Source: Ignavibacteria bacterium (GTDB taxonomy: Bacteria > Bacteroidota > Ignavibacteria > Kapaibacteriales > UBA4661). Taken from it: a stretch of 64,000 nucleotides of DNA. The translations under genes were made by a program, and so were the position numbers. Under the pieces are notes generated by a model. The model was not told where the DNA came from and did no database searches. It saw only the letters and a list, made by a program, of their open reading frames with translations. The DNA is taken from NCBI GenBank assembly GCA_013298775.1, contig JAAFIV010000014.1, forward strand, positions 30,197 through 94,196. The letters are read 5' to 3'. This document shows, one piece after another, positions 1 to 64,000 of the stretch; positions within the stretch are counted from its first letter, which is position 1; each line of letters begins with the position of its first letter.

Positions 1-180
1 TGCCGACCATAAGGAAAAGCGGTGCGCCCGGCGGGTGCGGGACTTGCTGATAAACAGTTGCGGCAGTAAATTCCGCGCAATCCCAGAAGGGAAGCGTCTG
101 TTGGACGGTGAGCAGATACGTCGTGAGGGAAATCACGAACACCAATGCCGCAAATGCTCGGTTCAGGTTTTGTGTGTTCA
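1..180 (-). CDS. DUF2723-like membrane protein, N-terminal 60 aa (partial, continues beyond window start)
   Basis: Reverse translation from ATG at 180-178 gives MNTQNLNRAFAALVFVISLTTYLLTVQQTLPFWDCAEFTAATVYQQVPHPPGAPLF; the FWDxxEF...HPPGxPLF motif is typical of the DUF2723/TMEM260-like glycosyltransferase-fold family. Confidence 0.45.
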
Positions 181-983
181 TAGAAAAAAATCGTGGAGAA
201 AACGAAGATGAAAATGAAAAATGTGTTCGTGGGATAGAGTGCCAGTAAAGTACACCAGCAAAGTACAATTTACCAAAGCCTCAAAGTTAGGGCTTTTTAC
301 GATACTAACGAACAAAAAAGAGTGAAGAAATGTTAAGGTTTGTGCTTTTCAATCATTCCAAAAGAACCCAGATTTTGCACTTTTTTGATGAATTGCTCCG
401 AAATGGTCAAAAAAAAGCCTCTAGGACATTTCCAAAGGAATAATGTTGGTAGCGGTAGAAAAATGCCCTAGCTTTGCACCCATATTTATTACGCTGTTGT
501 TATGTTTTGTAGTTCCGTTTGTATGCCTGTCTGTATCAGGCTTTTAGGGGAAATAGTATTATCGAGAAACAGCGCAAAGTTCAGAGGAAAGGCACTTTTT
601 GAGTATCATTCAAGGAGTGTTTTTTGTAGATTACGTGCTTGTTCAGCATGTACTCTGTTCTTTTTTTGCTAAGGTTTGTGCCGGATACCGATAGATATTG
701 CTCTTGTTTTTCCCTCAGGCTATCGTGTTTTTGTCTTGCCCGCCTTGCACTTTGTTCATGTTTGTTTGTAGGAATTGTTTGTAGAAAACTCTGTTCCGTT
801 GGAGCATGGGTAACTGGTGTTCTGTTTCTCTGCGGAACGTCTCTGGTACTCGTATGCGCTGCCGGATGGTATCTATTGTGTGCGCTATGTTTGTAGCGTG
901 CATTCCTACTATTTTGAACAATGCTCGTGCTGCTGCGTTATGTACGTGCTGCGTGCCTTCGTTATCTTGCTATACTTAACTTT
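181..983 (+). promoter_or_regulatory. Unusually long (about 800 nt) non-coding leader/promoter region upstream of the LOV kinase; G+T-rich, A-poor from about 600
   Basis: No credible ORF (only a Cys/Leu-rich low-complexity 85-aa frame); T-rich tracts; small stem (aagcc...ggctt) plus T4 at about 275-300. Confidence 0.3.
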
Positions 984-2171
984 ATGACCATTCCCTACAA
1001 TTTGCTGGACTATGTTCTGCAACATGCCCCCATTGGTATTACCCTTGCCGATGCCTCTCGACCAGACACGCCGATTGTCTATACAAATGCAGGTTTTACG
1101 AGCATCACAGGCTATTCTTCGGAAGAAACTATTGGAAAAAATTGCCGCTTTCTCCAAGCCCACGACACGAATCAACCGTCGGCGCGGCTTATGAATCACG
1201 CAATGAGCAGCGGAAAGGGCTGCCGTGTGGTGCTACGCAATTATCGCAAAGATGGCACTCAGTTTTGGAATGAAGTTACGCTCATTCCGATTTTTGATAA
1301 AAGCAATGCAGTAACGCATTTTCTCGGCGTTCAGCACGACGTAACGTCTCAGCGTCAGTACAATGAACTCTTGATTGCCTACGATGTTATCAATGAGCAA
1401 ATGGTGAATCTTGAAGCACAAAGCGAAGAACTACGCCGCGTGAACGACCAGTTGCACGAAAGTAATGCTCGTATCAACGACTTAGCTGCCCTTCTTGCCC
1501 ATGACCTGCAAAACCCCATTTCAGCAATGATGAGCTTTGTTGAGGTGTTGCGCGATACCGACCTCAATCTTTCGCAAGAAGATATGAAGATGTATGCGAA
1601 TGTCGCCTATGAAACAGCAGAGCGCATCCTGCCGATTATCAAAAAGCTCATGGATGTAGGACGCTTGGCGAAGCAGCAAATAGAGCCGCTTAAACTTTTT
1701 GTCCTGAATGCCTCCACCACCGCAGAGCTGTTGGCAAATGGATATCGTTATCGTGCGGAAACAAAAAATATTCAACTTGATATTGATATTCCCAAAGAAT
1801 TTTGGGTGATGGCAGACGAAAGCGCACTGTATGAAGTGCTGGATAATCTTATCTCCAACGCTCTTAAATACACGCCGCAAGGGAAAAAGATTGGTGTGCG
1901 GATGAGTTCCGCCGCCAATACAAACTCTAATGTTGTGCGCATTGAAGTCTGGGACGAAGGACAGGGTTTCAGTGAGACTGACCTTCAAAAGATATTCCGC
2001 CAAAGTGGAATGCTTTCTGCACGCCCTACGGGTGGAGAAAGCTCCACTGGGCTGGGCTTGATGTCGGTAAAAAGCCTCGTTGCGCAGATGAAAGGAAAGG
2101 TATGGTGCGAGAGCGTTTGGGGCGAAGGGGCGCGGTTTTTTGTAGAATTACCTTCGGTGCAAAAACGATAA
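984..2171 (+). CDS. LOV-domain (blue-light, flavin-binding PAS) sensor histidine kinase
   Basis: Canonical LOV signature GKNCRFLQ with the flavin-adduct cysteine; PAS core (YTNAGFTSITGYSSEE...RKDGTQFWNEV); coiled-coil linker; H-box AHDLQNPISAM with His; N box ISNALKYT, G1 VWDEGQGF, G2 GGESSTGLGL. ATG at 984 (MTIPYN); the upstream part of the 921 ORF looks non-coding. Confidence 0.85.
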   Translation: MTIPYNLLDYVLQHAPIGITLADASRPDTPIVYTNAGFTSITGYSSEETIGKNCRFLQAHDTNQPSARLMNHAMSSGKGCRVVLRNYRKDGTQFWNEVTLIPIFDKSNAVTHFLGVQHDVTSQRQYNELLIAYDVINEQMVNLEAQSEELRRVNDQLHESNARINDLAALLAHDLQNPISAMMSFVEVLRDTDLNLSQEDMKMYANVAYETAERILPIIKKLMDVGRLAKQQIEPLKLFVLNASTTAELLANGYRYRAETKNIQLDIDIPKEFWVMADESALYEVLDNLISNALKYTPQGKKIGVRMSSAANTNSNVVRIEVWDEGQGFSETDLQKIFRQSGMLSARPTGGESSTGLGLMSVKSLVAQMKGKVWCESVWGEGARFFVELPSVQKR

Positions 2172-2179
2172 CTTCACCT

Positions 2180-2911
2180 ATGCTCTCTACCGAGAAAGAA
2201 TTACCGCGCCTTTCGCGCCTCAGCGCAACGCTGACCTTGCTTCAAACCAAGCGTATTGTGAGTGCGCCGGAGCTTGCCGCACACTTCGGCGTGAGCGTCC
2301 GCACGGTGTACCGCGATATTCGTGCGTTGGAGGATTCTGGTATTCCGATTTGCACCGAAGAAGGCAAAGGGTACTCGCTCGTGGAGGGTTTTTCGCTGCC
2401 ACCCGTGATGCTGAGTCAGTCGGAAGCAAATGCACTCTTGACGGCAGAGAAAATTTTGGTGAATAATAGCGATGCCTCATTAGCAAAAGAATATCAAGCA
2501 GCAATAGCAAAAATCAAAGCCGTGATGCGCTTTCCAACGAAAGAGAAGTTGGAAATCCTGCAAAAGCGCATGGTTGTTCGCAAGTCGCGCACAGAAGCGC
2601 AATCCCCGCAAAGCACGTATTTATCAACCTTGCAGATGGCAATTACCGATTCTTTTTGTGTGGAGATTGTGTACGAATCACTTCACGACCACGCCACTAG
2701 CGAACGTGTTGTAGAGCCGCTTGGCGTGTACACAAGCCAAGATGGGAACTGGGTATTGGTAGCGTGGTGCCGTCTGCGCAATGAACATCGGTCGTTTCGC
2801 TTGGATTGTATTCGCCGTCTCACCCTGCTCTACGAGCAATGCCCAAAGCCAGAGTTTAGTTTAGAGGAGTATTTTGCCGAGTGCCTGCGTCTGCAGAAAT
2901 ACCATACTTAA
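2180..2911 (+). CDS. WYL-domain transcriptional regulator (YafY-like; HTH + WYL + C-terminal extension)
   Basis: N-terminal DeoR/HTH_11-like helix-turn-helix (TKRIVSAPELAAHFGVSVRTVYRDIRALEDSGIPI); WYL hallmark GNWVLVAWCRLRNEHRSFRLDCIRRL; ATG at 2180, 9 nt after the kinase stop. Confidence 0.8.
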   Translation: MLSTEKELPRLSRLSATLTLLQTKRIVSAPELAAHFGVSVRTVYRDIRALEDSGIPICTEEGKGYSLVEGFSLPPVMLSQSEANALLTAEKILVNNSDASLAKEYQAAIAKIKAVMRFPTKEKLEILQKRMVVRKSRTEAQSPQSTYLSTLQMAITDSFCVEIVYESLHDHATSERVVEPLGVYTSQDGNWVLVAWCRLRNEHRSFRLDCIRRLTLLYEQCPKPEFSLEEYFAECLRLQKYHT

Positions 2912-3198
2912 AAAGGGTAAGACGCTCTTCCCGTCCTAGCTACGGCTGAGGACGAAGAACGCCGTCGTCGTAGGGTTGTACGGTATGCAATTTCTACCCT
3001 TACTCAGTATAACCAAGGGGTAGTGTCTCTTTTGCAATTACCGACTTTGGGCAACGCGGCATACTGTCTTTTCTCGTGCTTCCATGAACGCTGTGTCAAT
3101 TCCTGCTCATTCTCTGCCAAACCTTGCGTATATTGCGATGTGTTTGCCACCCATTCAAGCTGCTTCCATACTTCATCTCTATTCATTGTCATTGCCAC

Positions 3199-5622
3199 AT
3201 GTCCTCATTATCACAGCCTTCGGTGCCGCGTGAAAACCCATCGCGTGAACATTTATCACACGAAAACATGCCAGTTGAAAATGCCTCTTTTCCAAAAGCA
3301 GGTGGCAATCAGCGTGTTGTGAAAATTGGCTCGTGGGAGCGCGACCTTGCAACGGGGCGTATTTACTGGTCTGCAGATGCACGCGCTATTGTTGGATTTG
3401 AAGAGCATGAGGTTTGGACTATTGAAGAATATATCGCACATATTGTGCATCCTCACGACCGTGAGCGCGTGCAAGAAGCAATTCGTTATGGCATAGAGCA
3501 AGGCACGGGTTATGAAATTGAATATCGTATTCTCGTCTCGCCTTCACGCTCGGCGCATGCGTATTCGAGGAAGCACCTATCGCGCCAAGGCTCCATTGAA
3601 AAAACGGTACTCGTGTCGTGCATTATGAGCGAGTCACTGAGCGGAGTAGAGCATGAATTTGAAGCGCGTGAAGATGGCGCACACAAACGTTTACACGGCA
3701 CAATTCAAGACATTAGTGCGCTTCGCGCCACCGCAAGCGAACTCGACACACAACGCTTTCTTTTGCGAGAATCTCAAGCGATTGCCAAAATTGGCGGTTG
3801 GGAATACGACCTCGCTTCAGGAAATCTTTTCTGGACGGACGAGTATTATCATCTTATTCGCCGCACGCCGGAGGAATATCCCGCAACCATTGATAATTAC
3901 TACGCTCTTGTGCATCCCCACGACCGCAAACGCGTGTACGACGACATGCAAGCCGCACTGCAGGGCAAAAGCGACGCATTGGAATATCGTATTGTGCTGC
4001 CAGACGATACTGTGCGGCATATTCGCGGGTACGGAGCGGTAGTGCGCTCTGGAGCGGACGAGCGGATTGTTAAGTTGCGGGGTGTCATTCAGGACATCAC
4101 CGATAACAAACGCTCAGAACAAAAGCTGAAGCGGCTGACCGATATTTTGAATCAAGCGCAACACCTGACGCAGCTTGGTTCGTGGGAACGCGACTTACGC
4201 ACAGACGAACTCACATGGTCGGATGAATTCTTTCGCCAACTAGGATACGAAGCGCAGCAATTTCAGCCAGAAGCAGGATATTTCCTGACACACGTTCACC
4301 CCGACGACCGCCATATCGTGAAAGAGGCTATTTCTGCTCTTGTACGGAATGATTTTTCTTCTATTCCAGAATCGCGCTTTATTGAGTATCGCCTTATTCG
4401 CAGCGACGGCACAACGCGCTACATGCGCGGCACGGGCGGGAATATCGTGAATTCACGCGGAGAAGTAACCGTGATTTTTGGCACGTTGCAGGACATCACC
4501 TATCTCCAAGAGGCTCAGCAACGCTTGGAAGCAAGCGAGCGGAAGTTTCGCCAGCTTTTTGAGCAATCTACTCTTGGGAAGCTGATTTTCACGAGTGCCT
4601 TACAGCCCTTGCAAGCAAACACGGCACTGCTGGAATTATTGGGGTACTCGGCAGAAGAGCTGCTCACGACACCGCATCAGAACTTGTTTCACGAAGATGA
4701 GCGGCATCGTTTTACCGAGCATTTGCAGGCGTTGCTCTTGGGGAATATTCCCCTTATCCATACCGATGTTCGCCTCCGCACGAAAGCTGGAAGCACGATT
4801 TGGTGCCGCGTGCAGGTCTCTATCTTTGAACAGCACAATGATACTATTGAGCGCAATATCCTCATGACCGCAGAAGACATCACGCAATATCGCCAAGTGG
4901 AAGCAGCAATTCAAAAAACGCTCCAGCGCGAGCGCGAGACCTTCGACCAACGCAACCAAATCATTGCGCGGCTCACGCAGCAACTTCAAACGCCGCTCAG
5001 TACGATTTCGCTCGCAAGTAATATCATGCACAAGCATCATTTCAAAATGCCAGAAGAGAAGATTTCATCGTACTTCGGGAGCATTTCGGAAGCGATTGAG
5101 GAAATTCAATCATTGATGAGTAATATGGTTCTCATGGGAAAACTGGAAACCGGACGCGCCCAACTCCAACTTGCGCCGCTCAATTTTACCTCGTACAGCA
5201 AACGCCTTCTGAGCGAATTTACCTCGAAGTACAGCCATCGCCCTGTTGAAGCCACGTTCAACTTACCAGAAAATACACCCGCGCTGATTGACCATGAATT
5301 ACTGCGCCTGATTGTCTGGCATTTGTTGCTCTTTTTGGATAAAGGTTTAGCAAAAGGATTGCCAATACAATGCGCAATCGAGGTGGTCTTTGCTTCAGGA
5401 ACGCAGCTTGCAAGCAGCATAGAATGGTACTTTTCCTGTACAGACAGCCGTTACGACGACATTGCGGCTCTGCTTCAAGACAGCGAACATGCCACAAGCG
5501 ATGCCTCCGAAGTCGGCTTGGCAACGATTCAGCAAGCAGTACAACTGCACGGCGCACATCTCAGGGGCAAAAACTCTGGTACAATGCTGAAACTGGCGTT
5601 GCAACTGCCGTTGCCGTCGTAG
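3199..5622 (+). CDS. Multi-PAS sensor pseudo-histidine kinase (three PAS_3-like domains plus PAS, degenerate DHp and ATP-binding domains)
   Basis: Three repeats of the GSWERDL..G...WSDE PAS_3 pattern (GSWERDLATGRIYWSADA; GGWEYDLASGNLFWTDEY; GSWERDLRTDELTWSDEF) plus a fourth PAS; H-box position reads LTQQLQTPLSTI (His replaced by Gln); C-terminal domain lacks recognisable N/G1/G2 boxes. Confidence 0.75.
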   Translation: MSSLSQPSVPRENPSREHLSHENMPVENASFPKAGGNQRVVKIGSWERDLATGRIYWSADARAIVGFEEHEVWTIEEYIAHIVHPHDRERVQEAIRYGIEQGTGYEIEYRILVSPSRSAHAYSRKHLSRQGSIEKTVLVSCIMSESLSGVEHEFEAREDGAHKRLHGTIQDISALRATASELDTQRFLLRESQAIAKIGGWEYDLASGNLFWTDEYYHLIRRTPEEYPATIDNYYALVHPHDRKRVYDDMQAALQGKSDALEYRIVLPDDTVRHIRGYGAVVRSGADERIVKLRGVIQDITDNKRSEQKLKRLTDILNQAQHLTQLGSWERDLRTDELTWSDEFFRQLGYEAQQFQPEAGYFLTHVHPDDRHIVKEAISALVRNDFSSIPESRFIEYRLIRSDGTTRYMRGTGGNIVNSRGEVTVIFGTLQDITYLQEAQQRLEASERKFRQLFEQSTLGKLIFTSALQPLQANTALLELLGYSAEELLTTPHQNLFHEDERHRFTEHLQALLLGNIPLIHTDVRLRTKAGSTIWCRVQVSIFEQHNDTIERNILMTAEDITQYRQVEAAIQKTLQRERETFDQRNQIIARLTQQLQTPLSTISLASNIMHKHHFKMPEEKISSYFGSISEAIEEIQSLMSNMVLMGKLETGRAQLQLAPLNFTSYSKRLLSEFTSKYSHRPVEATFNLPENTPALIDHELLRLIVWHLLLFLDKGLAKGLPIQCAIEVVFASGTQLASSIEWYFSCTDSRYDDIAALLQDSEHATSDASEVGLATIQQAVQLHGAHLRGKNSGTMLKLALQLPLPS

Positions 5623-5654
5623 AGTTTTTTTGAGAACATGTTTGGAGAAATACA

Positions 5655-5697
5655 AAAGCCGCTTCGTACCTGGTATGAAGCGGCTTTTTGAGGTTTT
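5655..5697. terminator. Bidirectional rho-independent terminator between convergent genes
   Basis: aaaagccgcttc-gtacctggtat-gaagcggctttt, flanked by T-runs on both strands. Confidence 0.6.
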
Positions 5698-5710
5698 AAG
5701 TATGTATTTT

Positions 5711-7213
5711 CTAAAATCCACTAAACGGAGAGACTAATCTTGCATTACGAGCAATCACGCGGTTCATGTCCCAGCGCATCGTTACAGTTGTTCCGCTTAC
5801 CGTAAATTGGTCCATTTCGTCATCTGGTGGAACAAAATCAGGAACGATTACCTTCGCATCTGGTCCATTGCCTGCTGCTGCCAAAAGCGTCGGGTTTGTA
5901 TCAATCTGACGACGTGGTAACGGCAATTTAATCGCTAAGTCTTCAATGCGACGACCTTCGCAGAAAAAGATATGCTGACGCAAAAGAAAGAGCATTGCAA
6001 GGTGGTCTTCGCGGTTGCGGCTCGACAATGCCGCAACGCTATCAGGCGTTTGGTTGGTGTACGAAATGCCATATACAGGAACCGTTCCTGGACGGCGCAC
6101 AATCAAGCCCGCAACGGCTGGTGAATTTGCATCCGCACGAACATTTAGGGTTGCAACGTTTGGTCTATTTGGGCGTGTATCGCGGTCGTTCATCATACGG
6201 ATAGGGCGATTACGTGCTACGCGTGCAGCACTGCTCATAGACTCACGTGCAGCATCAAGGTTATTATTGGAGAGCGCAATTTCAGCCAAAATCAAGTGCG
6301 CTTCTTCTGCCTTCAGACTTGGGTGCGGGTCGTTGACCGTCGCGGCAACAAACATATATTTTGGGTCAAGAAAATCCAAGCGTGGATTTGGTTGAAACGC
6401 ATGGTCGGTGCGGTTCGAGACAAAGTCTTGAATCGCACTACCAAGATTGATAACGTCATACGTTGCCGTAAAGACATACTCTGGGCTACGCATTAAACCC
6501 GCCCGTGCAAAAAATGCTGCGCTATCCTTGTTGCCTTCCAAACGATAGATGCGAGCAAGGGCATAGTTACAGCGAGTGATAATCTCTGCCGCCGTAATTG
6601 CTGGGTTTGCACTAGCATCGGTTGCTTGAGTACCTGTTGCACCTGTTGCGCGGCGTAGTGCCTCACGGAATGCAGCGATACTTTGCTTACGGGCATCGGC
6701 TGCCGGTACAAGTGGTCCGTTTTCTACAAGTGGAAAGCGAACAAATTTTTCGGACAGCATCATCAGTGCCATACCTTTGAAGAAGAATACTTGTGCGCGT
6801 TGTGCGTCGGTTGCCAAGAGGTCTTGCGCATTATCAACGGTATTCTTGATACCAAACTCCGCCAATGAGAGTAGTGATTGTGTGCCAATATACGCCCCAC
6901 CAACCGTAATATCATTCAAATCTACGGTGCGTGGTAAATCGAGCTGTACTGAAACAAACGTGGTTACATTCTTGTAGTTATCAGAGACAATTTCACATAC
7001 TTGTGAGTTGTTTGCCACAGCCGAAGCAAACTGCCGCCGCAAGCCTACGGCAACGGCGCGTGTAGCACCATTCGGACCTGCCAAAAGTTGAGGTTCGGTT
7101 GTTGCGGGATTCTGAACTTTTGTAACATCTATCAGGTCGCAGCCCGCAAGCACAAAAAGAGCAATAACCATGCTCCCAATGACGTGTATGCGAGAGAATA
7201 CAAAATTTTTCAT
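5711..7213 (-). CDS. SusD/RagB-family outer-membrane nutrient-binding lipoprotein
   Basis: Lipoprotein signal with LAGC lipobox; about 500 aa; immediately downstream of a SusC-like TonB-dependent receptor; start taken at MKNFVF (ATG 7213). Confidence 0.75.
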   Translation of the reverse strand: MKNFVFSRIHVIGSMVIALFVLAGCDLIDVTKVQNPATTEPQLLAGPNGATRAVAVGLRRQFASAVANNSQVCEIVSDNYKNVTTFVSVQLDLPRTVDLNDITVGGAYIGTQSLLSLAEFGIKNTVDNAQDLLATDAQRAQVFFFKGMALMMLSEKFVRFPLVENGPLVPAADARKQSIAAFREALRRATGATGTQATDASANPAITAAEIITRCNYALARIYRLEGNKDSAAFFARAGLMRSPEYVFTATYDVINLGSAIQDFVSNRTDHAFQPNPRLDFLDPKYMFVAATVNDPHPSLKAEEAHLILAEIALSNNNLDAARESMSSAARVARNRPIRMMNDRDTRPNRPNVATLNVRADANSPAVAGLIVRRPGTVPVYGISYTNQTPDSVAALSSRNREDHLAMLFLLRQHIFFCEGRRIEDLAIKLPLPRRQIDTNPTLLAAAGNGPDAKVIVPDFVPPDDEMDQFTVSGTTVTMRWDMNRVIARNARLVSPFSGF

Positions 7214-7285
7214 ATAATTATGATTGATTAGAGATGAAGATTCGTGATTTGAAATCCGTTTCAATGTGTTCCCTAAAATTCCGCA

Positions 7286-10276
7286 TTATTGGAAATTGTA
7301 AGTAATACTAAATCGGAATGAGCGTGGTGGCGAAATATTACCAGAAGCAGTTCCACCAACATTTGGACCACTTGTACTCAAGAAGGATAATTCGGGGTCA
7401 ACAAACTGATTTGCTGTAACAACAAGTGCGTTACGTAACGATGCTGACAGCGTTAAGCCCTTGAAACCGAATAATTCTTGTGGAATACGATACGCAAGCG
7501 AAATTTCACGAATCTTGAACCAAGTACCATCTACCATCAGCGAACCAGAAATATCGTTGCGCTGATACCGCATACGTCCTAAGCGAGCAGAGTCTGTAAA
7601 TTTTGGGATAATTGAATTATCAACAAGGTCTTGATAGAACGGATACACGAAGCGTCCCGTAGCAGCATCACGCACAGGCGTTGAAGCGAATACGTTTGGA
7701 TAACGGCGACCCCAGAAGTGATTGACCACCTGAAAACCCGTTGCAAACTCAGCAGTAACGCTGAGTGTAAGATTTTGTGCGATAGTCGCATCAAGACCAA
7801 AATTTGCTGTTAAGGTTGGAACAGGACCATTGATGAGCGAATCACGGCGCACCTGACCAGTTTGGTAGGTGCCATCTGCATCACGCAATGGAACGTTAAT
7901 GCGCCATGAAGGCAATGAATAACCTTCTTCTACGCGCGTAGGAATATAGCCAAAGCTACCCCCCAACTGGAATGGAGCAGAACCACCAAGGCTTTCAACG
8001 CGATTACGCAATGTTGCTACCGAGGCGCGGAGAGCTAAATTTAATACGCCTGGCTCATCAACAACGACGGTATTAAGTCCAAGCTCAATACCTTGATTGG
8101 AGATAACACCAACGTTTTTATCCTGCGTGGTAAAACCTGTAACGGGATCTACTGGAACTCTAAAAATGGCACCACGAGTAGTGCTGTTGAAATAATCAAA
8201 CGTCAGAGAAATTTTATCTTCTGCAAGGGCAATATCGGTACCGATTTCTAATGCACCAACGCGCTCAACTGTTAAATTAGCATTACCCGGAATAGAAGTA
8301 ATACCGCCTTGTGCGCCACCAATACCCAATCCAACTTGGTCTTGGAACGGACGTGAAATGAAAGTACGGTCGCGTGTAAATGGCGTTGGGAAAAGTCCTG
8401 TTTCGCCGTAGGAAGCGCGTAGCTTGAAAAGCCCGATGGTTTCTTTGAGCGGTGCCCAGAATGCCATATCTGCAATATTTATGGCAATTGCACCCTTTGG
8501 AAAGAACTCACTTGCGATGCGGTCTCCAAAGGTAGAATTAATATCAAAACGACCACCGAGGTCAATGAAAATAACATCCAATAATTCTGCTTTGTAGTTT
8601 GCATACAAGCCACCAGTGAAAACCTGGAGCGGGGATTCCTCCGTATTTTTTACAGCTGTATTGGTGAGAATGCTTGTTCCTGGCAATCCAAATCCTGTAC
8701 CTTCTGCGAAAAGAGGACGTTCATCGCGGCGGAATCCTTGCGCACCAACAGCAAGATCGTGTTTGAGCACGTCAGGAATAACGGGTAGTTTGAGCGAACT
8801 AAGGAAATCAAAGGTAACAATGAAATTTTCACGGTCTGTACGCTCAATGCTACCGTTATTTTCAACGTTGATTGGCTCAAATTGGCGTGTTTCGCTTTTA
8901 CGATAATCTGCCCCAATAGTGAAGCGGTTATCCCAGCCTTCTACAGGGGAAACTTTGTAGGTGAGCGATTGAATAATGCGGTGAGCAACTTCATCGTTCT
9001 CGAAACGTGTCCAGTAGTTTGCCAAACTGTCCAAGGAGCGTTGGCGCGAGGAAGCACGCAGAGTTGGGTCGGTAATATTGTCAAATCGCCAGCGTGGATT
9101 CGCGGGGCTATTGGGTTGATTTGCTTCCATTTCGGTAATCTGATACAAACCTTGACCACTATTGTTACCAAATGTCCGACCAAATTGGTTACGTACATAA
9201 CTCATCGAAAACTCAAAGCTATTCCTTCCAAACGTAGCACGTAAGCCGCCGTTCATCGAATATACACGTTCAAAATTCTGGTTTTTTGGTGAAATACCTG
9301 TATTATGAAACATTCTTGCAGAGGCGTTATACGTCAGATTTTCTGCTCCGCCAGTAATGCCAGCTTTGTATTCTTGGTAGAAACCTTGTTGGAGAGCTAG
9401 TTGTGCGGTTAATGGGTCGAATACAAATTTTGTCTCTGGCACATCAATTCCTGAGGTAATGCCAATGTTATATTTGGGCGAACCTGGAACACCTTTTTTG
9501 GTAAAAATTTGGATGACACCATTAGCAGCTTCCGAGCCGTATAGCGTCGAAGAAGCTCCACCTTTTAAGAACTCTACACGCTCAATATCGCCATTGAGAA
9601 GATCGCTGAGTGCGGAAGTAGAAACACCACCAAAGTCTGAACCAAGGCGGAAACTTTCGCCTGCATCTACACGCACACCATCAATGTAGATAGCTGGTGT
9701 TGTCGGACCGCTTGCAGATTTTACGCCCCGCGTAGCAATACGCGCTCCTGCACCTGGCTGACCCGTTGCAGAAAACGATGTCAAACCTGGTACGCGACCT
9801 TGAATAAGCTGGTCAAAACTCCGTGCCGTAGAACCTTCTATCTGCTTAACGTTAATAGACTCCACTGAATATGCAAGTTTTTTGCGCTCTGTGCCTGCTC
9901 CCTGACCTGTTACAACAACTTCATCGGTCTTGGAAACAGAAGAGGCAAGCACAAAATTGACTTCTTGCGGTGCCTCAAGAGCGATTTTTTTCTTTTGTTC
10001 TTTGAAGCCAACTGATGTAACTGAAACACTATACTCACCTGCCGCCAAGCCTCTAATGCTATACGCACCTTGGATATTTACAATGGCACCACGCGGAGAA
10101 CCGCCGCCTAATGGCGTAACGGTAACACGTGCGCCAGAAACTGCCTCGCCAGAACGGTCCTTGACCGTACCCTTGATTTCGCTTATTTGAGCAAAACCTT
10201 CATTTGACGCTATACCGAATGTAACACCAAGAGCGACAAGGAAAGGCAGTACTCGAAGGAGTAATATACTTCTCAT
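7286..10276 (-). CDS. SusC/RagA-family TonB-dependent outer-membrane receptor
   Basis: Signal peptide; carboxypeptidase-regulatory-like N-domain (GTVKDRSGEAVSGARVTVTPLGG); TonB plug (DEVVVTGQG...IESINVKQIEG; VEFLKGGASSTLYGSEAANGVIQIFTKKG); about 1000 aa barrel. Confidence 0.9.
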   Translation of the reverse strand: MRSILLLRVLPFLVALGVTFGIASNEGFAQISEIKGTVKDRSGEAVSGARVTVTPLGGGSPRGAIVNIQGAYSIRGLAAGEYSVSVTSVGFKEQKKKIALEAPQEVNFVLASSVSKTDEVVVTGQGAGTERKKLAYSVESINVKQIEGSTARSFDQLIQGRVPGLTSFSATGQPGAGARIATRGVKSASGPTTPAIYIDGVRVDAGESFRLGSDFGGVSTSALSDLLNGDIERVEFLKGGASSTLYGSEAANGVIQIFTKKGVPGSPKYNIGITSGIDVPETKFVFDPLTAQLALQQGFYQEYKAGITGGAENLTYNASARMFHNTGISPKNQNFERVYSMNGGLRATFGRNSFEFSMSYVRNQFGRTFGNNSGQGLYQITEMEANQPNSPANPRWRFDNITDPTLRASSRQRSLDSLANYWTRFENDEVAHRIIQSLTYKVSPVEGWDNRFTIGADYRKSETRQFEPINVENNGSIERTDRENFIVTFDFLSSLKLPVIPDVLKHDLAVGAQGFRRDERPLFAEGTGFGLPGTSILTNTAVKNTEESPLQVFTGGLYANYKAELLDVIFIDLGGRFDINSTFGDRIASEFFPKGAIAINIADMAFWAPLKETIGLFKLRASYGETGLFPTPFTRDRTFISRPFQDQVGLGIGGAQGGITSIPGNANLTVERVGALEIGTDIALAEDKISLTFDYFNSTTRGAIFRVPVDPVTGFTTQDKNVGVISNQGIELGLNTVVVDEPGVLNLALRASVATLRNRVESLGGSAPFQLGGSFGYIPTRVEEGYSLPSWRINVPLRDADGTYQTGQVRRDSLINGPVPTLTANFGLDATIAQNLTLSVTAEFATGFQVVNHFWGRRYPNVFASTPVRDAATGRFVYPFYQDLVDNSIIPKFTDSARLGRMRYQRNDISGSLMVDGTWFKIREISLAYRIPQELFGFKGLTLSASLRNALVVTANQFVDPELSFLSTSGPNVGGTASGNISPPRSFRFSITYNFQ

Positions 10277-10730
10277 AACAATACCTTGAATTAAAAAGAA
10301 ATGATAGTGAATTAGGAGCTAAATATAGATAGGATAAAGAGTTCTAAAGAATAAAAGCCAGAGAATTTTTTATGAAGATGTAATCACATCCTCATCCACG
10401 AAAACAGGAATGCAGTAGCCATGCGCTCTTTGGGAGGCGCACATACTTCTATCCAGAGGGAAATTCGTGGTGAAAACAAACGCTAACAAAGCAAGCAAGT
10501 GCGGTGATAATCCGTTACCGCAATTTTGCGCTTACACATTTGTTAAGATTTGTTAAGGGTTGTTAAAATAGAAAATAAATCTGGCTTTTGCAAGAATTCT
10601 ATCCCTCAAAACAGGGTCTTTGTCCCAAAGTGCCTTTGAAGAGTTTTTTTGGTACGATAGGTGGGGTATTCGCAGGAAAAAGAATTGAGTTTTTGTGCGC
10701 TCTCCGGCGTACGTATGTATGCTTGTGAGG

Positions 10731-11891
10731 TCAGGTTTTTTCCAATATCTCCACAATGAGGCTCGCAATACGCTCTGCCGCGCGTCCATCCCACAGAGGC
10801 GGCACGGATGCTTGCTTTGAAGCATTATTCCTAGAAGTATCGAACAATGCCGTTTGCACCGCCGCACGGATAGATGCGGCTTCGGGGCGCACCAGCACGT
10901 TTGTTCCTAGCTCGCAGGTGATGGGGCGTTCCGTCGTTGTGCGTAGCGTGAGGCAGGGAACGCCAAGCGCGGTGGTTTCTTCCTGCACACCGCCTGAATC
11001 GGTCATCACAAGTCGCGCCTGCATCATCAGCGCGAGAAAATTCACATAGCCCTGCGGCTCAATGCAGTGAATGTTTGAATGCGCCGCGAGCAATTCTTGC
11101 ACCCCAAACTCCTGAAGCTGCTTGCGTGTGCGCGGATGCACGGGGAACACGATGGCGTATTCACGGGAAATATCAGCAAAGATTTCTGCCAACGCACGTA
11201 ACTGTGCGGGGTCGTCCACATTGGAAGGGCGATGCAGCGTTGCCAACACATACTTGCCCGCTTCCACGCCAATATCCGCCAACACGGAGGACTGACGCGC
11301 TTTCGGGAGCGCGAAGTGCAGCGAATCAATCATTGTATTTCCCACAAAAAAACAGCGTTCTTGCGGAAAATTCTCGCGCTTCAGATGCTGCATTCCACTT
11401 TCTTCGGTAACGAAAGCGTAGTCGCACAGCGCGTCGGTGGCGAGGCGGTTCAATTCCTCTGGCATGGTGCGGTCGAAACTGCGCAAACCCGCTTCCACGT
11501 GCGCGACGGGAATGCCGAGCTTTGTTGCCGTCAGCGTTGCGGCAATCGTGGAATTAACATCGCCCACAACCAGCACCATTGCTGGTGTTGCTTCCAAACA
11601 CACTTTTTCAAATCCCATCATCACTTTTGCCGTTTGTTCGGCATGAGAACCAGAGCCAACACCCAGAAAATATGCGGGTTCTGGCATTTCCAAATCAGCA
11701 AAAAAAGCATCGGACATAGCGGCATCGTAATGCTGCCCTGTGTGGACAATCAAATGCTCTACAGCCAGTGTGGATGCGCCCTTGCGGACACGCGCAAACT
11801 CCATGCGCTGAAATGCACGATGAATGGGCGCGACTTTCATAAAATTCGGACGCGCTCCAACAACAGAAAGAATACGAAGGCTAGATTCCAT
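10731..11891 (-). CDS. wecB: UDP-N-acetylglucosamine 2-epimerase (non-hydrolysing)
   Basis: ILSVVGARPNFMKVAPIHRAF...HTGQHYD...; about 386 aa; typical WecB/MnaA family motifs. Confidence 0.88.
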   Translation of the reverse strand: MESSLRILSVVGARPNFMKVAPIHRAFQRMEFARVRKGASTLAVEHLIVHTGQHYDAAMSDAFFADLEMPEPAYFLGVGSGSHAEQTAKVMMGFEKVCLEATPAMVLVVGDVNSTIAATLTATKLGIPVAHVEAGLRSFDRTMPEELNRLATDALCDYAFVTEESGMQHLKRENFPQERCFFVGNTMIDSLHFALPKARQSSVLADIGVEAGKYVLATLHRPSNVDDPAQLRALAEIFADISREYAIVFPVHPRTRKQLQEFGVQELLAAHSNIHCIEPQGYVNFLALMMQARLVMTDSGGVQEETTALGVPCLTLRTTTERPITCELGTNVLVRPEAASIRAAVQTALFDTSRNNASKQASVPPLWDGRAAERIASLIVEILEKT

Positions 11892-11940
11892 GCGGTTTTT
11901 AAGGTGTAAAAGGAAAAGCGTTTAGCGAAATTGCTTCAAA

Positions 11941-12576
11941 TCAGTGAAATTGCTCCAAGAAGGTTTTGAGTTGGTCGAAGCAGGGATGGTCGAAGTTCCA
12001 GACCTTTTGCTGCGCCGCAAGCCCAACCTGATAGGTAAATGGCGTTGCAATGGACAAATACGCCAGTGCCTGACGTTTTTGATACTTTACGGTTTCGCTG
12101 CTCATTCCTGTACAGCGCATGAAATCATTGATGCAGCGTAAAGAATCTTCAGAAATAGACTGGAGACACAAATCTTCCAACATCCCAGCATCGTGATTAT
12201 TGGGCATCACGAATATCGCAATTTGTGGCGAGCCACTTGATAAGCTGACTAGCTGCGTTGGTGCGACAAAGCCCGCTTTTTCAAGATGATATGTGAAACT
12301 GTTAAAAGTAGATTCCGCTTTCTCTACATCAGCATCTGCCACAAATCCTATCTTCTGGACGTTCTTTACTCCTGGTCTAACGGGGAGCGAGCGAATAGTT
12401 GGCTCAAATTCTGGCTTTCCTTGAATATCAATGCACTGAATACCAGTAATGTCAAGGTGTTTGAGCATTTTTTCAATCAGAAGTTCTTCGTCTTTTCCCT
12501 CAAGGATTAGGATATTTTTTGCAATAAGCTCTGATGAATTTTTCGGTGTATCTGTGCCTGGAAGAGTAGTATTCAT
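11941..12576 (-). CDS. Small TOPRIM-like protein (DUF4435/DUF4276/DUF3226-type), partner of the upstream ABC-type ATPase; candidate effector nuclease
   Basis: 211 aa. N-terminal ILILEGKDEE (Toprim-like conserved Glu), IGFVADADVEK (DxD), later acidic cluster FVMPNNHDAGMLEDL. ATG overlaps the ATPase stop by 4 nt (ATGA at 12573-12576). Confidence 0.5.
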   Translation of the reverse strand: MNTTLPGTDTPKNSSELIAKNILILEGKDEELLIEKMLKHLDITGIQCIDIQGKPEFEPTIRSLPVRPGVKNVQKIGFVADADVEKAESTFNSFTYHLEKAGFVAPTQLVSLSSGSPQIAIFVMPNNHDAGMLEDLCLQSISEDSLRCINDFMRCTGMSSETVKYQKRQALAYLSIATPFTYQVGLAAQQKVWNFDHPCFDQLKTFLEQFH

Positions 12577-13559
12577 CGAATTTCCCAGCCTTTCTGCGTC
12601 ATAAAGCGGAGATTTTCCCCATCAATTTTCACCGCTCTATGCTCCTCGCCATCACGTTCCAAACGAAAAACGCGCACGATATCCTCACCAAACAAATTCG
12701 CTTCCTGCACCTGCGTGAGTGCCGCCAAACACTCGTAAGAATGCGTTGTTGCGAAGACTTGGACGTTGAATTCTTTTGCGGCTTTCAAAACAGCTTTCCA
12801 AAGAATGGTAAGCGTGGAATAGTGCAAATCATTGGAAATTTCATCAACGAGAGCAATACCGTTTTCTGCCGATAACACATTAACAAGAATGGAAAGAATG
12901 CGACGAATGCCATCGCCCATAACGCTGATGGGAACGAGTCTTGGCAAGCCAATGTCGCAGTAAATCGCGCTTTGCGCACCAAGTCGAATGTCTGAAATAG
13001 CAGCATCAACCTCTGCCAGTGCAGTGATGATGCTTTGTTCACGCTTCTGCTCAATAATATTGCTTAAAAGCTGGTCGAGTTGGTCGGTTAAGTTCTTTGG
13101 ATGCAACCACGATGCAAGGAATAAAGGCTGTGGATGGTGTTCATCGTCCGCACTTTGCACATAATCATATCTTTCTACATTAGTGGAAGTCCCGACGCTT
13201 CTTGTTTGTACAATCCCGTAGTCTTTTACTACTTTGTTGGATGCCGCACCATTGCTGCTTGCGTAAAGTGGTTCGACCTCAACTATATTCATACTATTAT
13301 CTTGGCATTGAACCTGTATTCGCAAGCGATTTTGCGGGTCTAATTTCCGAAAGAGTAATAGTGCTTCATTTATCGTTACTTCAGGCATATCTCGAAAAGC
13401 TGTTTGTGAATAAGCACCATTCCCTGAACAAATAGCCTCCAACACCGACGTTTTCCCACTATTATTCTTTCCCACAAACACATTCACCTGAGCAAAATCA
13501 CTGATTTCCAGCGATTTGATACCGCGAAAGTTTTGGATGTTGATGGACGTAAAAGCCAT
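12573..13559 (-). CDS. ABC-type AAA family ATPase (AAA_21/AAA_15-like, SMC/RecF-like fold)
   Basis: Walker A GKNNSGKTS near the N-terminus; Q-loop; signature-like MGDGIRR; Walker B IALVDEI; H-loop TTHS; about 328 aa with no fused effector domain. Confidence 0.8.
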   Translation of the reverse strand: MAFTSINIQNFRGIKSLEISDFAQVNVFVGKNNSGKTSVLEAICSGNGAYSQTAFRDMPEVTINEALLLFRKLDPQNRLRIQVQCQDNSMNIVEVEPLYASSNGAASNKVVKDYGIVQTRSVGTSTNVERYDYVQSADDEHHPQPLFLASWLHPKNLTDQLDQLLSNIIEQKREQSIITALAEVDAAISDIRLGAQSAIYCDIGLPRLVPISVMGDGIRRILSILVNVLSAENGIALVDEISNDLHYSTLTILWKAVLKAAKEFNVQVFATTHSYECLAALTQVQEANLFGEDIVRVFRLERDGEEHRAVKIDGENLRFMTQKGWEIR

Positions 13560-13580
13560 GATTCTTCCTTGATTGAAAAA

Positions 13581-14531
13581 CTATTTACCGCCGCGAAAGC
13601 CGCTTAAACACGACGTTTCCAAATACTGCCGGAACTGTGAACGCCGTGCAACAACCTCATTATGCGTAAGCTCGGTGTGAATAAAAACGACGGGAGAACG
13701 CTTCAGATTTTGTTTCGTGAGTTCTGCTTCAGACTTGAGCGAATAGGGAATGCGCCATGCCGCGAGGTCTTCCATTAGTTTCTCCGATTCCGCTTTTGTG
13801 CCACCGTCATCGGTGTAAATGTTGATAAATCGCCCGCGAAGCCGCTTACAATCATGCTCCAGCCAATGCGTGAATTTTTCCGTTTGTCCATAGAGCGCGT
13901 CAAACAGCCACACTTCGCGCACGGGAACGCCGCCCCGAAGCAGCATGAATGCTATTGCGCGGTACGCTCCGCTGTGTCCCGACAATACCACATTTCCAAG
14001 CCGTGCCTTGATATTTTTTGTGCGTTGCAATACCGCCAACGTTTCAGAGAGCAATCGCTGCAAGCCGCATGAATCCTCAAGTTTGCCTCCAAAGGAATCA
14101 GGAGCAAATTTCGGTCCTTCGGGAAACACAAACACCGCATTTTTACCACTTTCAGCAAACTGCTCGGCAAGGCGGAATTTTGCCGTTGCCGTGTCAATGC
14201 TATTGCCCCAGCCATGCAAATATACGACAACATCCAGCGTTTTGCCAGATTTGAAGCCGTTTGGAAGAAATATCATCACACTGCTGTCGCAGTAATGCGG
14301 CTCGGCGGGATAGGTCTTGCCGTCGTAGATGTGTCCTGTGCTGCGTTTGGGATGGGGAAAGGGCGCAGATTTCATGCCGAGTGTAAGTGCAGTACCGATT
14401 GTCGTTCCGCCTGTCGAGCGAACTTCACGCCACTCTTGCGCACAACTACTGGGAGAGAAACTCATGTTTGCTATTGTGCAAAGCATGGCAACGACATACA
14501 TTCGTACAACGTAGTTCATGGTGTTTTGCAA
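13581..14531 (-). CDS. Secreted alpha/beta-hydrolase-fold esterase-like protein
   Basis: N-terminal signal peptide; VVYLHGWGNS and nucleophile elbow GHSGA (GxSxG). Confidence 0.5.
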   Translation of the reverse strand: MQNTMNYVVRMYVVAMLCTIANMSFSPSSCAQEWREVRSTGGTTIGTALTLGMKSAPFPHPKRSTGHIYDGKTYPAEPHYCDSSVMIFLPNGFKSGKTLDVVVYLHGWGNSIDTATAKFRLAEQFAESGKNAVFVFPEGPKFAPDSFGGKLEDSCGLQRLLSETLAVLQRTKNIKARLGNVVLSGHSGAYRAIAFMLLRGGVPVREVWLFDALYGQTEKFTHWLEHDCKRLRGRFINIYTDDGGTKAESEKLMEDLAAWRIPYSLKSEAELTKQNLKRSPVVFIHTELTHNEVVARRSQFRQYLETSCLSGFRGGK

Positions 14532-14564
14532 TGTGAAGGAAAACGAGTTTGAAACTTGGTAATA

Positions 14565-16736
14565 TTAAAGACTTACAGGCAAACCCGTTTGCAAGGATTC
14601 CTCCGCCCCAAGGCAAGCAAGCGTCGTTGCGCGTATGTGCGCGTAGGGAATCGGAGCGGCTGCACCTCGCATGATTGCTTGCACGAAGGCGGCAATTTCT
14701 TCTTTGTGTCCTTTTGTGCCGTCAAACTTTTTCTCGGAAATTTTACTACCTTCGGCAAAGGTTACGCGCTCGAAGTTGTGCATTTGTGCGGTTCTGCCTT
14801 CGCTGAAAACCTCGCAGTATTCCTTGCTCACGCCCGCATTGCCGTTGGCAAAATAGAGAATTGTTCCTAGCGAGCCGTCGGCAAATTTGAGCGAAATGGA
14901 GACCGTGTCGCGCCGGTGCGTGTTGGTGTTCGCGCCAGACAAGCCTTCAGCAAAAATGCGCACTGGCACACTCTCCGCGAGAAAGCTCATGCAATCCACA
15001 AAATGGCACACTTCGCCAATGATGCGCCCGCCCTGTTCTGGGGATTGAATCCAGCTCTGAAGCGGCACCGCACCTGCATTCACGCGATACATCATGCTGA
15101 TTGGCTCGCTGCGCTTTTGGCAAAATTCCTTCAACGCAAGGAATGGTGCGGAAAAGCGGCGATTGAAACCGACCATAATTCTTGAGGAAGAACCTTGCGC
15201 GGAAGAATCCTGCACGGCGGCATCAATCGCGGAAAGCTCCTCACGCGAGATACAGAGCGGCTTTTCAACGAAAATATCTTTGCCGTTTTGAAGCGCGTCC
15301 AGCACGTATTTTCCGTGCGAATCATGCCGCGAGGCGCAAAGAATCGTATTTATAGCAGAATTGCTGAAAACCGCTTCACTGCTTGTTTCCACGTTTGCAA
15401 AGCCGAAGCGTTCTTGCACGGATTTCGCTTTTACGGGCGTTGGCGTACAAACGGTGTGCAAGACCGCATCCTTACTTGCTGTGAAGAACGGGAGCAAGTT
15501 CGTTTGCGCAAACGCTCCTGCGCCAATCACCCCAAGAACCAGTTTTGATGCGGCTTGTGGGCTTTTTGCGGATGCAGCCACTGTCGCATAGCGCAAACGC
15601 TCGGCTTCGGGACGCGAATACTCCAAAATAATGCCTGAATATGGCTTCCTATCAGGGCTTTTGTCGGTAATAAGCGAATACGCTTCATCGGCGCGTTCAA
15701 AGGGAAAGCGGTGCGTGGTCATTGGGGCAAGATTGACGCGCTTTGCCGCCAGAAGGTCGAGAAATGCTTGCATATTGCGGTTTTCCGTCCAGCGCACAAA
15801 CGCGGCGGGATAATCGTGTCCGTGTTCCTCGTAGGCGGCATCGTATCTGCCCGGACCGTAGCTACAGGAAATGCGAAACTCTACTTCTTTTTCGTAAAAC
15901 GGCGAGCGTGGTACATTCATTCCCACCGCGCCCACAACCACGACTGTTCCACGCTTGCGCACGGCTTGGAGAGCCAGTTCTACGGGTTCGTTGGAATCGG
16001 TTGCCGCCATGATAATCACCGCGTCCACACCCAGACCCCGCGTAAATGCTTCGATTGCGGGCAATGCCGCACGATTGCTGGGCAGCGTGAGTTCCGCGCC
16101 AAATTCTTTCGCCTGCGCAAAGAGCGATTCATTCACATCCAAACCAAGCACACGGCAGCCAGAAGCGCGTAAAAGCTGGACGGTAAGCTGCCCCAGCAGC
16201 CCCAAGCCAATCACCGCCACGCTCGCGCCCAATTCCGCTTGCGCTTGCCGAACGCCTTGCAGCGCGATTGCGCCAAGCGTGGTGTAGGCGGCTTCTTCAA
16301 AGCTCACCGATTCATCAGAGATTTTCGCAACGAGGTTTTTCGGCACCGCAACGAGTTCCGCATGAAAAGCGTAGGTGTTTCCCGCGCACGCAACGCGGTC
16401 GCCAACAAGAAAGCCGTCGGCGCGAGATTCTATCACGGTTCCTGCGAGACTGTATCCAAGAGCTTTGTAGGAGTCAAGCGTGTTTTGCACTTTGCGCAGC
16501 GTTGCGGCGATGCCGTCTTTGCGCACACTGTCCAGCACTTTTTTCACTTCCTGCGGCTGCTTGAGGGCGCGTTCCAGCAAGGAGGACTGCGCCTTCGTAA
16601 CGGAAGTGCGCTCGGTGCCTGCGCTAATGAGCGAGCGAGCCACGCTGACCAGCACAAAACCGTCGGGACAAGGCGGGGGCGGGAGTTCAGCCAGATGAAG
16701 CTCGCCGCTTGATTGGTGTTGAATAAGTTGAAGCAT
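14565..16736 (-). CDS. Bi-domain oxidoreductase: zinc-type medium-chain dehydrogenase domain fused to Gfo/Idh/MocA NAD(P)-binding oxidoreductase domain
   Basis: N-half MDR/ADH-like (Rossmann GLGLLG); C-half Gfo/Idh/MocA (VLGVIGAGAFAQTNLLPF...EKPL). ATG at 16736 (MLQLIQ); the ORF-track extension upstream runs through a repeat element. Confidence 0.75.
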   Translation of the reverse strand: MLQLIQHQSSGELHLAELPPPPCPDGFVLVSVARSLISAGTERTSVTKAQSSLLERALKQPQEVKKVLDSVRKDGIAATLRKVQNTLDSYKALGYSLAGTVIESRADGFLVGDRVACAGNTYAFHAELVAVPKNLVAKISDESVSFEEAAYTTLGAIALQGVRQAQAELGASVAVIGLGLLGQLTVQLLRASGCRVLGLDVNESLFAQAKEFGAELTLPSNRAALPAIEAFTRGLGVDAVIIMAATDSNEPVELALQAVRKRGTVVVVGAVGMNVPRSPFYEKEVEFRISCSYGPGRYDAAYEEHGHDYPAAFVRWTENRNMQAFLDLLAAKRVNLAPMTTHRFPFERADEAYSLITDKSPDRKPYSGIILEYSRPEAERLRYATVAASAKSPQAASKLVLGVIGAGAFAQTNLLPFFTASKDAVLHTVCTPTPVKAKSVQERFGFANVETSSEAVFSNSAINTILCASRHDSHGKYVLDALQNGKDIFVEKPLCISREELSAIDAAVQDSSAQGSSSRIMVGFNRRFSAPFLALKEFCQKRSEPISMMYRVNAGAVPLQSWIQSPEQGGRIIGEVCHFVDCMSFLAESVPVRIFAEGLSGANTNTHRRDTVSISLKFADGSLGTILYFANGNAGVSKEYCEVFSEGRTAQMHNFERVTFAEGSKISEKKFDGTKGHKEEIAAFVQAIMRGAAAPIPYAHIRATTLACLGAEESLQTGLPVSL

Positions 16737-16793
16737 CGGCAGCAATACGGAATGGAAGTGTTTTCGAGAGACCCGCACAGAGCGCAGGGCTGT

Positions 16794-16949
16794 TAAGTTC
16801 TCGTGTTTGCCCTCATCCCAACCCTTCTCCCAGAAGGAGAAGGGCAAGACACAGAGCCGTTTCTGAAGCCCTCTCCTTCTGGGAGAGGGTTGGGTGAGGG
16901 CTTCACGGGAACAGAACTTAACAGCCCTGCGCACAAAGCGGGAGAGAGG
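16794..16949. mobile_element. Family A MITE-like palindromic element (about 156 nt) with 11-nt imperfect target-site duplication
   Basis: cagggctgttaagttct...agaacttaacagccctg; arms about 55 nt each around a central loop; flanks cgcacagagcg / cgcacaaagcg. Confidence 0.65.
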
Positions 16950-16998
16950 TACAAAATGTCAGTGATTTCTTGTACGACTTTCGCAAATGACGCAGACA

Positions 16999-17068
16999 GG
17001 AGTGTCTGCGCTACCACTTGTTTGAGGTTTTATGCGGCTTCGGTAGCACAGACACTCTTGTCTGTGCC
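16999..17068. repeat. Family B hairpin repeat
   Basis: gacgcagacaggagtgtctgcgctacc ... cggtagcacagacactcttgtctgtgcc. Confidence 0.65.
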
Positions 17069-17092
17069 ATAAGCTGGTGTGTTGTGAACGTT

Positions 17093-18970
17093 CTACAACT
17101 CGCGGCGCAGGCGTGCAGGGGGAATCGCCATCAGGTCGCGGTATTTTGCAACGGTGCGGCGGGCAATTGTGAAGCCGTGTTTTGCCAGCTCTTGCACGAG
17201 TTTATCGTCGCTGAGAGGTTTGCTTTTTGGCTCTTGCCCAATAAGCTCTTTGAGTTTTTCTTTGATAACACGGGTGGAAATTTCATTGTCGCCATCGTCC
17301 TCGTCATCATCGTCTGCCGTAGAAGCCTTGCCATTACTTGATTTTGCGGAAAGCGAGCCGTTTGCAAGAGGGTCTTTCGGCATTGGCAAACCTTCGCTGA
17401 AAAAGTAGCGCAATTCAAACACGCCAAAATCCGTCTGCGTGTATTTGTTGTTCACCACGCGGCACACGGTGGAAATATCCACGCCCGTATCCTCGGCAAT
17501 ATCCTTGTAAATAAGCGGGCGAATGGAGCTTTTTCCATGAATAAAAAACTCACGCTGACGGTGGACAATCGCTGTCATCACGCGCATCATCGTATGCCGA
17601 CGTTGCTTGAGCGCGAGGATGAGGAATTTCGCATCATCATACTTTTGCTTCAAAAATTGGCGCGTGTCCTTGTTCAATTTCTGACTTTTCATGCCCTTTT
17701 TCGTGAACTCGCGCACTTGATTTTTCATCTGCTCGTACATTTTGTTCACGCGCACGGTCGGTACGCGGCTGTCGTTCAGTTGAATGAGGAAGTCGTCTTT
17801 TTCTTCGTCGAAATGAATGAGAAAGTCGGGAACAATAGAATTGGTGCCGCTTCCAGAGTCGCCACCGCCTGGCTTCGGGTTCAGGGCGCGAATTGCCTTC
17901 AGAGCCTCGCGCAAATAGGTTTCATTCACCTTCAATTCCCGCATGATGACTTCGTAGTGCTTCATTTTGAAGGCATCGTAGCTGCGTTCCAGCACCAACA
18001 CAGCGAGTTGCTGCGGGGCGTTCAGCTTCGGCAAAGCGCGTAACTGCGCCAGCAAGCACTCGCGGAGGTCGCGTGCGCCAATGCCGGGCGGCTCCAGCAC
18101 TTGAATTTCCAAGAGTATTTCTTCGACCAATTCCACCGTAACGTGCTGCATTTGTGCGGGTGCGGCGGGATAGTTCTGTGCTTTCGGAGTAAGTTTTTGT
18201 GCGGGTTTGCGGGTGTAGGAAATTTCGATATTATCAAGATATTCTCCCGCAGATTCGTAATCGGCGGCATCGTAATCGTCGTCGTTGTAGGACGAAAGAA
18301 GATTGGCAGAAAAATTATTAGAAGAAGGCGCAGCGAGACCATATTTGGTGCGGTATTCGCGGGAACGCAGGTCGTTCAGCGCATCAATTTTTTCATTCGC
18401 CGCAATCACAATTTCATGCAAATCGCGCTGCAAATAGCCTGAGGATTCGATACTTCCCAAAATTTCTTCGCAGATAATTTGCTCTTCTTCGGTGAGATTG
18501 AGCATGCGCAGTTGGTCTTCCAACTCATCAAGAACGGTGCGGTGTTCGGGCATGGGAAAGCCTTCGCCGTCTTCATCGTCGCCGCCATATTTTGCGGGAT
18601 TTCCTTCATCTTCAATAAAATCAATCCACGTCTGCTCTTCAGCATTTACGCCGTTTTCACGGTCGAATACGTCAAAATCATCATCGGAACTGGTTTGCGT
18701 GGCAAATTCATCGGGTGTGGTTTCTTCGGGCGTATCGGCTTCGTTGGGCGCGTCTTCGGTGGTGGTTTCTACCTGCGTCATTCCTTCTGGTTCATCCCCA
18801 ATTTCACTATCGCCCGCGCCTTCTTCGAGCATAGGATTCATCTCCATTTCCTGCGAAATATGCTGCTCTAGCTGCAAGCCCGTGAGCTGCAGCAATTTCA
18901 GATATTGCACCTGCTGAGGAGTGAGTTTCTGCTCTAAACCAAGTTCCAGACCAAGTCCAAGACCAATCAT
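17093..18970 (-). CDS. rpoN: RNA polymerase sigma-54 factor
   Basis: N-terminal Gln/Leu-rich activator-interacting region (LTPQQVQYLKLLQLTGLQLEQHISQEMEMNP); acidic region; C-terminal RpoN box ARRTVAKYRDLMAIPPARLRR. Confidence 0.92.
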   Translation of the reverse strand: MIGLGLGLELGLEQKLTPQQVQYLKLLQLTGLQLEQHISQEMEMNPMLEEGAGDSEIGDEPEGMTQVETTTEDAPNEADTPEETTPDEFATQTSSDDDFDVFDRENGVNAEEQTWIDFIEDEGNPAKYGGDDEDGEGFPMPEHRTVLDELEDQLRMLNLTEEEQIICEEILGSIESSGYLQRDLHEIVIAANEKIDALNDLRSREYRTKYGLAAPSSNNFSANLLSSYNDDDYDAADYESAGEYLDNIEISYTRKPAQKLTPKAQNYPAAPAQMQHVTVELVEEILLEIQVLEPPGIGARDLRECLLAQLRALPKLNAPQQLAVLVLERSYDAFKMKHYEVIMRELKVNETYLREALKAIRALNPKPGGGDSGSGTNSIVPDFLIHFDEEKDDFLIQLNDSRVPTVRVNKMYEQMKNQVREFTKKGMKSQKLNKDTRQFLKQKYDDAKFLILALKQRRHTMMRVMTAIVHRQREFFIHGKSSIRPLIYKDIAEDTGVDISTVCRVVNNKYTQTDFGVFELRYFFSEGLPMPKDPLANGSLSAKSSNGKASTADDDDEDDGDNEISTRVIKEKLKELIGQEPKSKPLSDDKLVQELAKHGFTIARRTVAKYRDLMAIPPARLRREL

Positions 18971-19252
18971 GGCAAATGCGGCAAGAAAAGTGAGGAAAGT
19001 AACGGAACGGCGTTTATGGTGCTTGCTGTTCGTCCATATCGCCGCTCATCCTGAACTGAAGCGGCATTGCACAATATGGAATAGATTTTGCATAGCACAG
19101 CCGCTTGGTGTGCAAAATGCAAAAAATCTTCGCCAAGCGCAAGGGAAAAGAAAGAGGGTAGTTTGATTACGCGCAGCGCAACTGTTGCGTTGTCTGCGAA
19201 GACAAGGCTTGCCTTAATGTCATCAGCGCAAGCCCTCACACCGCTCTGCGAG

Positions 19253-19575
19253 CGACCCTCTCGCAGAGGTAGAGGGTTGAGAACGGCTCTGTGTCTTGCC
19301 CTTCTCTCTCTGGAAGAAGGGTTGGGATGAGGAAAAAATTCTTACGTTGATGACATCAAGGCATACCTTTAATGGCATTAAGTTAAGCATAACTGTATGA
19401 TTTTGAACGCTTAATCATTCGCCCCCTTGATAAAGGGGGAACGGGGGATTTGAGGTTTGAAGCGTCTTTCGACAAATCCCCCACTCGCTACGCTCGTTGC
19501 CCCCTTTATCAAGGGGGCAAGATTCTATGCGGTTTGTAGTCTTAACTTAATGCCATCAAGGCATACCTTGTCTCT
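19253..19575. repeat. Composite repeat cluster upstream of rpoN: family A half-element, then an empty family C inverted-repeat pair nested in an outer IR
   Basis: 19253-19333 matches one arm plus loop of family A. 19416-19528 has cattcgcccccttgataaagggggaacgggggattt and its degenerate inverted copy. Outer IR catcaaggcatacc..atggcattaagttaag / cttaacttaatgccatcaaggcatacc. Confidence 0.6.
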
Positions 19576-19598
19576 ACATTATGCAGGGTTGGTATCAT

Positions 19599-21368
19599 CT
19601 ACATCGCCGAAATTTCCGCTTCCAAAAGCTGCCGCGAATACATATCTGCATACATGCCGTTGCGTGCCAAGAGCGCGTCGTGACTGCCTTCTTCGGCAAT
19701 CATTCCATTTTTCAGAACAAGGATGTTATCTGCATGTTTTACGGTCGAAATGCGGTGCGCAATGATAATACTGGTGCGGTTTTCCATCACTTTTTTCAAG
19801 CCATGCAGGATGCGCTCTTCGGTTTCGGTATCAACTGCCGAAAGAGAATCATCGAAAATAATAATCTTGGGATTGCTGATAATGGCGCGGGCAATGGCGG
19901 TGCGCTGCTTCTGCCCGCCCGACAAGGTTACACCGCGCTCGCCGACCATTGTGGCAAATCCTTCGGGAAAAGTTTTGATATTTTCGTGCAACTGCGCAAG
20001 AATACTTGCTTCCACGACATCATCCATCGAAGCCTGTTGATTGCCAAAGCGGATATTATCGGCAATGGTCATGGAAAAAAGAAAGGATTCTTGCGGGACA
20101 ATGGCAATGTTCCGGCGCAAGGTGTGAAGCGGCACCGAGCGGATTGGCTGCCCGTCAATCAGCACTTCGCCGTCGCCGGCATCGAAGAGGCGCGGAATCA
20201 GGTTCACGAGCGTTGTTTTGCCGCTGCCCGTCTCGCCAACAATGCCAATGGTCTCGCCTTGTTTGATGCGAAACGAAATACCTTGCGCCTCACTTCCAAG
20301 CGCGAAGGGTAGATTTGGTGCGTACTTCATGCGCACATTGCGGAATGCAATATTTCCTTGAACATCCGTAATGGTGCGGTTTGTTAAGTCGGTGTCGCTA
20401 ATTTCCGATACTTCATCGAAAACACGACCCAAACGCCCTGTGGACGCGGCTGCGCGTTGGATAAGATTTGTTACCCAGCCAATAGCGATAACGGGCCAAA
20501 TCAGCAAACCAAGATAGATAAAAAATTGTGTCACGTCGCCAATTGTCGCTTTACCATTCATAACCAAATATCCGCCCACACCCAGCACTAATACTTGCGA
20601 TAAGCCGACTAATGCCATCATAAGCGGCATCATTACGGCTTCGATTTTCACAAGGCGCAGCATTTTTCGCAAATAACCTTCGCCCATGCTGTGGAATGCC
20701 GTAATTTCGTCTTCCTCGCGTCCGTAGGCACGAATCACGCGCACGCCAGATAAGTTTTCTTGCGCCTTTGCGGTCATTTTTGCGTAATGGTCTTGCGCGT
20801 CTTTGAAGAGCTGATGCACCCGCGAGCCGATGCGATACACACCAAACGACACAAACGGCATCGGCAAAAGTGCAGCGATGGTGATAATGGGCGAGAGCGA
20901 AATCATCATCGTGAGTGCGAAAAGAAAGGTCGTAATGGTATTTGCTGAATACATCACGGCTGGACCGAAAAACTCCCGTATTGCGGAAATGTCATTGGTG
21001 GAATATGCCATAAGTTCGCCCGTTGGGGTGCGCTGAAAATAGCGCAGGGGCAAGCGTTCTAGCGATGAAAGTACATCGCGACGAAGCTCGTATTCAATAC
21101 GCCGCGAGGCAACGATAATTGTTTTGCGCGTCAGGAACATGAAAAATCCGCTTCCCGCCGTTAGAAGCAGCATAATTCCTATGTGCAAAGCCACATCGCC
21201 CGATGTGAACACAATACCATTCTTTCCAGCAATCGAATCCACCGTTTTACCAACGATGCGCGGAAGCGAAGTAGAACAGATATTGGAAATGGTCACGAAT
21301 ATCATTCCCGAAATGAACATCCATTTGTGGCGAATGAAATAGGGCTTGAGGCGAAGAAGTTCACGCAT
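19599..21368 (-). CDS. ABC transporter ATP-binding/permease fusion (MsbA-like exporter)
   Basis: Six-TM exporter domain; Walker A GETGSGKTTL, ABC signature LSGGQKQR, Walker B IIIFDDSLSAVD; start at MRELLRLKPYF (ATG 21368). Confidence 0.9.
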   Translation of the reverse strand: MRELLRLKPYFIRHKWMFISGMIFVTISNICSTSLPRIVGKTVDSIAGKNGIVFTSGDVALHIGIMLLLTAGSGFFMFLTRKTIIVASRRIEYELRRDVLSSLERLPLRYFQRTPTGELMAYSTNDISAIREFFGPAVMYSANTITTFLFALTMMISLSPIITIAALLPMPFVSFGVYRIGSRVHQLFKDAQDHYAKMTAKAQENLSGVRVIRAYGREEDEITAFHSMGEGYLRKMLRLVKIEAVMMPLMMALVGLSQVLVLGVGGYLVMNGKATIGDVTQFFIYLGLLIWPVIAIGWVTNLIQRAAASTGRLGRVFDEVSEISDTDLTNRTITDVQGNIAFRNVRMKYAPNLPFALGSEAQGISFRIKQGETIGIVGETGSGKTTLVNLIPRLFDAGDGEVLIDGQPIRSVPLHTLRRNIAIVPQESFLFSMTIADNIRFGNQQASMDDVVEASILAQLHENIKTFPEGFATMVGERGVTLSGGQKQRTAIARAIISNPKIIIFDDSLSAVDTETEERILHGLKKVMENRTSIIIAHRISTVKHADNILVLKNGMIAEEGSHDALLARNGMYADMYSRQLLEAEISAM

Positions 21369-21467
21369 TGGAAGTGGGGAAGAGAGAGAAAAATTCGGGG
21401 GAATTAAAGGGAAGCAGAGCGAATGTAATCTACGCACAACCGAGTATTCCTGCGGCTTTGCAAAACA

Positions 21468-21839
21468 TTACGCTTTCCATGCCGCATCGCTATTGCGCAC
21501 AAAATCTACGCGCTGGATGAAACCGTCGCGCACTTCGTAAATAGTCAGCACCTCGAAGGGCTTGGATTCAGGCGTGCGCATCACGCGCTCGTGGTCAATC
21601 ACGCGATTGTCAATCACGGCGCGGTACAAGCGTTCCGTGCGATTGTGCGGAAATTCTTTGAAGAGCTTGGCGTAATATTCCAAAAACTCTGGTTTGTTTA
21701 CTTGCGTTGGAAAATTTGGATGCTCGTACACAACCGCATCATCCGCAAAGCAATTCGCAAACGCCTCAGCATCATGCGCATTGTAAGCAGCAATGAGGCG
21801 GTCAATGAGTTCTTCGGCTTGTTGTTTTAATCCAGGCAT
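21468..21839 (-). CDS. NTF2-like/SnoaL-like superfamily small protein
   Basis: 123 aa; LIDRLIAAYNAHDAEAFANCFADDAVVYEHP... is typical of NTF2-fold DUF4440/SnoaL-like proteins. Confidence 0.55.
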   Translation of the reverse strand: MPGLKQQAEELIDRLIAAYNAHDAEAFANCFADDAVVYEHPNFPTQVNKPEFLEYYAKLFKEFPHNRTERLYRAVIDNRVIDHERVMRTPESKPFEVLTIYEVRDGFIQRVDFVRNSDAAWKA

Positions 21840-22063
21840 AATGGAATGGTCATTGAGTATGTGATTCTAGCAATTACGCAGTGATACCGAACAATGCGAG
21901 TAAGGAAGGCGAATTTGAGGACTGTAAGGAATTCTAAAGATGGAAAAAGTCCTCAACATTCTGATAGTCTGGGCTTCATCGTATCTTGGTTTTCCGCGTT
22001 CCAATAATCGTTGTGTAATAAGTTGTGTAATAAGTTGTGTAATAAAACGTGTGAAACGTATAA

Positions 22064-22666
22064 TTACTCCACCGTGTAGCCCGCTCCACGCAAGGCTTTT
22101 ACGGCACGGGCAAACTTTGCTTGGGGAATCATCACGTAGTCCGTATCGTAGGTTGCGATGATATTGAGGTTTACATCATTCTCCGCCAAAGTACCCGCAA
22201 AGCGAGCCGCAATGCCTGTGAGCGATAAGTCCATCACGCCAAGCCTGAGAATACGCCAGTTGCTGCTGATTTGCGCAATATTCCCCAAACTATGTGTATC
22301 TACATGACGGATAACCAAGCGTTCTTCGCAGACAATCGAGACTTCATCGGGGCTGCGGGAAATTGTGTAGAACGAGGATTGGAAAATAAACTCTGGCATT
22401 CCGCGTACAATCTGGGGCGGCAAGCGCAGAATAGCAAAGGTTTCGGGTAAAATTTGAAAACTCAATGTAGCGGCAAGTGCAGCAACGCGTTTCGCCTCTA
22501 TTTCTTGGCGATACTCTTCCTGCAAAGCCGCATCACTACTTGTTGATACAGGCGTTTCCTGCGCAGATTCTTCCACGCTGGATTCCTTCTGCACAATGGT
22601 AGTCTCTTCAAATGCAAGTTCTTGCATAAGAGGCTGTACAGTAGATATTATCTGCGTTTCAGACAT
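22064..22666 (-). CDS. ACT-domain-containing protein
   Basis: C-terminal about 110 aa resemble the ACT_7-type regulatory fold (LSLTGIAARFAGTLAENDVNLNIIATYDTDYVMIP); acidic N-terminus. Confidence 0.45.
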   Translation of the reverse strand: MSETQIISTVQPLMQELAFEETTIVQKESSVEESAQETPVSTSSDAALQEEYRQEIEAKRVAALAATLSFQILPETFAILRLPPQIVRGMPEFIFQSSFYTISRSPDEVSIVCEERLVIRHVDTHSLGNIAQISSNWRILRLGVMDLSLTGIAARFAGTLAENDVNLNIIATYDTDYVMIPQAKFARAVKALRGAGYTVE

Positions 22667-22685
22667 TTTGCGAAAGTTCCATGAG

Positions 22686-22910
22686 TTACAAAAATTTCCG
22701 AAATTCTTTTGTTGTCCAGCCCGCTTGTTTTATCAATGAATGAAGTAAGCCTTTATCAAGAGTACGATGAAGAGGAACAGGAAGCGTACGCATTCCGTCT
22801 GGAGAAGAAAAAATTCGATGACTTCCTGTTTGACGGCGAAACACCCAGCCCAAACGTTCCAGAATATCAATAAACTCCTGACCCGAGAGAACTGGCAATC
22901 GCTCGCTCAC
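22686..22910 (-). CDS. hicA: HicA-family type II toxin (mRNA interferase)
   Basis: 74 aa; matches HicA consensus including GSHRIF, PVPLH, LIKQAGW. Confidence 0.8.
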   Translation of the reverse strand: MSERLPVLSGQEFIDILERLGWVFRRQTGSHRIFSSPDGMRTLPVPLHRTLDKGLLHSLIKQAGWTTKEFRKFL

Positions 22911-23131
22911 AATTCCACCTCTGCTGTCTCTAAAATGCTCAACACTTCACCTGCTTCTGGTGCAGACAAACCAAGTTCTTTACGAACCTGTAATGTTGCT
23001 TCCATGACCTCGCGGATATTTGCCAATGCTTCAGCACGGGTCTCACCTTGCGTGATACAGCCAGGAATAGAGGGGCATTCCGCTATTATCCAGCCGTCTT
23101 TGCCGTTAAATAAGACTATTGGATACTTCAT
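22907..23131 (-). CDS. hicB: HicB-family antitoxin
   Basis: MKYPIVLFNGKDGWIIAECPSIPGCITQGETRAEALANIREVMEA is the UPF0150/HicB N-domain pattern; 4-nt overlap with hicA. Confidence 0.7.
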   Translation of the reverse strand: MKYPIVLFNGKDGWIIAECPSIPGCITQGETRAEALANIREVMEATLQVRKELGLSAPEAGEVLSILETAEVEL

Positions 23132-23224
23132 CGCTTGTGCCTTCCAAAAGATTGGAACAGTATTGGTGAAACATTTGAATTGTCTCTTGACTACCTTTTG
23201 ATTTCCTCTTGACTGCATCAGAAC

Positions 23225-23677
23225 TTATGCTTCTGTCGAAATTATACGCGCTACTTCGGCAAACGTGCGCTCGGTCTCTTGCACACGGACGCGAATGCTG
23301 CGAAGGCGCGTCCATGCTTCGTTGGAGCATTGTTCTTGCAAGCGTGATGTTATCTCGCCGAGAAGATGTGCGGCAATATTTTCGGCGGTTGTGGGGAAAT
23401 CCACCATGACGACCTTTAAGGGATTTTCTGTGAAAAAGCGTACCATTACGTCATCCGAGCGGTCGCAAAGAAACGAGTGGTCGAGTGCGTCCACGAGCGG
23501 TGCAACGGCACGTTTGAGGTCGAGGTAGTCCAGCACCATGCCGTTTGCGTCGGTTTCGCCCTCAAGTTCCACCCAGAGCTTATACGAGTGTCCATGCACG
23601 TTCTGGCAGCCGCCCGTGTGAAACGGAAGACGGTGCGCCATTTCCCAGTGAAATTCTTTTGCAATGCGTGTATTCAT
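23225..23677 (-). CDS. queD: 6-carboxy-5,6,7,8-tetrahydropterin synthase
   Basis: EFHWEMAHRLPFHTGGCQNVHGHSYKLWVELEGE; 6-pyruvoyl-tetrahydropterin synthase family with CxxxHGH motif. Confidence 0.85.
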   Translation of the reverse strand: MNTRIAKEFHWEMAHRLPFHTGGCQNVHGHSYKLWVELEGETDANGMVLDYLDLKRAVAPLVDALDHSFLCDRSDDVMVRFFTENPLKVVMVDFPTTAENIAAHLLGEITSRLQEQCSNEAWTRLRSIRVRVQETERTFAEVARIISTEA

Positions 23678-23789
23678 AAATGAAATGAGGAAGTATGAGG
23701 GCTGAGGGATGAAATATAATCAAAAGCCTTTGCGGTTTCATCGGGCTTGCCTCAGATTTCAGCCCTCAGATTTCATCCTTTCGTGGACT

Positions 23790-24134
23790 TCATCCTTTCG
23801 TGTAACTCGCTACAATCACCGAACTGATGCCACCACGCGGACCCCATTCTGCGGTAACGGTCATTTCAAGCGGGTCGCAGAGTTCGACGAGGTCGTCTAA
23901 AATCTGATTGGTAACAGCTTCGTAGAAAATACCTTTGTTGCGAAAATCCAGATAATAGTATTTCAAGGATTTCAATTCCACGCAGGTTTTATCGGGGATG
24001 TATTCGAGCGTCATGGTGCCAAAGTCTGGCAGACCCGTCTTCGGACACATGGAGGTGAATTCGGGATTGATATGCGTGATTGTGTAACGACGACCATTTG
24101 GTGCGGGGTTGGGGAATGTTTCGAGTGTTGCCAT
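23790..24134 (-). CDS. queF: NADPH-dependent 7-cyano-7-deazaguanine reductase (type I)
   Basis: FTSMCPKTGLPDFGTMTLEYIPDKTCVELKSLKYYYLDFRNKGIFYE (QueF motif); about 114 aa from ATG at 24134. Confidence 0.85.
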   Translation of the reverse strand: MATLETFPNPAPNGRRYTITHINPEFTSMCPKTGLPDFGTMTLEYIPDKTCVELKSLKYYYLDFRNKGIFYEAVTNQILDDLVELCDPLEMTVTAEWGPRGGISSVIVASYTKG

Positions 24135-24384
24135 CGGTAATGCGGTAAGAAATTTCAAAAGAAAAAGTAAAATGAAATAGCCACAAACATACGAAATTCC
24201 GTGCATTTTCTCCAACATCCATTCACCGCACCGACCCTGAACATAAAAACACGTGAACAGCAGACGATAGCTTGCTTACAAGGGATGTACATGAAAAGTG
24301 TAAAAATGTAAAAATAGGCTTGAGAGGCAGGTAAAATCTTGTCTTCAGGCATGCAAAAGAATATTTGACACACGTTTCTCGTGC

Positions 24385-25167
24385 TTACTCCAATTCCTCA
24401 ATATCTTCATCATCATCTTCTGGCTCGAAGCGTGATTGTATCAGGTTGTAGGACGAGCGTAGCACGCCAATCAGGATATACGAAAGCATGAAGGGGAAGA
24501 GCCACGCGCCTTTGGAAAAGACTGCCAAAAGAAATCCCGCAAAAAAATACGCCATCACAAAAGGTCGCTCACGGAATGCCTTTGCCGACGGCGTAGGAAC
24601 GGCATCGTACTTCATCGTCGAGACCATAATTCCCGCAACGGCAAGCGTTACCAGCGTGATGCAGAGCGGTTTCCAGTCATTTGGAATAATCTCGCCATAG
24701 CCGCGCTGGAATGCGTCGGTATGATAAAATAAGGTGTAGGAAAGCAGTGTTAATGCGCCCGCCGGAATAGGCATCCCGCGAAAATAGAGTTTGTCGGTAC
24801 TTCCTGCTGATTGGATATTGAACCGTGCAAGGCGCAACACTCCTGCCATTGCGGGCAATGCTGCTAGGACAACACCAAATTCGCCCTGCGCATAGAAATA
24901 CACCTTGTACAACAAAAATGCGGGTGCAACGCCGAAAGAAATGGCATCGCAGAGGGAATCCAGTTGTCCGCCCAATTCGCTGGTGGATTTGGTTAATCGC
25001 GCCACCATGCCGTCTAGCACGTCAAACATCCCCGCCAGTACGATAAAACCTGCCGCCCGCGTAAAATCACCTTCCGCAATGCGCGTAATCGCCATGAAGC
25101 CTCCAAAGAGGTTCATCAAGGTAAAAAGATTCGGTATGACCGACCGTGTAACGCGAAGTTTTGCCAT
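24385..25167 (-). CDS. pssA: CDP-alcohol phosphatidyltransferase (phosphatidylserine synthase-like)
   Basis: DGMVARLTKSTSELGGQLDSLCDAISFG matches the DG..AR...G...D...D motif; multi-TM. Confidence 0.75.
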   Translation of the reverse strand: MAKLRVTRSVIPNLFTLMNLFGGFMAITRIAEGDFTRAAGFIVLAGMFDVLDGMVARLTKSTSELGGQLDSLCDAISFGVAPAFLLYKVYFYAQGEFGVVLAALPAMAGVLRLARFNIQSAGSTDKLYFRGMPIPAGALTLLSYTLFYHTDAFQRGYGEIIPNDWKPLCITLVTLAVAGIMVSTMKYDAVPTPSAKAFRERPFVMAYFFAGFLLAVFSKGAWLFPFMLSYILIGVLRSSYNLIQSRFEPEDDDEDIEELE

Positions 25168-25235
25168 GCGCTGGAGAGAATACTCAAAAAAAACTCAATA
25201 CACGACAAAATCTTTGAAGAGTTGATAACATCAGG

Positions 25236-25316
25236 CTTCAGTGGCACAGACATTCTTGTCTGTGTTTTCCGCCTACACTCCGCACTAACGCTCACAGACA
25301 AGAATGTCTGTGCCAC
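25236..25316. repeat. Family B hairpin repeat
   Basis: cagtggcacagacattcttgtctgtg ... cacagacaagaatgtctgtgccactattg. Confidence 0.7.
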
Positions 25317-25473
25317 TATTGATGAAATTTGTCGTGGAGCTAACAAAAAAACTCAGAAAATACTCAACACACACTCTCGGCAGAGAGCAGAATACAAAAG
25401 CCGTCCGTCGCAGACCGCAAATGCCAAGCATTCATGCGCTTTACAACGGACGGCTTTTCCAATATAGCTAAAT

Positions 25474-26364
25474 TTACGCTTCTCGCAATGCTTCTGCGCC
25501 ACCAACAACTTCAAGAATTTCCTTCGTAATAGCGGCTTGGCGCAATTTGTTGTACGTCAGCGTGAGACTGCGGTTGAGGTCTTTTGCGTTGCGTGTTGCA
25601 TTATCCATCGCCAGCATTCGTGCGGCTTGCTCGGCAGCGTTGGATTCCAGCATTGCCCGCCAAACCTGCATATTCAGGTGCTTCGGCAAAATACCATCCA
25701 GCACTTCGGCTTGCGAAGGCTCGTAGATATATTCGACGTTGTGTTTTGCCTTCTCCGCGCCTGGCTGTGCGGCTTTTGGAGCAATCGGCAAGAAATCATG
25801 CACGGTTACTTCTTGCTTGACGATAGAACGGAATTCGTTCACAATAACTTGCACTTTGTCGAAATCACCTTTCAAAAAGCCGCTCACGGCAAGGCGACCA
25901 ATCGTCTGCGCTTGCGAGAAATCCAGCTTTTGGAACACGCCTGGAAACGAAGCAATAATCGGCATTTCACGCTTTCCGAAGAAATCCGTTGAACGCTTGC
26001 CAATGGTGATAAGATGAAGTTTCGCGCTCGGATACTGGCTTTGCAATGCTTTTACTTGGTTTTGCGCGCCGCGCAGCAAATTCGAGTTAAAGCCCCCGCA
26101 CAAGCCTCTATCGGCACTGACAACCACTAAGGCGATATTTTTCACCTCACGACGTTGCTCAAAAAGCGGGCTGGTGAGATTTTCTTGGTCGGCTGCGAGC
26201 AAGGAAATCATATCGGAAAGTTTTTCTGCATACGGGCGTGCTGCGAACATTGCGTTCTGCGCACGGCGCATTTTTGCGACTGCCACCATCTTCATTGCAG
26301 AAGTGATTTTTGCAATGTTCTTGACCGAACCGATACGGTTCCGAATATCGCGTAATGTTGCCAT
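25474..26364 (-). CDS. atpG: F-type ATP synthase F1 gamma subunit
   Basis: MATLRDIRNRIGSVKNIAKITSAMKMVAVAKMRRAQ; about 296 aa; unlinked from the rest of the atp operon. Confidence 0.9.
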   Translation of the reverse strand: MATLRDIRNRIGSVKNIAKITSAMKMVAVAKMRRAQNAMFAARPYAEKLSDMISLLAADQENLTSPLFEQRREVKNIALVVVSADRGLCGGFNSNLLRGAQNQVKALQSQYPSAKLHLITIGKRSTDFFGKREMPIIASFPGVFQKLDFSQAQTIGRLAVSGFLKGDFDKVQVIVNEFRSIVKQEVTVHDFLPIAPKAAQPGAEKAKHNVEYIYEPSQAEVLDGILPKHLNMQVWRAMLESNAAEQAARMLAMDNATRNAKDLNRSLTLTYNKLRQAAITKEILEVVGGAEALREA

Positions 26365-26447
26365 AGGGTTTGTACGTGGTAAATCTGTATTCTGTTATTG
26401 TTCAATGTTTGTGGGATGCTTGGACGTGAACGATGTCGCATTCGCCC

Positions 26448-26934
26448 CCTTGATAAAGGGGGAACGGGGGATTTAACGCCTACAAGCCTCATCAATGCTT
26501 GTACAGATAGCTTCAAATCGCTCCAATACATCCAAATTAGTAAAGCGAATAACGCTTAGTCCATAACTACCGAGAAACGTTGTTCTTTTCGCATCATATT
26601 CTTGACCAGCATCAGTAAAATGCGGATCGCCATCAATTTCAATCACTATATTTTTTTCAGAGCAATAAAAATCAACAATATAGTTACCAAGCGGCTTCTG
26701 GCGTAGCCAGCGTACTGAGTGGGTTCGTAAAAACTCAAACCATAATTTTCGCTCGGCTAGTGTCATTGCTTGGCGCAATTCTCTTGCTCGGTCTTTCAAA
26801 GCAGGATTATACGGAATATATGGTGGTGAATTTTCCATATTTTTCACCTGAATATCCGAACTGTATTGAAGAGCAAAAAATGCACTTAGTGGTTAAATCC
26901 CCCGTTCCCCCTTTATCAAGGGGGCGAAGGAGTG
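26448..26934. mobile_element. Family C element: 37-nt terminal inverted repeats bounding a DUF559 endonuclease gene (candidate selfish REP13E12-like unit)
   Basis: Left cattcgcccccttgataaagggggaacgggggattta (26448-26486), right taaatcccccgttccccctttatcaagggggcgaaggagtg (26894-26934). Same IR pair without cargo at 19416-19528 and 45521-45797. Confidence 0.5.
26473..26847 (-). CDS. DUF559 endonuclease-domain protein (Vsr-like fold)
   Basis: LAERKLWFEFLRTH...WLRQKPLGNYIVDFYCSEKNIVIEIDGDPHF matches the DUF559 pattern (R..W..LR, xxDF, EIDG..H). Confidence 0.8.
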   Translation of the reverse strand: MKNMENSPPYIPYNPALKDRARELRQAMTLAERKLWFEFLRTHSVRWLRQKPLGNYIVDFYCSEKNIVIEIDGDPHFTDAGQEYDAKRTTFLGSYGLSVIRFTNLDVLERFEAICTSIDEACRR

Positions 26935-26950
26935 ATGCGGCTTTCGACGA

Positions 26951-27382
26951 TTATTGCCCATCCAAAATAAACGCATCCGCTTCAATTTCTACCAGCATTG
27001 CGGGGTCAATGAGGCGCGAAATTTCATACATGGATGACGCGGGCAAAATCTGCCCGAAAACCTCACCATGCGCTTTGCCAATCTTTTCCCATTCGTCAAT
27101 ATTTTTCACAAAAACACGCGTTCTCACGACATCCTTGAGCGACGCACCTGCTTTTGCAAGAACCGTTTCGATGTTCTTTAGTATTTGCACCGTCTGTGCG
27201 TAAGAATCGCCCACGCCGACAATTTCTCCCGTTGCGTAATCAACAGCCGTTGTGCCTGTAACCCAGACATTTGGTCCGATGCGCACTACGCGGGAATAGC
27301 CAACAATGGATTCCCATTTCGCGCCAGTAGAGATATTGATACGTTCCTGTTTCATGATTCCGACTCTTTGATTTTTACTCAC
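26951..27382 (-). CDS. ridA: RidA/YjgF-family reactive-intermediate deaminase
   Basis: [46 protein letters not shown] is the RidA family signature region. Confidence 0.8.
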
Positions 27383-27407
27383 TTTTTACTCGCTTTTTAC
27401 TCGCTTT

Positions 27408-27710
27408 TTACTCAATCACCGCAAGTTTGTACGGATGAATCTCAATCTTCTCCCAAACCTTGCCGATAATGTATGGTTCTGCGGCGTACCACGCGTCAAA
27501 CTCGGCTTCTGTTGGGAATTGCAATGCCATTGTCGAGCCAATCATCGTACCGTGTGCGTCCAACATTGCACCACCGAAAAGAAAACAGCCACGCGCTTTT
27601 AATGCTTTCGCGCCCTCAAGATGCGCTGTACGAGCCGCCATGCGGCGTTCCAGTGCTTTATCGTCGGTGTAGTCTTTGGCGTAGATGAGGTATTGTTTCA
27701 TGGATTCCAC
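27408..27710 (-). CDS. YciI-family protein
   Basis: About 100 aa; YciI-like dimeric alpha+beta barrel pattern (HLEGAKALKARGCFLFGGAMLD). Confidence 0.7.
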   Translation of the reverse strand: MESMKQYLIYAKDYTDDKALERRMAARTAHLEGAKALKARGCFLFGGAMLDAHGTMIGSTMALQFPTEAEFDAWYAAEPYIIGKVWEKIEIHPYKLAVIE

Positions 27711-27716
27711 CTAGAA

Positions 27717-28682
27717 TTACCAATGTCGTTCGTTTTTGAATAAAAATTCATCAACATACTCCTGCACAGCATCTTCTAAACTGCGGCACGGCTTGTAAAT
27801 CCGCGTTGTTTGGAGTTTTTCAAGGTTTGCTTCGGTGAAGTATTGGTATTGATTGCGCAAATACTCTGGCATTTCAACATATTCAATCTTTGGAACGCGC
27901 CTCATTGCTTGAAAGAGGACGTGTGCAAGTTCATTCCACGAATGCGCTTGCCCAGAACCGAGATTGTACAACCCGCGAATTTCGCCGTAACGAAACATTT
28001 CATAGAGCGTATCGCAAACATCCTTCACGTAGATAAAATCACGCTTCTGCTCGCCATCAGCATACTCAGGACGATACGATTTGTACAACGACATCGTGCC
28101 TGTGGCTTGAATACTACGAAAGCCTTGCCAAACAACGCTTGCCATCGCGCCTTTGTGGTATTCATTCGGACCAAAAACGGTAAAGAACTTAATGCCCGCA
28201 AACTTCGATTCTAAGCCATTCCTGATAACCCATTCGTCAAACATTTGCTTGGAATAGCCATACATCGTGAGCGGCTGCAAACCCTGACAAACACTATCGG
28301 AGAAGCCTTGCTCACCGTTGCCGTAGGTCGTTGCGCTGCTGGCGTAGAGAAGCCTGATATTGCGGGCTTCGGCGTAATCCGCCAACGCAGCACTGTATCG
28401 GTAATTATTTTCCAGCAAGAAATCCGCGTCGGCTTCTTGTGTCGCCGTGTGTGCGCCGAGATGAAAAATCGCCTCGACTTCCGCGCCGTACTCGCCGTCA
28501 ATTAAATTATCAAGGAAATCGGTTTTGTGAACAACGTCAATGTATCGCTTGCCAACGAGATTGCGCCATTTCATGCCTGTTCCAAGCGCATCAACGATGA
28601 GAATATCCTCTATTCCCTTGTCGTTGAGCGTTTTGACCAAGCACGAACCAATAAATCCTGCGCCACCCGTTACGATTATCAT
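27717..28682 (-). CDS. hldD: ADP-L-glycero-D-manno-heptose 6-epimerase
   Basis: MIIVTGGAGFIGSCLVKTLNDKGIEDILIVDAL; SDR-extended epimerase, HldD/RfaD-like throughout. Confidence 0.85.
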   Translation of the reverse strand: MIIVTGGAGFIGSCLVKTLNDKGIEDILIVDALGTGMKWRNLVGKRYIDVVHKTDFLDNLIDGEYGAEVEAIFHLGAHTATQEADADFLLENNYRYSAALADYAEARNIRLLYASSATTYGNGEQGFSDSVCQGLQPLTMYGYSKQMFDEWVIRNGLESKFAGIKFFTVFGPNEYHKGAMASVVWQGFRSIQATGTMSLYKSYRPEYADGEQKRDFIYVKDVCDTLYEMFRYGEIRGLYNLGSGQAHSWNELAHVLFQAMRRVPKIEYVEMPEYLRNQYQYFTEANLEKLQTTRIYKPCRSLEDAVQEYVDEFLFKNERHW

Positions 28683-28715
28683 ACAATTCTCAATTTATAG
28701 CTCTGTATCTGCGAG

Positions 28716-28812
28716 GGTCTCAATTCTTATTGAGGCTCTCGCTTGCCCCCATACTGCCTTGAGTGAGGCTCTCGCGCCCCGAAGACGGGGAGCGAGAGCC
28801 TCACAAATGCTT
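28716..28812. repeat. Family D hairpin repeats (GTGAGGCTCTCGC type), two stem-loops
   Basis: gagggtctcaattcttattgaggctctcgc and gtgaggctctcgcgccccgaagacggggagcgagagcctcac. Confidence 0.5.
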
Positions 28813-28821
28813 GTTTGCAGC

Positions 28822-30375
28822 TTACACCGTTGCCTTGAACGCAGAGGTGAAATCTTTCAACACATCGTTCAATTTTGCGGCGGTGTCGCTGTCAATCTCT
28901 TGTTTATCAGCAATCGCATTCAAAATATCTTTGTGGCGAACTTCCATGCGCTCAATCAATTCTTGCTCGTAACGCTTTACCGCACTCACGGGCAATTCGT
29001 CCAAATACGCATTAGTTGCCGCATAAATGATGGTGATTTGCTTCTCAACCGTAAGGGGCGAGTATTGATTTTGCTTCATAATTTCGTTCAAACGCTCACC
29101 ACGACGAAGCTGCTGCTGTGTCGCTTTGTCGAGGTCGGAACCGAAGCGTGCAAACGCCTCAAGTGCGCGGTAGGCAGCTTGTTCCAATTTCAGCGTACCT
29201 GAAATTTTCTTCATCGCCTTGATTTGCGCATTTCCACCCACGCGCGATACCGAAATACCGACGTTGAGCGCGGGACGAACGTTCGAGTTGAAGAGGTTTG
29301 ATTCGAGGTAAATCTGACCGTCGGTAATCGAAATTACGTTGGTTGGGATGTACGCCGATACGTCGCCTGCTTGTGTTTCGATAACGGGCAATGCCGTCAG
29401 CGAGCCTGCGCCTTTTTCATTGGACATCTTCGCAGCACGCTCCAAAAGGCGGCTATGAACGTAGAATACGTCGCCCGGGTACGCCTCGCGTCCTGGAGGA
29501 CGGCGCAAAAGCAACGACACTTGGCGATACGCAGCCGCTTGTTTGGTCAAGTCATCGTAAATTACGAGTGCGTGTTTGCCGTTGTCGCGGAAGAATTCAC
29601 CCATTGCCGTACCGCAATACGGCGCAATGAACTGAAGTGGTGCGGGGTCGGAAGCATTTGCCGCAACGATAATGGTGTAATCCATTGCGCCATGCTCACG
29701 AAGTACGCCCCAAACGTTTGCAACGGTTGATGCTTTTTGACCAATCGCCACGTAAATACAATAGACTGGCTCAATACCGCGTTTTTTCGCTTCTTCGGTG
29801 TGCGTGTATTTTTGGTTGATAATCGCATCCAACGCAACCGTTGTTTTGCCCGTTTGACGGTCGCCGATGATAAGTTCGCGCTGACCGCGACCAATCGGAA
29901 TAAGCGCATCAATAGCTTTGATGCCTGTTTGAAGCGGTTGTTTTACGGGCTGACGGAGAATTACGCCTGGAGCTTTGCGTTCAATCGGGTAGAATTTTCC
30001 TTTGGTGTCAATCGGCGCACCACCGTCAATAGAAACGCCAAGCGGGTTCACAACCCGACCAAGAAGTTCTTCACCAATCGGCACAGATGCAACGCGCCCT
30101 GTACGCTTTACGGTATCGCCTTCGCGCACCAAACGGTCATCGCCGAAAAGTACCGCACCAACGTTGTCTTCTTCGAGGTTCAATGCCATGCCCACAACGC
30201 CGTTGGGGAATTCGAGAAGCTCAGAAGCCATACACTTGGAAAGACCGTAAATACGCGCAACACCGTCGCCAACTTGGAGAACAGTGCCAACTTCGTACAC
30301 ATCAACTTCTTTGTCGAAATTGCTTAATTGCTGACGAAGTATCGTCGAGATTTCATCAGGGCGAACTGCAGTCAT
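28822..30375 (-). CDS. atpA: F-type ATP synthase F1 alpha subunit
   Basis: Walker A GDRQTGKT; full-length alpha subunit similarity. Confidence 0.95.
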
Positions 30376-30430
30376 AGTTCAAACCTTTGGTAAAAATGGT
30401 TAAATGAAAATAGAGTTTTTGATTCGTGCA

Positions 30431-30528
30431 TTGGTAGCGCAGACAAACTGAGGGAAGCCCTCAGTTTGTCTGCGCGGTGTTAGTGCGGCATTGAAGAAGG
30501 CACAGACAAGAGTGTCTGTGCTACTAAA
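30431..30528. repeat. Family B hairpin repeat
   Basis: ttggtagcgcagacaaactgagggaagccctcagtttgtctgcgc ... ggcacagacaagagtgtctgtgctactaa. Confidence 0.7.
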
Positions 30529-30540
30529 AACAGACGAATG

Positions 30541-31077
30541 CTACCGAAGGCGGAATAAATCTGCCGCATCCTGCTTTTCAATTTTCAAGCGGTCTGGATT
30601 AACAATCGGCTTGACGGCTTCATTAACTGCGTCAAACGCAATAGAAATATCACCGTTCCGCACTAAGTTTGGCATTCCAGTAATGGATAAAATGCCATTA
30701 TTTTTGCAAAATTCTTTCACAGTGCGTAAATCACCTCCGGGCGCAAGATAAATAACGTTTGCACCAACACCTACGCTTGCGAGTTGCCCACTTTTTGCGG
30801 CACTGGCTTTCATTCCAAGAGCTTCAAACGCCTCGACAACTTCATCTTTAACATCGCCCGTTGCATCACCATAGACGACAACAACTTTTACACCCTCTTT
30901 AGGAAGGGATTTGTTGTAGGCAAATACTTTCCGAAAAAAGCGAGCTTGCACCGAAACAGGTACAGGCATATCTTGTGCATGGCAAGTGTCGCTCAAAAGG
31001 GCGATGATTGCCATGAAACAACAACAAAATATCAGGACTTTCCCCGTCCAAATGTTCTTCATTGCAAGAAATTCCAC
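30541..31077 (-). CDS. DUF4154/YfiR-like periplasmic protein embedded in the atp operon
   Basis: Signal peptide; ARFFRKVFAYNKSLPKEG, VVVVYGDATG, GILSITGMPNLVRNGDISIAFDAVNEAVKPIVNPDRLKIEKQDAADLFRL match the YfiR-type fold pattern. Confidence 0.55.
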   Translation of the reverse strand: MEFLAMKNIWTGKVLIFCCCFMAIIALLSDTCHAQDMPVPVSVQARFFRKVFAYNKSLPKEGVKVVVVYGDATGDVKDEVVEAFEALGMKASAAKSGQLASVGVGANVIYLAPGGDLRTVKEFCKNNGILSITGMPNLVRNGDISIAFDAVNEAVKPIVNPDRLKIEKQDAADLFRLR

Positions 31078-31172
31078 AAAATGCTTTTTTCAGGCTCATA
31101 CCACAACGTGTACCACAGCGTGTACCACAAAGAGCGCACAGAATCTGGCGCGCCGAAAAAGCGGATGAGAGT

Positions 31173-31727
31173 TTAGTTATTAAACGCACCCTGCATAAGA
31201 CGTTTTTTCAAAACTTCGAGTTGGCGTTTGATGCTGTTGTCCACCATGCTATCGCCAATTTTAACAGTGAAACCACCAACGAGTGCAGGGTTTACATTGT
31301 AGGAAGCCACAGGCTTTTTGCCCGTGTATTCTTCAATTTTCTTTGTCAGTTTTTCTTGTTGTGCCGCATCCAATTCAACAGCAGAGGTAACTTCAATCAG
31401 AATCAAGCCCTGACGCTCATTGTAAAGCGTTTCAAATGATGCTAATACCGCAGAAAGCTCATTGATACGGCTTTTCTGGATGAGAAGCTCAAGGAAATTG
31501 ATTGTTGTCGGCGCAAGTTGTGATTTCTCCGCAATGACTTTGAGTGCGGTAGATTTCTGGCTTGCTTTGATAATTGGGCTTTCCACAAAAAGTGCGAAAT
31601 CGCGTGATTCGGCGAGCATTTTGCGTAAACCGCGCACATCGCTCATTGTGGTTTCGAGTGTATTAGACTGACTTGTTTCAGCGAACAACGCTGAGGCATA
31701 ACGAATAGCGACACGTGATTGTACCAT
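31173..31727 (-). CDS. atpH: F-type ATP synthase F1 delta subunit
   Basis: MVQSRVAIRYASALFAETSQ; OSCP/delta family, 184 aa. Confidence 0.85.
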   Translation of the reverse strand: MVQSRVAIRYASALFAETSQSNTLETTMSDVRGLRKMLAESRDFALFVESPIIKASQKSTALKVIAEKSQLAPTTINFLELLIQKSRINELSAVLASFETLYNERQGLILIEVTSAVELDAAQQEKLTKKIEEYTGKKPVASYNVNPALVGGFTVKIGDSMVDNSIKRQLEVLKKRLMQGAFNN

Positions 31728-31824
31728 GAGAATTCTTCAAAAATGGCGTTGCAAAAAGTAGTAGTGGTCGTAATAAACAAGAGCAATGGTGGAATAACTA
31801 CGTCGTAGATGTTGCTGTAATTTT

Positions 31825-32325
31825 TTAATTTTTCGCTTTTTGGATTTCATCAATAAAGCCATCAACAAGTTTCTTTTGCTGACCAACATCCAATTTTTCT
31901 TTCAGGATTTTTTCGGTTGCCATAATCACCAAGCTCGCTACTTCTTCGCGAAGCGACTGCATTGCTGATTGCTTTTCGCGCTCAATTTCCGTGCGGGCTT
32001 CATTCAATTTTTGCTCTTTTACTTTTTCTGCTTCTTGCAATGCTGCTTGCACTTTTGCTTGCGCTTCTTCGCGTCCTTGGCGCACGATTTCACTCATTTC
32101 CTGCTGTGCTTTTGCCATTTTCGCATCATTTTCTTGCATGAGGCGCGTAGCATCGGCACTCGCTTTTTCTGCACGGGAAATAGCTTCTTCAATAGAACGC
32201 TCACGCTCGGAAAGCGCGGTTGTAAGCGGCTTCCAAGCGAGTTTGCCGAGCAACAGGGCAAAAATTGTAAAGTTTACGATTGTCCAAACAATAAGTCCGG
32301 GCGAGACGCTCAATAAGCCATCCAT
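31825..32325 (-). CDS. atpF: F-type ATP synthase F0 subunit b
   Basis: Single N-terminal TM then long Ala/Glu/Lys/Gln-rich coiled coil; 166 aa. Confidence 0.85.
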   Translation of the reverse strand: MDGLLSVSPGLIVWTIVNFTIFALLLGKLAWKPLTTALSERERSIEEAISRAEKASADATRLMQENDAKMAKAQQEMSEIVRQGREEAQAKVQAALQEAEKVKEQKLNEARTEIEREKQSAMQSLREEVASLVIMATEKILKEKLDVGQQKKLVDGFIDEIQKAKN

Positions 32326-32438
32326 AATGGTTCAAAATTTCAGTGAAACAAGTTTAGTAGTATGAGATTTTGCAAACACTTTGCTTGGGGAAATCTGATT
32401 TTACGCGCCTTTTTATGTACCCTACAAAAAATCTTCAG

Positions 32439-32516
32439 TAGTGGCACAGACATTCTTGTCTGTGAGTATTGGCGTGTTTCAGGCGACAAACACAGACAAG
32501 AATGTCTGTGCCACTG
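32439..32516. repeat. Family B hairpin repeat
   Basis: agtagtggcacagacattcttgtctgtgag ... cacagacaagaatgtctgtgccactgaagc. Confidence 0.7.
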
Positions 32517-32676
32517 AAGCCTGATTTTATGAAGCCTACAGAGATTTTGCCTGATACTTCAAGGTGCTTTCCACAGAACAAGGCTTTTGCAAAAGCTCAA
32601 TGATAATGTACAAAAAAGATTGTGCTTCAAACCCGCTTCAAATCTAGGTTTGAAGCACAATCAACGCTGTAAAAAC

Positions 32677-32907
32677 TTACGCTTTTACTGCCAAAAGGAT
32701 ACAAATTACCAGCGCGAAGAAGGCAGCACCCTCGATAAGAGCAGCACCGATAATCATTGTGGTACGCAAGTCGCCTGCGGTTTCGGGCTGGCGGCTGCTT
32801 GCTTCAAGCGCAGCAGCTACAAGCTGACCAATACCAATGCCTACGCCGATGATGGCAATGCCTGCACCCAAACCGGCAGAAAGATATGCTAAAGCAGCAT
32901 TTGTCAT
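32677..32907 (-). CDS. atpE: F-type ATP synthase F0 subunit c
   Basis: 76-aa two-helix proteolipid, GAGIAIIGVGIGIGQ ... conserved carboxylate E in helix 2. Confidence 0.9.
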   Translation of the reverse strand: MTNAALAYLSAGLGAGIAIIGVGIGIGQLVAAALEASSRQPETAGDLRTTMIIGAALIEGAAFFALVICILLAVKA

Positions 32908-33062
32908 GATAATTCTCCAGAAATAGTAAGAAATGAATAAAAATGAACTCTATGAGAGTTTTGTGTCAAAGTTTGGTTAAAATTTTTCTCAAAAGTCTGC
33001 TGGATAATGAACAATGCGTTCTCCACACCTCAGCCCTCATCCCTCAAACTTCATCCTTCACC

Positions 33063-34160
33063 TTAGTGGTGGTCGTGCGCGTGGTCGCCAATCGCCATGC
33101 CCGTAAATACTGCCGTCAGCATCGTAAAGATGTACGCTTGCAAGAAGGCAGCGAGTGTTTCAAGGAAATAGACAAACACGGAAAATGCAACACTCGCGGG
33201 AGCAACGAAAATGCTTTTGAAGAAGAAGATAAGTCCCATAAACGCGAGCAATACGATGTGTCCTGCTGCCATATTCGCAAAAAGACGCATCGTAAGAACG
33301 AACGGCTTGATAAAAAGGCTCAGAATCTCAATCGGCACCATGATAGGAGCCATGTAGAGCGGTGCGCCGCCCGTCAAGTGCGCAAACCACGCACCAATGC
33401 CGGACTCACGAATAGCGGTGAAATTGATAACAAGGAAGGAAATGATTGCCAAGCCCGCCGTTACGCCGATTGCGCCTGTTGCGGAGTGTCCGCCCGGAAT
33501 CAAGCCAAAGATATTCAAAACGAGGATAAACGTGAAAAGCGAAAGGAAATACGGCAACATCCGCTCTGCCGTTGCGCGAGGTTTGATGTTCGGATAGACA
33601 ACTTCATCACGCATATAGATAACTACTGTTTCCAAGACGTTTTGAATGCCGCTCGGAGCTTTTTTCGGATTTTTCTTGTATCTGCCTGCCACAATCAAAC
33701 CGATTGCCAAAATGGTAAACATAGCAAACCATTCAAACAGCACGAAATTGGTGATAGACAAATCCAGCTTCGGCGGCTTCATATCTGCCTTGCGCACAGG
33801 ATGACCTTTCATCATCGTAAATTTGCCAGCTTCCTCCATTTTTGCAGGGCTGGAATACGCATGGAAATTGCCTTCGTCCCACATCATCATTGGTAAATCG
33901 GCAACATGACCGAAAAGAACAAAACCATGATGGTCGCCGAGTTCGCCCAGAAGGTGCGTAAATACTTCGCTTGGTGGCACATCGTGCGAACCGTGTGCGT
34001 CATGCCCAGCAGTTGCGGCGTGCGCGGCTGCTGTGTGTGCAGCAGCTTCACCGTGTTGAGTGGCATTTGCTGAAGCGTTTGCGCTCGCGTTTGCCGAAGC
34101 AGGTGCCTCGTGCGAAGTGGATTGAGCTAATTGTGAGGATTGATGCGTATCAGCGTGCAT
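33063..34160 (-). CDS. atpB: F-type ATP synthase F0 subunit a, with His/Ala-rich N-terminal extension
   Basis: C-terminal conserved MRLFANMAAGH...; N-terminal about 100 aa low complexity (ASANASANASANA, HTAAAHAATAGHDAHGSH); C-terminal GDHAHDHH; true start may be internal. Confidence 0.85.
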   Translation of the reverse strand: MHADTHQSSQLAQSTSHEAPASANASANASANATQHGEAAAHTAAAHAATAGHDAHGSHDVPPSEVFTHLLGELGDHHGFVLFGHVADLPMMMWDEGNFHAYSSPAKMEEAGKFTMMKGHPVRKADMKPPKLDLSITNFVLFEWFAMFTILAIGLIVAGRYKKNPKKAPSGIQNVLETVVIYMRDEVVYPNIKPRATAERMLPYFLSLFTFILVLNIFGLIPGGHSATGAIGVTAGLAIISFLVINFTAIRESGIGAWFAHLTGGAPLYMAPIMVPIEILSLFIKPFVLTMRLFANMAAGHIVLLAFMGLIFFFKSIFVAPASVAFSVFVYFLETLAAFLQAYIFTMLTAVFTGMAIGDHAHDHH

Positions 34161-34209
34161 ATTGTGAATGGATAATTGACGTTGATAAGAGTAGTATTTT
34201 GCGCGTTTT

Positions 34210-34282
34210 GTGGCGCAGACAAGAGTGTCCGCGCTACCCAGATAAACACTGGCTTCGGTAGAACAGACACTCTTGTCTGTTC
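34210..34282. repeat. Family B hairpin repeat
   Basis: tggcgcagacaagagtgtccgcgctaccc ... ggtagaacagacactcttgtctgttcc. Confidence 0.7.
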
Positions 34283-34316
34283 CTCTTACAATATTTTGAC
34301 TATTTTGACTGGCGAC

Positions 34317-34655
34317 CTACGACACGCCAGAAGCCGCTTTCTTCCTTGCTTCGTAGCGTAATTGCTGAAGGTGAATATACCAGATTTCAGCCGCCATTGA
34401 GAGAATATAGGCACTGAGGAGCGTGAGCGTGAAAGCGAGTTGGTGCAACTTTGCAACTTTTAAGCCGTACCACGAAACGCCGAGCATACACACCACGCGA
34501 GCAATCATGCTGGCAATAATGGTGGAAAGGCATTCCTGAATATCTGCACTGCGCTGTGCTTTCCGAAACGACAATACGGCGGCAATGATATTCGCCAGCG
34601 CGAGAAAGAGTGCTGCTGCTACGCTTTGAGCAATGATACTTGTTTCGGCGGTCAT
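34317..34655 (-). CDS. atpI: ATP synthase protein I-like small membrane protein
   Basis: About 113 aa hydrophobic protein immediately upstream of atpB; start taken at MTAETSII; 4-nt overlap with the atpZ stop. Confidence 0.45.
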   Translation of the reverse strand: MTAETSIIAQSVAAALFLALANIIAAVLSFRKAQRSADIQECLSTIIASMIARVVCMLGVSWYGLKVAKLHQLAFTLTLLSAYILSMAAEIWYIHLQQLRYEARKKAASGVS

Positions 34656-34909
34656 GGCTTCGGAGCTGTTGGTTTTGATTTCGATGATTTCAATACCGAG
34701 CGAATCATTTTTGTCATGCCGACAATCACGCCGAGAACCAGCATTCCAACAAAGCCCCATGGTGTTGTTCCGACGTATTTATCCGCAAACCAACCAACCA
34801 AGCCGAATACACCGACCGTTCCAGCGAGTTCCGTTCCGATATTCATATATGGAGCGAGTTCCTGCCAAACCTTGCTTTTCTGCGGTGTTTGGGGCGTTTG
34901 AGCAGCCAT
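34652..34909 (-). CDS. atpZ: AtpZ/AtpI-family putative F0F1-ATPase accessory subunit
   Basis: 85 aa; GTVGVFGLVGWFADKYVGTTPWGFVGMLVLGVIVGM matches the AtpZ pattern (G..lD...gT.PW). Confidence 0.55.
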   Translation of the reverse strand: MAAQTPQTPQKSKVWQELAPYMNIGTELAGTVGVFGLVGWFADKYVGTTPWGFVGMLVLGVIVGMTKMIRSVLKSSKSKPTAPKP

Positions 34910-35073
34910 AATGATACCTTGTTCGGGGAAGTAAACTCAAAATATAGCAAAGCGTACAAAATTACAGTGTAAACCCTTCTCTTCAAACAAAAAATTCCCC
35001 ACAGTGGATTTTTCCTGTAAATTTTCTGTGCGTCACGTACCCATTTTTTTGTCATGGCTCATCAAACCTTGCT

Positions 35074-35838
35074 TTACATCATATCACGATGATTCGCAAT
35101 ATCATCAAGGCTCATTGCCCAAAGAGCTGTTTCATTGGGTAAAATTCCTGCAAGCGTGTATTCGTGGGCGGAGACGAGCAGCGTTGCTCGTGCTTCTGCA
35201 ATCTGCTTCATTATTTGAGAGCGCGTTTGCTCTTGGTTTTGGAGAATTGCGCAATACTTATCCCAGAGTGGCGCGAAGAGACGTGCTTTCCATGTGAGAA
35301 CGTTTCCTTCGCCAAATTCTCCTGCAAAACTCTTCATCGGAGCTTGTGTTAATGCGCTCTCTACGCTTGTTGCCAAATTTTCCTCAAAGCGCAGCATAGC
35401 AATATCACCCTCGCCAAGCGCACGATGCCCGAAATCCCGCACAAACCAAAACCACGCCGAGCGAGCAACTATCGTCGTTGGCAGCTTTCCAGCTTGCATT
35501 GATGCCCTGTCTGCGTCGGAAAGCGAGCGTAGCATTCCGCCAAGCGATGTCAGTGCCATTTCAATAGTCTGAACACCGCGCTGTTGCTTGCTGTATTCCG
35601 ACCATACGCGAAACCGCTCCATATCTCGCTTACAGCGTTCTTGCGCTTCGTGGAATTGTATAGCTTTTGCAGCATATTCCTCCAAACACCGCTTATATGC
35701 TTGCAAAGCAGGTGTGAGTGTATGCTCTGCTTGCAAAGGAAATGCGCCAGAACGCCCTATTCGTGCAATGACGGAACCACACAACCGTGAGCGTTGTTGA
35801 GAAGAGGGGAGTATTTCTTGTAAAAATGAAGATTCCAT
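35074..35838 (-). CDS. Hypothetical protein (254 aa), no recognisable domain, first gene upstream of the atp cluster
   Basis: Long ORF with coding-like composition; no motif recognised by eye. Confidence 0.45.
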   Translation of the reverse strand: MESSFLQEILPSSQQRSRLCGSVIARIGRSGAFPLQAEHTLTPALQAYKRCLEEYAAKAIQFHEAQERCKRDMERFRVWSEYSKQQRGVQTIEMALTSLGGMLRSLSDADRASMQAGKLPTTIVARSAWFWFVRDFGHRALGEGDIAMLRFEENLATSVESALTQAPMKSFAGEFGEGNVLTWKARLFAPLWDKYCAILQNQEQTRSQIMKQIAEARATLLVSAHEYTLAGILPNETALWAMSLDDIANHRDMM

Positions 35839-36036
35839 AATGATATGAACGTGTTCTTTTTGCTAAACTGTGTCGAGAAATCCAGCACAGCCGCCAAATC
35901 TACAACTTTCCCGCTAACTTTTTCTGCAAAACGTATTTTTTCCGTAGCTCGCAGCACAATTTTTTCTAATTTTGTACGTTTTGTGAAGTACGCTACTCAA
36001 TAACTTCTTTCTTTTCATTCTTTTACAATTGTTGAT

Positions 36037-37188
36037 ATGACAACCTTTGAATTTACCGAAACACATGAAATGATTCGCACGACCGCTCGCAATTTCGCTC
36101 AAGACGTGATTGCGCCAAGCGCGGTTGAGCGCGATATGACCGCAGAATTTCCTCACGATATTATTAAACAACTCGGCGAACTTGGTTTTATGGGCATGAT
36201 GGTTTCGCCAGAATGGGGCGGAAGCGGCTTAGATGCTGTTAGTTACACGATTGCAATGGAAGAAATTTCCAAAGTAGATGCCAGCGTGAGCGTGGTGATG
36301 TCGGTCAATAACTCGCTTGTGTGCTGGGCGTTGGAAAAATACGGCACCGATGAACAGAAAGAACAGTTTTTGCGCCCCTTGGCGACAGGACAGAAAATCG
36401 GCGCGTTCTGCCTCAGCGAACCTGGCGTTGGCTCGGACGCGACGCAGCAATCCACCGTCGCAATTCAGCAAAATGGTTCGTGGGTGATTAACGGCGCGAA
36501 AAACTGGATTACCAATGGCACAACTGCAAGCATTTACCTTGTCTTGGCGCAAACCGACCGCGAAAAACGCCACAAAGGTATCACCTGCTTTATCGTCGAA
36601 GACGGTATGGAAGGCTTTGAGAAAGGCAAGAAAGAGGATAAAATGGGCATCCGCTCCAGCGATACATGCTCGCTCGCCTTTACAAATGTGAAAGTGTCGC
36701 ACAAAATGCACGTACTGGGCGAGGTTGGACGCGGGTTCAACTTGGCAATGGAAATTCTGAACGGTGGGCGTATTGGTATTGCGGCGCAGGCACTCGGCAT
36801 TGCGCAGGGCGCGTTTGAGGCGGCAGTGAAGTATTCAAAAGAGCGTCAGGCGTTCAACAAGCCGATTTCAGATTTGCAAGCGATTCAGTTCAAAATTGCT
36901 GATATGTCGGTAAAAATTGAAGCTGCACGGTTGCTCATTTTGAAAGCTGCAACGATGAAAGATAAACATGAAAATATCATCAAAGCTGCCGCGCAAGCAA
37001 AGCTGTACGCCTCGAAAATTGCGGTAGAAGTGGCGTTGGAGGCAATTCAAATTCACGGCGGCTACGGCTACGTCCGCGAATACTTGGTTGAACGCTTTTT
37101 GCGCGATGCGAAAATCACGGAAATCTACGAAGGCACAAGCGAAATTCAGCATATTGTGATTGCGCGTGAAGTGCTGAAAGAGGCGTAA
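36037..37188 (+). CDS. Acyl-CoA dehydrogenase (short/branched-chain type)
   Basis: Full-length ACAD similarity; catalytic-base region YEGTSEIQHIVIAR at the C-terminus. Confidence 0.9.
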   Translation: MTTFEFTETHEMIRTTARNFAQDVIAPSAVERDMTAEFPHDIIKQLGELGFMGMMVSPEWGGSGLDAVSYTIAMEEISKVDASVSVVMSVNNSLVCWALEKYGTDEQKEQFLRPLATGQKIGAFCLSEPGVGSDATQQSTVAIQQNGSWVINGAKNWITNGTTASIYLVLAQTDREKRHKGITCFIVEDGMEGFEKGKKEDKMGIRSSDTCSLAFTNVKVSHKMHVLGEVGRGFNLAMEILNGGRIGIAAQALGIAQGAFEAAVKYSKERQAFNKPISDLQAIQFKIADMSVKIEAARLLILKAATMKDKHENIIKAAAQAKLYASKIAVEVALEAIQIHGGYGYVREYLVERFLRDAKITEIYEGTSEIQHIVIAREVLKEA

Positions 37189-37205
37189 AATCTAGCTTTT
37201 TTGCT

Positions 37206-37262
37206 CGGAGTGAGGCTCTCGCTTCTTGACGCAAAGCCGTCAGCGAGGGTCTCACTTTTTAC
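37206..37262. repeat. Family D hairpin (terminator-like) just after the acyl-CoA dehydrogenase gene
   Basis: gagtgaggctctcgc-ttcttgacgcaaagccgtc-agcgagggtctcac followed by ttttt. Confidence 0.5.
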
Positions 37263-37419
37263 AAAAAACTCATCAAACCATCTCAAGTCAAGAAATAATC
37301 AGCACTACAAGCCTTTTTTTGACTTATGCCCTCCAAAGTAACATCCCCTACAAGCAAGATAAAACCTTCGCTTTAGACATTTTTACCCTCAAGGGCAGTG
37401 AAATTTGTTGTGAAGTTCA

Positions 37420-37471
37420 AAAAAAATCCTCGAACCCGCATCAGTGCAAAGGTTCGAGGATTTTTTTTTGA
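37420..37471. terminator. Bidirectional rho-independent terminator
   Basis: atcctcgaacc-cgcatcagtgcaaa-ggttcgaggat followed by T9; A-run on the other side. Confidence 0.65.
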
Positions 37472-37521
37472 CAAATATTTCAACAATAAAGAACACACTG
37501 CAAGCCTAGTATTTCCTTGCC

Positions 37522-38532
37522 TTACACGTTGTTATTGTTATTATTCAAACTCTGCGAAAATCCCGAATATGGGTCAGAATTATCCAAGGTGCTGAAATAG
37601 TAGTAGGTGCGTCCGTTGGCATCCACTTCGATAGAGGCAAGGCGTTTTTCGCTGGCGTGTTTCAAAAATTGTTCAATTTCTGCGAGCGTAAATTCACTTT
37701 CAATCACCATAAGTTCCGCATACACCTTGCCATTATGCTCAAGTGCATGGCGCAGCACGGCTTTTTCCATGTATGCAAAATTGGTAATGGATGGCGCACC
37801 AATGCTTGGGTTTGACGGAAGGGCGAGGAAATCTTGATGCTCGGCTTGCAAACGGAAAAGTTTCTGGCGTGTTTCGCGGACGTTGTAGGCGGTCATTGCT
37901 GCCATTGCGCCAAAGACCATTGTTGGAACGCCCAAGTCTGCATCACCACTTACAATTGAGCTGATGCCGAAACATGCTGCCATAATCAAACTAAAGACCA
38001 CACCTTTTTTCTTGCCTTCTAAGCTCCGTTCGGTGCGTTCCATTTTTTTCATAAGACGTTTGTAAGTCTCTTCCCGGTACCGTTCCATTGCTGACGGCGC
38101 AGCCATTCCGCGTTGCTTTTCACGCGCTTGCTGACTATCCTTCAAGGAATCCATCGTTGTATCAACGGCATCCACGACAATATCAATAATTTCGCCAAGA
38201 ATTCCGCCCGCTTTGGTGCGATACTCCCGTCCACCGCGCTCCATATCACGCTCCCAACGGTCACGGCGGCGTTTGCGCCACTTATCGCGGGCATCGGCGA
38301 GGTCGGATTGCCAATCGGGAACATTACGCTCATCGTCCGACCAGCCACGTTTGTCGTTGCGGTTATTGCGGTTGCCGGGTGAAAAACTGCTCATGGGTTT
38401 GCTCCGAAAATCATAGTGATATGCATACGAGTAAGAGTCCGACGCTCTAGCAAAGGTTGATGAAGAATCCGATACACCTTGGGCGGAAGATGTGAAACCT
38501 TTCGGAGAGAAGAATGATTGAAGCCGCGCCAT
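37522..38532 (-). CDS. Hypothetical membrane protein (about 336 aa): charged Arg/Asp/Glu-rich N-region, two TM helices, conserved-looking C-terminal domain, poly-Asn tail
   Basis: RKRRRDRWERDMERGGREYR; TM segments GVVFSLIMAACFGISSIVSG and PTMVFGAMAAMTAYNV; C-terminus ends NNNNNNV; start at MARLQSFF. Confidence 0.45.
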   Translation of the reverse strand: MARLQSFFSPKGFTSSAQGVSDSSSTFARASDSYSYAYHYDFRSKPMSSFSPGNRNNRNDKRGWSDDERNVPDWQSDLADARDKWRKRRRDRWERDMERGGREYRTKAGGILGEIIDIVVDAVDTTMDSLKDSQQAREKQRGMAAPSAMERYREETYKRLMKKMERTERSLEGKKKGVVFSLIMAACFGISSIVSGDADLGVPTMVFGAMAAMTAYNVRETRQKLFRLQAEHQDFLALPSNPSIGAPSITNFAYMEKAVLRHALEHNGKVYAELMVIESEFTLAEIEQFLKHASEKRLASIEVDANGRTYYYFSTLDNSDPYSGFSQSLNNNNNNV

Positions 38533-38703
38533 AATGCACCGTCCTTGCCGTGAAGTATGTAATTTACAAAACATTTCTTCCTTCTACCAACGCAAAAGCA
38601 GGAAAAGAGTTTCAAATGAATGCCAAGAATCACAACAATTTGTGAAATTTTTTGCGATGACCACACAGTACACATTCTTATCCGCTACAAAGCGCGTCAA
38701 TGC

Positions 38704-40182
38704 TTACTCTTTGCGCTTGAGCCGCGCAACCGACTCAATGTGGTACGTGTGTGGAAACATATCCACTGGTTGCAGTTCTTCCACGTGATATTTTTCCGCG
38801 AGAATAGCGCAATCACGCGCTTGCGTGCTGGGATTGCAGGAAACATAGACCAGCACAGGCGGTGCAAAATCCAGCAAATTCCGCACAACGTCTTCGTGCA
38901 TGCCCGCGCGTGGCGGGTCGGTGATAATCACGTCCGGTGCGGGCAAGCGTGATAAAACCTGCTTCTTCACCGCTTTTTGCATATCTTCAATGGTAAATTC
39001 TACGTTGTCAATGCCGTTCATTGCCGCATTTTTACGGGCATCGTGTATTGAGCTTTCAACAATCTCCAAACCCGCAACAAATCTCGCTTTGCGAGCTGCT
39101 GCAAGCGTGATAGAACCCGTGCCACAGTACAAATCCCACACGGTTTTGCCGGATAAATCGCCCGCGTAGTCCAATGCCACGCGAAAGAGCGTTTCTGCTT
39201 GTTTGGTGTTGGTTTGAAAAAAGGAAAATGGCGAAATTTGGTAGCGCACACCCAGCAAGGTTTCGGTAATGAAGCCGCTTCCATGCACCGTGCGCGGCAC
39301 ACCGCCAGCGACCGTCGCTTTCGATTCCGTTACTGCATGAATAGCAGTGCTTACCTCAGGAAAAGTACGAATAAAATCCTGCTCAAACCAAGCAATCATG
39401 CGCTCGTCCGCGTCCGTGTATGCGGGTGAAGTTACGAGAATAACCATCACTTCCCCGCTTGCGGTGGAATTGCGAATAACGAGATTGCGCAAAAAACCTG
39501 TGTGTGAGCGCGTCTCGAAAATGCTCACCGACCGCGCCAATGCTGCCTCGCGGACGGCATTCACAATGCGGCTTGAAAGCTCGCTTTGCAAATAGCATTG
39601 CTCCACATCCAAGACTTTATCGAACCGTCCAGGAATATGCAAACCCAGCGCGAAATTTTTGTTAATAATTGGAACAGATGAATTGTTCATTGAATCATGT
39701 TCTTGTGCGGCTTCTGCGCCTTCTTCCTGCGCTTTCATTTGTTGAATTTCCGCCACTGTCAGCCAGCGCGAATCGCCAAAGGAAAACTCCATTTTATTGC
39801 GATAAAAAAACTGCGCTGGCGATGCAAGCGTGTCGTGGAGCGTGGTGTAGGGAACTTTGCCTAAACGCTCGAAAGCATCCTGTACATGACGTTTTTTCCA
39901 TGCACATTGCTCTGCGTAGGACAAATGCTGCCATTTGCAGCCGCCGCACGTCCCGAAATAGCTGCACTGCGGCGTTTGGCGCACGGGCGAGGCATCCAGC
40001 AATTCTACCATTCGTGCTTCAGCAAAACTCTTCTTTTTCTTGCGAATCTCAGCAATGATGCGGTCTCCCGGCACGGCTCCTTCCACAAAATAGACAAAGC
40101 CACTTTCGTCGCGGGCAATAGCTTTTCCTTCAAAGCCGATAGATTCTATGCGGAGTTCACGGGTTGCGAAGTTTTTGGTCAT
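38704..40182 (-). CDS. rlmD: 23S rRNA (uracil-C5)-methyltransferase, TRAM + [4Fe-4S] + SAM-MTase
   Basis: TRAM domain (LRIESIGFEGKAIAR...VEGAVPGDRI); Cys cluster CSYFGTCGGCKWQHL; class I MTase motifs (DLYCGTGSI; DPPRAG); ATG at 40182, ORF-track extension is repeat-derived. Confidence 0.85.
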   Translation of the reverse strand: MTKNFATRELRIESIGFEGKAIARDESGFVYFVEGAVPGDRIIAEIRKKKKSFAEARMVELLDASPVRQTPQCSYFGTCGGCKWQHLSYAEQCAWKKRHVQDAFERLGKVPYTTLHDTLASPAQFFYRNKMEFSFGDSRWLTVAEIQQMKAQEEGAEAAQEHDSMNNSSVPIINKNFALGLHIPGRFDKVLDVEQCYLQSELSSRIVNAVREAALARSVSIFETRSHTGFLRNLVIRNSTASGEVMVILVTSPAYTDADERMIAWFEQDFIRTFPEVSTAIHAVTESKATVAGGVPRTVHGSGFITETLLGVRYQISPFSFFQTNTKQAETLFRVALDYAGDLSGKTVWDLYCGTGSITLAAARKARFVAGLEIVESSIHDARKNAAMNGIDNVEFTIEDMQKAVKKQVLSRLPAPDVIITDPPRAGMHEDVVRNLLDFAPPVLVYVSCNPSTQARDCAILAEKYHVEELQPVDMFPHTYHIESVARLKRKE

Positions 40183-40221
40183 GAGTTTTTGGTTGTTGAT
40201 TGTACAGTGAGCATTTTTTGG

Positions 40222-40289
40222 GCTTCGGTAGCGCGGACGCTCCTGTCTGCGACATTTGTGAGACGCAGACAAGAGTGTCCGCGCTACCA
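40222..40289. repeat. Family B hairpin repeat
   Basis: cggtagcgcggacgctcctgtctgcg ... cgcagacaagagtgtccgcgctacc. Confidence 0.7.
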
Positions 40290-40306
40290 AGAAGAGAAAA
40301 ATCTGT

Positions 40307-41737
40307 TTAGCGAATACTACCCATCATGCGGCGCAGTTTCGGCGTGAGAGCAAAAAGAACGGCGGCTGCACACAGCACCAATGCTGCCAGTGCGCCAAAA
40401 TATTGCGCAAGAAAGAGCGTATTGTTCTCATCGAAAAAGCCCGCTAGATAGCCTGCGATGAGGCTTGCAAGTGCGCTTGCTAAAAACCACACGCCCATCA
40501 TTCTGCCCGTTAAATGACGTGGAGAGAGCTTCGTTACGACACTGAGACCCGTGGGATTCAGCAATACCGCGCCAATTTCCTGCAAGAAAAATGCACCCAA
40601 AAGCCACGCAGGATGCACCAAACCGCCCTCGTGCGCGGCAAGCGAGGCGAGAACCATCACCGAAAATGCCAAGCCCACGCACACTAAACTCATGGCAAAT
40701 TTTGCTGGCGAACTCGGCTGTTTTTCACCTAAAAATAGCCACAGATGCGATAAAATGGGCGACAAGAAAATAACATACAACGGCACTGCTGCCTGAAACC
40801 AGCTTGAGGGGAAGTGCCAGCCCAGTATTTCCGTGCGCGTAAGACGGGCAGCGAAAAGATTCATGCTCGAACCCGCTTGTTCGGAAACTAATCCAAAAAT
40901 AATCGTGAAAATAAAGAGAATGAAAATTACCTGAATATGCCGCCATTCCTCGCGTGTGAGCTTTGAGGGCGCGTGAGAATGTTCTTGCGAAGGACGCTGC
41001 GAACGATGACTGGGTAATTGTTCTGGTGAATATTCTGGTAATTGTTTTGGCAAATGCTGCTGCGAAGCGAGAAACTGCGTTAGCCCAAGCACCATGCCGC
41101 ATCCAGCCGCCGCAAAGCCCCAATGCCAGGAATGTGCTGGATTCATCCCACAAATACCGAGAAATTCCTTGAAGAGCGGGTGTTGTGCCAAAAAACCACA
41201 CACAAACGGCGCGAAAGCCGCACCAATGTTGATTCCCATGAAAAAGAGCGCGAAGCCAGCATCGCGCCGCGTGTCGTCCGCCGCGTATAATTCCCCGACA
41301 AGCGCGGAAACACTGGGTTTGAGTAAGCCTGTACCAAGTGTAATCAGTACCAATCCCGCAAAAAAGAATGGTATTTTGGGAAAAGCAAGTGCGCAATGCC
41401 CAAGCGTGATAATGCTTCCACCCAGCACCACTGCTCGCTTTGTGCCAAGAAAGCGGTCTGCCACAAAGCCGCCTGGCAGCGCAAGCAAATACACCCACAT
41501 CGTGTACGCGCCGTAAATCGCGGCGGCGTGTTTCGTGGAAAAGCCCAAACCGCCCTCTGCGCTTGGTGCGACCATGTACAAAATCAGAATTGCCCGCATT
41601 CCGTAATAGCTGAAACGTTCCCACAATTCCGTAAAAAACAGCACCGAAAGCCCGCGCGGGTGTGCGGCTAACACACTCCAACGGCGAGTATTCATGCGGC
41701 TTTGGGAAGATTGCGAAGAGGGAGGCGACACATTCAT
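40307..41737 (-). CDS. POT/PTR2-family proton-dependent di/tripeptide transporter (MFS)
   Basis: PTR2 signature FTELWERFSYYGMRAILILYM; 12+ TM; start tentatively at MNVSPP. Confidence 0.85.
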   Translation of the reverse strand: MNVSPPSSQSSQSRMNTRRWSVLAAHPRGLSVLFFTELWERFSYYGMRAILILYMVAPSAEGGLGFSTKHAAAIYGAYTMWVYLLALPGGFVADRFLGTKRAVVLGGSIITLGHCALAFPKIPFFFAGLVLITLGTGLLKPSVSALVGELYAADDTRRDAGFALFFMGINIGAAFAPFVCGFLAQHPLFKEFLGICGMNPAHSWHWGFAAAGCGMVLGLTQFLASQQHLPKQLPEYSPEQLPSHRSQRPSQEHSHAPSKLTREEWRHIQVIFILFIFTIIFGLVSEQAGSSMNLFAARLTRTEILGWHFPSSWFQAAVPLYVIFLSPILSHLWLFLGEKQPSSPAKFAMSLVCVGLAFSVMVLASLAAHEGGLVHPAWLLGAFFLQEIGAVLLNPTGLSVVTKLSPRHLTGRMMGVWFLASALASLIAGYLAGFFDENNTLFLAQYFGALAALVLCAAAVLFALTPKLRRMMGSIR

Positions 41738-41790
41738 GCTACTTGGGTTCAAACTATTCCACATGAAAAGTACACGATAACATTTCTTTA

Positions 41791-41872
41791 GTAGTGGCAC
41801 AGACATTCCTGTCTGTGAGTATTAGTGCGAGTTTTAGGTGGAAAACACAGACAGGAATGTCTGTGCCACTAA
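41791..41872. repeat. Family B hairpin repeat
   Basis: gtagtggcacagacattcctgtctgtgag ... cacagacaggaatgtctgtgccactaaaac. Confidence 0.7.
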
Positions 41873-41907
41873 AACAGGTTTCTTCAGAGATTTTATCGTG
41901 TAAAAAA

Positions 41908-43002
41908 CTATTCAACAATGATCAATTCCTTTGGAAGTGCCGCCGTCAGGACTTCGCAGCCCATGTCGGTCAGCCACACATCGTCTTCAATGCGCACACC
42001 GCAGCGTCCAGCGATGTACACGCCTGGCTCAATCGTGATGACCGCTTGTGTGGGCGCAATGTCGTCGGGAAAACGCCACGACACGCTGGGTTTCTCGTGG
42101 ACTTCCTTGCCCAGCCCATGTCCCAAGCCGTGTTCAAACTCTTTTTCGTAGCCCGCGTCGGTAATTATTTTTCTCGCAACAGCATCCAAATCCAGAACCT
42201 TTATTCCGCCGTGAGCCGCTTGAATACTGGATTTGTTGGCATTCAAAACCAAATCGAAAATGCTTTTGTCGAATGCGGGTGGTTCGCCGAGCGCGAACGT
42301 GCGCGTGATGTCGCTGTAAAAACCGCGTACACGGCAGCCAAAATCCAGCGTGATAAGTTCGCCTTTTTTCAAGAGCTTTTGCGAAGCGCGTCCGTGCGGC
42401 AAGGCACCTCGAACACCGCTCGCAACAATGGTTTCAAAGCCCTCGCCTTCCGAGCCACATTTTTTGGAAATGTACGCCACTTCTGCTGCAACGTCGTTTT
42501 CGCTCATGCCTTCGCGCGTGGTGCGCAGCACGTGGTCGTACACTCGCGCCGCAATCTCCACCGCCGCTTTGATGTGCGCAACTTCTTCGGCGGTTTTGCG
42601 CATCACGATTGGTTCAATTAAGCCTGTAAGTGGCTTCAATTCTTGCGTTTCAAAGCGTTTTTTCATTGCCTCCGCGCTCAGGACGCTGGTGTATGCCGCT
42701 TCAAAGCCGAGAGCCTTTGCACCCCGCGTCAGTCCTTGCTCGTGGATGTATTTCCACCATTCGCGCTCAATATGCTGCTGGAAAAAGGGCAATGCCGCAA
42801 GCTCTTCTTTTGCCTGTTCGCCGTAGCGTCCATCGGTAAGGAAATGCGCTTCTTGCGGCGTAATGACAAGCATTGCGCTGGAGCCAGAGAAATTCGTCAG
42901 ATACGAAACGTGCGAAAGATGCGTAACAAAAAGTGCCTGAATGCCGAGCGCGTCAAATCGGCTACGAAGCTCATCAATGCGGCGTTCTTGGATTGTTTGC
43001 AT
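41908..43002 (-). CDS. pepP: Xaa-Pro aminopeptidase (M24B family)
   Basis: Creatinase-like N-domain plus M24 pita-bread domain with metal ligands (HGLGHGLG...; EPG); 364 aa. Confidence 0.85.
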   Translation of the reverse strand: MQTIQERRIDELRSRFDALGIQALFVTHLSHVSYLTNFSGSSAMLVITPQEAHFLTDGRYGEQAKEELAALPFFQQHIEREWWKYIHEQGLTRGAKALGFEAAYTSVLSAEAMKKRFETQELKPLTGLIEPIVMRKTAEEVAHIKAAVEIAARVYDHVLRTTREGMSENDVAAEVAYISKKCGSEGEGFETIVASGVRGALPHGRASQKLLKKGELITLDFGCRVRGFYSDITRTFALGEPPAFDKSIFDLVLNANKSSIQAAHGGIKVLDLDAVARKIITDAGYEKEFEHGLGHGLGKEVHEKPSVSWRFPDDIAPTQAVITIEPGVYIAGRCGVRIEDDVWLTDMGCEVLTAALPKELIIVE

Positions 43003-43087
43003 AGCGAAGGAAAGTAAAAATTTGTGCTACTGTATTGTGCTACTGTTTGTGCTACCGGAGGAAGTGAGACCCTCACAAGAGTAGTTT

Positions 43088-44449
43088 CTACGCGCCTTCT
43101 GGCGGCTGCCACGTGCGGTCAAACGTCGAGCGCAAGCCTTGCCAGCACTCGAAGTAATCACGCTGCAAGGTGCCTGTTTCGAGCGCGTATTTTGTGGTCT
43201 TCACGGCAAAGCGCGTTTCAAACATGAATGCCATTGTAGCGTCGATGTAATGCGGCTTCAGCTCGGCGGCGATAGCTTTTTGGTAGGTTGCCGTGTCGGG
43301 TCCGTGTCCAGACATACAGTTATGCAAACTGCATCCACCTGGCACAAAACCTTCTTCTTTGGCATCGTACACGCCGTAAATCAAGCCCATAAATTCGTTC
43401 ATGAAATTGCGATGAAACCAGGGCGGACGGAAGGTGTGTTCTGCCACCATCCAACGCGGCGGGAAGATGACAAAATCAACATTTGCTGTACCGTGAATTT
43501 CGGAAGGCGCGGTGAGAACCGTGAAAATGGACGGGTCTGGGTGGTCGAAACTGACGGTGTTGATGGTCTGGAAGAGGCGTAAATCATACTTGTAGGGCGC
43601 GTAGTTGCCGTGCCACGCGACCACGTTCAGCGGCGAGTGGTCAATCTTTGCTTCCCACAAATGCCCGTGAAACTTCGCAATGACGCGGAAATCGCCGTCT
43701 AATTCCTCGAAAGCTGCAAGTGGTGTGAGGAAATCACGCGGATTCGCCAAGCCGTTCGCGCCGATTGGTCCCAAATCTGGCAAGCGAAACGTCGTGCCAA
43801 AATTCTCGCAAATATAGCCGCGAAGCTCTTCCGACGGGCTGTCTGCGGGGCATTGAATTTGAAATTTTATTCCACGCGGAATCACGACAATTTCACACGG
43901 TTCTGCCTCAATAACACCAAGCTCAGTCTTGAAAATATGCCGTCCTTTTTGAATCACAAACAGCATTTCGCCATCGGCATTGTAGAAAAAATTCGTGGTC
44001 ATGGACGTATTCGCCGCGTACAGGTGAATCGCGCAGCCAGAATGCACGGTTGCATCGCCGTTTCCGCCCATTGTTACCAAGCCTTGTACGAAGTTCGTTC
44101 CTTGAGGCGGCGTGGGAAGCGGATTCCAGCGCATTTGGTTCGGCGGCGTGGGCGTTTCGTCAAAGGGCGTACCACGCAACAGCCCCGCATCCACGCGCTG
44201 AAACGGCGTATGCACCACCGATGGGCGAATGCGATAGAGCCACGAGCGGCGATTTTCCGTGCGCGGCATGGTGAAGGCTGTCCCGCTCACCTGCTCGGCG
44301 TACAGCCCGTAAGGAACGCGCTGTGGGGAATTTTGTCCCGCAGGAAGCGCGTGCGGTAAGGCTTCGCTGGCAAATTCATTTCCAAAGCCTGATTGATACT
44401 GCTTTGTTGTAGCGGTCTCTTGTGAAGAGCGCATTGTTGCTGATGCCAT
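43088..44449 (-). CDS. hmgA: Homogentisate 1,2-dioxygenase
   Basis: [26 protein letters not shown]...; full-length HGD cupin similarity; ATG at 44449 (MASATM). Confidence 0.9.
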
Positions 44450-44495
44450 AAACGTTTTCCTCCTGATGTGAACGGTGAAAAAACTTCTTCGATTT

Positions 44496-44571
44496 TGGTA
44501 GCGCAGACACTCCTGTCTGCGAGGTTTCATAAGGCATTGAAGGGGCGCAGACAAGAGTGTCCGCGCTACGG
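44496..44571. repeat. Family B hairpin repeat
   Basis: ggtagcgcagacactcctgtctgcg ... gcgcagacaagagtgtccgcgctacg. Confidence 0.7.
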
Positions 44572-44678
44572 CTCAAGATTATTGCCCAGAAAAGACCACA
44601 AATCTACTCTTTTCCCGCCGATAGAACAACATCTTTCGCTGCGAGCGAATCTACTCAATATCTCTGAGATTCATTCCC

Positions 44679-45467
44679 TCAAACATCGCTCCAAGTCTCA
44701 TCTTCAGAGCTTGCGATATTGTCAAGTTCGTTGTTTTCCAATTCTTTTAGCACCTGACGAATAATTTCCCACGTGAATCCCTGCCGTTGCAAGTAGCCAA
44801 GCAAGGACTGATGCCGCTTTTCGGGCGAATGTTTCTGTAAGGTGCGGAGTTTCTTGTGTGCGGCTTGTAAAGCACTCTCTAGCAAGGTATCATGCCGTGT
44901 TTCGGGTGGAAATTCCTCCAAAAGCGCATCTTCAATTTCAAACTTAGAAACGCCGCGCTTTGCGAGTTCTTGTCGAATGCGCTCCATGCCCGAGGGCTTG
45001 CGTTCATGTCGTTCTTTGATGAAAGCGCGAGCGTAAGCGGCATCGTTCACGTAGCCAAATTCTTCCAAAAATTGCACCGCATATTCCGCTTCTTCGGGCG
45101 AAAACTCTTTTTCTAGCATCTTGCGGCGTACTTCCTGCGCTGTGCGCGATTTGTACGTGGCATAGCGCAAAGCAATTTGCTTTAAGCGCATGACATCTTC
45201 CGACTCCATCATCCGCGCCAAATCTTGCGCCGTGAGCATTTTTCCCACACGCAATGCCGCTTGCACGACAATATCCATCGAGCAGCCAAAGGCAAATTCG
45301 CCATTCAAAAACACCGAACAGCGCGAGGGATTTTTCTTCTGCGCCTGAACGCTAGAAACCGTGTAGGGTGGCTGAATCTCGCGTAAATGCTTGGGAAGTG
45401 AACGCCTCAGCGAGGTGGCGGAATTCGTATGTGCTGATTCATTTGGTATTTCGTCGAGAAGCGGCAT
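44679..45467 (-). CDS. recX: RecA regulator RecX
   Basis: Three-helical-repeat RecX pattern (LRYATYKSRTAQEVRRKMLEKEFSPEEAEYAVQFLEEFGYVNDAAYARAFIK). Confidence 0.8.
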   Translation of the reverse strand: MPLLDEIPNESAHTNSATSLRRSLPKHLREIQPPYTVSSVQAQKKNPSRCSVFLNGEFAFGCSMDIVVQAALRVGKMLTAQDLARMMESEDVMRLKQIALRYATYKSRTAQEVRRKMLEKEFSPEEAEYAVQFLEEFGYVNDAAYARAFIKERHERKPSGMERIRQELAKRGVSKFEIEDALLEEFPPETRHDTLLESALQAAHKKLRTLQKHSPEKRHQSLLGYLQRQGFTWEIIRQVLKELENNELDNIASSEDETWSDV

Positions 45468-45520
45468 AAAGAATAGTTTTGTTGAGAAAATAACTATTGC
45501 AGAACGCTATCGAATTTGCC

Positions 45521-45797
45521 CCCTTGATAAAGGCAGGGCTGTTAAGTTCTCGTGTTTTCCCTCATCCCAACCCTTCTCCCAGAGGGAGAAGGGCAAGATA
45601 CAGAGCCACCTCTTCACCCTCGCCCCGCGTTTCGCGTGGGAGAGGGTCGCTCGCAGAGCGGGGTGAGGGCAGAACTTAACAGCCCTGCCCTTGATAAAGG
45701 GGGAACGGGGGATTTGTCCTGTGTGCGTGAGCAAGGGGTGCTGGAGACCGCACAGACCGTGAATCCCCCGTTCCCCCTTTATCAAGGGGGCGAATGA
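45521..45797. repeat. Family C inverted-repeat pair (empty) whose left arm is interrupted by a family A insertion
   Basis: gcccccttgataaagg | family A | cccttgataaagggggaacgggggattt ... aatcccccgttccccctttatcaagggggcgaatgagtg. Confidence 0.65.
45543..45687. mobile_element. Family A MITE-like element nested in family C, with 13-nt target-site duplication cccttgataaagg
   Basis: cagggctgttaagttctcg...cagaacttaacagccctg; duplicated flank at 45530-45542 and 45688-45700; removing element plus one duplicate restores an intact family C arm. Confidence 0.7.
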
Positions 45798-45949
45798 GTG
45801 AACTAATTGCTGTAGAACCTGAGTAGCTACGAAAAAGCAAGTATTGACGGGCTGCGGAAATGTTATTCGTGCAATGCAAGATACGGAGAAATGTTGTATT
45901 TTCGAGGTGCAATGGTGTACGACATTTTCAAATTTTTCCTTCATTCCGA

Positions 45950-47086
45950 ATGCGTTTTTTCTTCAATTTTACTCAACGCTCTCTTTTGCAGGCGTGTTCC
46001 CGTGCGGCTTTGGGGCTATTACTTTTATGGAATACAAGCATTGCTCAATATAGTTCTTTACAGCAAAATGCTACGCAGACCGCATCAGCACAAACCGTAT
46101 CAACACAAGGTTTGCGGATAAAAGCGGTGGGAGATGTGTTGCTAGGCTCGTACACGCCCGGTCGGTTTATTCCGCCAGATTCGGGAAATGTCTTCGTAAC
46201 AAGCATTGGTGCGCAGTTGAAGGGTGCCGATATTTGTTTTGGTAATTTTGAAGCTGCCTTCGCAATTGAAGGAAAAATGCGGGCGCAAAAATGCTCCGAA
46301 GCCTCGCGGCGCAAGGGAATGTGCTATGAATTCGGTACGCCGCCCTTTCTCGCGCCAAGCCTCAAGAAGCTAGGGTTTACCGTGATGAGTGTAGATAACA
46401 ACCACGCCGACGACTACGGCGCAGAAGCGGCGGAATTCACCAAACAAACCCTCCAGGAGCAAGGAATTGTGCCATCTCCGAAGCGCGGTCATGCAGAACT
46501 CGCGGTTCAGGGAAAGCGTGTGGCGATTGCCGCATTTGGATTCTCTGAAACATCGCATAAAATCTCGGATGTGGAGAATGCGGCTCAAGTGGTACGCGAC
46601 CTCAAACAACGCTACGAGCGAGTTCTCGTCTCCTTTCACGGCGGCGCAGAAGGCAAAACAGCGACGCACACCACCGATAAAACCGAGATATTTGCTGGAG
46701 AAAATCGCGGAAACGTTGTGAAATTTGCCCATGCTGTGATTGATGCTGGTGCGGATATGGTTATTGGGCATGGTCCGCACGTCCTTCGGGCGGTGGAATT
46801 GTACAAGAACCGCTTCATTGCCTATTCGCTAGGAAATTTTCTCACCTACGGCAATATCAACGTGAAAGGTATAAGCGGTGTAGCGTGCGTGCTGGAAGCA
46901 AGTATTGACAAGGCTTCTGGGGAATTTTTGGGCGGGCGCATTATTCCCGTCGTCCAGCGCGACCCAGGCATTCCAGAGCTAGACCCCGCGCAGCAAGCAA
47001 TTACGCTCATCCGCGACCTTACCACGAGCGATTTCCCCGCAACACCGCTTGTTATCGAGCCAGATGGCACGATTCGTAGAAAATAA
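45950..47086 (+). CDS. CapA-family (PGA_cap) metallophosphatase-like protein
   Basis: LRIKAVGDVLLG..., MSVDNNHADDYG, VSFHGGAEG, VIGHGPHVLRAVE are CapA/YwtB-type motifs; signal-peptide-like N-terminus; ATG at 45950. Confidence 0.75.
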   Translation: MRFFFNFTQRSLLQACSRAALGLLLLWNTSIAQYSSLQQNATQTASAQTVSTQGLRIKAVGDVLLGSYTPGRFIPPDSGNVFVTSIGAQLKGADICFGNFEAAFAIEGKMRAQKCSEASRRKGMCYEFGTPPFLAPSLKKLGFTVMSVDNNHADDYGAEAAEFTKQTLQEQGIVPSPKRGHAELAVQGKRVAIAAFGFSETSHKISDVENAAQVVRDLKQRYERVLVSFHGGAEGKTATHTTDKTEIFAGENRGNVVKFAHAVIDAGADMVIGHGPHVLRAVELYKNRFIAYSLGNFLTYGNINVKGISGVACVLEASIDKASGEFLGGRIIPVVQRDPGIPELDPAQQAITLIRDLTTSDFPATPLVIEPDGTIRRK

Positions 47087-47127
47087 ATAGAAATCCCACC
47101 TTTTCTTATCACTTAAACCGAGCTTTT

Positions 47128-49335
47128 ATGCGCTCTCGCACCTTATTTTTGCCTCCAGCATCGGTATTTTTTGCCAGCGCAGTGTTTGCTCTGGCTATGC
47201 AGATGTTTTTTGCCTCCTCGTTTGTACACGCACAAGGAAACACGCCGCCTGCACGAACATCACCACCCGCAAAACAAGCCATTTCCCATGAGGCAATGTG
47301 GCTACTGAGGCGTGTTGGTGCGCCGTCGCTCAGTCCCGATGGGCGGCTTGTGGTCGTGTCCGTAACCGAACCCAGCTACGACGAGAAAGAGCAAACAAGC
47401 GACCTCTGGATTTTTCCAAGCGATGGCAGCAAGAAACCACGCCGTCTGACGGCAACCAAAGGTGGTGAAAGCAGCATAGAATGGAGTCCCGACGGAACAA
47501 AAATTGCCTTTGCTGCAAAACGCGAGGGCGACGAAACAAGCCAAATCTACGTGCTGAATATCACCGAAAGTGGCGAAGCGCAGCGCGTTACCAATCTCTC
47601 CACAGGAGCATTCGCGCCACATTGGAGACCAGACGGGAAAGCATTACTTTTCCAAAGTGTGGTGTATCCAAATGCGCTGGATGATTCCACCAATAAAAAA
47701 ATTGCCACCGAGCGCAAAGCTCGTAAATACAAGGCTCGTGTGTATGAATCCTTCCCGATTCGCTATTGGGACCGTTGGTTGGACGATATGCAACCGCATA
47801 TTTTTGTGCAATCGCTGGAAGCAAATGCAAAAGCGCGTGATATTCTTGCTGGTACAGAACTCGTGAAACAAAGCGGCTTTGCGGGCGTTTCGGGCAATGG
47901 TGGTGCGGATATGCAAGCAACGTGGACGCACGACGGTCGCGCTATCGTTTTCACCGCCACCACAGAGCGCACCAAAGCTGCGTTTGCGGAGGTAAGCTAT
48001 CATTTGTGGCAAATAAATATCGGTGAAATTGGTGTGAACCCAGAATCGCCAAAGGCAGAACCTAAGCGGCTTACAAGCGGCAATGCGAGTTTTGGCGGTG
48101 CAAAGTTTTCCGCGCAAGGCAAGCTCTATTGCCTCATGAATCCTGCTAACGACAAGGTGTACAATCACACACGGTTGGTGGAAATTACCCCAGCAAATGG
48201 CGCAGTGAAAGCACTTACAGCGCAGTTCGACCGCTCGGTAGATAACTTTGAAATTAGCCCGAATGGTGCCATGATTGTTCTCAGCGCAGAAGACACAGGA
48301 TTGGTGCGGCTTTTCAGCCTTCCTCTCCAAAATAATGATACGAAAACCCCTGAAGTGAAGCCGCTTTTCGAGCAAACGCTCGGCTGCTACAATGGCTTCT
48401 CGCTTGGAAATTCGCTGCTTGTAGCGCAATTTGAAAGCGCGACCATGCCGAATGAAATTGTGAAAATTGAGTTGGGAAATGAAAAATCAAACGCCAGCAA
48501 CGCAAGGAAACATCAGGCATTGACGGATTTTAACGACGCTGCACTCGCCAAGCTCGACCTCGCGCCGCTTCGCCACTTCACCTTCACCAGCAAAGGCGGG
48601 AAGCCGATTCACAGCATGATTGCGCTACCGCCCGCTTTCGACGAAAGCAAGAAATATCCATTGTTGGTGATTATGCACGGCGGTCCGCACACGATGTTCC
48701 GCGATGCTTTTGGTTTGCGCTGGAATTATCATCTGCTTGCGCAGCCTGGTTATATCGTGCTTCTCACGAATTACACCGGTTCGACGGGCTTTAGCGAGAA
48801 ATTTGCGCAGGAAATTCAAGGCGACCCTTTTATCACTCCGGCGAATGAAATCAACGAAGCGGCGGACGAAGCAATAAAGCGGTTTTCGTATATTGATGCC
48901 AGCCGCCAAGCCTGTGGTGGTGCGAGTTACGGCGGACACTTGGCAAATTGGATGCAAGCCACGACCACGCGCTACAAGTGCCTCGTTGCGCATGCTGGCT
49001 TAATCAATTTGGAATCGCAGTGGGGAACAAGCGATGGAATCTACCACCGTGAGGTGAATAATGGCGGACCAGTCTGGGAGCAAGGTAAAGTCTGGCGTGA
49101 GCAGAATCCGATTCGTTTGGCAAAAAATTTCAAAACACCGATTATGCTTACCGTTGGCGAGAACGATTTTCGTGTGCCATTGAACCAAACTCTTGAGAAT
49201 TGGAGCGTTCTTCAGCGTTTGCAAATCCCCAGCAAACTCATTGTTTTCCCCGATGCAAACCATTGGATTTTGAAAGCAGAAGACCACCGTTTTTGGTTTC
49301 AGGAAATACAGGCGTGGTTGAAGAAGTATTTGTAA
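47128..49335 (+). CDS. S9-family serine peptidase (beta-propeller plus prolyl-oligopeptidase-type alpha/beta hydrolase)
   Basis: Signal peptide; TolB-like propeller repeats (SPDGRLVVVSV; SPDGTKIAFAA; RPDGKALLFQS); catalytic GGASYGGHL (GxSxGG) and downstream Asp/His region. Confidence 0.85.
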   Translation: MRSRTLFLPPASVFFASAVFALAMQMFFASSFVHAQGNTPPARTSPPAKQAISHEAMWLLRRVGAPSLSPDGRLVVVSVTEPSYDEKEQTSDLWIFPSDGSKKPRRLTATKGGESSIEWSPDGTKIAFAAKREGDETSQIYVLNITESGEAQRVTNLSTGAFAPHWRPDGKALLFQSVVYPNALDDSTNKKIATERKARKYKARVYESFPIRYWDRWLDDMQPHIFVQSLEANAKARDILAGTELVKQSGFAGVSGNGGADMQATWTHDGRAIVFTATTERTKAAFAEVSYHLWQINIGEIGVNPESPKAEPKRLTSGNASFGGAKFSAQGKLYCLMNPANDKVYNHTRLVEITPANGAVKALTAQFDRSVDNFEISPNGAMIVLSAEDTGLVRLFSLPLQNNDTKTPEVKPLFEQTLGCYNGFSLGNSLLVAQFESATMPNEIVKIELGNEKSNASNARKHQALTDFNDAALAKLDLAPLRHFTFTSKGGKPIHSMIALPPAFDESKKYPLLVIMHGGPHTMFRDAFGLRWNYHLLAQPGYIVLLTNYTGSTGFSEKFAQEIQGDPFITPANEINEAADEAIKRFSYIDASRQACGGASYGGHLANWMQATTTRYKCLVAHAGLINLESQWGTSDGIYHREVNNGGPVWEQGKVWREQNPIRLAKNFKTPIMLTVGENDFRVPLNQTLENWSVLQRLQIPSKLIVFPDANHWILKAEDHRFWFQEIQAWLKKYL

Positions 49336-49360
49336 TTCACCTTATGCAAACTCTCACGCC

Positions 49361-49468
49361 GCCCTCACCCCTCGCTGCGCGAGACCCTCTCCCAGAGGGC
49401 GAGGGTTGGTGGAGACTAGCTCTGAAGCCCTCTCCCTCTGGGCGAGGGTTGGGTGAGGGTCTTTTGCG
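49361..49468. repeat. Family A-related palindromic element (subfamily lacking the cagggctgttaagttct termini)
   Basis: ccctcacccctcgc...ccctctcccagagggcgagggttgg...ctctgaagccctctccctctgggcgagggttgggtgagggtc. Confidence 0.6.
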
Positions 49469-49487
49469 TAAAGTGAGTTTGTAATGT

Positions 49488-51359
49488 TTATTCGCGGTCT
49501 TCATTTTGGCGTGGCGACCCAAAAATGCTTCCAAAGCGAGTAAAAAACGACGAGCGCGGCGGCTCCGATACTGATGTTTCAGCTTCAGATTTCGTCCGCT
49601 CGCTCGTGCTTTTTTCGTGTGCTGATGCGCTTTGTGAGGTAGGCTGCGACGCTGATGATTCCGTTGTTAATGATTCTGTCGTCAATGATTCCGTTGTTAA
49701 TGATTCTGTCGTTAATGATTCTGTTGTCAATGATTCCGTTGTGCGTGATTGTTGTGCGCCAGACGTGGCGGAATCTACGGCAAAATCGAAGCTCTTGAAC
49801 ATTTCTGCAAGGTCGGCGGCTTGCATAGCAAACGACGGATGGTCGAACTGCGCTTCCAATGGTATTCCTGATGCAGGTACTGATGACGCAAGCGGCTCGG
49901 TAATTTCAAACTCTGCATCAATCACGGAAGTTGTCGTGTTGGGTGCTTGATTGCTGGCTTGATTGCTGGCTTTGTGTGGAGTTTCAGGTGCTGTTGAAAT
50001 TGGTTGATGAAGCGAGTTCTCAGGTGATTTTTCAGGTAATTTTTCAGGTAATTCCTCATTGGTCAAGATTGTTGCAGGTGAGTTTTCATGCGCACTCTGG
50101 GCAATATCGCTTGTTTCGGTGTGGTCTTGTTCAATTGCTTTTTCTGTCACTTTGAATGAAGATTGTTCCGACGGTATTGTTGCTTGCTGCGTCGTTTCTG
50201 CTTGTGTTGATTCCGAAACAGGAGAAGGCGTACTCGCTAGATGTGCTTCCGCGCTTGCAACGGTGCGCTTTGTACGGATTGCTGTACCGATAGCCAGTTC
50301 GCCAATGGTATCGTCGGCTTTGAGTATCGGCTCTTCGTGCGCTGGAAATTGGGGTGCAAAATTGAGTGGAAGTGTTGTCGTGTCCTCTATTGGTGCGGGT
50401 TTGGGGAGTTCGTCGTTGGCAATGGCGAGTTCTAATTTCGCAACAATATCGTTCAGCACGTGGAGAAACTCGCGTTGCCCAACATAGCGCAGGGAACGAG
50501 TTTTCATCAGCTCTTCCAGCTCTTGTGCAATGCGGTAAATACCTTTGTCATCCAAGAAAATAATCAGCGCGGGTGTAGGAACTTTGCCGCGATATTGCTG
50601 TAATGCGCGGTCTCCAGCGTGAATTTCATCGAACATTTCAAACATTGGCGTAAGCAAATCCGTAAATTCTTCGGGCGAATACTCCAAAATCACGTCGTTA
50701 TCAACGGTTTGCAACACGCGGTCGAATTCCACCACCGACACTAAACTGGTATCAACCGTGAAAGGTCGCACAGAATCTGGCTTTGTGAGGTTGTCCTGCA
50801 AGCGAGTATCGGTGCGGTCTGTGGGGGATTGTGTGGCTGTACCTGTGAAAGCTCCATTGCCGCCATTTGCTTCCGCACCTGATTTTTCCTGCTGTTTCGT
50901 GCTAATCCAGTTCCGCACACCATCCAACATGTAATCGTATTCCAAAAAATAATCCATGCGAAGCATTACTTCGCGCAAGGTTTTCGTGGGTTCGCCGCGA
51001 TAGACAAACCATTTCAGCGTTGTGCGCGGACGCAAGATGTAGTTGAAGCGAGTTTTTACGGCAAGGTCAATAGCAGCGTTCAGGTCTTGGTGGTCGTAGC
51101 GGGCGGATTCCATCAGCACGTGGTCAAGTTCGCTGAAAAGCCCTGAGAGTGCGGGGTTGGTGGTGTCGAAGCGAGGATTAGCGGCGCGTTGCATTTGTTG
51201 GTCAAAAATCCACCATTGCGATTCCGCACCAAAGAAATTTCGGTAAAAGACGGCAATATCCGCCCTGCGACGAATGTCGTCCCAATAGACGTACTGCGAA
51301 GCACCAGCCATGCGCTGTGTGAGCAATTCTTTTGCGCGTTGTATTTCTCGTTCAAACAT
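49488..51359 (-). CDS. Hypothetical protein (623 aa) with conserved-looking N-terminal about 330 aa and acidic low-complexity C-region including (TESLT)x5
   Basis: 15-nt tandem repeats at about 49640-49740 encode TESLTTESLTTESLTTESLTTESLT; no domain recognised by eye. Confidence 0.5.
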   Translation of the reverse strand: MFEREIQRAKELLTQRMAGASQYVYWDDIRRRADIAVFYRNFFGAESQWWIFDQQMQRAANPRFDTTNPALSGLFSELDHVLMESARYDHQDLNAAIDLAVKTRFNYILRPRTTLKWFVYRGEPTKTLREVMLRMDYFLEYDYMLDGVRNWISTKQQEKSGAEANGGNGAFTGTATQSPTDRTDTRLQDNLTKPDSVRPFTVDTSLVSVVEFDRVLQTVDNDVILEYSPEEFTDLLTPMFEMFDEIHAGDRALQQYRGKVPTPALIIFLDDKGIYRIAQELEELMKTRSLRYVGQREFLHVLNDIVAKLELAIANDELPKPAPIEDTTTLPLNFAPQFPAHEEPILKADDTIGELAIGTAIRTKRTVASAEAHLASTPSPVSESTQAETTQQATIPSEQSSFKVTEKAIEQDHTETSDIAQSAHENSPATILTNEELPEKLPEKSPENSLHQPISTAPETPHKASNQASNQAPNTTTSVIDAEFEITEPLASSVPASGIPLEAQFDHPSFAMQAADLAEMFKSFDFAVDSATSGAQQSRTTESLTTESLTTESLTTESLTTESLTTESSASQPTSQSASAHEKSTSERTKSEAETSVSEPPRSSFFTRFGSIFGSPRQNEDRE

Positions 51360-51389
51360 AAAATTGGAAGCAATGTTTCAAAAGCCTTG

Positions 51390-54300
51390 TCAATGCGCGG
51401 CTCCCGCCTGAGTTTCCGCTTGAGTTTCCGTCTGAGTTTCAGCCGTAGCGTCTGCTGAACCGTTTTTCTGCGGAAGCGTTATCGTAAAGGTTGTGCCTTG
51501 TCCGGGCGTACTTTCTACGGTAATTTCGCCATGATGTCGCTCAATAATTTGCCGCGTAATGCTCAGTCCCAAGCCGCTATTTCCCACGCTTTTGGTCGTG
51601 AAGAATGGCTCGAAAATATGCTTTTGCGTCTCCGCATCCATACCTTTTCCGTTGTCGTGTACCGAAAAGATAAGTTTTGGTGCGCCCTCTGAGCCGTCCG
51701 ACAGTTCTGCGGCAATACGAATGCGCGTGGCACCAGCTTGTGCGGCATTTACAAGCAGATTCAGCATGGCTTGGTTGATTTCATCCCACTGCGCTTTTAC
51801 GTGGATGTGGCTTGGCAGCTGCTCTTCCACCACAATATCCTTGAATTGATACCGAAACATTGTTGCAGTGGAGCGCACTTCCGCCGCCACATCGTTGCGG
51901 GTTTTTCCTACGTGCTGATGCTTAGTAAAACCTTGCAAGGACGTTACGATATTGCCAATACGCTCCGAGCCAGTCAGAGCAATGTGTAAAATATCTGCCA
52001 GTTTCTGCGCACGCTCTGTGAAGCCCGCCGCTTCTTTGCTGGCGCGACCCTCGGCATCCAAAAGCGAGAAAAAATACTGCTCTAAGCTGCGTAGTTGTTG
52101 CTGTCCAAGCTCGACTGCCGAATGAATAGAAGCATTCGGATTATTGATTTCGTGCATCACGCCTGCGGTTAGCATCCCTGCTGCATTGATGCGCTCGCTC
52201 TGCACAAGCTGTGTTTGCGTGTCTTTCAGCTCGTTGAGCGTAGAATCAAGCTGCAAATTCGTTTCTTGCAAGCGTGTGTTGCTGATTTCAATTTCTTGCG
52301 CTTGCTCATCCAAAATTTCGAGCTGGCGATGAACTTCAATATTCGCTTCTTTGAGTTGATGAGTGCGCTCATCTACAAGGCGCGTCAGTTCTTGGTTGCG
52401 AAGCTCAATCGTGCGAATACGGCGTTTGTACAGCAAAAATGCCGCAAGAAGCGTGAGAATGCTACTGCCGGCAAGAAACCACCATGCCCGCCACCAAGGA
52501 GGGCGCACAATTACTCGCAGTGCGGTGGCGCGGTTTTGCCAAACGCCATTGTGGTCGGCGGCTTTCACAAAGAAGGTGTATTCTCCATCGGGCAGACTGG
52601 TGTATTTTGCTTCGCGTTCCGTTCCCGCGAGAATATATGCGGTGTCCAGCCCTTCCAGCTTATAGGCAAATTGCGCATGCTCTGGATAGAGCATACTCGG
52701 CGCGGCATAGCCAAAAGCAATAATTTTATCTGCATAGCCAAGCTCAATGCGCTCTGCATCGGCAATATACTCTTCCAGTGGCGTAATTTCGCCAAATTTT
52801 TTCACATACGTCATCACCGCTTTGTTGGAAGTATTCTCTTTACCAATATCCGTACCAACATTCGCACCAACATCGGAACGTATGGAATTGACAGCACCAC
52901 GAATAATACTATCGGGATGAAAATACACAATCGCAGAACGCCCGCCAAACCATAATTTTCCGTCGCGGGAGCGCGTGGCTGCGCCATTGGAAAATTCATC
53001 ATCGGCAAGACCGCTTGCACGTGTAAACGTGAGTATTGATGAGCCTTCCACGCCTTTCATGTTCTCTTCGCTTATCCTGCATACACCGCGCCGCGTGCTG
53101 ACCCAGATATTGCCGCTCCCGTCTTCCACAATGCCTGCAATGGCGTTATTGGGTAATCCAGTGCGTGTGCTGAAATGCCTCACCAATGCTTGTGTTGCGG
53201 GGTCGAAGCAGGAAACACCGCCCTCAGAGCCAATCCACACACGTCCTTTGCTATCGCACAAAAGCGCGTGAACAGCACCAACAATGCCAGAAGCCGCAGT
53301 ATTGCTCAGGTTTTCTTGCTCTTCTGTTTCTTCTTCGTGATTGTTTGTCGGGAACGCATAAGCGCGGAAATGGCGGAACATCTTGCGTTTGGGGTCGAAG
53401 GTATCTACGCCACCTTCATGCCCAATCCAGAGCATTTTTGCACGGTCTTGGATAATGGTATGAATCGTATTATTCCCCAAACTCTCAGTATTACTGGGTT
53501 TGTTGGTGAATTGCTTCACAACATTTCCCGCCGCATCCAGCAAGAATAAGCCAACGGAGTGTGTGCCAATCCAAAAATTTCCATCCGCATCCTCCAGCAT
53601 CGCACTGACAGGCAGAGCTTGATTATTGAACAGCAATGTATGTTCAAAGCGAGTATTCGCGCCACTTTCGTCGCTAATACGACGTTCCAGTGCGAAACCG
53701 CCTACCCACCACGCGCCGCGCCGTGTGCCGACATTGGTGCTGCAAAAGGCGTAGATATTGGTCTCGCCGTCGAAGCCGAGCAGGGAGCTAGGATTACGAG
53801 CATCGGTGCGAAGGTGGGAAATAGCTTGCGTGCGAGGGTTGAAGAGGCTTACGCCCGTGCCATTCATGTAGCCAATCCACATCGCGCCATCGGGAGCTTC
53901 GGCAATGGCAGAAACGCTGTGTGCAAGAAGCAATGGCTTGGTGAGAGCCGCAAAGGGCGGCGGCGGCGGCAAGAGTGCGCTTACGCCGCTACTTGTACGT
54001 GCAAACCAGATTTTACCAGCTTTACTCACGCACGCGCCCGCAACGCCAGCATGTAAGCGCGTTGGCGCGGCGGCATCTGCAAGGAGGAGTTCGCTGTGCA
54101 TTTGTGCGGTGTTTAGGCGAATTGCGCCATTGCCCACGCCCCAGTAGATATGCCCGTTGTTTGCATCTAGCGCAGTTCTATGGCTCTGCGCCTTGCCTTC
54201 AAGCGGTAATACGGGCAATGGTTCGCTCATGGTGCCGCGTTGAACATCCACCCAAACAATAGTATTCACCGTGCCTTCACGCCGCATTGCGCCCGCAAAT

Positions 54301-55265
54301 ACATTGCCCGTGCTGTCTTTTTCCAGCATAATAATTCCACTCTCCCGCAACAGCGTCGTGCTGTTCGCGCCCGTAAATGGCTGAATCGCAAGATTTCCTG
54401 CGGCTTGTGGCTGTGCGCAGTGAAATAATCCTTTGCCCGTCCCGATAAGGAGTTCGCCATTACTCATTTCTTGAAGCGAGTGAATATGCGCTGTTGGGGT
54501 GTTTGCAATGGAAGCGTTTGCGGTGGAAGCATTTGCTGTGGAAGCATTTGCGGTGGAAGCGTTTGCTGCGGGAGTGTTGCTCGTGGCATCGCTCAGGAAT
54601 GGCGTACAGACACCTGTTTCAGGCGAATAACGATGCAGACCATTTGCAGTGCCAAGCCAAAGCGTGCCGTGCGAATCGTGCAGGAATGCGTACAAATATG
54701 CCGAGCGCAAGCCCTTTTCACCTGCTTTGAGAATGATTTCTTTCCTCACTTCTTTGCTTGCTGTTATCCTTATCTCTTGGTTTGATTCTTCAAGGATGCC
54801 GATTTCATCTGTGCGCATAGCTGCCGTGTGAATCCAGCACCAGAGCTTGCCGGAACGGTCTTCGTGTATATCGGCGATGGGCTTATTGGCAAAAAAGCGT
54901 TGGAAGGTGTTCGTGTTGCGATTGAGGCGTGCAAGTCCTGAAGCCGTTCCCAGCCATAATCTTCCTTGCTTGTCCTCGTGCAGATGCAGAACGTTGCTGC
55001 TTGGCAAGGATCGCACATTACCGCTTTCATGTAGAAACTGGGTCATGGAAACGCCATCCCAACGAAATGCACCTTGCTCGGTTGCAAACCACAGAAAGCC
55101 ATATTTGTCTTGCAAAACCGCCTGAACATGGCGTGAATGCAAGCCTTGCTGGGTAGTGAGTGCCTCAATTTGGAGGGTTTGCTGTGCAAAACTCGGCGCA
55201 CAACAGATAAACAGATTGCACAGGCAAAAAAAACAGCCAAAAAAATATTGTAGCGAATGTTTCAT
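51390..55265 (-). CDS. Two-component-regulator propeller (Reg_prop/Y_Y_Y) sensor histidine kinase without receiver domain
   Basis: Signal peptide; repeated propeller motifs (GTLWLGTANGL; LWIGHEGGV; GRVWIGSEGGV; GNIWVSTRRGV); TM WWRAWWFLAGSSILTLLAAFLLY; H-box VMHEINNP; N LVNAAQAG, G1 VHDNGKGM, G2 GNSGLGL. Internal 15-nt tandem repeats (ANAST)x4. ATG at 55265. Confidence 0.85.
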   Translation of the reverse strand: MKHSLQYFFGCFFCLCNLFICCAPSFAQQTLQIEALTTQQGLHSRHVQAVLQDKYGFLWFATEQGAFRWDGVSMTQFLHESGNVRSLPSSNVLHLHEDKQGRLWLGTASGLARLNRNTNTFQRFFANKPIADIHEDRSGKLWCWIHTAAMRTDEIGILEESNQEIRITASKEVRKEIILKAGEKGLRSAYLYAFLHDSHGTLWLGTANGLHRYSPETGVCTPFLSDATSNTPAANASTANASTANASTANASIANTPTAHIHSLQEMSNGELLIGTGKGLFHCAQPQAAGNLAIQPFTGANSTTLLRESGIIMLEKDSTGNVFAGAMRREGTVNTIVWVDVQRGTMSEPLPVLPLEGKAQSHRTALDANNGHIYWGVGNGAIRLNTAQMHSELLLADAAAPTRLHAGVAGACVSKAGKIWFARTSSGVSALLPPPPPFAALTKPLLLAHSVSAIAEAPDGAMWIGYMNGTGVSLFNPRTQAISHLRTDARNPSSLLGFDGETNIYAFCSTNVGTRRGAWWVGGFALERRISDESGANTRFEHTLLFNNQALPVSAMLEDADGNFWIGTHSVGLFLLDAAGNVVKQFTNKPSNTESLGNNTIHTIIQDRAKMLWIGHEGGVDTFDPKRKMFRHFRAYAFPTNNHEEETEEQENLSNTAASGIVGAVHALLCDSKGRVWIGSEGGVSCFDPATQALVRHFSTRTGLPNNAIAGIVEDGSGNIWVSTRRGVCRISEENMKGVEGSSILTFTRASGLADDEFSNGAATRSRDGKLWFGGRSAIVYFHPDSIIRGAVNSIRSDVGANVGTDIGKENTSNKAVMTYVKKFGEITPLEEYIADAERIELGYADKIIAFGYAAPSMLYPEHAQFAYKLEGLDTAYILAGTEREAKYTSLPDGEYTFFVKAADHNGVWQNRATALRVIVRPPWWRAWWFLAGSSILTLLAAFLLYKRRIRTIELRNQELTRLVDERTHQLKEANIEVHRQLEILDEQAQEIEISNTRLQETNLQLDSTLNELKDTQTQLVQSERINAAGMLTAGVMHEINNPNASIHSAVELGQQQLRSLEQYFFSLLDAEGRASKEAAGFTERAQKLADILHIALTGSERIGNIVTSLQGFTKHQHVGKTRNDVAAEVRSTATMFRYQFKDIVVEEQLPSHIHVKAQWDEINQAMLNLLVNAAQAGATRIRIAAELSDGSEGAPKLIFSVHDNGKGMDAETQKHIFEPFFTTKSVGNSGLGLSITRQIIERHHGEITVESTPGQGTTFTITLPQKNGSADATAETQTETQAETQAGAAH

Positions 55266-55333
55266 TGTAAGCAAATATCTTCAAATTATGACACAAAAAC
55301 TCGTTGCATGAACCATTCACGACCAAGGAATCA

Positions 55334-56602
55334 TCACGGTCGCACAAGATTTCTATTTACATCAAATTCTTGTTTTGGAATTGGCAAAAAATACCACGCC
55401 GTTGCAGCATTCGCGCCCGTAAATTGCGTCCAGCGATTCAAGCGGCGTTGGTCGAGGAGGCGCATTCCGGTTGCGAAAAATTCTTTTTCCCGCTCGATGT
55501 ACACAGAGTCAAGATTTGTCGTCATGCGGGCTGCAAGCGGCGCAACGCCTTGTGGTGGGCGCACAGCAGCACGCACACGATTCACTTCCACGAGCGCGGC
55601 TTGGGTGTTGTTTTCCAGACGCAAGCGCAGTTCCGCAAGCATGAGGGCGTTTTCTTGCCATGTTACGACATTTATTGGTGAATTATCCGTGTATTTTGCT
55701 TGCAAGAAATACGGTTCGGTGCGCCCTGGAGCGGGTCGTGTGCCTTGTTGGAGCGGGATGCGTCCAGCTTCGCCAGGTTCTGCTAGCACATAGGCGCGAA
55801 AGCGCGGATGCGTGATAACTGGTCCGCGTCCAATTGGTGCGGCTCGGTTGTAATCTACCCAAAAATTATACGCCTGCTCGGTGTAGGTCGTTTGAAAGGG
55901 ACGGTCGGTCGGTTGTAATCCATTCATTACTGCCGTCAATGCCTGACTATATCTGCCCTCTAGTAAATGTATGCGTGCAATGACAGTATTCACGATGCGA
56001 CCCTCATAAGCACTCGGAGCGTTTGCGGCAGCACGGGCGAGGGATGCAAGCGACGTGTCGTGAAGCCGAGTAGAGGGGATAAACACGCCACCATTCAGCA
56101 CACCACCGCCTGTGCGGGGCGCAATTCCCCAATACGACGCAAGATAGTGTTCGAGCAAACCCTGAAAAAAATATGCCGTAAATAATGCCCTGCGACGCGC
56201 ACTGTCATTGGTGAAGCGGATATTTTCTACCTTTTCCAGCACCACGCGCACATGTTTTCCGACGCTGCCATAGCTTGTCCATGTATCGCGGATGAGCGAT
56301 TCGGTAAAATCGGGATTGCCGTCGTCTATGTTGAACACCGTGCCGTTGGTGAGGTCGGCAGAAATGCCATTGGAATTGATGAATTCATCCGACAATATGG
56401 ATGCAAGTGGCGCAAGCTGGCGTTGCCCTTCGGCAAACGTACCCCCAACTGCCGTGTAAATAAGCGGCAATGAGGCTTCGGTGTTGAGATTGCGATTGTC
56501 TAATAAATCTACTGGCGAGGTGACATCCCGCACGTAGGCTTGGCACGAAGCCAAAACGCATGCGCAGGTGGCGATGAGAAAATATACTCGTGAGAGGCGC
56601 AT
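55334..56602 (-). CDS. SusD/RagB-like lipoprotein (short, 422 aa)
   Basis: Lipobox LASC after signal peptide; position immediately downstream of SusC-like receptor. Confidence 0.65.
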   Translation of the reverse strand: MRLSRVYFLIATCACVLASCQAYVRDVTSPVDLLDNRNLNTEASLPLIYTAVGGTFAEGQRQLAPLASILSDEFINSNGISADLTNGTVFNIDDGNPDFTESLIRDTWTSYGSVGKHVRVVLEKVENIRFTNDSARRRALFTAYFFQGLLEHYLASYWGIAPRTGGGVLNGGVFIPSTRLHDTSLASLARAAANAPSAYEGRIVNTVIARIHLLEGRYSQALTAVMNGLQPTDRPFQTTYTEQAYNFWVDYNRAAPIGRGPVITHPRFRAYVLAEPGEAGRIPLQQGTRPAPGRTEPYFLQAKYTDNSPINVVTWQENALMLAELRLRLENNTQAALVEVNRVRAAVRPPQGVAPLAARMTTNLDSVYIEREKEFFATGMRLLDQRRLNRWTQFTGANAATAWYFLPIPKQEFDVNRNLVRP

Positions 56603-56812
56603 AAAATCTTGATTGGTAAGTATATGATTCTGGAATGAAGGAGTGATTTTTTGGAACGCGGATGAAGCCCAGATTCTCAGGATATTGAGGACTTTTTTCC
56701 ATTCTTGCTATCCTCACCGTCCTGTTAATCCTCAAATCCGCGTTCTTTGCCTGTATCTTTCATCATCACTGCATGTAGCAAGAATTCTATATTCACCTTA
56801 CACAAACTCTCA

Positions 56813-56912
56813 CGCCGCCCTCACCCCTCGCTGCTCTCCCAGAGGGAGAGGGTTGGTGGAGACTAGCTCTGAAGCCCTCTCCCTCTGGGAGAGGGTTGGG
56901 TGAGGGTCTTTT
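56813..56912. repeat. Family A-related palindromic element between susC and susD
   Basis: Near-identical to the 49361-49468 copy (ccctcacccctcgctgctctcccagagggagagggttggtggagactagctctgaagccctctccctctgggagagggttgggtgagggtc). Confidence 0.6.
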
Positions 56913-56939
56913 GCGTAAGGTGAGTCATATAGTTAAAGT

Positions 56940-59900
56940 TTAGAATCCAATTTCAAGGCTGAAATTCACCATGCGAGCTTGCATGACGGTGAAAATATCG
57001 CTGGACTGCGCAAAAGAGCGAGACGGAATGTTTGCGGGCGAATTCATTTCGGTTTCTAAGCCAGAATAGTTTGTCCACAAAAAGAGATTGCGAGCCGAAA
57101 CGCCAAGCGTGAAGGTGCGAACAAATTCGGGTAAGATACTCGCTTGCAGCAAGGTTTGGCGGGCATCCCAGCGCAGACTGAGTTCGCGGAGACGCACCCA
57201 ATCACCATTTTCTAAGTAATTTGCTACGTCGCCGAAGCGTGTGTCCAAGCGCATAAATTCTGCTGCCGCAGCCTGATAGTCTGGCGTGTTTGGGGTGAGT
57301 GCTGGCACGCCTTCCACAGCGCGAATACCAAGTCCAGCATCGGCGGTTTGCCCTTTTGCCAAGCCAAGTTGGGTGAGAAGGCGATTGAAGCGAGGATTTC
57401 CGCCAGAGGAGGAGATTTGCTCGCGTGTGCCGTTAAAAATATACCGCCCAAAGCCCGCATCAAATAAGCCGTAGAAGGTAAAATCACGGAAAAGTGTGAG
57501 CGTCCAGGAGAACGACCCCGTAACAAGCGGCACGCTCGAACCAAGTGGACGCAAGACGGAATCCCGCACGGGACCTCGCGCCCAGTCATAGTAGCCGCTT
57601 GCTTGAAAGCGTGGTGCGAGAACGGGTCTGTCCATAAACACGCCGCGCCGTTGTCCTTTTTCGATGTAATTTGAATTACCCAGTAAGCTAGAACCCGCGT
57701 AAAAACTGCGCTCGCGGAAATTTGATGTGCGCGGACCGAGGCTGTCCACGATGTTGTCTGCGTATCCCGCAAGAAGATTGAGGCGTAGAGTGGCATGTTC
57801 AGTATTCACCACAGAGCCGTATATCTGCGCTTCTGCGCCCCAACTGCGCGTCCTGCCCGTGTTTTGCGCGGTTGTGGCTTCGCCCGTGGAAGGAGCTCTA
57901 TTCCCGTCTAAAATTGCATCGTTGGCAAATTGGAAAAATCCCGTCAGTTCCGCACCATATCTATCGTTCAGCTCAATATCTGCACCAAATTCAATATCTT
58001 GAATGCGTTCAGGACGAATGGAATCATTGCCAATCGGCGTTTCAAAAAAGATTCTTCGACCAGTCGCGCCCGTCAGCGAGGTGCCTGGTGCGTTGAAAAA
58101 TTTCCATAAGGTGCTGGATTGGCGCAGTGTTGGGAGCTTTCCGCTTTCGCCGTAGCCGCCACGCAATTTGAAGAGATTCCACTCGGAAGGCAAAATGCCG
58201 AGTTTATCCACGCGCAGTGCGAAGCTGCCTTGTGGGTAGAAAATTGCTGGTGTTTTGTCACCGAGTGTGCTGGCGTAATCATTGCGCACGCCGCCAGAGA
58301 TGAAGAGTATTTTTTTGTAATCCGTCTCCACGCGAGCAAAGATACCAGCTTCGCGGTATTGTTCGTTCAGGTCTGCCACAAAAGCACCGCTTAATCCTGT
58401 TTGAAGAGCAGGAATGCCAGGTGATGGGAAATTTGAAGCACTCAGTTGGTCGAGCATGAAACGGTTGTCGTAGGCTTGTACGCCCGCAATGCCTGTGAGC
58501 GTGAAGTCGTCGCCAATGCTTGCGGTGTAGGAGATATTTGCATCGTAATTGACGCGGGTTGGCGTAAAGTTTTTGATAAATCGGTAGCCTGTGGACGGGG
58601 CTGCATCAGGAGCAACACTGTATGGCAAGCCAGGCGGATAATAGACAACTGCACGGCTATTAACCTGCTCCAAACCCGCCAAGGCGCGTACTTTCAAGCC
58701 CGGAAGCCATGCTGGAGCGTAGGCAATATCTGCCGATGCAAGCAAATGAGCGACATTGATGTTGTTCTGAATGGACGCAATACTCAGGCTGTCGACAGAA
58801 AAAAATCGCTGTCCGCTATAGGGGTCGCCGATGAGCGTATTGACAATCCATCCAAAAAACACACCATTGTTTTCATTTTGCAAGGGAATGTCGAATGTAT
58901 TTCGTGAATATGAGGCAGAAAATTTGGCAAGAAAACCTGGAATCGGCTGCACATCAACATTGAAGCGGGCAGAGTATTGTGCAAGTGCGCTGCTCGGCAA
59001 TAAACCTTGTTCGTTACGACTATTGAAGGCAGCAAAGTAATTGACTGTGGAGCCGATATTTCCTTGCACATTGAAGGTATGCTGGAACATTGCGCCTGTG
59101 CGAAAAATACGGTTTACATTTGCAGCGTTCAAGGTGTAATCTGTGTTGTACAAGCGGTGTGGCTCTTGCCAGCCTCCTGTAAAGCGATAATTCACACGGA
59201 GCGCGTTATCACTTGCTCCTACGCTATTTGCGGGGGCAATTTTCCCGCGCTTTGTGGTGATAAGAATAACGCCATTTTGTCCCGACGTACCGTACAGGCT
59301 TGATGCCGACGGACCTTTCAGCACTTCAACGGTTTCAATGTCATTCGGCGCGAGCGTGGAAAGCGGCGATACTTCATCGTATTGAATAGATTCGTAGTAT
59401 TGATAATCCACGCCCGTCGAGCGCACGCCGTCAATAAAAATAACAGGCTGTCCGCCCAGCAAACTCGCGCTTGAGCGAATATTGATGCGCACGCCTGTTG
59501 CTAAATTGCCGTTGGAGAATTGCATGAACAATCCAGGAACTTTCGCAATCAAGGCTTGTAGAGGGTCGCTAAAACGGACGTTATCGGTCAGAACGCTCAT
59601 ATCTACGCGCCCGACAGACACTTCGGCAGTTTCTTTCGCCGTTTTCGATACCACACCCGTCACGACAATTTGCTCCAAGCCTTGCACGTCTGGAACAAGC
59701 TCCTGTACAACATCTAGCGTTTTCTCTGCCTCGATGCGCAGCGTTTGCGTCGCTTTTTTGTAGCCAATGTAGCGGGCAGTAAGTACGTACGTACCGGGTT
59801 TGATATTTGTGATGTGATACGAGCCGTCGCGCCCCACAACCGCGCCATTTCGTTGTTCTTTGCTCACGTCTCCCGCAAGCACGTTCAGTGATGTCCGTGC

Positions 59901-60167
59901 GCCTTGAAAGGCGTAGAGAAACTCGGTTCGCGGCACTTCTTCAGAGGGGACGAGAGAAATAATGGTGCCTGGCAAGAACATGCCAGATTGTTTATCCTGC
60001 ACCTTACCACGTATCGTTGCTGTCTGCGCGGCTGTTTGCGCGGATGTTTGTGCAGATGTTTGTGCAGAAAGTTCGACAAAAGACGCAGAACACCACAAAA
60101 GCAGTATGAATACTGCATAGCGGGTAAAGAATCCAAAGTAACGCGATGAAAGGTAACGAGTATTCAT
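56940..60167 (-). CDS. SusC/RagA-family TonB-dependent receptor
   Basis: Signal peptide; (SAQT)x3 low complexity; carboxypeptidase-regulatory-like domain (IRGKVQDKQSGMFLPGTIISL); plug (VEVLKGPSASSLYGTSGQNGVILITTKRG); C-terminal barrel. Confidence 0.9.
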   Translation of the reverse strand: MNTRYLSSRYFGFFTRYAVFILLLWCSASFVELSAQTSAQTSAQTAAQTATIRGKVQDKQSGMFLPGTIISLVPSEEVPRTEFLYAFQGARTSLNVLAGDVSKEQRNGAVVGRDGSYHITNIKPGTYVLTARYIGYKKATQTLRIEAEKTLDVVQELVPDVQGLEQIVVTGVVSKTAKETAEVSVGRVDMSVLTDNVRFSDPLQALIAKVPGLFMQFSNGNLATGVRINIRSSASLLGGQPVIFIDGVRSTGVDYQYYESIQYDEVSPLSTLAPNDIETVEVLKGPSASSLYGTSGQNGVILITTKRGKIAPANSVGASDNALRVNYRFTGGWQEPHRLYNTDYTLNAANVNRIFRTGAMFQHTFNVQGNIGSTVNYFAAFNSRNEQGLLPSSALAQYSARFNVDVQPIPGFLAKFSASYSRNTFDIPLQNENNGVFFGWIVNTLIGDPYSGQRFFSVDSLSIASIQNNINVAHLLASADIAYAPAWLPGLKVRALAGLEQVNSRAVVYYPPGLPYSVAPDAAPSTGYRFIKNFTPTRVNYDANISYTASIGDDFTLTGIAGVQAYDNRFMLDQLSASNFPSPGIPALQTGLSGAFVADLNEQYREAGIFARVETDYKKILFISGGVRNDYASTLGDKTPAIFYPQGSFALRVDKLGILPSEWNLFKLRGGYGESGKLPTLRQSSTLWKFFNAPGTSLTGATGRRIFFETPIGNDSIRPERIQDIEFGADIELNDRYGAELTGFFQFANDAILDGNRAPSTGEATTAQNTGRTRSWGAEAQIYGSVVNTEHATLRLNLLAGYADNIVDSLGPRTSNFRERSFYAGSSLLGNSNYIEKGQRRGVFMDRPVLAPRFQASGYYDWARGPVRDSVLRPLGSSVPLVTGSFSWTLTLFRDFTFYGLFDAGFGRYIFNGTREQISSSGGNPRFNRLLTQLGLAKGQTADAGLGIRAVEGVPALTPNTPDYQAAAAEFMRLDTRFGDVANYLENGDWVRLRELSLRWDARQTLLQASILPEFVRTFTLGVSARNLFLWTNYSGLETEMNSPANIPSRSFAQSSDIFTVMQARMVNFSLEIGF

Positions 60168-60260
60168 AATTCAAACACAAAAAGTGGAGAACTTGAGTTG
60201 TAATGCGCATTGCAAACCAAGAACTCTGCACGATGAAAAAGCAATGTTGTAAGCACGTAT

Positions 60261-61424
60261 TTATGCCGTATATAAGGGAAATGTCACCGTGAACGTCGAG
60301 CCTTTTCCCAGTTCGCTTTCGCATCGAACGCTCGCATTCATTTTTTCAGCAAATTTTTTGACAATGGACAAGCCAAGCCCCGTTGAATCTTCCCCACCCG
60401 TCGGCATGGCACTGAGGCGCGTGAATTTTTGAAACATCCGCGTTTGGTCTTCGGCACTAATTCCTGGACCTTCGTCGCGCACGGAAAAGCGGATGGTACC
60501 TTCATTTAGCACAGTTTCTAGCCAAATATTTGTTCCGGGAATGCTGTATTTGATGGCATTGGAAAGAAGATTTTCCACGATATGGTGGCAGAATACTTCA
60601 TCGCCCCAAATCATGTCGTGTGTTTGCGGAGTAACGTGAAGCGTAAGCTGCTTGGCTTCGGCACGGAGGCGAAAATCTGCCGCAATAAGCTCGGCTAACG
60701 CGGAGAGATTGAAAGGAATAATATTGATGCTGAGATTGCCTGATTCCAGCGCGTGCATATTCAGCAAATTGCGAATAAGATTACTCATTCGCGATGTCGC
60801 ATTCGTGATTTCCCGTCCGAATTTGCGGTAGTCTTCGTGCTGAAAGCTCAGTTCCTCGCCGCTTTGGATAATATCGCCAATGCCGATAATTGCGTTCAAG
60901 GGATTCTTCAAGTCATGGACAATAATATCCAGAATCTCGCTTTTCTCGTGGTTTGCAGCCTGTAATTCTTCTAATGTTTTTGTCAGCGCGACCTTTTCTT
61001 CCGAAAGGAAGAAGTGGTCGAAACATGCGCGAATGATTTCTAGCAAATCGGCATTGCGCCAAGGTTTGGTGAGAAACCGATAGACATTCCCACGATTGAT
61101 GCTATCGGTAATATCTTGCACATCGGTATAGCCCGTCAGCACAACCCGCACGGTTTGTGGCACATAGCGGATGGATTCCGCAAGAAATTCCGTTCCTGAC
61201 ATACCAGGCATTCGTTGGTCGGCGAGAATAACCTGCGGAATAAAGCCTTGTTTGAGTATTGCCAGTGCCTCTTCGCCCGAAGTTGCTGTTTTGACAGTAT
61301 AATGCGATACAAACAGCAATTCGAGCGTTTTTACTAAATCTGGTTCATCGTCCACAATTAAGAGCTTTCTGTCGGAGAGCGCGTCGGTAGTGGCTTCTGT
61401 ACCAGAGGCTTGTATTTTGAGCAT
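60261..61424 (-). CDS. Hybrid receiver-histidine kinase (N-terminal REC + HisKA + HATPase_c)
   Basis: REC: KLLIVDDEPD...ILADQRMPGMSGTEFL...K; H-box IVHDLKNPLNAI; N LSNAIKYS, G1 VRDEGPGI, G2 GGEDSTGLGL. Confidence 0.85.
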   Translation of the reverse strand: MLKIQASGTEATTDALSDRKLLIVDDEPDLVKTLELLFVSHYTVKTATSGEEALAILKQGFIPQVILADQRMPGMSGTEFLAESIRYVPQTVRVVLTGYTDVQDITDSINRGNVYRFLTKPWRNADLLEIIRACFDHFFLSEEKVALTKTLEELQAANHEKSEILDIIVHDLKNPLNAIIGIGDIIQSGEELSFQHEDYRKFGREITNATSRMSNLIRNLLNMHALESGNLSINIIPFNLSALAELIAADFRLRAEAKQLTLHVTPQTHDMIWGDEVFCHHIVENLLSNAIKYSIPGTNIWLETVLNEGTIRFSVRDEGPGISAEDQTRMFQKFTRLSAMPTGGEDSTGLGLSIVKKFAEKMNASVRCESELGKGSTFTVTFPLYTA

Positions 61425-61556
61425 AAGAGATATTCTTCTATAAAACGTATTTTGTTGTAAATTCTATCATTACGACATCATTACGACAGAAATATACAAA
61501 AAGATTGAGCAGCAAAAAAAACTGTTTTAGGGCGGAAATCAACCTCTTTTAAGAAT

Positions 61557-62900
61557 TTATACATCTTTCAGCAAGTATGCTTTCAACTGCTCATACACGG
61601 GCGAAATGACCGTCGAGTGTTTGGTCTTGCGAGCGTACTCGGCGAGGCGTTCTGGCACAGCAACGGGCTTGTGCAAGACAGGCTCAATAACCTCACCAAA
61701 CTTGGCAGGATGCGCTGTTGCGAGAACAATCGCGGTTGATTCGCGGTCGTTCTGCTCGGTGCGATATTGCTCCACCGCAGCATAGCCAACGGCAGTATGC
61801 GGACACATCACGTAGCCATGCGCTTTTTCGACCTGCACCACCGTTTCCAGCGTTGCTTCGTCGGCAATGCTATACGCGAGAACTTCCTTACGAATAGCTT
61901 CAATACTGCCATTGTAGAGCTTTTCAATGCGAGCAAAATTGCTTGGATTGCCCACATCCATTGCGTTCGATGGCGTTGCTACCGATGGTTTTGCCGTGTA
62001 CACGCCAGATTGCAGGTACAATGGGAACGTATCATTTCGGTTGGAAGCCGCAATAAATCTTGTGATAGGCAAGCCCATCTGCTTAGCAAAGAGTCCGCCT
62101 GTAATATTCCCAAAATTGCCGCTCGGCGTGCAGAAGACAAGCCGCTCGCGCTCTTCTTTTGGTAGAAGAGAAACCGCGCGGAAATAGTACAAACTCTGCG
62201 GCAGCAGCCGCGCAATGTTGATAGAATTTGCAGAAGTCAGCGCGAGGCGTTGCATGAGGTCATTATCCTGAAAAGCAGTCTTTACGAGGGCTTGGCAGTC
62301 GTCGAATGTGCCTTCTACTTCAAGTGCAGCGATATTCCCGCCCATCGTCGTGAGTTGCTTTTCTTGCAATTCGCTCACTTTGCCTTTTGGGTACAAAATT
62401 ATCACGCGAATTCCCGGAACATTCCAGAAACCATGCGCCACTGCGCTGCCTGTATCGCCAGAAGTAGCCACAAGCACGTGCAAATCGCCGCTCTGCGCAT
62501 TGCTGGGCGTATTATTCGCAAGAGCAAACTGATTGCGTCCGTAGCTGAGTGCCCGCGCCATAAAGCGTGCGCCAAAGTCCTTGAATGCACACGTGGGACC
62601 ATGAAACAGCTCCAAAGCGTAGGTTCTATCGGTGATTTTCACAAGAGGTGCGTCAAAAGTAAAGGCATCGCGAACAAGATGTTCCAAATCCTTTGCAGGG
62701 ATTTCATCGCCGATAAATGCTTGCATGACGTGGTTTGCCATTGTTGGAAAATCCATGTCTGGCAAATCGCGAAAAAATTCAGGAGCAAGTGTGGGAAGGT
62801 GGTCTGGCATCCACAGCCCGCCATCATCGGCGAGACCTTGCACGGCGGCGTGAAGAAAGGTTGTGCGTAAAGAAGAAGAGTGTGTACTGTAAAGGCGCAT
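61557..62900 (-). CDS. thrC: Threonine synthase
   Basis: Full-length ThrC similarity; PLP-lysine region GPTCAFKDFG. Confidence 0.9.
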   Translation of the reverse strand: MRLYSTHSSSLRTTFLHAAVQGLADDGGLWMPDHLPTLAPEFFRDLPDMDFPTMANHVMQAFIGDEIPAKDLEHLVRDAFTFDAPLVKITDRTYALELFHGPTCAFKDFGARFMARALSYGRNQFALANNTPSNAQSGDLHVLVATSGDTGSAVAHGFWNVPGIRVIILYPKGKVSELQEKQLTTMGGNIAALEVEGTFDDCQALVKTAFQDNDLMQRLALTSANSINIARLLPQSLYYFRAVSLLPKEERERLVFCTPSGNFGNITGGLFAKQMGLPITRFIAASNRNDTFPLYLQSGVYTAKPSVATPSNAMDVGNPSNFARIEKLYNGSIEAIRKEVLAYSIADEATLETVVQVEKAHGYVMCPHTAVGYAAVEQYRTEQNDRESTAIVLATAHPAKFGEVIEPVLHKPVAVPERLAEYARKTKHSTVISPVYEQLKAYLLKDV

Positions 62901-62991
62901 AAATACTGAGCTTGGGATTAAAAGAGATTATGAAACTGAATATTGGAGAATCATTTGAAGAAAAATATCGTCAAAATAAACAATACGCAAA

Positions 62992-63360
62992 TCACTCATC
63001 ATCAAGGCGTAATGCGGGTTTGCGGCGATGTTGCTTTTTCGTAGCATTCCGTTTTTTCTGGTCTTTTTGCGATTGCACCACCGAAAAAGGAACTTTCGTT
63101 GGCACTCGCTCGGGCGCACGGTAGTTGGCTTCAGCAGCTTTTTGACGCATTCTTTTTATACACCGCATTTTGTTCAAATATTGCGAGCGTTCCGTTGTAG
63201 ATTGAGCAACCAAGCCGCTTGGCAAGTGAATAAGCCGCACGCCAGTTTCTACTTTATTAACGTTTTGTCCGCCCTTGCCACCAGAGCGAAAAGTCTGCAT
63301 CCGGCACTCGGAAAGCAAGTGTTCATCGGTATCGGGAAGGATGATAAGAGGTTGTTCCAT
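62992..63360 (-). CDS. arfB: Alternative ribosome-rescue factor / peptidyl-tRNA hydrolase ArfB-like (RF-1 domain with GGQ)
   Basis: SGGKGGQNVNKVETGVRLIH is the GGQ catalytic motif; basic C-terminal tail; ATG at 63360. Confidence 0.75.
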   Translation of the reverse strand: MEQPLIILPDTDEHLLSECRMQTFRSGGKGGQNVNKVETGVRLIHLPSGLVAQSTTERSQYLNKMRCIKRMRQKAAEANYRAPERVPTKVPFSVVQSQKDQKKRNATKKQHRRKPALRLDDE

Positions 63361-63444
63361 TGCTAATGTTGGTAGTAATGTTGGGTTTGGTTGTTCGCCG
63401 TTGGTGGTGGAAGTGGAAATAATGGAAGTAAACGCCCACAAACA

Positions 63445-63509
63445 ACAGTGTCTGTGCCATATTGCCACGAAGAAAATTTCATGGCAACATACCACAGACA
63501 CTTCTTTTG
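63445..63509. repeat. Degenerate family B repeat
   Basis: acagtgtctgtgccat ... accacagacacttcttttg. Confidence 0.4.
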
Positions 63510-63554
63510 CGCAACGATAATCTTTGTATTATGGTTGCAATTTTGCTAACGTGC

Positions 63555-64000
63555 TTAATTCTTCAACGATTCCAACAAAATTTCCGATACGTCCCGAACC
63601 TTGACATCATCGGCTTTGTCGGCAGATTTTACGCCGTCGGTCATCATGGTCATACAGAACGGGCAATTGACCGCAATCGTGTTCGCGCCTGTGTTCATCA
63701 GCTCTTCGGTGCGTTCAACGTTTACGCGCTTGCCGTCATGCTCTTCCATGAACATTCGTCCGCCGCCTGCGCCGCAGCAGAAACCTTTGTCTTTGCTGCG
63801 CGGCACTTCGAGGATATTCAAGCCCGGCACGTTCAGAAGTGTGTTGCGAGGCGCGTCGTATTCGTTGTTGTAGCGTCCTAAGTAGCATGAATCGTGGTAG
63901 GCAACGGCTTCTTTCGAGACCGAACCGTTTGCTTTTTTCACGTTCAATTTACCCGAAGCCGTGAGGTCTTGGATAAATTGCGTGTGGTGAACAACTTCAT
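63555..64000 (-). CDS. (Fe-S)-binding protein, C-terminal CCG (cysteine-rich) domain; partial, 5' end beyond window
   Basis: VAYHDSCYLGR...KGFCCGAGGG...VNCPFCMT is the CCG domain of GlcF/heterodisulfide-reductase-like subunits; reading frame stays open to the window edge. Confidence 0.55.
   Translation of the reverse strand, partial: EVVHHTQFIQDLTASGKLNVKKANGSVSKEAVAYHDSCYLGRYNNEYDAPRNTLLNVPGLNILEVPRSKDKGFCCGAGGGRMFMEEHDGKRVNVERTEELMNTGANTIAVNCPFCMTMMTDGVKSADKADDVKVRDVSEILLESLKN

Follow-up and report, generated by a model that had tools for sequence, protein, structure and literature searches.

Does the gene that begins near the left end of this stretch encode a blue-light receptor, and if it does, by what route would its signal be passed on, to which partner, and from where would the gene be transcribed? 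The workings of LOV histidine kinases are well understood, optogenetics makes wide use of them, and one more is in itself unsurprising. We analysed the whole 64,000-nucleotide stretch (here called the window) together with the relatives of this gene, and conclude that it very probably encodes a histidine kinase joined to a blue-light sensor, a familiar type of photoreceptor among bacteria. More specifically, sequence comparison and a structure model lead us to put at roughly 80% the probability that the product is a LOV photoreceptor histidine kinase that is soluble, forms homodimers and binds flavin. Some clade-specific traits are minor but worth recording, namely Asn71 in the flavin site and a 51-residue zipper of 7n+2 length, as well as a long conserved upstream region.

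The longest plus-strand open reading frame here spans 921-2171, with ATG 984 in frame, and the 395-residue product that starts at the latter is a soluble protein in which a cap helix, a LOV core, a long coiled-coil linker, a HisKA-type DHp domain and a HATPase_c domain follow one another from the N to the C terminus (Table 1). Pfam matched PAS_9 (residues 25-121, E = 3.7e-23), HisKA (residues 165-228, 3.4e-11) and HATPase_c (residues 278-391, 1e-23), all far above the gathering cut-offs, so that a chance match is excluded. The sequence-only reading had pointed to a GKNCRFLQ motif with the adduct-forming cysteine and to intact DHp and catalytic boxes, and had named the PAS_9 profile as a check; all of this is borne out, since the motif, the profile match and every one of the H, N, G1, F and G2 boxes are present and intact. 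The run H-D-L-Q-N at His173 conforms to the DxxN motif, which is associated with phosphatase activity.

Table 1. Features of the LOV histidine kinase gene and its surroundings, in positions of the window
Feature	Position	Strand	Basis or detail
Conserved 68-nt block	269-336	-	~85% identical in three genomes; TAACTTTG at 282-289, minus strand
Conserved box CGAAATGGTCAAAA	399-412	+	Core GAAATGGTCA 46 nt upstream of candidate -33 element; same spacing in L005
Candidate LOV kinase promoter, TTG-N20-TAGCTTTG	446-476	+	Bacteroidota-type -33/-7 pattern
T- and G-rich stretch	481-983	+	G+T 64% (T 40%, G 24%), ~5 sd above window mean
Tandem 13-nt direct repeat, TTGTTTGTAG(G/A)AA x2	762-787	+	Within 735-800 block; conserved in L001, partly in L005
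LOV histidine kinase CDS, 395 aa	984-2171	+	ATG 984, TAA 2169-2171
Cap helix A'alpha, residues 7-14, LLDYVLQH	1002-1025	+	AlphaFold2 helix; aligns with YF1/SB2F1 cap helix region
LOV (PAS) core, residues 16-121	1029-1346	+	PAS_9, YtvA_fam and PDB LOV matches
GKNCRFLQ flavin-adduct motif, residues 51-58	1134-1157	+	Cys54 codon TGC at 1143-1145
Coiled-coil linker, 51 residues (122-172)	1347-1499	+	Heptad analysis; model helix 121-190; relatives' linker lengths
DHp/HisKA domain	1476-1682	+	Pfam HisKA 165-228; model helices 121-190 and 198-233
H-box HDLQNP	1500-1517	+	Phospho-acceptor His173 at 1500-1502, context AHDLQNP
HATPase_c ATP-binding domain, N/G1/F/G2 boxes	1815-2156	+	Pfam HATPase_c 278-391; motif coordinates
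N-box DNLISNALKYTP (contains DNLISNALKY)	1842-1877	+	
G1 box DEGQGF	1953-1970	+	
F-box IFRQ	1992-2003	+	
G2 box GGESSTGLGL	2031-2060	+	
HTH_11 + WYL regulator	2180-2911		Pfam; 9 nt downstream of LOV kinase

Public annotation begins at ATG 921, both for a 100% identical protein of 416 residues (P0001) and for a relative of 414 residues (P0002), and translation from that codon would add a 21-residue hydrophobic and basic extension, MLVLLRYVRAACLRYLAILNF, that would anchor or target the protein and that is partly kept in P0002. However, the extension is only about 43% identical to the closest orthologue, as against 78% for the remaining protein, and is interrupted by an indel. In the more distantly related orthologues P0003, P0005 and P0006 the first residue is the methionine equivalent to ATG 984, and the codon aligned to ATG 921 at the orthologous locus L005 is ATA. 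Taken together, these observations look like conservation at the level of DNA, so that we hold an anchored or targeted form to be quite improbable and ATG 984, judged from the alignments, to be most likely the true start.

Comparison with proteins of known structure supports the same architecture. In a phmmer search of the PDB, the top matches were SB2F1 (8A7F and 8A3U, 3e-43) and YF1 (4GCZ, 1e-41), which align end to end with the LOV kinase, followed by dozens of LOV domains including those of YtvA, PpSB1, phototropins, aureochromes, Brucella LOV-HK and EL346; the LOV core was matched by PDB LOV domains at E-values down to 1e-32. An AlphaFold2 model, computed for the monomer from 31 aligned relatives, reached a mean pLDDT of 88.5. 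Its PAS core is a PAS fold of about 105 residues with five strands, the expected helices and pLDDT above 90, and it is flanked by a cap helix (residues 7-14) and by an uninterrupted helix (121-190) that comprises the linker and the first DHp helix; a second DHp helix (198-233) and an alpha/beta catalytic domain complete the chain. Foldseek placed SB2F1 (8a6x) and YF1 (4gcz) first among PDB entries (E about 1e-28), at low global TM-scores that we attribute to the longer linker and to the monomeric model. YF1 (YtvA-LOV/FixL) and SB2F1 (PpSB2-LOV/FixL; 8A3U, 8A6X, 8A7F), soluble proteins of about 380 residues, are thus the best matches in both sequence (1e-41 to 3e-43) and fold and share the domain architecture, but they are engineered chimeras, unlike the natural protein described here, with only about 25% identity and a linker of 33 residues instead of 51.

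Natural proteins of the same plan are also found. Short metagenomic LOV-HisKA-HATPase_c kinases of 356-392 residues (for example P0019, P0023, P0034, P0147 and P0176) have the same three domains, are 30-39% identical over their full length and share the NCRFLQ motif, but for the most part they have 7n+3 linkers and keep the F-alpha arginine, in contrast to the 7n+2 linker and the asparagine of the present clade. Brucella LOV-HK (3T50, 6PH4), Erythrobacter EL346 (4R3A) and Caulobacter LovK share the concept of a blue-light-controlled kinase and a homologous LOV domain (E about 1e-21 for the LOV parts in the PDB), but their kinase core is of the HWE/HisKA_2 type and not HisKA, and EL346 ranked below YF1 in the Foldseek search. 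Bacillus subtilis YtvA has a similar LOV domain (2PR5, 2e-29) coupled to a STAS effector, not to a kinase. Protein family models agree with this placement: the closest named LOV family was NCBIfam YtvA_fam (NF052652; residues 7-132, 2e-41), which covers the LOV part alone and at 142.1 bits stays below its cut-off of 250, and BluLightHisKinLov (NF052306, 'blue-light-activated histidine kinase'; residues 16-131 only, 4.6e-33) reached 114.5 bits against a cut-off of 450. Both scores fall far below whole-protein cut-offs because the effector domains differ, and the kinase, as far as its domain matches tell, is of the HisKA type and lies outside the HWE-type Brucella/Erythrobacter equivalog.

The flavin site argues for a photoreceptor and at the same time contains the one feature that departs from the textbook. 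Cys54, Arg55, Gln58, Asn86, Asn96 and Gln117 align with flavin-contacting residues of YtvA, PpSB1 and AsLOV2 in the PDB alignments. The equivalents of AsLOV2 Q454, N482, N492, Q513 and R451, as read from these sequence alignments, are Gln58, Asn86, Asn96, Gln117 and Arg55, and the corresponding columns are invariant or nearly so. In addition, N35, F38, G43 and C54 satisfy the Losi search pattern for LOV domains, [NS]-x2-[FPGHSA]-x4-[GEQR]-x(9,11)-C (PMC4844311). The second arginine expected at the FMN phosphate (YtvA R79, PpSB1 R70, AsLOV2 R467) is replaced by Asn71; in PpSB1, R70 is the conserved arginine of helix F-alpha that forms a salt bridge with the phosphate (PMC5314338). The positions of two further PpSB1 arginines, R61 and R66, are occupied by Thr62 and Ala67. 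This leaves only Arg55 and the nearby Arg68 as candidates for binding the phosphate, and Arg68, three residues before Asn71, might by its position compensate for the missing arginine. Among 202 LOV domains sampled from the retrieved relatives, 129 carry arginine in the F-alpha column, and asparagine is confined there to the LOV kinase and the two orthologues nearest to it.

These substitutions open the possibility that the domain serves mainly as a flavin-bound redox sensor, or binds its cofactor weakly, so that light would be a minor physiological signal or none at all. Besides Asn71 and the missing extra arginines of the PpSB1 type, related PAS-flavin sensors such as NifL occur among the matches, and Caulobacter LovK, itself a LOV kinase, is reported to integrate redox, which would suit such a role. 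However, the adduct-forming cysteine and every isoalloxazine-contacting residue are retained, and about 36% of the sampled LOV domains (73/202) likewise have no arginine at the position of Asn71, so that the substitution alone does not predict a loss of function and, in a position that varies across natural LOV domains, does not bar membership in the family. We therefore consider a primarily redox or weakly binding domain to be very unlikely and regard Asn71, on alignment grounds, as a phosphate-site variant peculiar to this clade and not as evidence against flavin binding; the missing phosphate arginines mean that cofactor affinity or photocycle kinetics may be unusual. The prediction of a flavin-based blue-light sensor kinase made in the sequence-only reading is thus supported by the domains, the contact residues and the PDB matches in sequence and predicted fold. 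Its word 'canonical' suits the architecture, the adduct cysteine and the isoalloxazine contacts, but in view of Asn71 at the second phosphate arginine it was slightly too strong.

The linker between the LOV and DHp domains is the second distinctive trait. We measured linkers from the threonine of the D-I/V-T motif (D-V-T here) to the phospho-acceptor histidine. On this scale the linker has leucine or isoleucine at seven consecutive d positions (L129, I136, L143, L150, L157, I164 and L171) and asparagine at two a positions, a pattern known from parallel dimeric zippers. All close orthologues have the same 51 residues, and a sister branch that has lost the cysteine has 58, exactly one heptad more, so that the heptad register is conserved. 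Most measurable linkers in the relatives (43 of 57) are 17, 24, 31 or 38 residues long (7n+3); lengths of 51 and 58 correspond to 7n+2, and a length of 51 was found only in this clade among the 57. In YF1, 7n linkers give a light-repressed and 7n+1 linkers a light-activated kinase, and the coiled-coil twist model of signalling was derived from proteins of the YF1/SB2F1 type (PMC6798134). By our own count on the phmmer alignment, the linker of YF1 has 33 residues on the same scale, 18 fewer than that of the LOV kinase; since the two linkers differ in heptad phase and the proteins are only about 25% identical, the polarity rule of YF1 is not transferable.

From the order of the domains, the motifs of the catalytic and chromophore sites, the modelled fold and the heptad pattern, we infer flavin binding, a photocycle, dimerisation and a partner, and propose the following mechanism. 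In the dark, the LOV core would hold FMN non-covalently, and blue light would induce a covalent adduct between Cys54 and C4a of the flavin. The accompanying change at flavin N5 would be sensed by Gln117 in the last beta strand, and the signal would travel through the cap helix and a parallel coiled coil, whose 51 residues form a leucine zipper without a break, to the DHp helices. There it may shift the balance among autophosphorylation of His173, phosphotransfer and phosphatase activity towards a response regulator that would be encoded elsewhere in the genome.

The failure to find a cognate response regulator counts against this picture. The sequence-only reading had remarked that no response-regulator gene is adjacent, and this extends to the whole window: Pfam on all sizeable open reading frames, and phmmer on six-frame open reading frames with receiver-containing relatives as queries, revealed no stand-alone response regulator in the 64 kb. 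The sole receiver domain lies about 58 kb away, inside a REC-HisKA-HATPase_c protein (60261-61424, minus strand) with a kinase core 32% identical to that of the LOV kinase. Immediately downstream, the gene for the WYL regulator is probably co-transcribed with the LOV kinase; as a conserved output partner it was rejected, being absent next to every orthologue examined. The genes that follow the orthologues are all unrelated and include a CDP-alcohol phosphatidyltransferase, a YebC-like gene, PEP carboxylase and a hydrolase, and no response regulator is conserved beside the orthologues at the loci examined. Thus, the changing downstream neighbours and the lack of a linked regulator mark the LOV kinase as an orphan.

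Upstream, 802 nt (182-983) separate the gene from a divergent TMEM260-like gene that starts at position 181 on the minus strand. The description of this region as an 800-nt non-coding, G+T-rich leader holds for its length and for the lack of a conserved open reading frame among relatives, but only 481-983 is rich in G+T, and 182-480 is A-rich (G+T 45%); the region is a divergent intergenic one, of which a part most likely belongs to the TMEM260-like gene, and a transcribed leader is an interpretation. The distal ~155 nt of the gap are conserved together with the TMEM260-like gene, L005 aligning continuously to window positions 1-336 at 79.6%. The 68-nt block at 269-336 directly adjoins the conserved 5' end of that gene, and TAACTTTG lies about 100 nt upstream of it; hence, to judge from the alignment, the block is most likely part of the promoter region of its TMEM260-like neighbour, not of the LOV kinase. 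Folding of the block across the three genomes gave a weak 7-bp hairpin only, with no covariation.

The part closer to the LOV kinase, 481-983, is a candidate long 5' UTR of that gene. The promoter-like pattern at 446-476 is conserved in L001 (as TTG-N20-TAAGTTTG) and approximately in L005, and may tentatively be taken as the LOV kinase promoter; if so, the 5' UTR would be about 500 nt long and would coincide with the T- and G-rich stretch. Across the window, the Bacteroidota-type -7 box TAnnTTTG shows no enrichment (50 matches against 41.7 expected, with 10 of the 50 in the intergenic 16% of the sequence), so it is conservation that carries the promoter assignment, and a scan with the sigma-70 consensus returned no more promoter matches than in shuffled sequence. 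Elsewhere in the window, the conserved box at 399-412 recurs no more often than expected by chance. An inverted repeat between 402-413 and 981-992, over the start codon, was dismissed as a chance match; it is one of six similar pairs and is not conserved in L005, and the position of its first arm upstream of the candidate transcription start also counts against a role. A small protein encoded upstream was likewise rejected: the translated matches are at most 32 residues long, and fall in several frames on both strands over the same DNA blocks, and the region has indels relative to L001.

Could this region act as a structured cis-regulatory 5' leader, or as a separate small RNA, and so govern how the photoreceptor is expressed? 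The gap is long at every orthologous locus: 802 nt here, about 760 nt in L003, 639 nt in L008 and 814 nt in L005, where the neighbour is again the TMEM260-like gene. Compared with L001, the region is 72-74% identical and continuous with the coding sequence (74%), with indels of 1, 5, 7 and 13 nt that would break a reading frame; in the neighbouring ATP-synthase operon, which is 85-87% identical to L001, at least one gap of about 100 nt fails to align, and this difference suggests some constraint on the upstream region. The best-conserved leader block is 735-800, the promoter-like site some 500 nt upstream is conserved, and the RNA folding z-score of the stretch is -2.2. Against a regulatory RNA, Rfam gave no match in the whole window at the gathering threshold, nor in 100-1100 even at E<=1, and TAnnTTTG is not enriched in the intergenic DNA of the window. 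RNAalifold reported 14 'compensatory' pairs, but only two sequences (the window and L001) can be aligned, so that this covariation is uninformative and carries little weight. There is also another -7-like box, at 886-893 and without a counterpart in L001, from which a short leader could arise instead. A leader or small RNA of this kind is thus a tentative possibility, which we rate below even odds.

Linker and leader might also be read jointly. On such a reading, the clade would be a distinct signalling variant among LOV kinases, combining the out-of-phase 51/58-residue zipper with expression through a conserved U-rich leader of about 500 nt, transcribed from the distal promoter, upstream of which an operator box of its own would lie. 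We find this combination doubtful as a whole, less probable than a regulatory leader or small RNA by itself; the zipper is one residue off the related 7n+3 linkers, and in YF1 a shift of that size inverts the light response.

The photoreceptor reading can also be weighed against the distribution and habitat of the relatives. The nearest relative, at 78% identity, comes from the Candidatus Kapaibacterium metagenome-assembled genome PH2015_12D_48_15, which stems from a study of Phormidium mats in rivers that noted Kapabacteria among their members (bioRxiv 10.1101/294421). An origin in cyanobacterial river mats makes light a relevant cue in the habitat and counts for a photoreceptor. Counting against it, the sister branch without the cysteine (P0006 and P0125) also lacks the Arg and Gln of the motif, together with the Gln of the last strand, and, judged by these losses, is presumably no longer a photoreceptor, which means that the clade is not uniformly constrained to light sensing. 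The clade is small, with only about three clusters recognised as belonging to it (P0005, P0008 and P0125) among 1.84 billion representatives at 50% identity. A scan for further orthologous loci, run on a contig index without the window's own protein, gave one close relative among genome contigs (L011, the same contig as L001) and none among metagenome contigs, and a literature search found nothing specific on LOV proteins in Kapabacteria.

For the organism, the blue-light-sensing kinase that we favour documents a light sensor in the Kapabacteria, an uncultured, non-phototrophic group associated with cyanobacterial mats, and through this sensor behaviour may be adjusted to day and night within the mat. 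For the family, Asn71 represents a natural variant of the FMN-phosphate site, and the exceptionally long and regular linker, in its unusual heptad phase, could serve to test the coiled-coil twist model of signal polarity.

The gene directly downstream of the LOV kinase encodes an HTH_11 and WYL-domain transcription regulator, which begins 9 nt past the kinase stop codon, and the two genes probably share one operon; this pairing is not kept at the orthologous loci. The second gene past the LOV kinase encodes a multi-PAS protein, in which at least five PAS domains are followed by a degenerate kinase end. Its H-box reads TQQLQTPL, with the phospho-acceptor histidine replaced by glutamine, and a search for a HATPase_c match in this protein found none; it is likely a pseudokinase. 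The sole receiver domain of the window is found far from these genes, in a REC-HisKA-HATPase_c protein. Over the kinase core, this protein and the LOV kinase share 32% identity, and both carry the lid motif LSAxPTGGExSTGLGL. The REC-containing protein could conceivably serve as a relay partner of the LOV kinase.

Features of the window and of locus L001, the orthologous locus of the closest relative
Feature	Position	Strand
HTH_11 + WYL-domain transcription regulator	2180-2911	+
Multi-PAS protein	3124/3199-5622	+
DUF3226 protein and adjoining AAA_15/AAA_21 ATPase	11941-13559	-
Sigma-54 gene (rpoN)	17093-18970	-
623-aa ORF	49488-51359	-
REC-HisKA-HATPase_c protein	60261-61424	-
Palindromic element, fuller copies	25240-25317, 32440-32515, 41793-41871	
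Palindromic element, partial copies	17036-17066, 30466-30528, 34251-34280, 63431-63464	
Palindromic element, copies in L001	L001 5-74, 9146-9255	

Gene order beyond the LOV kinase differs from that of the closest relative. A 22-kb block (2172-24385) separates the kinase from the CDP-alcohol phosphatidyltransferase/ATP-synthase operon, a gap of only 56 nt in L001. The block, whose content includes the WYL regulator, the multi-PAS protein, a SusC/SusD pair, rpoN, an ABC exporter, queD and queF, seems to be the product of a rearrangement and not a mobile island. Despite the presence of rpoN, the window holds no sigma-54-dependent (NtrC-type) response regulator. We suspect that the DUF3226 protein and its adjoining ATPase form a defence-like gene pair.

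A palindromic element of about 80-100 nt is dispersed through the window and also occurs in L001. Its arms, AGTGGCACAGACATTCTTGTCTGTG and CACAGACAAGAATGTCTGTGCCACT, each contain an 8-bp hairpin. The centre between them, roughly 27 nt long, is variable. Because every copy is intergenic, the element looks like a REP or MITE element. Elsewhere, the 623-aa ORF, which had no match in a Pfam search, falls within the part of the window where strand skew is strongest (plus-strand G+T about 65% at 49.6-50.4 kb), and this skew suggests that its product is compositionally biased.

Within the LOV kinase clade, the sister branch represented by proteins P0006 and P0125 (orthologous loci L008-L010) has lost the LOV signature, with GCDFFFLI or GQDFHLLL where GKNCRFLQ is expected, and the last-strand glutamine is replaced by histidine. 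The linker of this branch comprises 58 residues, a gain of exactly one heptad. This branch looks like a light-blind descendant of a former photoreceptor.

Follow-up and report, generated by a model that had tools for sequence, protein, structure and literature searches.

Few histidine pseudokinases have been described, and DivL, RetS, and PsmA have each shown that two-component signaling can be wired in a non-linear way. DivL (PMC4211667) and PsmA (PMC12963549) are working pseudokinases, and RetS, in which ATP binding was lost, acts by DHp-DHp heterodimerization (PMC8498467). The contribution of single H-box residues has been dissected in CrdS, where the acidic residue at H+1 is required for autokinase activity: the E372A variant has no kinase activity and wild-type phosphatase levels, E372Q is also without kinase activity, H371A keeps most of the phosphatase activity, and in N375A this activity is lost (PMC3510030). 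DivL retains a Thr at the position corresponding to H+4 and is without phosphatase activity (PMC4211667).

The window, i.e., the whole 64-kb stretch of DNA analyzed here, encodes a protein which, judged by its sequence, is a histidine pseudokinase and thus a new member of the class already known from DivL, RetS, and PsmA. It combines full-length homology over the DHp and CA regions with the loss of the catalytic residues, in a gene under selection. The coding sequence (Table 1, stop codon included) gives 807 aa, and not the 832 aa initially assigned to the same coordinates, which correspond to the maximal open reading frame (3124..5622, forward strand) counted from a TTG at 3124. The product of the ATG start is identical to the NCBI-deposited protein, and the N-termini of the orthologs are unconserved upstream of residue ~38. 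Automated annotation already calls it a PAS domain protein. Both Pfam and the secondary structure of an AlphaFold model agree with the proposed three tandem PAS_3-type domains plus one further PAS, followed by a DHp-like helix. PAS_3 was matched over several stretches (171.7 bits), and the model placed four PAS-like modules, the first three bounded as in Table 1 and the fourth at residues ~460-560. This full-length model was built from a 4-sequence alignment and used for secondary-structure boundaries only (mean pLDDT 62.3, pTM 0.26). The first PAS domain carries a lineage-specific, low-confidence insertion (residues ~114-163) that is missing from the orthologs P0003 and P0004. HisKA (PF00512) scored 27.1 bits, just above the cutoff of 26.9, and HATPase_c (PF02518) gave no match even at E<=1. 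Neither a REC domain nor a hydrophobic segment was found by Pfam and sequence inspection.

Table 1 Features of the pseudokinase gene and its product (positions are those of the window)
Feature	Position	Strand	Basis
CDS of the 807-aa pseudokinase	3199..5622	+	ATG start; product identical to P0001
PAS domain 1, residues ~41-171	3319..3711	+	PAS_3 and PAS_11 matches; model strands and helices
PAS domain 2, residues ~198-299, PAS_3 type	3790..4095	+	Best PAS_3 stretch 210-297; model elements
PAS domain 3, residues ~327-432, PAS_3 type	4177..4494	+	PAS_3 in several stretches; model elements
PAS domain 4, residues ~450-561, generic PAS / PAS_9 / sensory_box	4546..4881	+	Pfam PAS 450-561; TIGR00229 444-570
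DHp (HisKA) helical hairpin, residues ~562-650	4882..5148	+	HisKA 584-652; modeled helices 566-616 and 619-651
Phospho-acceptor codon CAG, Gln594	4978..4980	+	Codon comparison; alignments
CA-like (Bergerat-fold) domain without nucleotide-binding motifs, residues ~659-807	5173..5619	+	Alignment; Foldseek
N-box remnant W707-HLLLFLDKG-L717	5317..5349	+	Invariant across family; alignments
G1-box position I741-EWYFSCT-D749, without DxGxG	5419..5445	+	Alignment to canonical cores; census
G2-box remnant D768-ASEVGLATI-Q778	5500..5532	+	G773-L774 of GxGxGL left; alignment; census

The catalytic positions were assessed by a column census of 107 related canonical kinase cores, in which the acceptor and nucleotide-binding positions show 99-100% conservation. 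The H-box of the pseudokinase reads L592-T-Q594-Q-L-Q-T598-P-L (TQQLQTPL versus the canonical SHEFRTPL) and is in register with FIANISHELRTPL of HK853 in the alignment to solved kinases, as well as with SHEFRTPL of nine canonical kinases. The acceptor His, present in 106 of the 107 cores, is Gln594 in the pseudokinase, which confirms the proposed QQLQTPL in place of HELRTPL. E or D at H+1 (104/107) corresponds to Gln595, and Arg occupies H+3 in 106/107 cores. The phosphatase residue of HisKA proteins, Thr at H+4, is kept as Thr598 and does not vary within the family. The N-box aligns in register with HK853 and other solved kinases, and its Mg/ATP Asn, found in all 107 cores, is Phe712, with the upstream Asn replaced by His708. 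At the G2 glycines (107, 106, and 107 of 107 cores), the pseudokinase has Ala769, Glu771, and Gly773, and the Phe residues of the F box have become Ile and Leu. The earlier statement that the N, G1, and G2 boxes are lacking therefore holds for N and G1 but only in part for G2, where G773-L774 remain, and the loss extends to the F box. Over DHp and CA, the protein aligns at full length with canonical kinases (21-27% identity, E ~1e-14). A Foldseek search with a C-terminal model (pLDDT 83.7), used as query instead of the full-length one, returned HK853 as the top match (TM 0.72), followed by RetS and DivL (4q20), although the match in the CA fold is partly expected since canonical kinases were included in the alignment behind this model.

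Judged by sequence, the H-box has lost both its acceptor and its acidic residue, the N, G1, and F boxes are gone, and so is most of G2; the pseudokinase can therefore neither bind ATP canonically nor be phosphorylated at the canonical site. The view that it is catalytically dead is strongly supported, the replacements being invariant within the family (the acceptor position is treated below) and under purifying selection. Of the attributes of an active HisKA-family kinase, it has the DHp and the H+4 Thr but lacks the acceptor His, an acidic residue at H+1, and the HATPase_c motifs. A cryptic active kinase, using another His together with a non-canonical nucleotide site, might be imagined from His611, His613, and His614, which sit where DHp helix 1 runs into the hairpin. 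Yet the family alignment has no invariant His across DHp residues 562-650, and the ATP motifs are replaced. The three residues vary (the stretch reads MHKHHF, MHKYHF, MQKHHA, or MQKHYE) and lie ~17-20 residues from the canonical site. Moreover, bulky or charged residues have taken the place of every Asn, Asp, and Gly through which canonical cores contact Mg-ATP, and we consider such a kinase hardly credible.

The family is tiny. Of 1.84 billion representatives searched exhaustively, only two, each standing for a cluster at 50% identity, were retrieved at E<1e-30, and the next hits were ordinary kinases at ~1e-14 over the whole DHp and CA. This search superseded a word-indexed one in which the last 243 residues served as query and which, with a single fragment (P0121) returned, was uninformative. 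Members were seen in Kapaibacterium-like Bacteroidota, and all share identical dead CA motifs, invariant across orthologs of 55-77% identity. In sequences from independent assemblies, the acceptor position is Gln in the window protein and in its closest ortholog (P0002, locus L003, Kapaibacterium, 76% identical) and His in the distant P0003 and P0004; the acceptor codons in the orthologs of loci L001 and L002 are CAC and CAT. Since the His is still found in two distant orthologs and the CA is dead in all members, these comparisons indicate that ATP binding was lost first, already in the ancestor of the family, and that loss of the His followed later, in the window lineage. A further-reaching version of this two-step conversion is that the CA, upon losing ATP binding, gained a new invariant surface or pocket (candidate residues are W707-H708, F712, D714-K715-G716, W743, C747, and E771) while the His was kept, in a relay state resembling HPt or RetS and surviving, on this view, in P0003 and P0004, before the change from His to Gln. 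We regard this version as unlikely.

The loss of all catalytic motifs would also fit a decaying, functionless relic of a kinase gene. However, four independent loci each carry an uninterrupted reading frame, the substituted motifs do not vary among the orthologs, and the selection analysis contradicts such decay. Compared with the L003 ortholog, the gene as a whole has a dN/dS of 0.11 and its CA-like domain one of 0.10, whereas the DHp, at 0.03, marks the lower end of a range of 0.03-0.2 covering every domain; all values are approximate since dS (~1.0-1.3) is near saturation. A relic is thus most improbable, and these rates indicate a gene that is not decaying but kept by purifying selection, which acts most strongly on the DHp.

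As for a partner, the initial annotation had suggested modulation of an adjacent LOV kinase. This kinase (921..2171) is encoded on the same strand ~1 kb upstream and is genuine, with a GKNCRFLQ motif, matches to PAS_9, HisKA, and HATPase_c, and a match of the YtvA-family LOV model to residues 28-153 (142 bits). It is not adjacent, as a WYL/HTH regulator gene (2102..2911) intervenes and places it two genes away. A RetS- or DivL-like modulator specific to this kinase, acting via DHp-DHp heterodimerization or a shared regulator, would also be in line with the L001 ortholog, which likewise sits between true kinases. These neighbors, however, were rejected as orthologs of the LOV kinase (23% identity); a LOV kinase was found near none of the three ortholog loci, and at L002 and L003 no kinase adjoins the ortholog. 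L003 has no other gene in common with the window, although it holds the closest ortholog. A special likeness between the pseudokinase DHp and the kinases of the window was rejected as well, the similarity being generic (15.6 bits to the LOV kinase). The LOV link is therefore not supported, and we hold a LOV-specific modulator to be very unlikely.

More broadly, a conserved neighborhood was discarded as a clue to the partner, since the four loci have no neighbor in common; genes for DUF4269 and IMPDH follow the ortholog in L001 and L003, but do not follow the pseudokinase gene of the window. Within the 64 kb, no stand-alone receiver gene was detected, and the only REC domain found belongs to a hybrid kinase (60261..61424). 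A promoter and terminator scan of 2000..5900, with models that exclude Bacteroidota-type promoters, gave counts near the shuffled expectation, and an Rfam scan of the window found nothing. The gene neighborhood points to no partner for the pseudokinase.

The most likely reading, to which we assign as a whole a probability of about 0.62, is that of a soluble protein in which four PAS domains precede a DHp module (a HisKA-type four-helix bundle) and a domain with the CA fold. It would bind a partner independently of phosphorylation and in connection with its PAS domains, and may in addition be a residual response-regulator phosphatase. The conserved DHp surface would still recognize either the receiver domain of a response regulator or the DHp of a true kinase, and the PAS array would link such recognition to a signal, on the input side or, after the example of DivL, on the output side. 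In a kinase-negative, phosphatase-positive state, the partner-bound protein may still speed dephosphorylation of the response regulator, an activity suggested by the retained Thr598. A scaffold or modulator role, as initially proposed, is plausible, and because Thr598 is kept, a residual phosphatase role is equally permissible.

Alternatively, the protein could be an enzyme rather than a pure binder, i.e., a dedicated PAS-regulated response-regulator phosphatase, in which the DHp docks the phosphorylated receiver and Thr598, perhaps with the Gln594 amide, positions the hydrolytic water. This would agree with the invariance of the H+4 Thr in the family and with the DHp dN/dS. In many HisKA phosphatases, though, the activity is raised by a CA domain with bound nucleotide, which would be impossible in the window protein, and no cognate regulator gene lies nearby. 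In CrdS and HK853, phosphatase activity needs the Thr/Asn at H+4 and not the His or the H+1 acid (PMC3510030), and PhyP, with a degenerate CA domain, has been proposed as a phosphatase (PMC5964349). On the other hand, PleC H610A loses phosphatase activity, according to work cited in PMC3510030, and Thr598 is no proof of phosphatase function, since DivL keeps the same Thr without the activity. We consider a dedicated phosphatase possible, but clearly less probable than the partner binder.

The family adds a pseudokinase example from a poorly studied Bacteroidota lineage and supplies natural His-bearing and His-less forms of one dead-CA protein, a pair that would permit a direct test of the role of the His after the loss of ATP binding. 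Should the remodeled CA prove to bind a new ligand or partner, or should Gln594 and Thr598 jointly form a new phosphatase center, this would represent a novel variation on the pseudokinase mechanism, beyond plain loss of function. The gain is incremental, however: the class is known, neither partner nor phenotype can be inferred, and automated annotation already names the PAS domains.

In comparison with known systems, the canonical PAS-HisKA-HATPase_c kinases (e.g., HK853, PDB 2c2a/3dge) share the fold and a homologous DHp and CA, but their catalytic residues are all replaced in the window protein. ChpT, PhyK, and PhyP, HK-like histidine phosphotransferases or phosphatases (PMC5964349), pair a DHp with a CA-fold and, without phosphorylating themselves, work as relays or phosphatases. 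By analogy, they offer a plausible picture of the family before its His was lost, although the relay needs the His that the window protein lacks, and domain context and lineage differ. RetS of Pseudomonas aeruginosa (PDB 6dk7/6dk8, PMC8498467), also with a HisKA-type DHp-CA whose CA lost ATP binding, works through DHp-DHp contact with another kinase, and besides its fold match it gives a weak full-length sequence match (E 0.039). It keeps the His, like P0003 and P0004 and unlike the window protein, and has a periplasmic sensor, transmembrane helices, two receiver domains, and no PAS array; a RetS-like hybrid sensor is not what we see here, in a protein with no REC, no hydrophobic segment, and no His.

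The term DivL-type, used in the initial annotation, is an analogy only. The original interpretation is partly supported: the catalytic death stands, and the LOV link is not supported. DivL of Caulobacter crescentus (PMC4211667, PDB 4q20) is likewise a multi-PAS HisKA-type protein without acceptor His, and is a non-catalytic binder of a phosphorylated regulator, with the signal passed back to its PAS domains. However, it has Tyr at the acceptor position and a highly conserved CA with weak nucleotide binding, and it is an alphaproteobacterial protein anchored in the membrane that works with DivK and CckA, whereas the window protein has Gln, degenerate CA motifs, relatives in Bacteroidota, and no DivK-like gene in the window, and does not qualify as a DivL ortholog. 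PsmA of Streptomyces venezuelae (PMC12963549) differs by a long disordered linker, a C-terminal receiver domain, and targeting to DivIVA at hyphal tips, and it belongs to an unrelated lineage, the likeness being functional and without shown sequence orthology. It shares with the window protein the tandem PAS followed by DHp and a CA-fold domain, the replaced acceptor His (Gln in some species), the unconserved key ATP-binding residues, and the conservation within one lineage, and by analogy PsmA would be its nearer functional counterpart than DivL.

The maximal ORF of the multi-PAS pseudokinase is counted from a TTG and comprises 832 aa, and the first ATG gives a product of 807 aa that is identical to the NCBI-deposited protein P0001. 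The initial annotation had placed an 832-aa protein at 3199-5622; these coordinates hold and correspond to the 807-aa product, the length being that of the mechanical maximal ORF. The N-terminal ~38 residues are unconserved among the orthologs. Within Pfam, PAS_3 matched several stretches (171.7 bits), PAS/PAS_9/PAS_4 residues 450-565 and HisKA residues 584-652 (27.1 bits versus a gathering score of 26.9), with no match of the protein to HATPase_c, even at E<=1, and the alignments to the NCBIfam kinase models end in every case near residue 710, the expected start of the N-box. By secondary structure, a full-length AlphaFold model of low confidence (pLDDT 62.3) contains four PAS-like modules (~41-171, 198-299, 327-432 and 460-560), followed by an extended helical hairpin and, at the C terminus, an alpha/beta domain.

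The catalytic motifs were compared with solved kinases and with a census of 107 canonical cores recovered by search. Gln594 lies exactly at His260 of HK853 (IIARLTQQLQTPLS versus FIANISHELRTPLT) and, in the N-box region, WHLLLFLDKGL stands opposite LNLLNNGVKYS; the register is unchanged with nine canonical cores aligned. In the census, the acceptor His is present in 106 cores, the H+1 acid (E/D) in 104, the H+3 Arg in 106 and the H+4 Thr/Asn in 105, where the pseudokinase and its orthologs P0002, P0003 and P0004 have Q, Q, H, H; Q, Q, N, Q; Q throughout; and T throughout, respectively. The N-box Asn (107/107) is F712 in every family member, the upstream Asn (103/107) is H708, and K715 is kept on both sides. 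For the G2 glycines (107, 106 and 107 cores), the family has A/S/D/H, then E771, then G773; the F-box Phe residues are Ile/Val and Leu, and there is no DxGxG at the G1 position of the pseudokinase. The loss of the acceptor His and of the ATP motifs, as initially annotated, is thus confirmed and, judged from the sequences, cannot be attributed to chance or to an alignment artefact. An alternative in-register His combined with a complete cryptic ATP site, the combination that the initial annotation had named as speaking against a dead kinase, was also looked for in the pseudokinase, and neither is present: no invariant His exists in the DHp (residues 562-650) across the orthologs, where His611, His613 and His614 at the hairpin tip differ, and a complete ATP site is absent. 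Without an acceptor His, an acid at H+1 or canonical N, G1 and G2 boxes, the protein falls outside the active HisKA kinases and belongs, on every testable criterion, to the functional class of histidine pseudokinases. Its predicted inability to autophosphorylate, or to take phosphate at the canonical site, by canonical chemistry is shown at the level of the motifs.

The C-terminal half (residues 565-807) was modeled from a 25-sequence alignment (pLDDT 83.7, pTM 0.72). HK853 was the best PDB match (TM 0.72, E 1e-14), followed by RetS, WalK/YycG, DivL and others, a result that is supportive rather than independent since canonical kinases sat in the alignment of the model. When 1.84 billion representatives were searched exhaustively with HMMER, ordinary kinases aligned across the full DHp+CA (query 1 to ~225-242) with E ~1e-14 and 21-27% identity, which is independent evidence for the kinase-type fold.

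Only three full-length orthologs were found among 5.8 billion clustered proteins, P0002 (77%), P0003 (58%) and P0004 (55%), and only two representatives fell below 1e-30 in the exhaustive search. The closest sits in a 'Candidatus Kapaibacterium sp.' MAG (locus L003; GTDB scan) of the Bacteroidota family Kapaibacteriaceae; the window encodes TonB-dependent receptors that carry CarboxypepD_reg domains, in keeping with Bacteroidota. PF02518 was detected in none of the three orthologs, and the substituted CA motifs are common to all family members and invariant. At the acceptor position, the window and P0002/L003 have Gln, and the H-box keeps its His in P0003 (SHNLQTPL) and P0004 (SHQLQTPL). As the Gln codons (CAG and CAA) and the His codons (CAC and CAT) come from independent assemblies, a sequencing error is excluded. 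By parsimony, ATP binding was lost first and the His later, since every outgroup has His. The His-bearing orthologs may relay phosphate or serve as a sink for it, in the way of PhyK, ChpT or RetS (PMC5964349). An insertion of ~30-40 residues in PAS domain 1 (residues ~114-163, low model confidence) occurs in the window and P0002/L003 and is missing from P0003 and P0004; being confined to Gln-bearing members, it goes along with the replacement of His by Gln.

For the window paired with L003, Nei-Gojobori dN/dS is 0.11 over the gene as a whole and likewise 0.11 over the PAS array, with 0.03 in the DHp and 0.10 in the CA-like domain. These figures are approximate given a dS of ~1.0-1.3; more distant ortholog pairs gave 0.08-0.27 where dS was unsaturated. 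Even as approximations, these values rule out pseudogene decay, and the pseudokinase is shown to be functional in the evolutionary sense. The DHp is its most constrained part even after the loss of the His, which argues that the DHp surface is still in use.

Coordinates of the pseudokinase gene, of other genes in the window and of genes at related loci
Feature	Sequence	Coordinates	Strand	Remarks
LOV histidine kinase	window	921..2171	+	GKNCRFLQ motif; PAS_9/HisKA/HATPase_c; YtvA-family LOV match
HTH_11-WYL regulator	window	2102..2911	+	between LOV kinase and pseudokinase; followed by 288-nt gap
Pseudokinase, maximal ORF	window	3124..5622	+	first ATG at 3199
PAS domain 1 insertion	window	~3538..3687		
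DUF3226 protein	window	11941..12576	-	weak OLD-like TOPRIM match; adjoins UDP-GlcNAc 2-epimerase gene
Reg_prop/Y_Y_Y propeller sensor with HATPase_c	window	51390..55274	-	1294 aa
REC-HisKA-HATPase_c hybrid kinase	window	60261..61424	-	387 aa
DUF4269 and IMPDH genes	L001	10856..12868		downstream of ortholog
DUF4269 and IMPDH genes	L003	10442..12491		downstream of ortholog

The LOV kinase, encoded upstream of the pseudokinase on the same strand, is a genuine and complete blue-light histidine kinase in what is probably a Kapaibacterium-like Bacteroidota genome; the first ~21 residues of its ORF may precede the true start. The maximal ORF of the HTH_11-WYL regulator overlaps the end of this gene by 70 nt, its real start probably lying later; WYL regulators are frequently in charge of loci for defence or stress. 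On the 3' side of the pseudokinase, a TPR-like protein and a TonB-dependent receptor are encoded on the opposite strand. The L001 ortholog is preceded by an unrelated REC-HisKA-HATPase_c kinase and followed by a Pkinase-AAA-GAF-HK, kinases with only 23% identity to those of the window; the L002 ortholog neighbors a metallo-beta-lactamase-fold protein, an M20 peptidase and citrate synthase, and the L003 ortholog PriA, PanB, an amylase-family enzyme, an AraC regulator, DUF4269 and IMPDH; L003 and the window share essentially no gene besides the pseudokinase. With neighborhoods so different, nothing in the context supports a specific link to the LOV kinase, the partner initially proposed, and the similarity of the DHp to that kinase is generic. 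DUF4269 and IMPDH follow the ortholog at L001 and L003, two related loci out of three, and not in the window, suggesting that the window copy lies in a rearranged neighborhood. The sole receiver domain detected in the whole window belongs to the hybrid kinase, whose core resembles that of the LOV kinase (HDLxNP H-box) and has 44% identity to the core of the large kinase beside the L001 ortholog. The DUF3226 gene is possibly nuclease or defence related.

We propose that the DHp would recognize a receiver domain or the DHp of another kinase, and that the four PAS domains would be coupled to this recognition. Three working precedents are known from the literature: the dead transmitter core of DivL binds DivK~P and hands the signal on to the PAS domains of DivL (PMC4211667); RetS, which no longer binds ATP, blocks GacS via a DHp-DHp heterodimer (PMC8498467); and PsmA (PAS-PAS-DHp-CA), without His or ATP motifs, is a polar scaffold component (PMC12963549). 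By analogy, the pseudokinase might possibly keep residual phosphatase activity, since in CrdS and HK853 this activity needs the H+4 Thr/Asn and not the His or the H+1 acid (PMC3510030), and Q-Q-L-Q-T, with the H+4 Thr kept, is exactly that residue pattern; in DivL, however, the H+4 Thr alone is insufficient. CrdA~P has a half-life of 53.5 min when no enzyme is added, 0.7 min with wild-type CrdS and 2.6 min with its H371A variant, and CrdS E372A has no kinase activity and wild-type phosphatase levels, kinase activity being likewise nil in E372Q (PMC3510030).

What is most interesting about the family is that a stepwise loss is visible inside so small a group and that the remodelled CA motifs are invariant; these motifs could, with low probability, hide a new binding function. 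Of the initial interpretation, the dead kinase is supported; a LOV partner and a label of DivL type are unsupported. A DivL ortholog is ruled out by Gln in place of the acceptor Tyr of DivL, the degenerate CA domain, the Bacteroidota origin and the lack of a DivK-like gene in the window, and the architecture is not RetS-like. The protein is a new, lineage-restricted histidine pseudokinase of a class that is already known.

What the first reader, a model, noticed from the sequence alone, without database searches (positions are those of the whole stretch)
26448..26934. DUF559 endonuclease gene bounded by 37-nt perfect inverted repeats that also occur as empty pairs: candidate selfish element
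The termini cattcgcccccttgataaagggggaacgggggattt and their reverse complement flank a 124-aa Vsr-like DUF559 ORF. The same IR pair bounds short non-coding spacers at 19416-19528 and 45521-45797. This resembles the DUF559-bearing REP13E12 repeats of mycobacteria and suggests a small mobile or homing unit with non-autonomous derivatives. No transposase is present.
Basis: partly seen in the sequence, partly recalled or inferred. Interest (0 to 1): 0.7.

Follow-up and report, generated by a model that had tools for sequence, protein, structure and literature searches.

The report
Endonuclease gene bracketed by triplex-motif repeats
A small DUF559 (Vsr-like) nuclease gene sits between two inverted copies of a BoxC-like "triplex-motif" repeat, and the same arrangement surrounds its relatives in many bacterial phyla, including E. 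coli ycjD, which suggests the missing enzyme partner of a repeat family unexplained since the 1990s.

Summary
A perfect 37-nt inverted repeat (26441-26477 / 26892-26928) brackets an intact DUF559 ORF (26476-26838, minus strand). The two "empty" copies are real but more complex: both are MITE-like elements of about 190 nt.

Each arm has the BoxC/PIT design: pyrimidine run, loop, purine run, linker, mirror copy of the purine run.

The unit behaves as a discrete insertion:
- The three closest relatives keep the ridA-atpG synteny with a 38-93 nt spacer and no arms.
- Other Kapaibacteria carry the same unit at other loci.
- The MITE doublets share its arms and outer flanks.

The arrangement is general. 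In 62 non-redundant homologue loci (GC 29-71%), 87% have flanking inverted repeats above the control 95th percentile. PIT motifs are 54-fold denser beside DUF559, and no control ORF had them on both sides. E. coli ycjD ends in a degenerate BoxC, with TMECO no. 9 lying 168 nt downstream.

No paper in the searched library links DUF559 to these repeats. The best analogy is REPIN/RAYT, not REP13E12, which is HNH/DUF222. Nuclease action on the arms is inferred, not shown.

The parts
26410..26438 (.). Outer flank on the atpG side (approximate outer boundary of the inserted block). Contains GAACGATGTCG, which matches the MITE outer segment GAACGCTGTCG.
   Evidence: The 51-nt match of the MITE left end covers this flank plus the arm. 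Homology with relative L155 resumes only at about 26395-26408.
26439..26477 (+). Arm next to the 3' end of the gene. PIT/BoxC-type motif on the + strand: CCCCCTT-GATA-AAGGGGG-AAC-GGGGGAT. It contains the gene's stop codon (26473-26475).
   Evidence: (I7). The local DNA hairpin folds at -7.5 kcal/mol.
26476..26838 (-). DUF559 (Vsr-like PD-(D/E)XK) ORF, 121 aa from the ATG (124 aa if the GTG at 26847 is used).
   Evidence: Pfam PF04480 E=2.2e-28. Invariant D56, E67, D69, H73 in 30 homologues. dN/dS 0.08-0.17. AF2 model pLDDT 89, with best folds 3HRL and I-Bth0305I.
26839..26891 (-). Leader between the upstream arm and the start codon, with an AGGTGA Shine-Dalgarno-like site.
   Evidence: Sequence. 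No convincing sigma-70 promoter or terminator was found.
26892..26930 (-). Arm upstream of the gene. The same PIT motif read on the minus strand.
26931..26950 (.). Outer flank on the ridA side (GAGTGATGCGGCTTTCGACG). GAGTGA is shared with the MITE right end and with L021.
   Evidence: The ridA stop codon is at 26951-26953.
19371..19556 (.). 186-nt MITE-like element with outer inverted repeats (GGCATTAAGTTAAG...). Inside it are the arm 19416-19451 (+) and a partner arm 19474-19521 (-) that carries a 13-nt insertion.
   Evidence: There are 85-88% identical copies in more than 20 loci of related MAGs. It folds as a long hairpin, z = -6.8.
45489..45830 (.). MITE doublet. The left arm is split (45519-45533 and 45688-45715) by a nested 154-nt element (45534-45687) with a 13-nt target duplication. 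A 45-nt spacer and the right arm 45761-45796 (-) follow. The outer ends match the MITE consensus.
   Evidence: (I13, I18). The 117-nt core folds at -43.7 kcal/mol, z = -10.3.

Best explanation
The locus is a block of about 530 bp: outer flank, PIT/BoxC-type arm, DUF559 nuclease gene, inverted arm, outer flank. It was inserted between ridA and atpG in this Candidatus Kapaibacterium lineage. The ~190-nt doublets elsewhere in the window, in which the two arms face each other across a ~46-nt spacer, are its non-autonomous relatives.

Shown:
- the architecture;
- its conservation around DUF559 homologues across phyla;
- its absence from the orthologous site in close relatives;
- the ends shared with the doublets;
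- purifying selection on the ORF, alongside near-invariant arms.

Inferred: the small Vsr-like PD-(D/E)XK nuclease recognises the arms. The form it recognises is most likely the folded hairpin or intrastrand triplex that single-stranded or supercoiled DNA can adopt. It nicks or cuts there, and host recombination or repair then copies or relocates the arm-bounded unit. The doublets would be carried in trans.

Functionally this resembles a REPIN/RAYT pair or an IS/MITE pair. It differs in using a hydrolytic nuclease instead of a transposase and a triplex-motif repeat instead of a plain palindrome.
For: In the window and its relatives:
- The arms and ORF are as described.
- The arms fit the three-block mirror design of BoxC/PIT/TMECO (PMC4666352).
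- A genome scan with the exact 27-mer found 66 loci in 7 Kapaibacteria/Ignavibacteria MAGs. Most are +/- doublets with a 44-48 nt spacer.
- Those doublets have conserved spacers, outer flanks and GTAAC... terminal inverted repeats.
- DUF559 homologues of 68-84% identity sit inside the same arms in L021, L053, L059, L067/68 and L069. Their neighbours differ: maeB, type III R-M, HMGL-like.
- The DUF559 elements share the arm plus outer flank with the MITE consensus. The window matches over 51 nt on the left and 41 nt on the right, and L067 has the GTAAC terminal repeat.
- In relatives with 95/90/83% AtpG identity and the same synteny, the ridA-atpG spacer is 93/40/38 nt and has no arms.

Across bacteria:
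- Of 74 loci with enough flank on both sides (80 from the metagenome scan plus four fetched earlier; identity to the window protein 45-80%), 88% have an upstream/downstream inverted repeat above the 95th percentile of shifted controls.
- On the non-redundant set this is 87% of 62 loci, with GC from 29 to 71%.
- PIT density is 7.1/kb within 200 nt of DUF559 and 0.13/kb elsewhere.
- 62 of 69 DUF559 genes have a PIT on at least one side and 45 of 69 on both. Among 160 control ORFs the counts are 7 and 0.
- The downstream arm starts a median 2 nt after the stop codon.
- Where the comparison is informative, the third run is a mirror rather than a direct copy, 95 to 22.
- E. coli ycjD (43% identical) ends in a degenerate BoxC, and TMECO no. 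9 lies 168 nt downstream.
- The N. gonorrhoeae NGO0050 homologue and a Deinococcus copy are also flanked by PITs.

The protein:
- dN/dS is 0.08-0.17 with dS of about 1 or more for most pairs, while the arms stay 97-100% identical.
- The best structural matches are 3HRL and the homing endonuclease I-Bth0305I.
Against: - No biochemical datum links any DUF559 protein to these repeats.
- A PD-(D/E)XK hydrolase cannot perform strand transfer by itself, so the mobility step needs unidentified host functions.
- No target-site duplication or nucleotide-exact boundary could be defined for the DUF559 unit or the doublets.
- Holder et al. saw no stable triplex in vivo for E. coli TMECO. They also found no mobility genes near the repeats (PMC4666352).
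- In three betaproteobacterial loci (L083, L092, L095) the unit lies at the same locus. That looks like vertical inheritance rather than active movement.
- About 38% of complete E. coli genomes lack the ycjD region yet keep BoxC copies.
- Only 64 kb of the source genome was visible. Copy numbers per genome are therefore unknown.
Confidence: 0.55

Rival explanations
1. Domesticated guardian. DUF559 is a host structure-specific repair nuclease that removes hairpin or triplex structures formed by PIT repeats at replication forks. The arms beside its gene are operators for autoregulation, or simply the by-product of a local cis effect. The nuclease does not spread the repeats.
For: - The ORF is under strong purifying selection.
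- The locus is conserved in L083, L092 and L095.
- The family is mainly chromosomal: 39 of 72,556 plasmids and 3 of 50,697 phages.
- A Caulobacter DUF559 protein (VsrA) is proposed to act in mismatch repair (PMC12907096).
- TMECO sites stall polymerases in vitro and mark unstable loci (PMC4666352).
Against: - A housekeeping gene should keep its place. Here the whole arm-bounded block is missing from the orthologous site of three close relatives and sits at other loci in other genomes.
- The stop codon is built into the arm and the geometry is fixed across phyla. That is expected of a unit that travels with its ends.
- The MITEs share the outer flanks too.
Confidence: 0.2
2. Homing endonuclease of palindromic repeats. 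The ORF alone is the selfish part. Its product cuts the centre of empty PIT doublets, and repair copies the ORF into them, so the arms are target halves and not element ends.
For: - The fold matches the Vsr-like homing endonuclease I-Bth0305I (Foldseek E=4.8e-4).
- The Vsr/DUF559 clade is listed as containing a group I intron homing endonuclease (PMC3424549).
- Empty doublets with the same arms exist in the same genomes.
- The arms bracket varied interiors of 46, about 107 and 222 nt.
Against: - At this locus the relatives have no arms at all, so the arms came with the ORF.
- In L070, L072 and L073 the only PIT motifs in 10-20 kb are those beside the gene, so no pool of targets is visible.
- The doublet spacer shows no similarity to the ORF ends beyond the arm.
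Confidence: 0.15
3. Coincidence or generic REP behaviour. PIT repeats are ordinary intergenic palindromes (terminators, mRNA stabilisers) that happen to lie on both sides of a short gene.
For: - The arms occur beside many unrelated genes.
- Holder et al. found no functional bias among genes next to TMECO.
Against: - Flanks of DUF559 carry 54 times the PIT density of the rest of the same loci.
- None of 160 control ORFs has PITs on both sides, against 45 of 69 DUF559 genes.
- 87-88% of loci have flanking inverted repeats above the control 95th percentile, across GC 29-71%.
- No terminator-like signature was found. PIT elements showed no promoter or terminator activity in earlier work (PMC4666352).
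Confidence: 0.03
4. RNA-level module. The two arms pair in a read-through transcript into a long stem that is processed, as in rRNA intervening sequences. The DUF559 protein then acts on RNA, like the related RAP domains.
For: - Arm-arm pairing is very stable.
- The model also resembles RAP-like mitoribosomal proteins (ranks 4-6).
Against: - The conserved mirror-symmetric third purine run fits a DNA purine-motif triplex, which is stated not to form in RNA (PMC4666352).
- No Rfam family matches.
- The catalytic D, E, D and H residues typical of DNA nucleases are invariant.
Confidence: 0.05

Closest known systems
BoxC / PIT (potential intrastrand triplex) / TMECO repeats of E. coli and other bacteria (Bergler 1992 and Hoyne 2000 as cited in Holder et al. 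2015, PMC4666352)
   Same: - The same three-block design: pyrimidine run, loop, purine run, short linker, mirror purine run.
- Intergenic and multi-copy.
- Often found as inverted pairs with the third runs facing each other.
- Two further families in this window (CCCTTCTCCC... and CCCTCTCCC...) are close to the E. coli consensus CCCTCNCCC-N3-6-GGGNGAGGG-N3-GGGNGAGGG.
   Different: - The arms here use homopolymer C5/G5 blocks plus TT/AA, not the CCCTCNCCC consensus.
- They are embedded in larger MITEs with terminal inverted repeats.
- They bracket a nuclease gene. The published work reports no associated enzyme and no mobility genes.
REPIN/RAYT systems (REP doublets and their REP-associated tyrosine transposase); comparison from general knowledge of Nunvar 2010, Bertels & Rainey 2011 and Ton-Hoang 2012, not re-read here
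   Same: - A small gene flanked by inverted copies of a short structured repeat.
- The same repeat dispersed in the genome as inverted doublets that fold into long hairpins.
- A mostly chromosomal location.
   Different: - The enzyme is a PD-(D/E)XK Vsr-like hydrolase, not a Y1 HUH transposase.
- The repeats carry a third, mirror-symmetric run.
- The gene's position is not fixed among related Kapaibacteria.
IS element with MITE derivatives
   Same: Long and short elements share their ends (arms, outer flanks and GTAAC... terminal repeats). The short forms are much more numerous.
   Different: No DDE, HUH, serine or tyrosine recombinase is present. No target-site duplication was found for the unit.
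I-Bth0305I (EDxHD, Vsr-like homing endonuclease; PDB 3R3P) and E. coli Vsr
   Same: The same catalytic fold and conserved acidic and histidine residues.
   Different: - There is no intron or intein context and no extra DNA-binding domain.
- There is no neighbouring cytosine methyltransferase as Vsr has with Dcm.
- Sequence identity is only 16-21%.
REP13E12 of Mycobacterium tuberculosis
   Same: A repeated chromosomal element that encodes a nuclease-family protein.
   Different: REP13E12 is described as HNH endonuclease/DUF222 (PMC10589994). No paper in the library contains both 'DUF559' and 'REP13E12'. Its size and structure are also different.

Membership tests
DUF559 (Pfam PF04480) | Match to the family HMM above the gathering score | tested here: met
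   98.7 bits against a cut-off of 20.6, E=2.2e-28, covering profile positions 3-108 of 109.
DUF559 (Pfam PF04480) | Vsr-like PD-(D/E)XK fold with conserved acidic and histidine residues | tested here: met
   AF2 model pLDDT 89.3. Best PDB match is 3HRL (E=3.7e-6), followed by 3R3P. D56, E67, D69 and H73 are invariant in 30 homologues.
Vsr very-short-patch repair endonuclease (PF03852) | Match to the Vsr HMM, and a partner C5-cytosine methyltransferase gene nearby | tested here: not met
   Only DUF559 and a weak MTES_1575 hit appear at E<=0.01. The neighbours are atpG and ridA. Foldseek to 1CW0 gives only E=0.1.
Vsr very-short-patch repair endonuclease (PF03852) | Nicking 5' of the T in a T:G mismatch | not testable with these tools
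   Biochemical assay needed.
BoxC / PIT / TMECO triplex-motif repeats | Three blocks of at least 6 nt: pyrimidine block, complementary purine block, and a third block that mirrors the purine block. Loops of 1-6 nt (ITxF criteria, PMC4666352). | tested here: met
   CCCCCTT / GATA / AAGGGGG / AAC / GGGGGAT, with T allowed opposite A. Across DUF559 flanks, mirror beats direct 95 to 22 where informative.
BoxC / PIT / TMECO triplex-motif repeats | Intergenic, multi-copy, with frequent inverted pairs | tested here: met
   Five arm copies in the window and 66 loci in 7 related MAGs, mostly as inverted doublets.
BoxC / PIT / TMECO triplex-motif repeats | Match to the E. coli consensus CCCTCNCCC-N3-6-GGGNGAGGG-N3-GGGNGAGGG | tested here: not met
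   The arms use C5/G5 blocks. Other repeats in the window (for example 16869-16898 and 56875-56904) do come close to that consensus.
BoxC / PIT / TMECO triplex-motif repeats | Formation of an intrastrand triplex in vitro | not testable with these tools
   ViennaRNA predicts only the hairpin part, -7.5 kcal/mol. CD or NMR is needed.
REPIN/RAYT | The enzyme is a Y1 (HUH) IS200/IS605-like transposase | tested here: not met
   Pfam shows DUF559 only.
REPIN/RAYT | The gene is flanked by inverted copies of the repeat, and that repeat is dispersed as inverted doublets | tested here: met
REPIN/RAYT | Single copy per genome, vertically inherited at a fixed locus | tested here: inconclusive
   Loci differ among Kapaibacteria, and there are two copies in MAG JACVZY01. 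The locus is the same in L083, L092 and L095. Whole genomes were not available.
IS element with MITEs | Encodes a recognised transposase | tested here: not met
   No other ORF with a family match lies inside the arms.
IS element with MITEs | Terminal inverted repeats shared by the long and short forms | tested here: met
IS element with MITEs | Target-site duplication | tested here: inconclusive
   None was recognisable in 27 aligned doublets or at the window's unit.
Homing endonuclease gene (EDxHD class) | Empty alleles carry the uninterrupted target, here an arm-arm junction | tested here: not met
   The ridA-atpG spacers of L155, L157 and L159 contain no arm.
REP13E12 (M. tuberculosis) | Repeat unit encoding a DUF222/HNH protein | tested here: not met
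   The protein here is DUF559. REP13E12 is described as HNH/DUF222.

The most novel reading that the evidence does not exclude
Small stand-alone DUF559 nucleases, E. coli YcjD included, are the cognate and so far unrecognised enzymes of BoxC/PIT triplex-motif repeats throughout bacteria. This would be a second REPIN/RAYT-like partnership. It would be built on a Vsr-like PD-(D/E)XK nuclease that recognises a folded hairpin or triplex DNA end, and it would generate and maintain the dispersed doublets.
Probability: 0.4. Interest if true: 0.85.

Novelty: new variant of a known kind. Interest (0 to 1): 0.75.

Why it matters
BoxC/PIT/TMECO repeats have been known in E. coli since the early 1990s and occur in hundreds of genomes. 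Their origin, their means of spread and any partner protein have remained unknown. The main survey states that no mobility function was ever found near them (PMC4666352).

DUF559 is a large family: 21,194 clusters at 50% identity with E<=1e-3. It has a solved structure (3HRL) but no assigned role.

A tight, phylum-spanning physical link between the two gives each a testable function. It can be tested in E. coli with ycjD and its adjacent BoxC. It would also add a hydrolytic-nuclease counterpart to the REPIN/RAYT paradigm.

It explains as well why many DUF559 gene calls carry odd N- or C-terminal peptides such as PPLLKGG, which are translated arms.

Tried and rejected
- **Rfam.** No family reached gathering score in the whole window. 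Only a chance-level sraA hit (E=1.5) appeared in the element.
- **Promoter and terminator scan.** Nothing above shuffled expectation.
- **Defence-system profiles (PADLOC).** Only weak partial hits, E of about 1e-4 to 1e-3. NCBIfam gave only the YcjD model, below its cut-off.
- **Locating the source contig by exact protein.** Not on record. The cluster look-up gave no name. The organism was inferred from a 95% AtpG match to Candidatus Kapaibacterium.
- **Nucleotide-exact insertion boundaries and target duplications.** The intergenic DNA of the 95% relative is too diverged; only about 50 nt next to atpG aligns. The 27 aligned doublets show no clear duplication.
- **DUF559 remnants inside other arm pairs.** None found.
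- **Doublet spacers as recognisable internal deletions of the ORF.** Similarity does not extend beyond the arm's inner TTAAC.
- **REP13E12 analogy.** Rejected.
- **Chance or generic-REP explanation.** Rejected on the control statistics.
- **Literature.** Searches for any paper tying DUF559, YcjD, COG2852 or PF04480 to BoxC, PIT, triplex or inverted repeats found none. The library lacks most subscription journals, so this is not proof of absence.
Full report
**Observation**

Further copies are at 19416-19451 (+) and 45761-45796 (-). No match is expected in shuffles. Exact complementarity at the gene runs 37 nt, 26441-26477 against 26892-26928.

Between the arms lies one ORF on the minus strand, 26473-26847. 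Its likely start is the ATG at 26838, which follows AGGTGA. That gives the 121-aa product found at 100% identity in the protein database (P0001). It matches Pfam DUF559 at E=2.2e-28. The TAA stop is part of the inner edge of the arm.

**What the arms are**

Each arm reads CCCCCTT-GATA-AAGGGGG-AAC-GGGGGAT. This is a pyrimidine block, a loop, the complementary purine block, a 3-nt linker and a third block that mirrors the purine block. That is the design of the BoxC / PIT / TMECO "intrastrand triplex" repeats of E. coli and many other bacteria (PMC4666352). A simple detector for this design finds 15 sites in the window, all in six intergenic repeat islands. The folding tool sees only the hairpin part (-7.5 kcal/mol). 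The arm-spacer-arm doublets fold into long hairpins with z = -10.3 and -6.8. No Rfam family matches.

**The other copies in the window**

- 19416-19521 is a pair whose right arm carries a 13-nt insertion between its C runs. The pair lies inside a 186-nt repeat (19371-19556) with its own outer inverted repeats and many copies in related MAGs.
- 45489-45830 is a doublet whose left arm is split by a nested 154-nt element (45534-45687). That element is flanked by a 13-nt duplication of the arm's hairpin, CCCTTGATAAAGG.

**Relatives of the source organism**

AtpG, encoded next door, is 95% identical to that of a Candidatus Kapaibacterium MAG.

The exact 27-nt arm core occurs in 66 stretches of 7 Kapaibacteria/Ignavibacteria MAGs, often at contig ends. 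Allowing mismatches, most copies are +/- pairs with a 44-48 nt spacer.

Aligned, these doublets are elements of about 190 nt. They have a conserved spacer, conserved asymmetric outer flanks (GAACGCTGTCGTATTCG... and ...CGAATGAGTGAAATTAC) and terminal inverted repeats GTAACTATTCAGGT.../...ACCTGAATAGTTAC.

DUF559 homologues inside the same arms occur in:
- L053 and L059, both from MAG JACVZY01;
- L021, from JAAFHM01;
- L067/L068, 80% identical;
- L069.

Their neighbours differ: type III restriction-modification genes, maeB, an HMGL-like gene. The DUF559-bearing units share the outer flanks with the doublets as well as the arms. The window matches the MITE left end over 51 nt and the right end over 41 nt. 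L067 also carries the GTAAC terminal repeat.

**Filled versus empty site**

Three relatives have AtpG 95, 90 and 83% identical and the same gene order (atpA, hldD, ridA, atpG, then pssA in two of the three). Their ridA-atpG spacers are 93, 40 and 38 nt and contain neither arm nor DUF559. Only the ~50 nt next to atpG aligns with the window.

This places the extra block at roughly 26410-26940, about 530 bp. The arms therefore came (or went) together with the ORF. Exact boundaries and a target duplication could not be defined.

**Generality**

A metagenome scan with an alignment of 30 homologues returned 80 loci at 45-73% identity. Four loci fetched earlier (L067, L069, L070, L072) were added to them.

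- Reading their flanks shows the same architecture with lineage-specific sequences. Examples are C6-TTTTAA-G6-TTA-G6ATC in low-GC loci, GACCCCCTGACAAGGGGGTC-GCGAGCCGAAGGCGAGC-GGGGGGTTT in high-GC loci, and CCTCCCTTGTGTAAAGGGAGG...GGAGGGATT in gut contigs.
- The best inverted repeat between the 200-nt upstream and downstream flanks exceeds the 95th percentile of same-spacing shifted controls in 88% of 74 loci. The median score is 22 against 8.5.
- On the non-redundant set this is 87% of 62 loci, spanning GC 29-71%.
- PIT motifs occur at 7.1/kb within 200 nt of DUF559 and 0.13/kb elsewhere.
- 62 of 69 genes have a PIT on at least one side and 45 of 69 on both. Among 160 other ORFs in the same loci the counts are 7 and 0.
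- The commonest geometry is C-G-G upstream and C-C-G downstream on the coding strand. The downstream arm begins a median 2 nt after the stop.
- Where the purine block is asymmetric and the comparison informative, the third block is a mirror rather than a direct copy, 95 to 22.
- In L070, L072 and L073 the only such motifs in 10-20 kb are those beside the gene.
- Over-long gene calls in the protein database translate the arms as PPLLKGG, SPLAPLNKGG and similar.

**Model organisms**

- E. coli K-12 ycjD (b1289, DUF559) is 43% identical to the window protein. It ends ...TCACCCTCTCCCTGAaagagcgaggggg, a degenerate BoxC.
- TMECO no. 9 of Holder's Table 1 (1,351,239-1,351,204) lies 168 nt downstream of ycjD. 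That paper does not mention ycjD or any endonuclease.
- With 23 TMECOs at 18 loci, the chance that a given gene has one beside it is roughly 1%. This is my own rough estimate.
- The homologue of N. gonorrhoeae NGO0050, the protein of the only close solved structure (3HRL), is flanked by direct copies of a PIT-containing repeat. A Deinococcus proteolyticus copy has inverted PITs.
- The family is rare on plasmids (39 of 72,556 records, several of them chromids or mislabelled chromosomes) and in phages (3 of 50,697).

**The protein**

- D56, E67, D69 and H73 and the RFxN motif are invariant in 30 homologues.
- The AF2 model (pLDDT 89.3) matches 3HRL best, then the catalytic domain of the homing endonuclease I-Bth0305I. 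Vsr scores lower.
- Between Kapaibacteria copies, dN/dS is 0.08-0.17. For most pairs synonymous sites are near or at saturation.
- Over the same divergence the 36-nt arms stay 97-100% identical. The arms are therefore constrained in sequence or homogenised.
- The family has 21,194 representatives at E<=1e-3.

**How it most likely works**

The following are shown:
- an arm-bounded nuclease gene that is a discrete, relocatable block;
- abundant short derivatives that share its ends;
- a conserved three-block arm architecture that co-varies in sequence with the lineage but keeps its mirror symmetry;
- an intact, selected nuclease.

The following are inferred. The nuclease recognises its arms, probably in a folded hairpin or triplex state, and nicks them. 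Host repair or recombination then copies or moves arm-bounded DNA, with the doublets as passengers. I put about 0.55 on this reading.

The rivals are:
- a domesticated structure-repair nuclease with autoregulatory arms (0.2);
- an ORF-only homing endonuclease that targets doublets (0.15), disfavoured here because the empty sites lack arms;
- an RNA-level module (0.05);
- coincidence (0.03).

**Comparison with the known**

- The arms are members of the BoxC/PIT class by architecture, though not by the E. coli consensus.
- The system works like REPIN/RAYT or IS/MITE. It fails their defining enzyme criterion, because it has no Y1 or DDE transposase.
- REP13E12 is HNH/DUF222 and is not a good comparison.
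- No paper in the searchable library connects DUF559, YcjD or COG2852 with BoxC, PIT or triplex repeats. The library omits most subscription journals, so priority cannot be excluded.

**Caveats**

- Only 64 kb of the genome was visible.
- The MAG loci are fragments chosen by the repeat itself.
- The motif detector is home-made.
- The metagenome loci are partly redundant; this was corrected.
- There is no experimental evidence that any DUF559 protein acts on these repeats.

Noticed in passing
window 16785-16929 and 45534-45687; also L003 about 640-660 and L006 about 4880-4900: A ~150-nt element with CAGGGCTGTTAAGTTCT terminal inverted repeats carries two outward-facing PIT motifs. It is inserted into hairpins with long duplications of the hairpin interior: 13 nt (CCCTTGATAAAGG) in the arm at 45521-45533/45688-45700, and about 11 nt (CGCACAnAGCG) at 16774-16784/16930-16940. 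The same insertion point in the arm's hairpin recurs in two other genomes, so this looks like a hairpin-targeting MITE.
   Followed up: partly
window 16806-16900, 19232-19337, 45555-45670, 49361-49459, 56818-56906: Two further PIT/BoxC-like repeat families are present: CCCTTCTCCC-AGAG-GGAGAAGGG-TT-GGGATGAGGG and CCCTCTCCC-TCTG-GGAGAGGG-TT-GGGTGAGGG. Both are close in design to the E. coli TMECO consensus. No DUF559 gene lies beside them in this window. Whether the genome has paralogues flanked by these types could not be checked.
   Followed up: partly
window 16980-17070, 25206-25331, 30490-30539, 32417-32549, 34190-34292, 40208-40302, 41770-41884, 44478-44569, 63431-63459: An unrelated, abundant hairpin repeat (GGCACAGACAAGAATGTCTGTGCCAC and variants) occurs often as inverted pairs in intergenic regions. 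One copy lies in the pssA-atpG spacer next to the finding. It is REP-like, and its partner enzyme is unknown.
   Followed up: no
L053 1-4400, L059 1-5500, L069 259-3600: Three of the Kapaibacteria/Ignavibacteria DUF559 units sit between or next to the mod and res genes of type III restriction-modification systems. This could be chance, a preferred landing zone, or a functional link between a Vsr-like nuclease and DNA methylation.
   Followed up: no
L154 2819-2905 (E. coli K-12 1,351,318-1,351,404) and the E. coli genome search: Downstream of ycjD there is a duplicated fragment of the gene's own 3' end (GGAGACGGTGCTGGAGAATATTC...) between the degenerate BoxC at the stop codon and TMECO no. 9. 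The ycjD region is at least 80% covered in only 3,378 of 5,426 complete E. coli genomes, while BoxC-only matches persist in the others.
   Followed up: partly
L053 4465-4560: Next to an arm, its outer flank (GGCGAATGCGACAATGTTA) is amplified as about five tandem copies.
   Followed up: no
window 19483-19495; L059, L069 and L053 arms: Short insertions such as ACTCGCTACGCTC, AGCGAAGCGCT and CAGCGAACGCAGTGAGC replace the 3-nt linker or the loop of some arms in several genomes. The linker and loop are therefore hot spots for a small recurrent insert. The high-GC arms have a similar GCGAGCCGAAGGCGAGC linker.
   Followed up: no
window 49640-49759 and 54490-54574: Two arrays of 15-nt tandem repeats (ATGATTCCGTTGTTA and GCGGTGGAAGCATTT types), probably inside coding sequence.
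   Followed up: no
model m15f627d53adb (ranks 4-6, 11-12, 18): The DUF559 model also resembles subunits of Tetrahymena and Toxoplasma mitochondrial ribosomes. These are probably RAP-like domains (my inference; the hit table only names the ribosome entries). This would hint that the fold can be used for RNA binding.
   Followed up: no

Follow-up and report, generated by a model that had tools for sequence, protein, structure and literature searches.

REP and REPIN systems described so far

REPs and REPINs are small non-coding mobile DNA elements moved by the RAYT transposase, an HUH/Y1 enzyme of the IS200 superfamily that is usually encoded by one gene per genome and flanked by its own REPs. 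The REPs themselves are usually described as species-specific and vertically inherited, and in E. coli the BIMEs have been proposed as sites for gyrase, IHF, and Pol I. RAYT, or TnpA-REP, was reportedly treated by Nunvar in 2010 and by Messing in 2012 (PDB 4ER8).

According to the survey by Di Nocera, De Gregorio, and Rocco (2013; PMC3733652), which lists 24 GTAG families, GTAG- or GTGG-tagged REPs with HH and TT dimers occur in several phyla. The features given for GTAG-type REPs, including the E. coli REP/BIME and Stenotrophomonas SMAG repeats, are a stem of 6-13 bp that has GT(A/G)G at its foot and includes G-T pairs, a short loop, an extragenic location, and HH or TT dimers 20-100 bp apart, and the GTGG head variant is also recorded for Opitutus terrae REPs. 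The repeats reported here resemble them in all these respects and differ in their host, a Kapaibacteria/Ignavibacteria-like member of the Bacteroidota-Chlorobi group to judge by REP flanks shared with Kapaibacterium MAGs; for Chlorobi and Bacteroidetes the survey has only CGTC-type repeats. Moreover, like the REPINs of Bertels and Rainey (2011; PMC3116915), the present elements are inverted REPs with a short spacer forming one long hairpin, the whole doublet including the spacer is replicated, and copies persist at orthologous sites in related genomes alongside gain and loss. However, REPINs were characterised with RAYTs of groups 2 and 3 from Pseudomonas and enterobacteria, whereas the RAYTs linked to the present repeats in other genomes look like group 4/subclass 2.4, a type frequent among Cyanobacteria, Bacteroidetes, and Chlorobia (PMC6006769, PMC5581495). 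For subclass 2.4, 'long' or 'double foot' REPs have been emphasised (Quentin 2018; PMC6006769), in contrast to the short canonical stems of 8-9 bp found here.

Repeat unit and doublet organisation

The window, i.e., the whole 64-kb stretch of DNA analysed, harbored 17 units of a 24-nt repeat, GT(A/G)G + C(A/G)C(A/G)GACA-YTCY-TGTCTG(Y)G, at nine extragenic sites, four of which lie in the ATP synthase cluster. Scanning both strands with the pattern GCRCAGACANNNNTGTCYGYG (at most 3 mismatches) yielded 34 strand-hits, which collapse to 17 positions because the core is palindromic, compared with 0.43 expected from 100 shuffles, none of which (0/100) reached 34. Sixteen of the 17 positions were family members, and the one at 59879 looks like a chance match; an nhmmer profile built from the units recovered these 16, the canonical units, without any further convincing match in the window, and an extra long-loop unit at 30434-30475 brings the total to 17. 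The hairpin repeats that a sequence-only reading had placed between the ATP synthase genes are thus real, and its '10 copies' correspond to nine sites, as 'before hmgA' and 'after recX' denote one gap.

The unit has GT(A/G)G at the foot of a stem of 8-9 bp with a 4-nt YTCY loop, and the head is GTAG or GTGG in 16 of the 17 units and ATGG in a degenerate single unit. Stem cells were paired throughout (100%), with compensatory double changes at two stem positions (A-T/G-C and C-G/A-T), and all one-sided stem changes were of the G-T/G-U kind and located on the GTRG strand. Every GTAG-type REP feature tested in the 64-kb window was found in the units, namely the head tetranucleotide, the compensated stem-loop, and dispersed extragenic copies, so that the likeness to enterobacterial REP elements proposed in the sequence-only reading holds in the form of GTAG-type REPs arranged as REPINs.

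Eight of the nine sites are inverted doublets, the ninth (63437-63460) being the degenerate single unit. Most doublets are REPINs, in which two inverted REPs form one long hairpin. As RNA, seven of the eight paired arm to arm into a single long hairpin (-41.7 to -53.1 kcal/mol, z -6.7 to -10.6), in agreement with the stable RNA stem-loops expected beforehand, and the eighth (30434-30524) folded into two separate hairpins (-50.4 kcal/mol in sum) because one of its arms has a long inserted loop. As DNA, single units gave -7.7 to -9.8 kcal/mol (z -3.9 to -4.9) and doublets -30 to -34 kcal/mol. Furthermore, the copies at 25.2, 32.4, and 41.8 kb and a copy in the relative L108 have their arms, spacer, and ~130-nt outer palindrome in common; the doublet with its spacer is the repeated unit, which is less clear for the GTAG-CGC subtype.

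Genomic placement of the repeats

Given plausible start codons, all nine sites (9/9) were extragenic in a window that is ~86% coding, which corresponds to a chance probability of ~2e-8, and all copies sit in co-directional gaps. Pfam supported the gene calls around them (atpI-like/atpB, atpE/atpF, 178-aa ORF/atpA, atpG/pssA, oxidoreductase/rpoN, rlmD-like, POT, hmgA/recX, and arfB). The gene neighbours named in the sequence-only reading were thereby borne out, except that its DUF4154 label is unsupported, the 178-aa ORF having no Pfam match. The ATP synthase genes with repeats in their gaps are likewise present, but not as the single uninterrupted operon that had been assumed, as an epimerase gene, ridA, and a DUF559 ORF intervene between atpA and atpG.

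Within the ATP synthase cluster, an HH REPIN with outward GTGG heads (25241-25316; units 25241-25264 (+) and 25293-25316 (-)) occupies the atpG/pssA gap, 3' of the atpG terminator-like hairpin, inside a palindrome at ~25199-25338 (-50.1 kcal/mol). The REPIN in the gap between the 178-aa ORF and atpA (30434-30524) combines the long-loop arm at 30434-30475 (+), which reads GTAG-CGCAGACAAACTGAGGG-AAGC-CCCTCAGTTTGTCTGCG, with a canonical arm at 30501-30524 (-). In the atpE/atpF gap, an HH REPIN (32441-32514; units 32441-32464 (+) and 32491-32514 (-)) lies in a palindrome at ~32409-32552 (-51.3 kcal/mol, z -10.2), with AUUUUUU next on the mRNA strand. The atpI-like/atpB gap holds a TT-type REP doublet (34214-34281; units 34214-34237 (-) and 34258-34281 (+); -41.7 kcal/mol), the second unit of which has the variant stem AAC..GTT, a compensatory change.

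The remaining copies show that the neighbours of the element include unrelated genes (rpoN, rlmD, POT, hmgA, and arfB). A TT-type doublet with inward GTAG heads (16991-17066; units 16991-17014 (-) and 17043-17066 (+)) occupies the gap bounded by the rpoN stop (17093) and the oxidoreductase start (16934) and forms one hairpin (-49.9 kcal/mol, z -8.5). Two HH REPINs of the GTAG-CGC subtype are located at 40228-40287 (-53.1 kcal/mol, z -10.4), in the gap from the POT stop (40307) to the likely start of the rlmD-like gene (ATG 40182), and at 44498-44569 (-49.4 kcal/mol, z -10.0), flanked by the recX stop (44679) and hmgA, for which ATG 44449 with AGGAGG before it is the likely start. An HH REPIN of the GTGG-CAC subtype at 41794-41869 (palindrome ~41760-41895; -48.8 kcal/mol, z -10.6) sits between the M24 peptidase stop (41908) and POT, the likely start of POT being downstream of the element. 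The single degenerate unit at 63437-63460 (-), with its ATGG head and weakened stem, is upstream of the likely arfB start (ATG 63360), and its hairpin alone was not significant (-8.9 kcal/mol, z -0.8).

Comparison with relatives at the ATP synthase cluster

The relatives compared for gap occupancy share the atp gene order of the window. Orthologous gaps were nevertheless filled or empty among the window, L108, L109, L191, L192, L194, and L196, i.e., an insertion polymorphism: four atp gaps contain the element in the window, only atpE/atpF in L108, only the ORF/atpA gap in L191, and none in L192, L194, and L196. Specifically, the REPIN at 25241-25316 has no copy in the orthologous L108 gap; that at 30434-30524 is orthologous to the L191 REPIN, which has the same odd CTGAGGG..CCCTCAG arm, and is missing in L108; and the gap orthologous to 34214-34281 was empty in both L108 and L109. 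The atpE/atpF REPIN (32441-32514) is at the same position in L108 and absent from the gap in L191, L192, L194, and L196. Its arms are identical between the window and L108, whereas the intergenic flanks differ by ~10-12%, and this identity could reflect host-level selection on that copy. Filled and empty sites were too far diverged (~12%) to reveal clean junctions, and no target-site signature or transposition event was definable from them.

No REP was found in the atpB-atpE interval. Instead, a non-REP, intrinsic-terminator-like hairpin (32612-32662 (-); stem 32618-32662) begins 14 nt past the atpE stop (-26 kcal/mol, z -6.2) and is followed by U6 at 32612-32617. A strong hairpin directly after atpE was present in all five relatives examined (L108, L191, L192, L194, and L196), with unrelated sequence in the more distant ones; three of the five, like the window, have a U-run after it. 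The post-atpE hairpin is a better candidate than the REPIN for a c-subunit-specific (atpE) 3' end.

Linkage to RAYT genes and distribution across phyla

No RAYT gene was detected by tblastn in the 64-kb window. In other genomes (L057, L100, L111, L120, and L123), the same REP directly flanks RAYT genes in the canonical inverted arrangement; in L057, for example, GT(G/A)GCACAGACATTCTTGTCTGTG precedes the gene and the inverse of this sequence follows it, and the arrangement in L100 is similar. Among 83 related RAYT loci, a GTRG-tagged hairpin was located within 300 nt of the gene in 68, compared with 7.7 for shuffled flanks, and an inverted upstream/downstream pair in 28. REP-linked ORFs bracketed by inverted GTRG hairpins in this way resemble the 'REPtron' of RAYT/TnpA-REP enzymes (IS200/IS605 Y1 HUH).

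The REP-linked ORFs scored 85.6, 81.5, and 79.6 bits against NCBIfam NF047646 'REP-associated tyrosine transposase' (cutoff 80) and also matched Pfam Y1_Tnp, and their best solved-structure match was E. coli TnpA-REP (4ER8). The motifs NHVH (HUH), WQ, and YIxNNP were invariant in these ORFs (L057, L100, and L111-L124) and fit subclass 2.4, which equals Bertels group 4 (PMC6006769, PMC5581495). The linked proteins are ~35-55% identical to each other and far from the E. coli RAYT (E = 5e-4). From one RAYT lineage to the next, stems covary freely, and the GTRG head and loop persist.

The REP GT(A/G)G-CACAGACA-(H)TCY-TGTCTGTG was found in genomes whose labels span at least ten phyla, comprising Acidobacteriota, Planctomycetota, Verrucomicrobiota, Lentisphaerota, Bacteroidota (including Ignavibacteria and Kapaibacteria), Zixibacteria, Cloacimonadota, Hydrogenedentes, Eisenbacteria, Binatia, and Aquificota, and the same sequence also occurs on predicted viral contigs. 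The REP sequence is identical across phyla, while the linked RAYT proteins have diverged to the above ~35-55% identity.

Origin of the repeats in the atp gaps

The repeats are probably a GTAG-type REP family, mostly arranged as REPINs, that is mobile and tolerated between genes. By analogy with the E. coli RAYT and its REPs, the transposase would recognise the hairpin and GTRG on single-stranded DNA and cut and rejoin there, and its activity would allow the doublet, itself non-coding, to colonise extragenic positions where it is tolerated. The elements would have settled in the non-conserved part of each gap, after the stop codon of the preceding gene and before the leader of the following one, and four of these gaps belong to the ATP synthase cluster. 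We infer that a RAYT is present in the source genome and, by the same analogy, that it mobilises the window copies.

A different reading holds that the hairpins are host-selected RNA elements in the atp transcript, blocking 3' exonucleases or directing processing and thereby setting subunit stoichiometry. E. coli REPs stabilise upstream mRNA (cited in PMC6006769, PMC3733652), and by analogy with the 3' protection of the malE-malF type, a stable stem-loop in a co-directional gap could act likewise here: the predicted RNA hairpins are very stable, operon organisation of the genes would place the copies on shared transcripts, stem changes confined to one side still permit G-U pairing, and the atpE/atpF copy has the same arms in a relative diverged by ~12% and the U-run next on the mRNA strand. 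However, the positions misfit a logic of c exceeding a, with the atpB-atpE interval devoid of REPs, and one located before atpB cannot raise c relative to a; the atpE/atpF REPIN lies ~160 nt past atpE, behind a dedicated hairpin with U6 whose position is conserved in the lineage. The copies are also not conserved among relatives of the same gene order, L108 being without three of the four atp copies, L191 without the atpE/atpF copy, and L192, L194, and L196 without any, and identical elements adjoin unrelated genes. No Rfam family matched either, as Rfam 15 gave zero matches at gathering score in the whole window and only generic miRNA-precursor hairpins below threshold. A host-selected RNA element is therefore unlikely, and the proposal that the repeats set a c level much greater than a is not supported, since there is no REP between atpB (a) and atpE (c) and occupancy varies among relatives.

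That the doublets serve as intrinsic, possibly bidirectional, terminators or insulators between adjacent genes would suit their long GC-containing stems and, at atpE/atpF, the AUUUUUU one base past the extended stem. Nevertheless, the other copies have no U-tract after the stem, a consensus terminator scan reported none of the REP copies, termination inside the conserved cluster would deprive the atp genes further along of transcription, and occupancy differs among relatives, all of which makes this function very unlikely; the GC-rich stem followed by a U-tract that typifies intrinsic terminators is found in the separate post-atpE hairpin. The conservation of the 24-nt sequence, including its loop, in genomes with labels from at least ten phyla indicates a strong sequence-specific constraint, as would be expected if host proteins used the repeats as DNA binding or structural sites, retained to organise the chromosome and not for mobility. 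Recognition by RAYT explains this constraint more simply, as the same hairpins bracket RAYT genes, and both the covariation of stems between RAYT lineages under a constant GTRG head and loop and the differing presence between close relatives render such host-protein sites highly improbable.

Implications

The REPs in the atp gaps, judged from these genome comparisons, would be an outcome of mobility and tolerance and are unlikely to be a conserved regulatory design; in particular, they are unlikely to be a built-in subunit-ratio device, because the elements come and go between close relatives. An incidental effect on mRNA decay is plausible. Moreover, the atpE/atpF REPIN may have been recruited to serve behind atpE as a second terminator or stabiliser, a possibility suggested by its identical arms across ~12% divergence and by the U-run after it.

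The REP/REPIN class itself is known, and the mildly notable aspect is the identity of the REP sequence among genomes whose labels cover at least ten phyla. One REP across phyla might tentatively be attributed to an unusually rigid RAYT-DNA recognition code or to repeated inter-phylum transfer of RAYTs and REPINs, an explanation based on sequence comparison that we regard as possible but doubtful. If true and not already documented, such cross-phylum sharing would run against the usual view of REPs as species-specific and vertically inherited.

Structure and copy number of the repeat units

The palindromes that the sequence-only reading had reported in gaps of the ATP synthase operon were present where it had placed them, as confirmed by inspection of 30200-34500. 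Searching the window with GCRCAGACANNNNTGTCYGYG at up to three mismatches gave 34 strand-hits, compared with 0.43 expected from shuffled sequences, and none of 100 shuffles reached 34. As the core is palindromic, these hits represent 17 positions, 16 of which are family members; position 59879 was rejected because it looks like a chance match. Copies oriented by their asymmetric end yielded the consensus GT(A/G)G - C(A/G)C(A/G)GACA - YTCY - TGTCTG(Y)G, and a nhmmer profile of the units recovered the same 16 canonical units in the window and nothing else convincing. A seventeenth unit (30434-30475) carries an additional palindrome inserted within its loop. All units lie at nine sites, comprising eight inverted doublets and one decayed single copy (63437-63460). 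The earlier count of ten copies matches these nine sites except that one gap was counted twice, since "before hmgA" and "after recX" denote the same gap.

The repeats form a family with a covarying structure. Stem pairing was complete in the 16 canonical units (100% of cells at every stem position), with a compensatory double change from A-T to G-C separating the GTGG-CAC..GTG from the GTAG-CGC..GCG subtype and a second one, in the 34258 unit, replacing C-G by A-T, while the one-sided stem changes were all G-T/G-U and all on the GTRG strand. Single units folded as DNA at -7.7 to -9.8 kcal/mol and doublets at -30 to -34 kcal/mol. The arms of seven of the eight doublets pair mutually into one long hairpin, with RNA folding energies of -41.7 to -53.1 kcal/mol (z -6.7 to -10.6), the exception being 30434-30524, where they form two separate hairpins. 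In the dimer nomenclature of PMC3733652, six doublets are HH, with the GTRG heads outside, and two are TT, with the heads inside (16991-17066 and 34214-34281). In the GTGG subtype, the entire doublet recurs with its spacer and outer palindrome (CACGACAAAAT...ATTTTGTCGTG, ~130 nt) at 25.2, 32.4, and 41.8 kb; because spacer and outer palindrome repeat along with the arms, what is copied is the doublet as a whole rather than one hairpin. Rfam returned nothing at gathering and permissive thresholds beyond sub-threshold generic miRNA-hairpin matches, an artefact expected of any long perfect hairpin. A terminator/promoter scan gave counts at or below shuffled expectation, with a loop limit that misses the REPINs and the post-atpE hairpin alike.

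Probable REP/REPIN identity and linkage to RAYT genes

The repeats are quite likely to be GTAG-type REPs, and the long-hairpin doublets REPINs, i.e., two inverted REPs. The hallmarks of GTAG-type REPs, as described in PMC3116915, PMC6006769, and PMC3733652, are a GT(A/G)G foot, a short hairpin, HH/TT dimers, and an extragenic location, with REPINs among the known forms. The repeats show these features, which bears out the analogy to REP elements drawn earlier.

No RAYT (REP-associated tyrosine transposase) gene was found in the 64-kb window by tblastn. Scanning the genome collection with GTRGCRCRGACANNNNTGTCTGYG identified at least 107 loci. The pattern did not constrain the loop, yet the loop read [ACT]TC[CT] in 119 of the 138 matches listed versus ~2% expected, and a partner core lay within 150 nt in half of the matches listed; the conserved loop and the partner cores together argue that these are true family members. 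All-against-all clustering of the ORFs in the 107 REP-bearing loci returned mostly ABC ATPases and the like, but one small cluster from three loci proved to be RAYT. These three ORFs match NCBIfam NF047646, "REP-associated tyrosine transposase", at 85.6, 81.5, and 79.6 bits (cutoff 80) as well as Pfam Y1_Tnp, share invariant NHVH, WQ, and YIxNNP motifs, and have E. coli TnpA-REP (4ER8) as their best solved-structure relative. The exact window REP is physically linked to RAYT genes in other genomes: in an Ignavibacteria MAG (L057), two REPs in forward and one in inverted orientation, all matching those of the window exactly, enclose the RAYT, and at a further locus (L100) closely related REP variants do so.

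Moreover, a metagenome scan with an alignment of the three RAYT proteins as the query retrieved 80 further RAYT loci. Nearly all of the closest (L111-L124) have a GTRG-hairpin upstream and a hairpin-CYAC downstream, with YTCY loops and covarying stems (CACAGACA, CACAGGCT, CACAGGCA, CACCGGCA, GGCAGGCT), and the REPs at L111 include ones identical to those of the window. A GTRG-tagged perfect hairpin occurred within 300 nt in 68 of 83 RAYT loci versus 7.7 (maximum 16) in shuffled flanks, and an inverted hairpin pair at 28 of the 83. At L111 (1-1300), the metagenomic RAYT is surrounded by closely packed REPs of two alternating types (CACAGACA..TGTCTGTG / CACCGGCA..TGCCGGTG), a "REPtron" with two co-resident REP subfamilies. 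By their motifs, the linked RAYTs belong to subclass 2.4 of Quentin et al. (PMC6006769), which equals Bertels group 4 and is described as common in Cyanobacteria, Chlorobia, and Bacteroidetes (PMC5581495). Reading the repeats instead as DDE-type MITEs was set aside, as they show no terminal inverted repeat/TSD signature and the GTRG-hairpin/RAYT linkage accounts for the data.

How such repeats could spread can be modelled on the E. coli RAYT/REP system, from its structure (PDB 4ER8) and biochemistry as cited in PMC6006769. By analogy, a RAYT whose gene presumably lies in another part of this genome would bind, on single-stranded DNA, the hairpin together with its GTRG guide, and would cut and rejoin at that site, thereby mobilising the window copies by copying REPIN doublets to new extragenic sites. 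Selection would remove copies that disrupt genes or leaders, giving the observed distribution.

Placement among genes

The elements are restricted to extragenic positions. All nine sites in the window lie outside genes (chance ~2e-8 under a gene model with ~86% coding), and every element is in a co-directional gap because its neighbours are all minus-strand genes. Pfam supported the gene names assigned previously, except for the DUF4154 label of the 178-aa ORF between atpH and atpA, which had no Pfam match. The maximal ORFs of four genes (rlmD-like, POT, hmgA, and arfB) reach with their 5' ends into an element; each of these ORFs has a plausible ATG downstream of the element, e.g., ATG 44449 for hmgA with AGGAGG ahead of it, and the Pfam domains begin well downstream. 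The long extensions into the elements are probably mis-called starts.

In the gaps upstream of atpE, atpF, and atpA, ~50 nt beside the start codon are conserved in the nearest relatives, and the elements sit upstream of these leaders. The leaders (30376-30430 for atpA, 32326-32385 for atpF, and 32908-32965 for atpE) are near-identical between the window and L108, a relative with a similar atp cluster; those of atpA and atpF recur in a further relative, L191, and that of atpF (e.g., GTTTGCAAAATCTCA...TGTTTCAC.GAAATTTTGAACC) in L192. They may be promoters or translation leaders, with the REPINs just upstream.

Several other repeats and insertions were detected in the window. Between ridA and atpG, where L108 has nothing, the window contains a 124-aa ORF (26473-26847, minus strand) whose product has a DUF559 (Vsr-like endonuclease) domain; the ORF is bracketed by 42-nt inverted repeats (26441-26482 / 26887-26928, 95% complementary) of a non-Family-B repeat family; together (26441-26928) they look like a separate small insertion. 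A second repeat family is built on CCCCCTTGATAAAGGGGGAACGGGGGATTT and its inverse, with at least seven copies, several as inverted pairs (19404-19528, 26427-26474, 26896-26935, and 45501-45801). Further families comprise CCCTCTCCC(N3)GGGAGAGGGTTGGGTGAGGG hairpins and a 75-nt unit, GCAGGGCTGTTAAGTTCT...GGGCAAGA, with copies 96-97% identical (16784-16942, 19232-19337, 45533-45670, 49324-49478, and 56780-56925), and cluster beside the Family B copy at 16.9 kb. In addition, tandem 15-nt repeats at 49640-49759 (~8 copies) and 54490-54574 (~5 copies), within the minus-strand ORFs 49488-51359 and 51390-55274, presumably encode pentapeptide repeats.

Gain and loss in the atp cluster of relatives

Looking up AtpE by its exact protein sequence turned up L108 (GCA_004292595.1), with ~87.5% DNA identity to the window and the shared gene order atpZ-atpI-atpB-atpE-atpF-atpH-ORF-atpA-epimerase-ridA-atpG-pssA, together with a 1.3-kb Logan contig (L110) whose sequence is the same as the window's; a fragment of identical sequence is present in run SRR9948923. 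The corresponding look-ups with AtpF and AtpA returned no exact match. AtpF homologues brought in another four relatives that share this order, L191 (85% AtpF identity), L192/L193 (76%), L194 (75%), and L196 (64%). The REPINs are polymorphic for insertion among them. The window carries REPINs in the atpI/atpB, atpE/atpF, ORF/atpA, and atpG/pssA gaps; L108 has only that of atpE/atpF, with identical arms at the same position, L191 only that of ORF/atpA, and L192, L194, and L196 none in any of the four. The ORF/atpA copies of L191 and the window are orthologous because both carry the odd CTGAGGG..CCCTCAG long-loop arm. Copies thus outlast speciation, yet they are also gained or lost, as expected of REPINs, and REPINs are not a conserved feature of the atp gene cluster. 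Comparison of filled with empty sites defined no target site or target-site duplication, the flanks being too diverged.

Two other features of the cluster were observed. A PAS histidine-kinase gene adjoins pssA in L108 (14571-16286) and lies ~22 kb from pssA in the window (399-2149), indicating a rearrangement between the two beside a REPIN-bearing gap. The ORF between atpH and atpA (30541-31077, minus strand, ~154-178 aa, no Pfam match) is kept in all five relatives (L108, L191, L192, L194, and L196), making it an unknown gene that the lineage has conserved within its ATP synthase cluster.

The post-atpE hairpin and the proposed regulation

A non-REP 17-bp hairpin begins 14 nt past the atpE stop and is followed by U6 (32612-32662, minus strand, -26 kcal/mol, z -6.2). 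A strong hairpin, at -27.7 to -50.4 kcal/mol, occupies this position in five of five relatives (L108 7278-7330, L191 2350-2400, L192 5491-5590, L194 2711-2770, and L196 7844-7900), with unrelated sequences in the more distant ones and a U-run after it in three of the five. If atpE has a 3' end or attenuator of its own, this hairpin is the obvious candidate, in preference to the REPIN that follows ~100 nt later; it resembles a conserved 3'-end or attenuator element of the c-subunit message.

The sequence-only reading had proposed that the repeats set ATP synthase subunit stoichiometry (c much greater than a), a mechanism that the data do not support. The atpB/atpE interval contains no REP, which means that REP positions alone cannot make c exceed a, and the same elements adjoin the unrelated genes rpoN, rlmD, POT, hmgA, and arfB. 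Together with the variable occupancy and the separate post-atpE hairpin, this makes the model unlikely in its strong form. At the RNA level, hairpins as stable as -50 kcal/mol could plausibly influence mRNA decay in an incidental way. Only the atpE/atpF copy (32441-32514) stands out as deserving a test for an RNA-level role: L108 carries the same arms unchanged although the surrounding sequence differs by ~10-12%, and AUUUUUU follows the element on the mRNA strand.

Breadth and implications

GTAG/GTGG REPs, HH/TT dimers, REPINs, and group-4/subclass-2.4 RAYTs are already described. For Chlorobi and Bacteroidetes, the 2013 survey lists only CGTC-type repeats (PMC3733652). The flanks of the window REP (AAAATCAGGCTTCAGTGG...) match those of Candidatus Kapaibacterium MAGs (L075), which suggests a host from that group, and a GTAG-type REP in this host lineage may be new. 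Among the matches listed, the identical 24-mer including the loop occurs in genomes labelled Acidobacteriota, Planctomycetota (including the isolate Gemmata algarum and complete chromosomes), Verrucomicrobiota, Lentisphaerota, Bacteroidota/Ignavibacteria/Kapaibacteria, Zixibacteria, Cloacimonadota, Hydrogenedentes, Eisenbacteria, Binatia, and Aquificaceae, most of the genomes being MAGs whose phylum labels carry some binning risk. The linked RAYTs are mutually only 35-55% identical. REPs are usually held not to be conserved between species (PMC6006769), and the cross-phylum breadth of an identical REP may likewise be new; a full-text literature search for the repeat sequence returned unrelated primer matches only, and one for the assembly and run accessions returned no papers. 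Furthermore, the window REP with the typical YTCY loop is present on ~19 predicted viral contigs (L198-L218, IMG/VR), twice as inverted doublets and with no RAYT near the REP; these could represent prophage DNA colonised by REPINs or an inter-host transfer route.

In annotation, REP/REPIN is the appropriate label for these stretches, in place of operon-specific regulatory RNA. Where ATP synthase expression is concerned, it is the conserved hairpin after atpE that merits testing, rather than the REPs. The case extends the well-defined GTAG-type REPIN/RAYT systems to the Kapaibacteria/Ignavibacteria branch and provides a concrete example of REPIN gain and loss within an essential, conserved gene cluster. 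If confirmed as unreported, the cross-phylum REP identity would offer a handle on how RAYTs read DNA and how the elements move between lineages.
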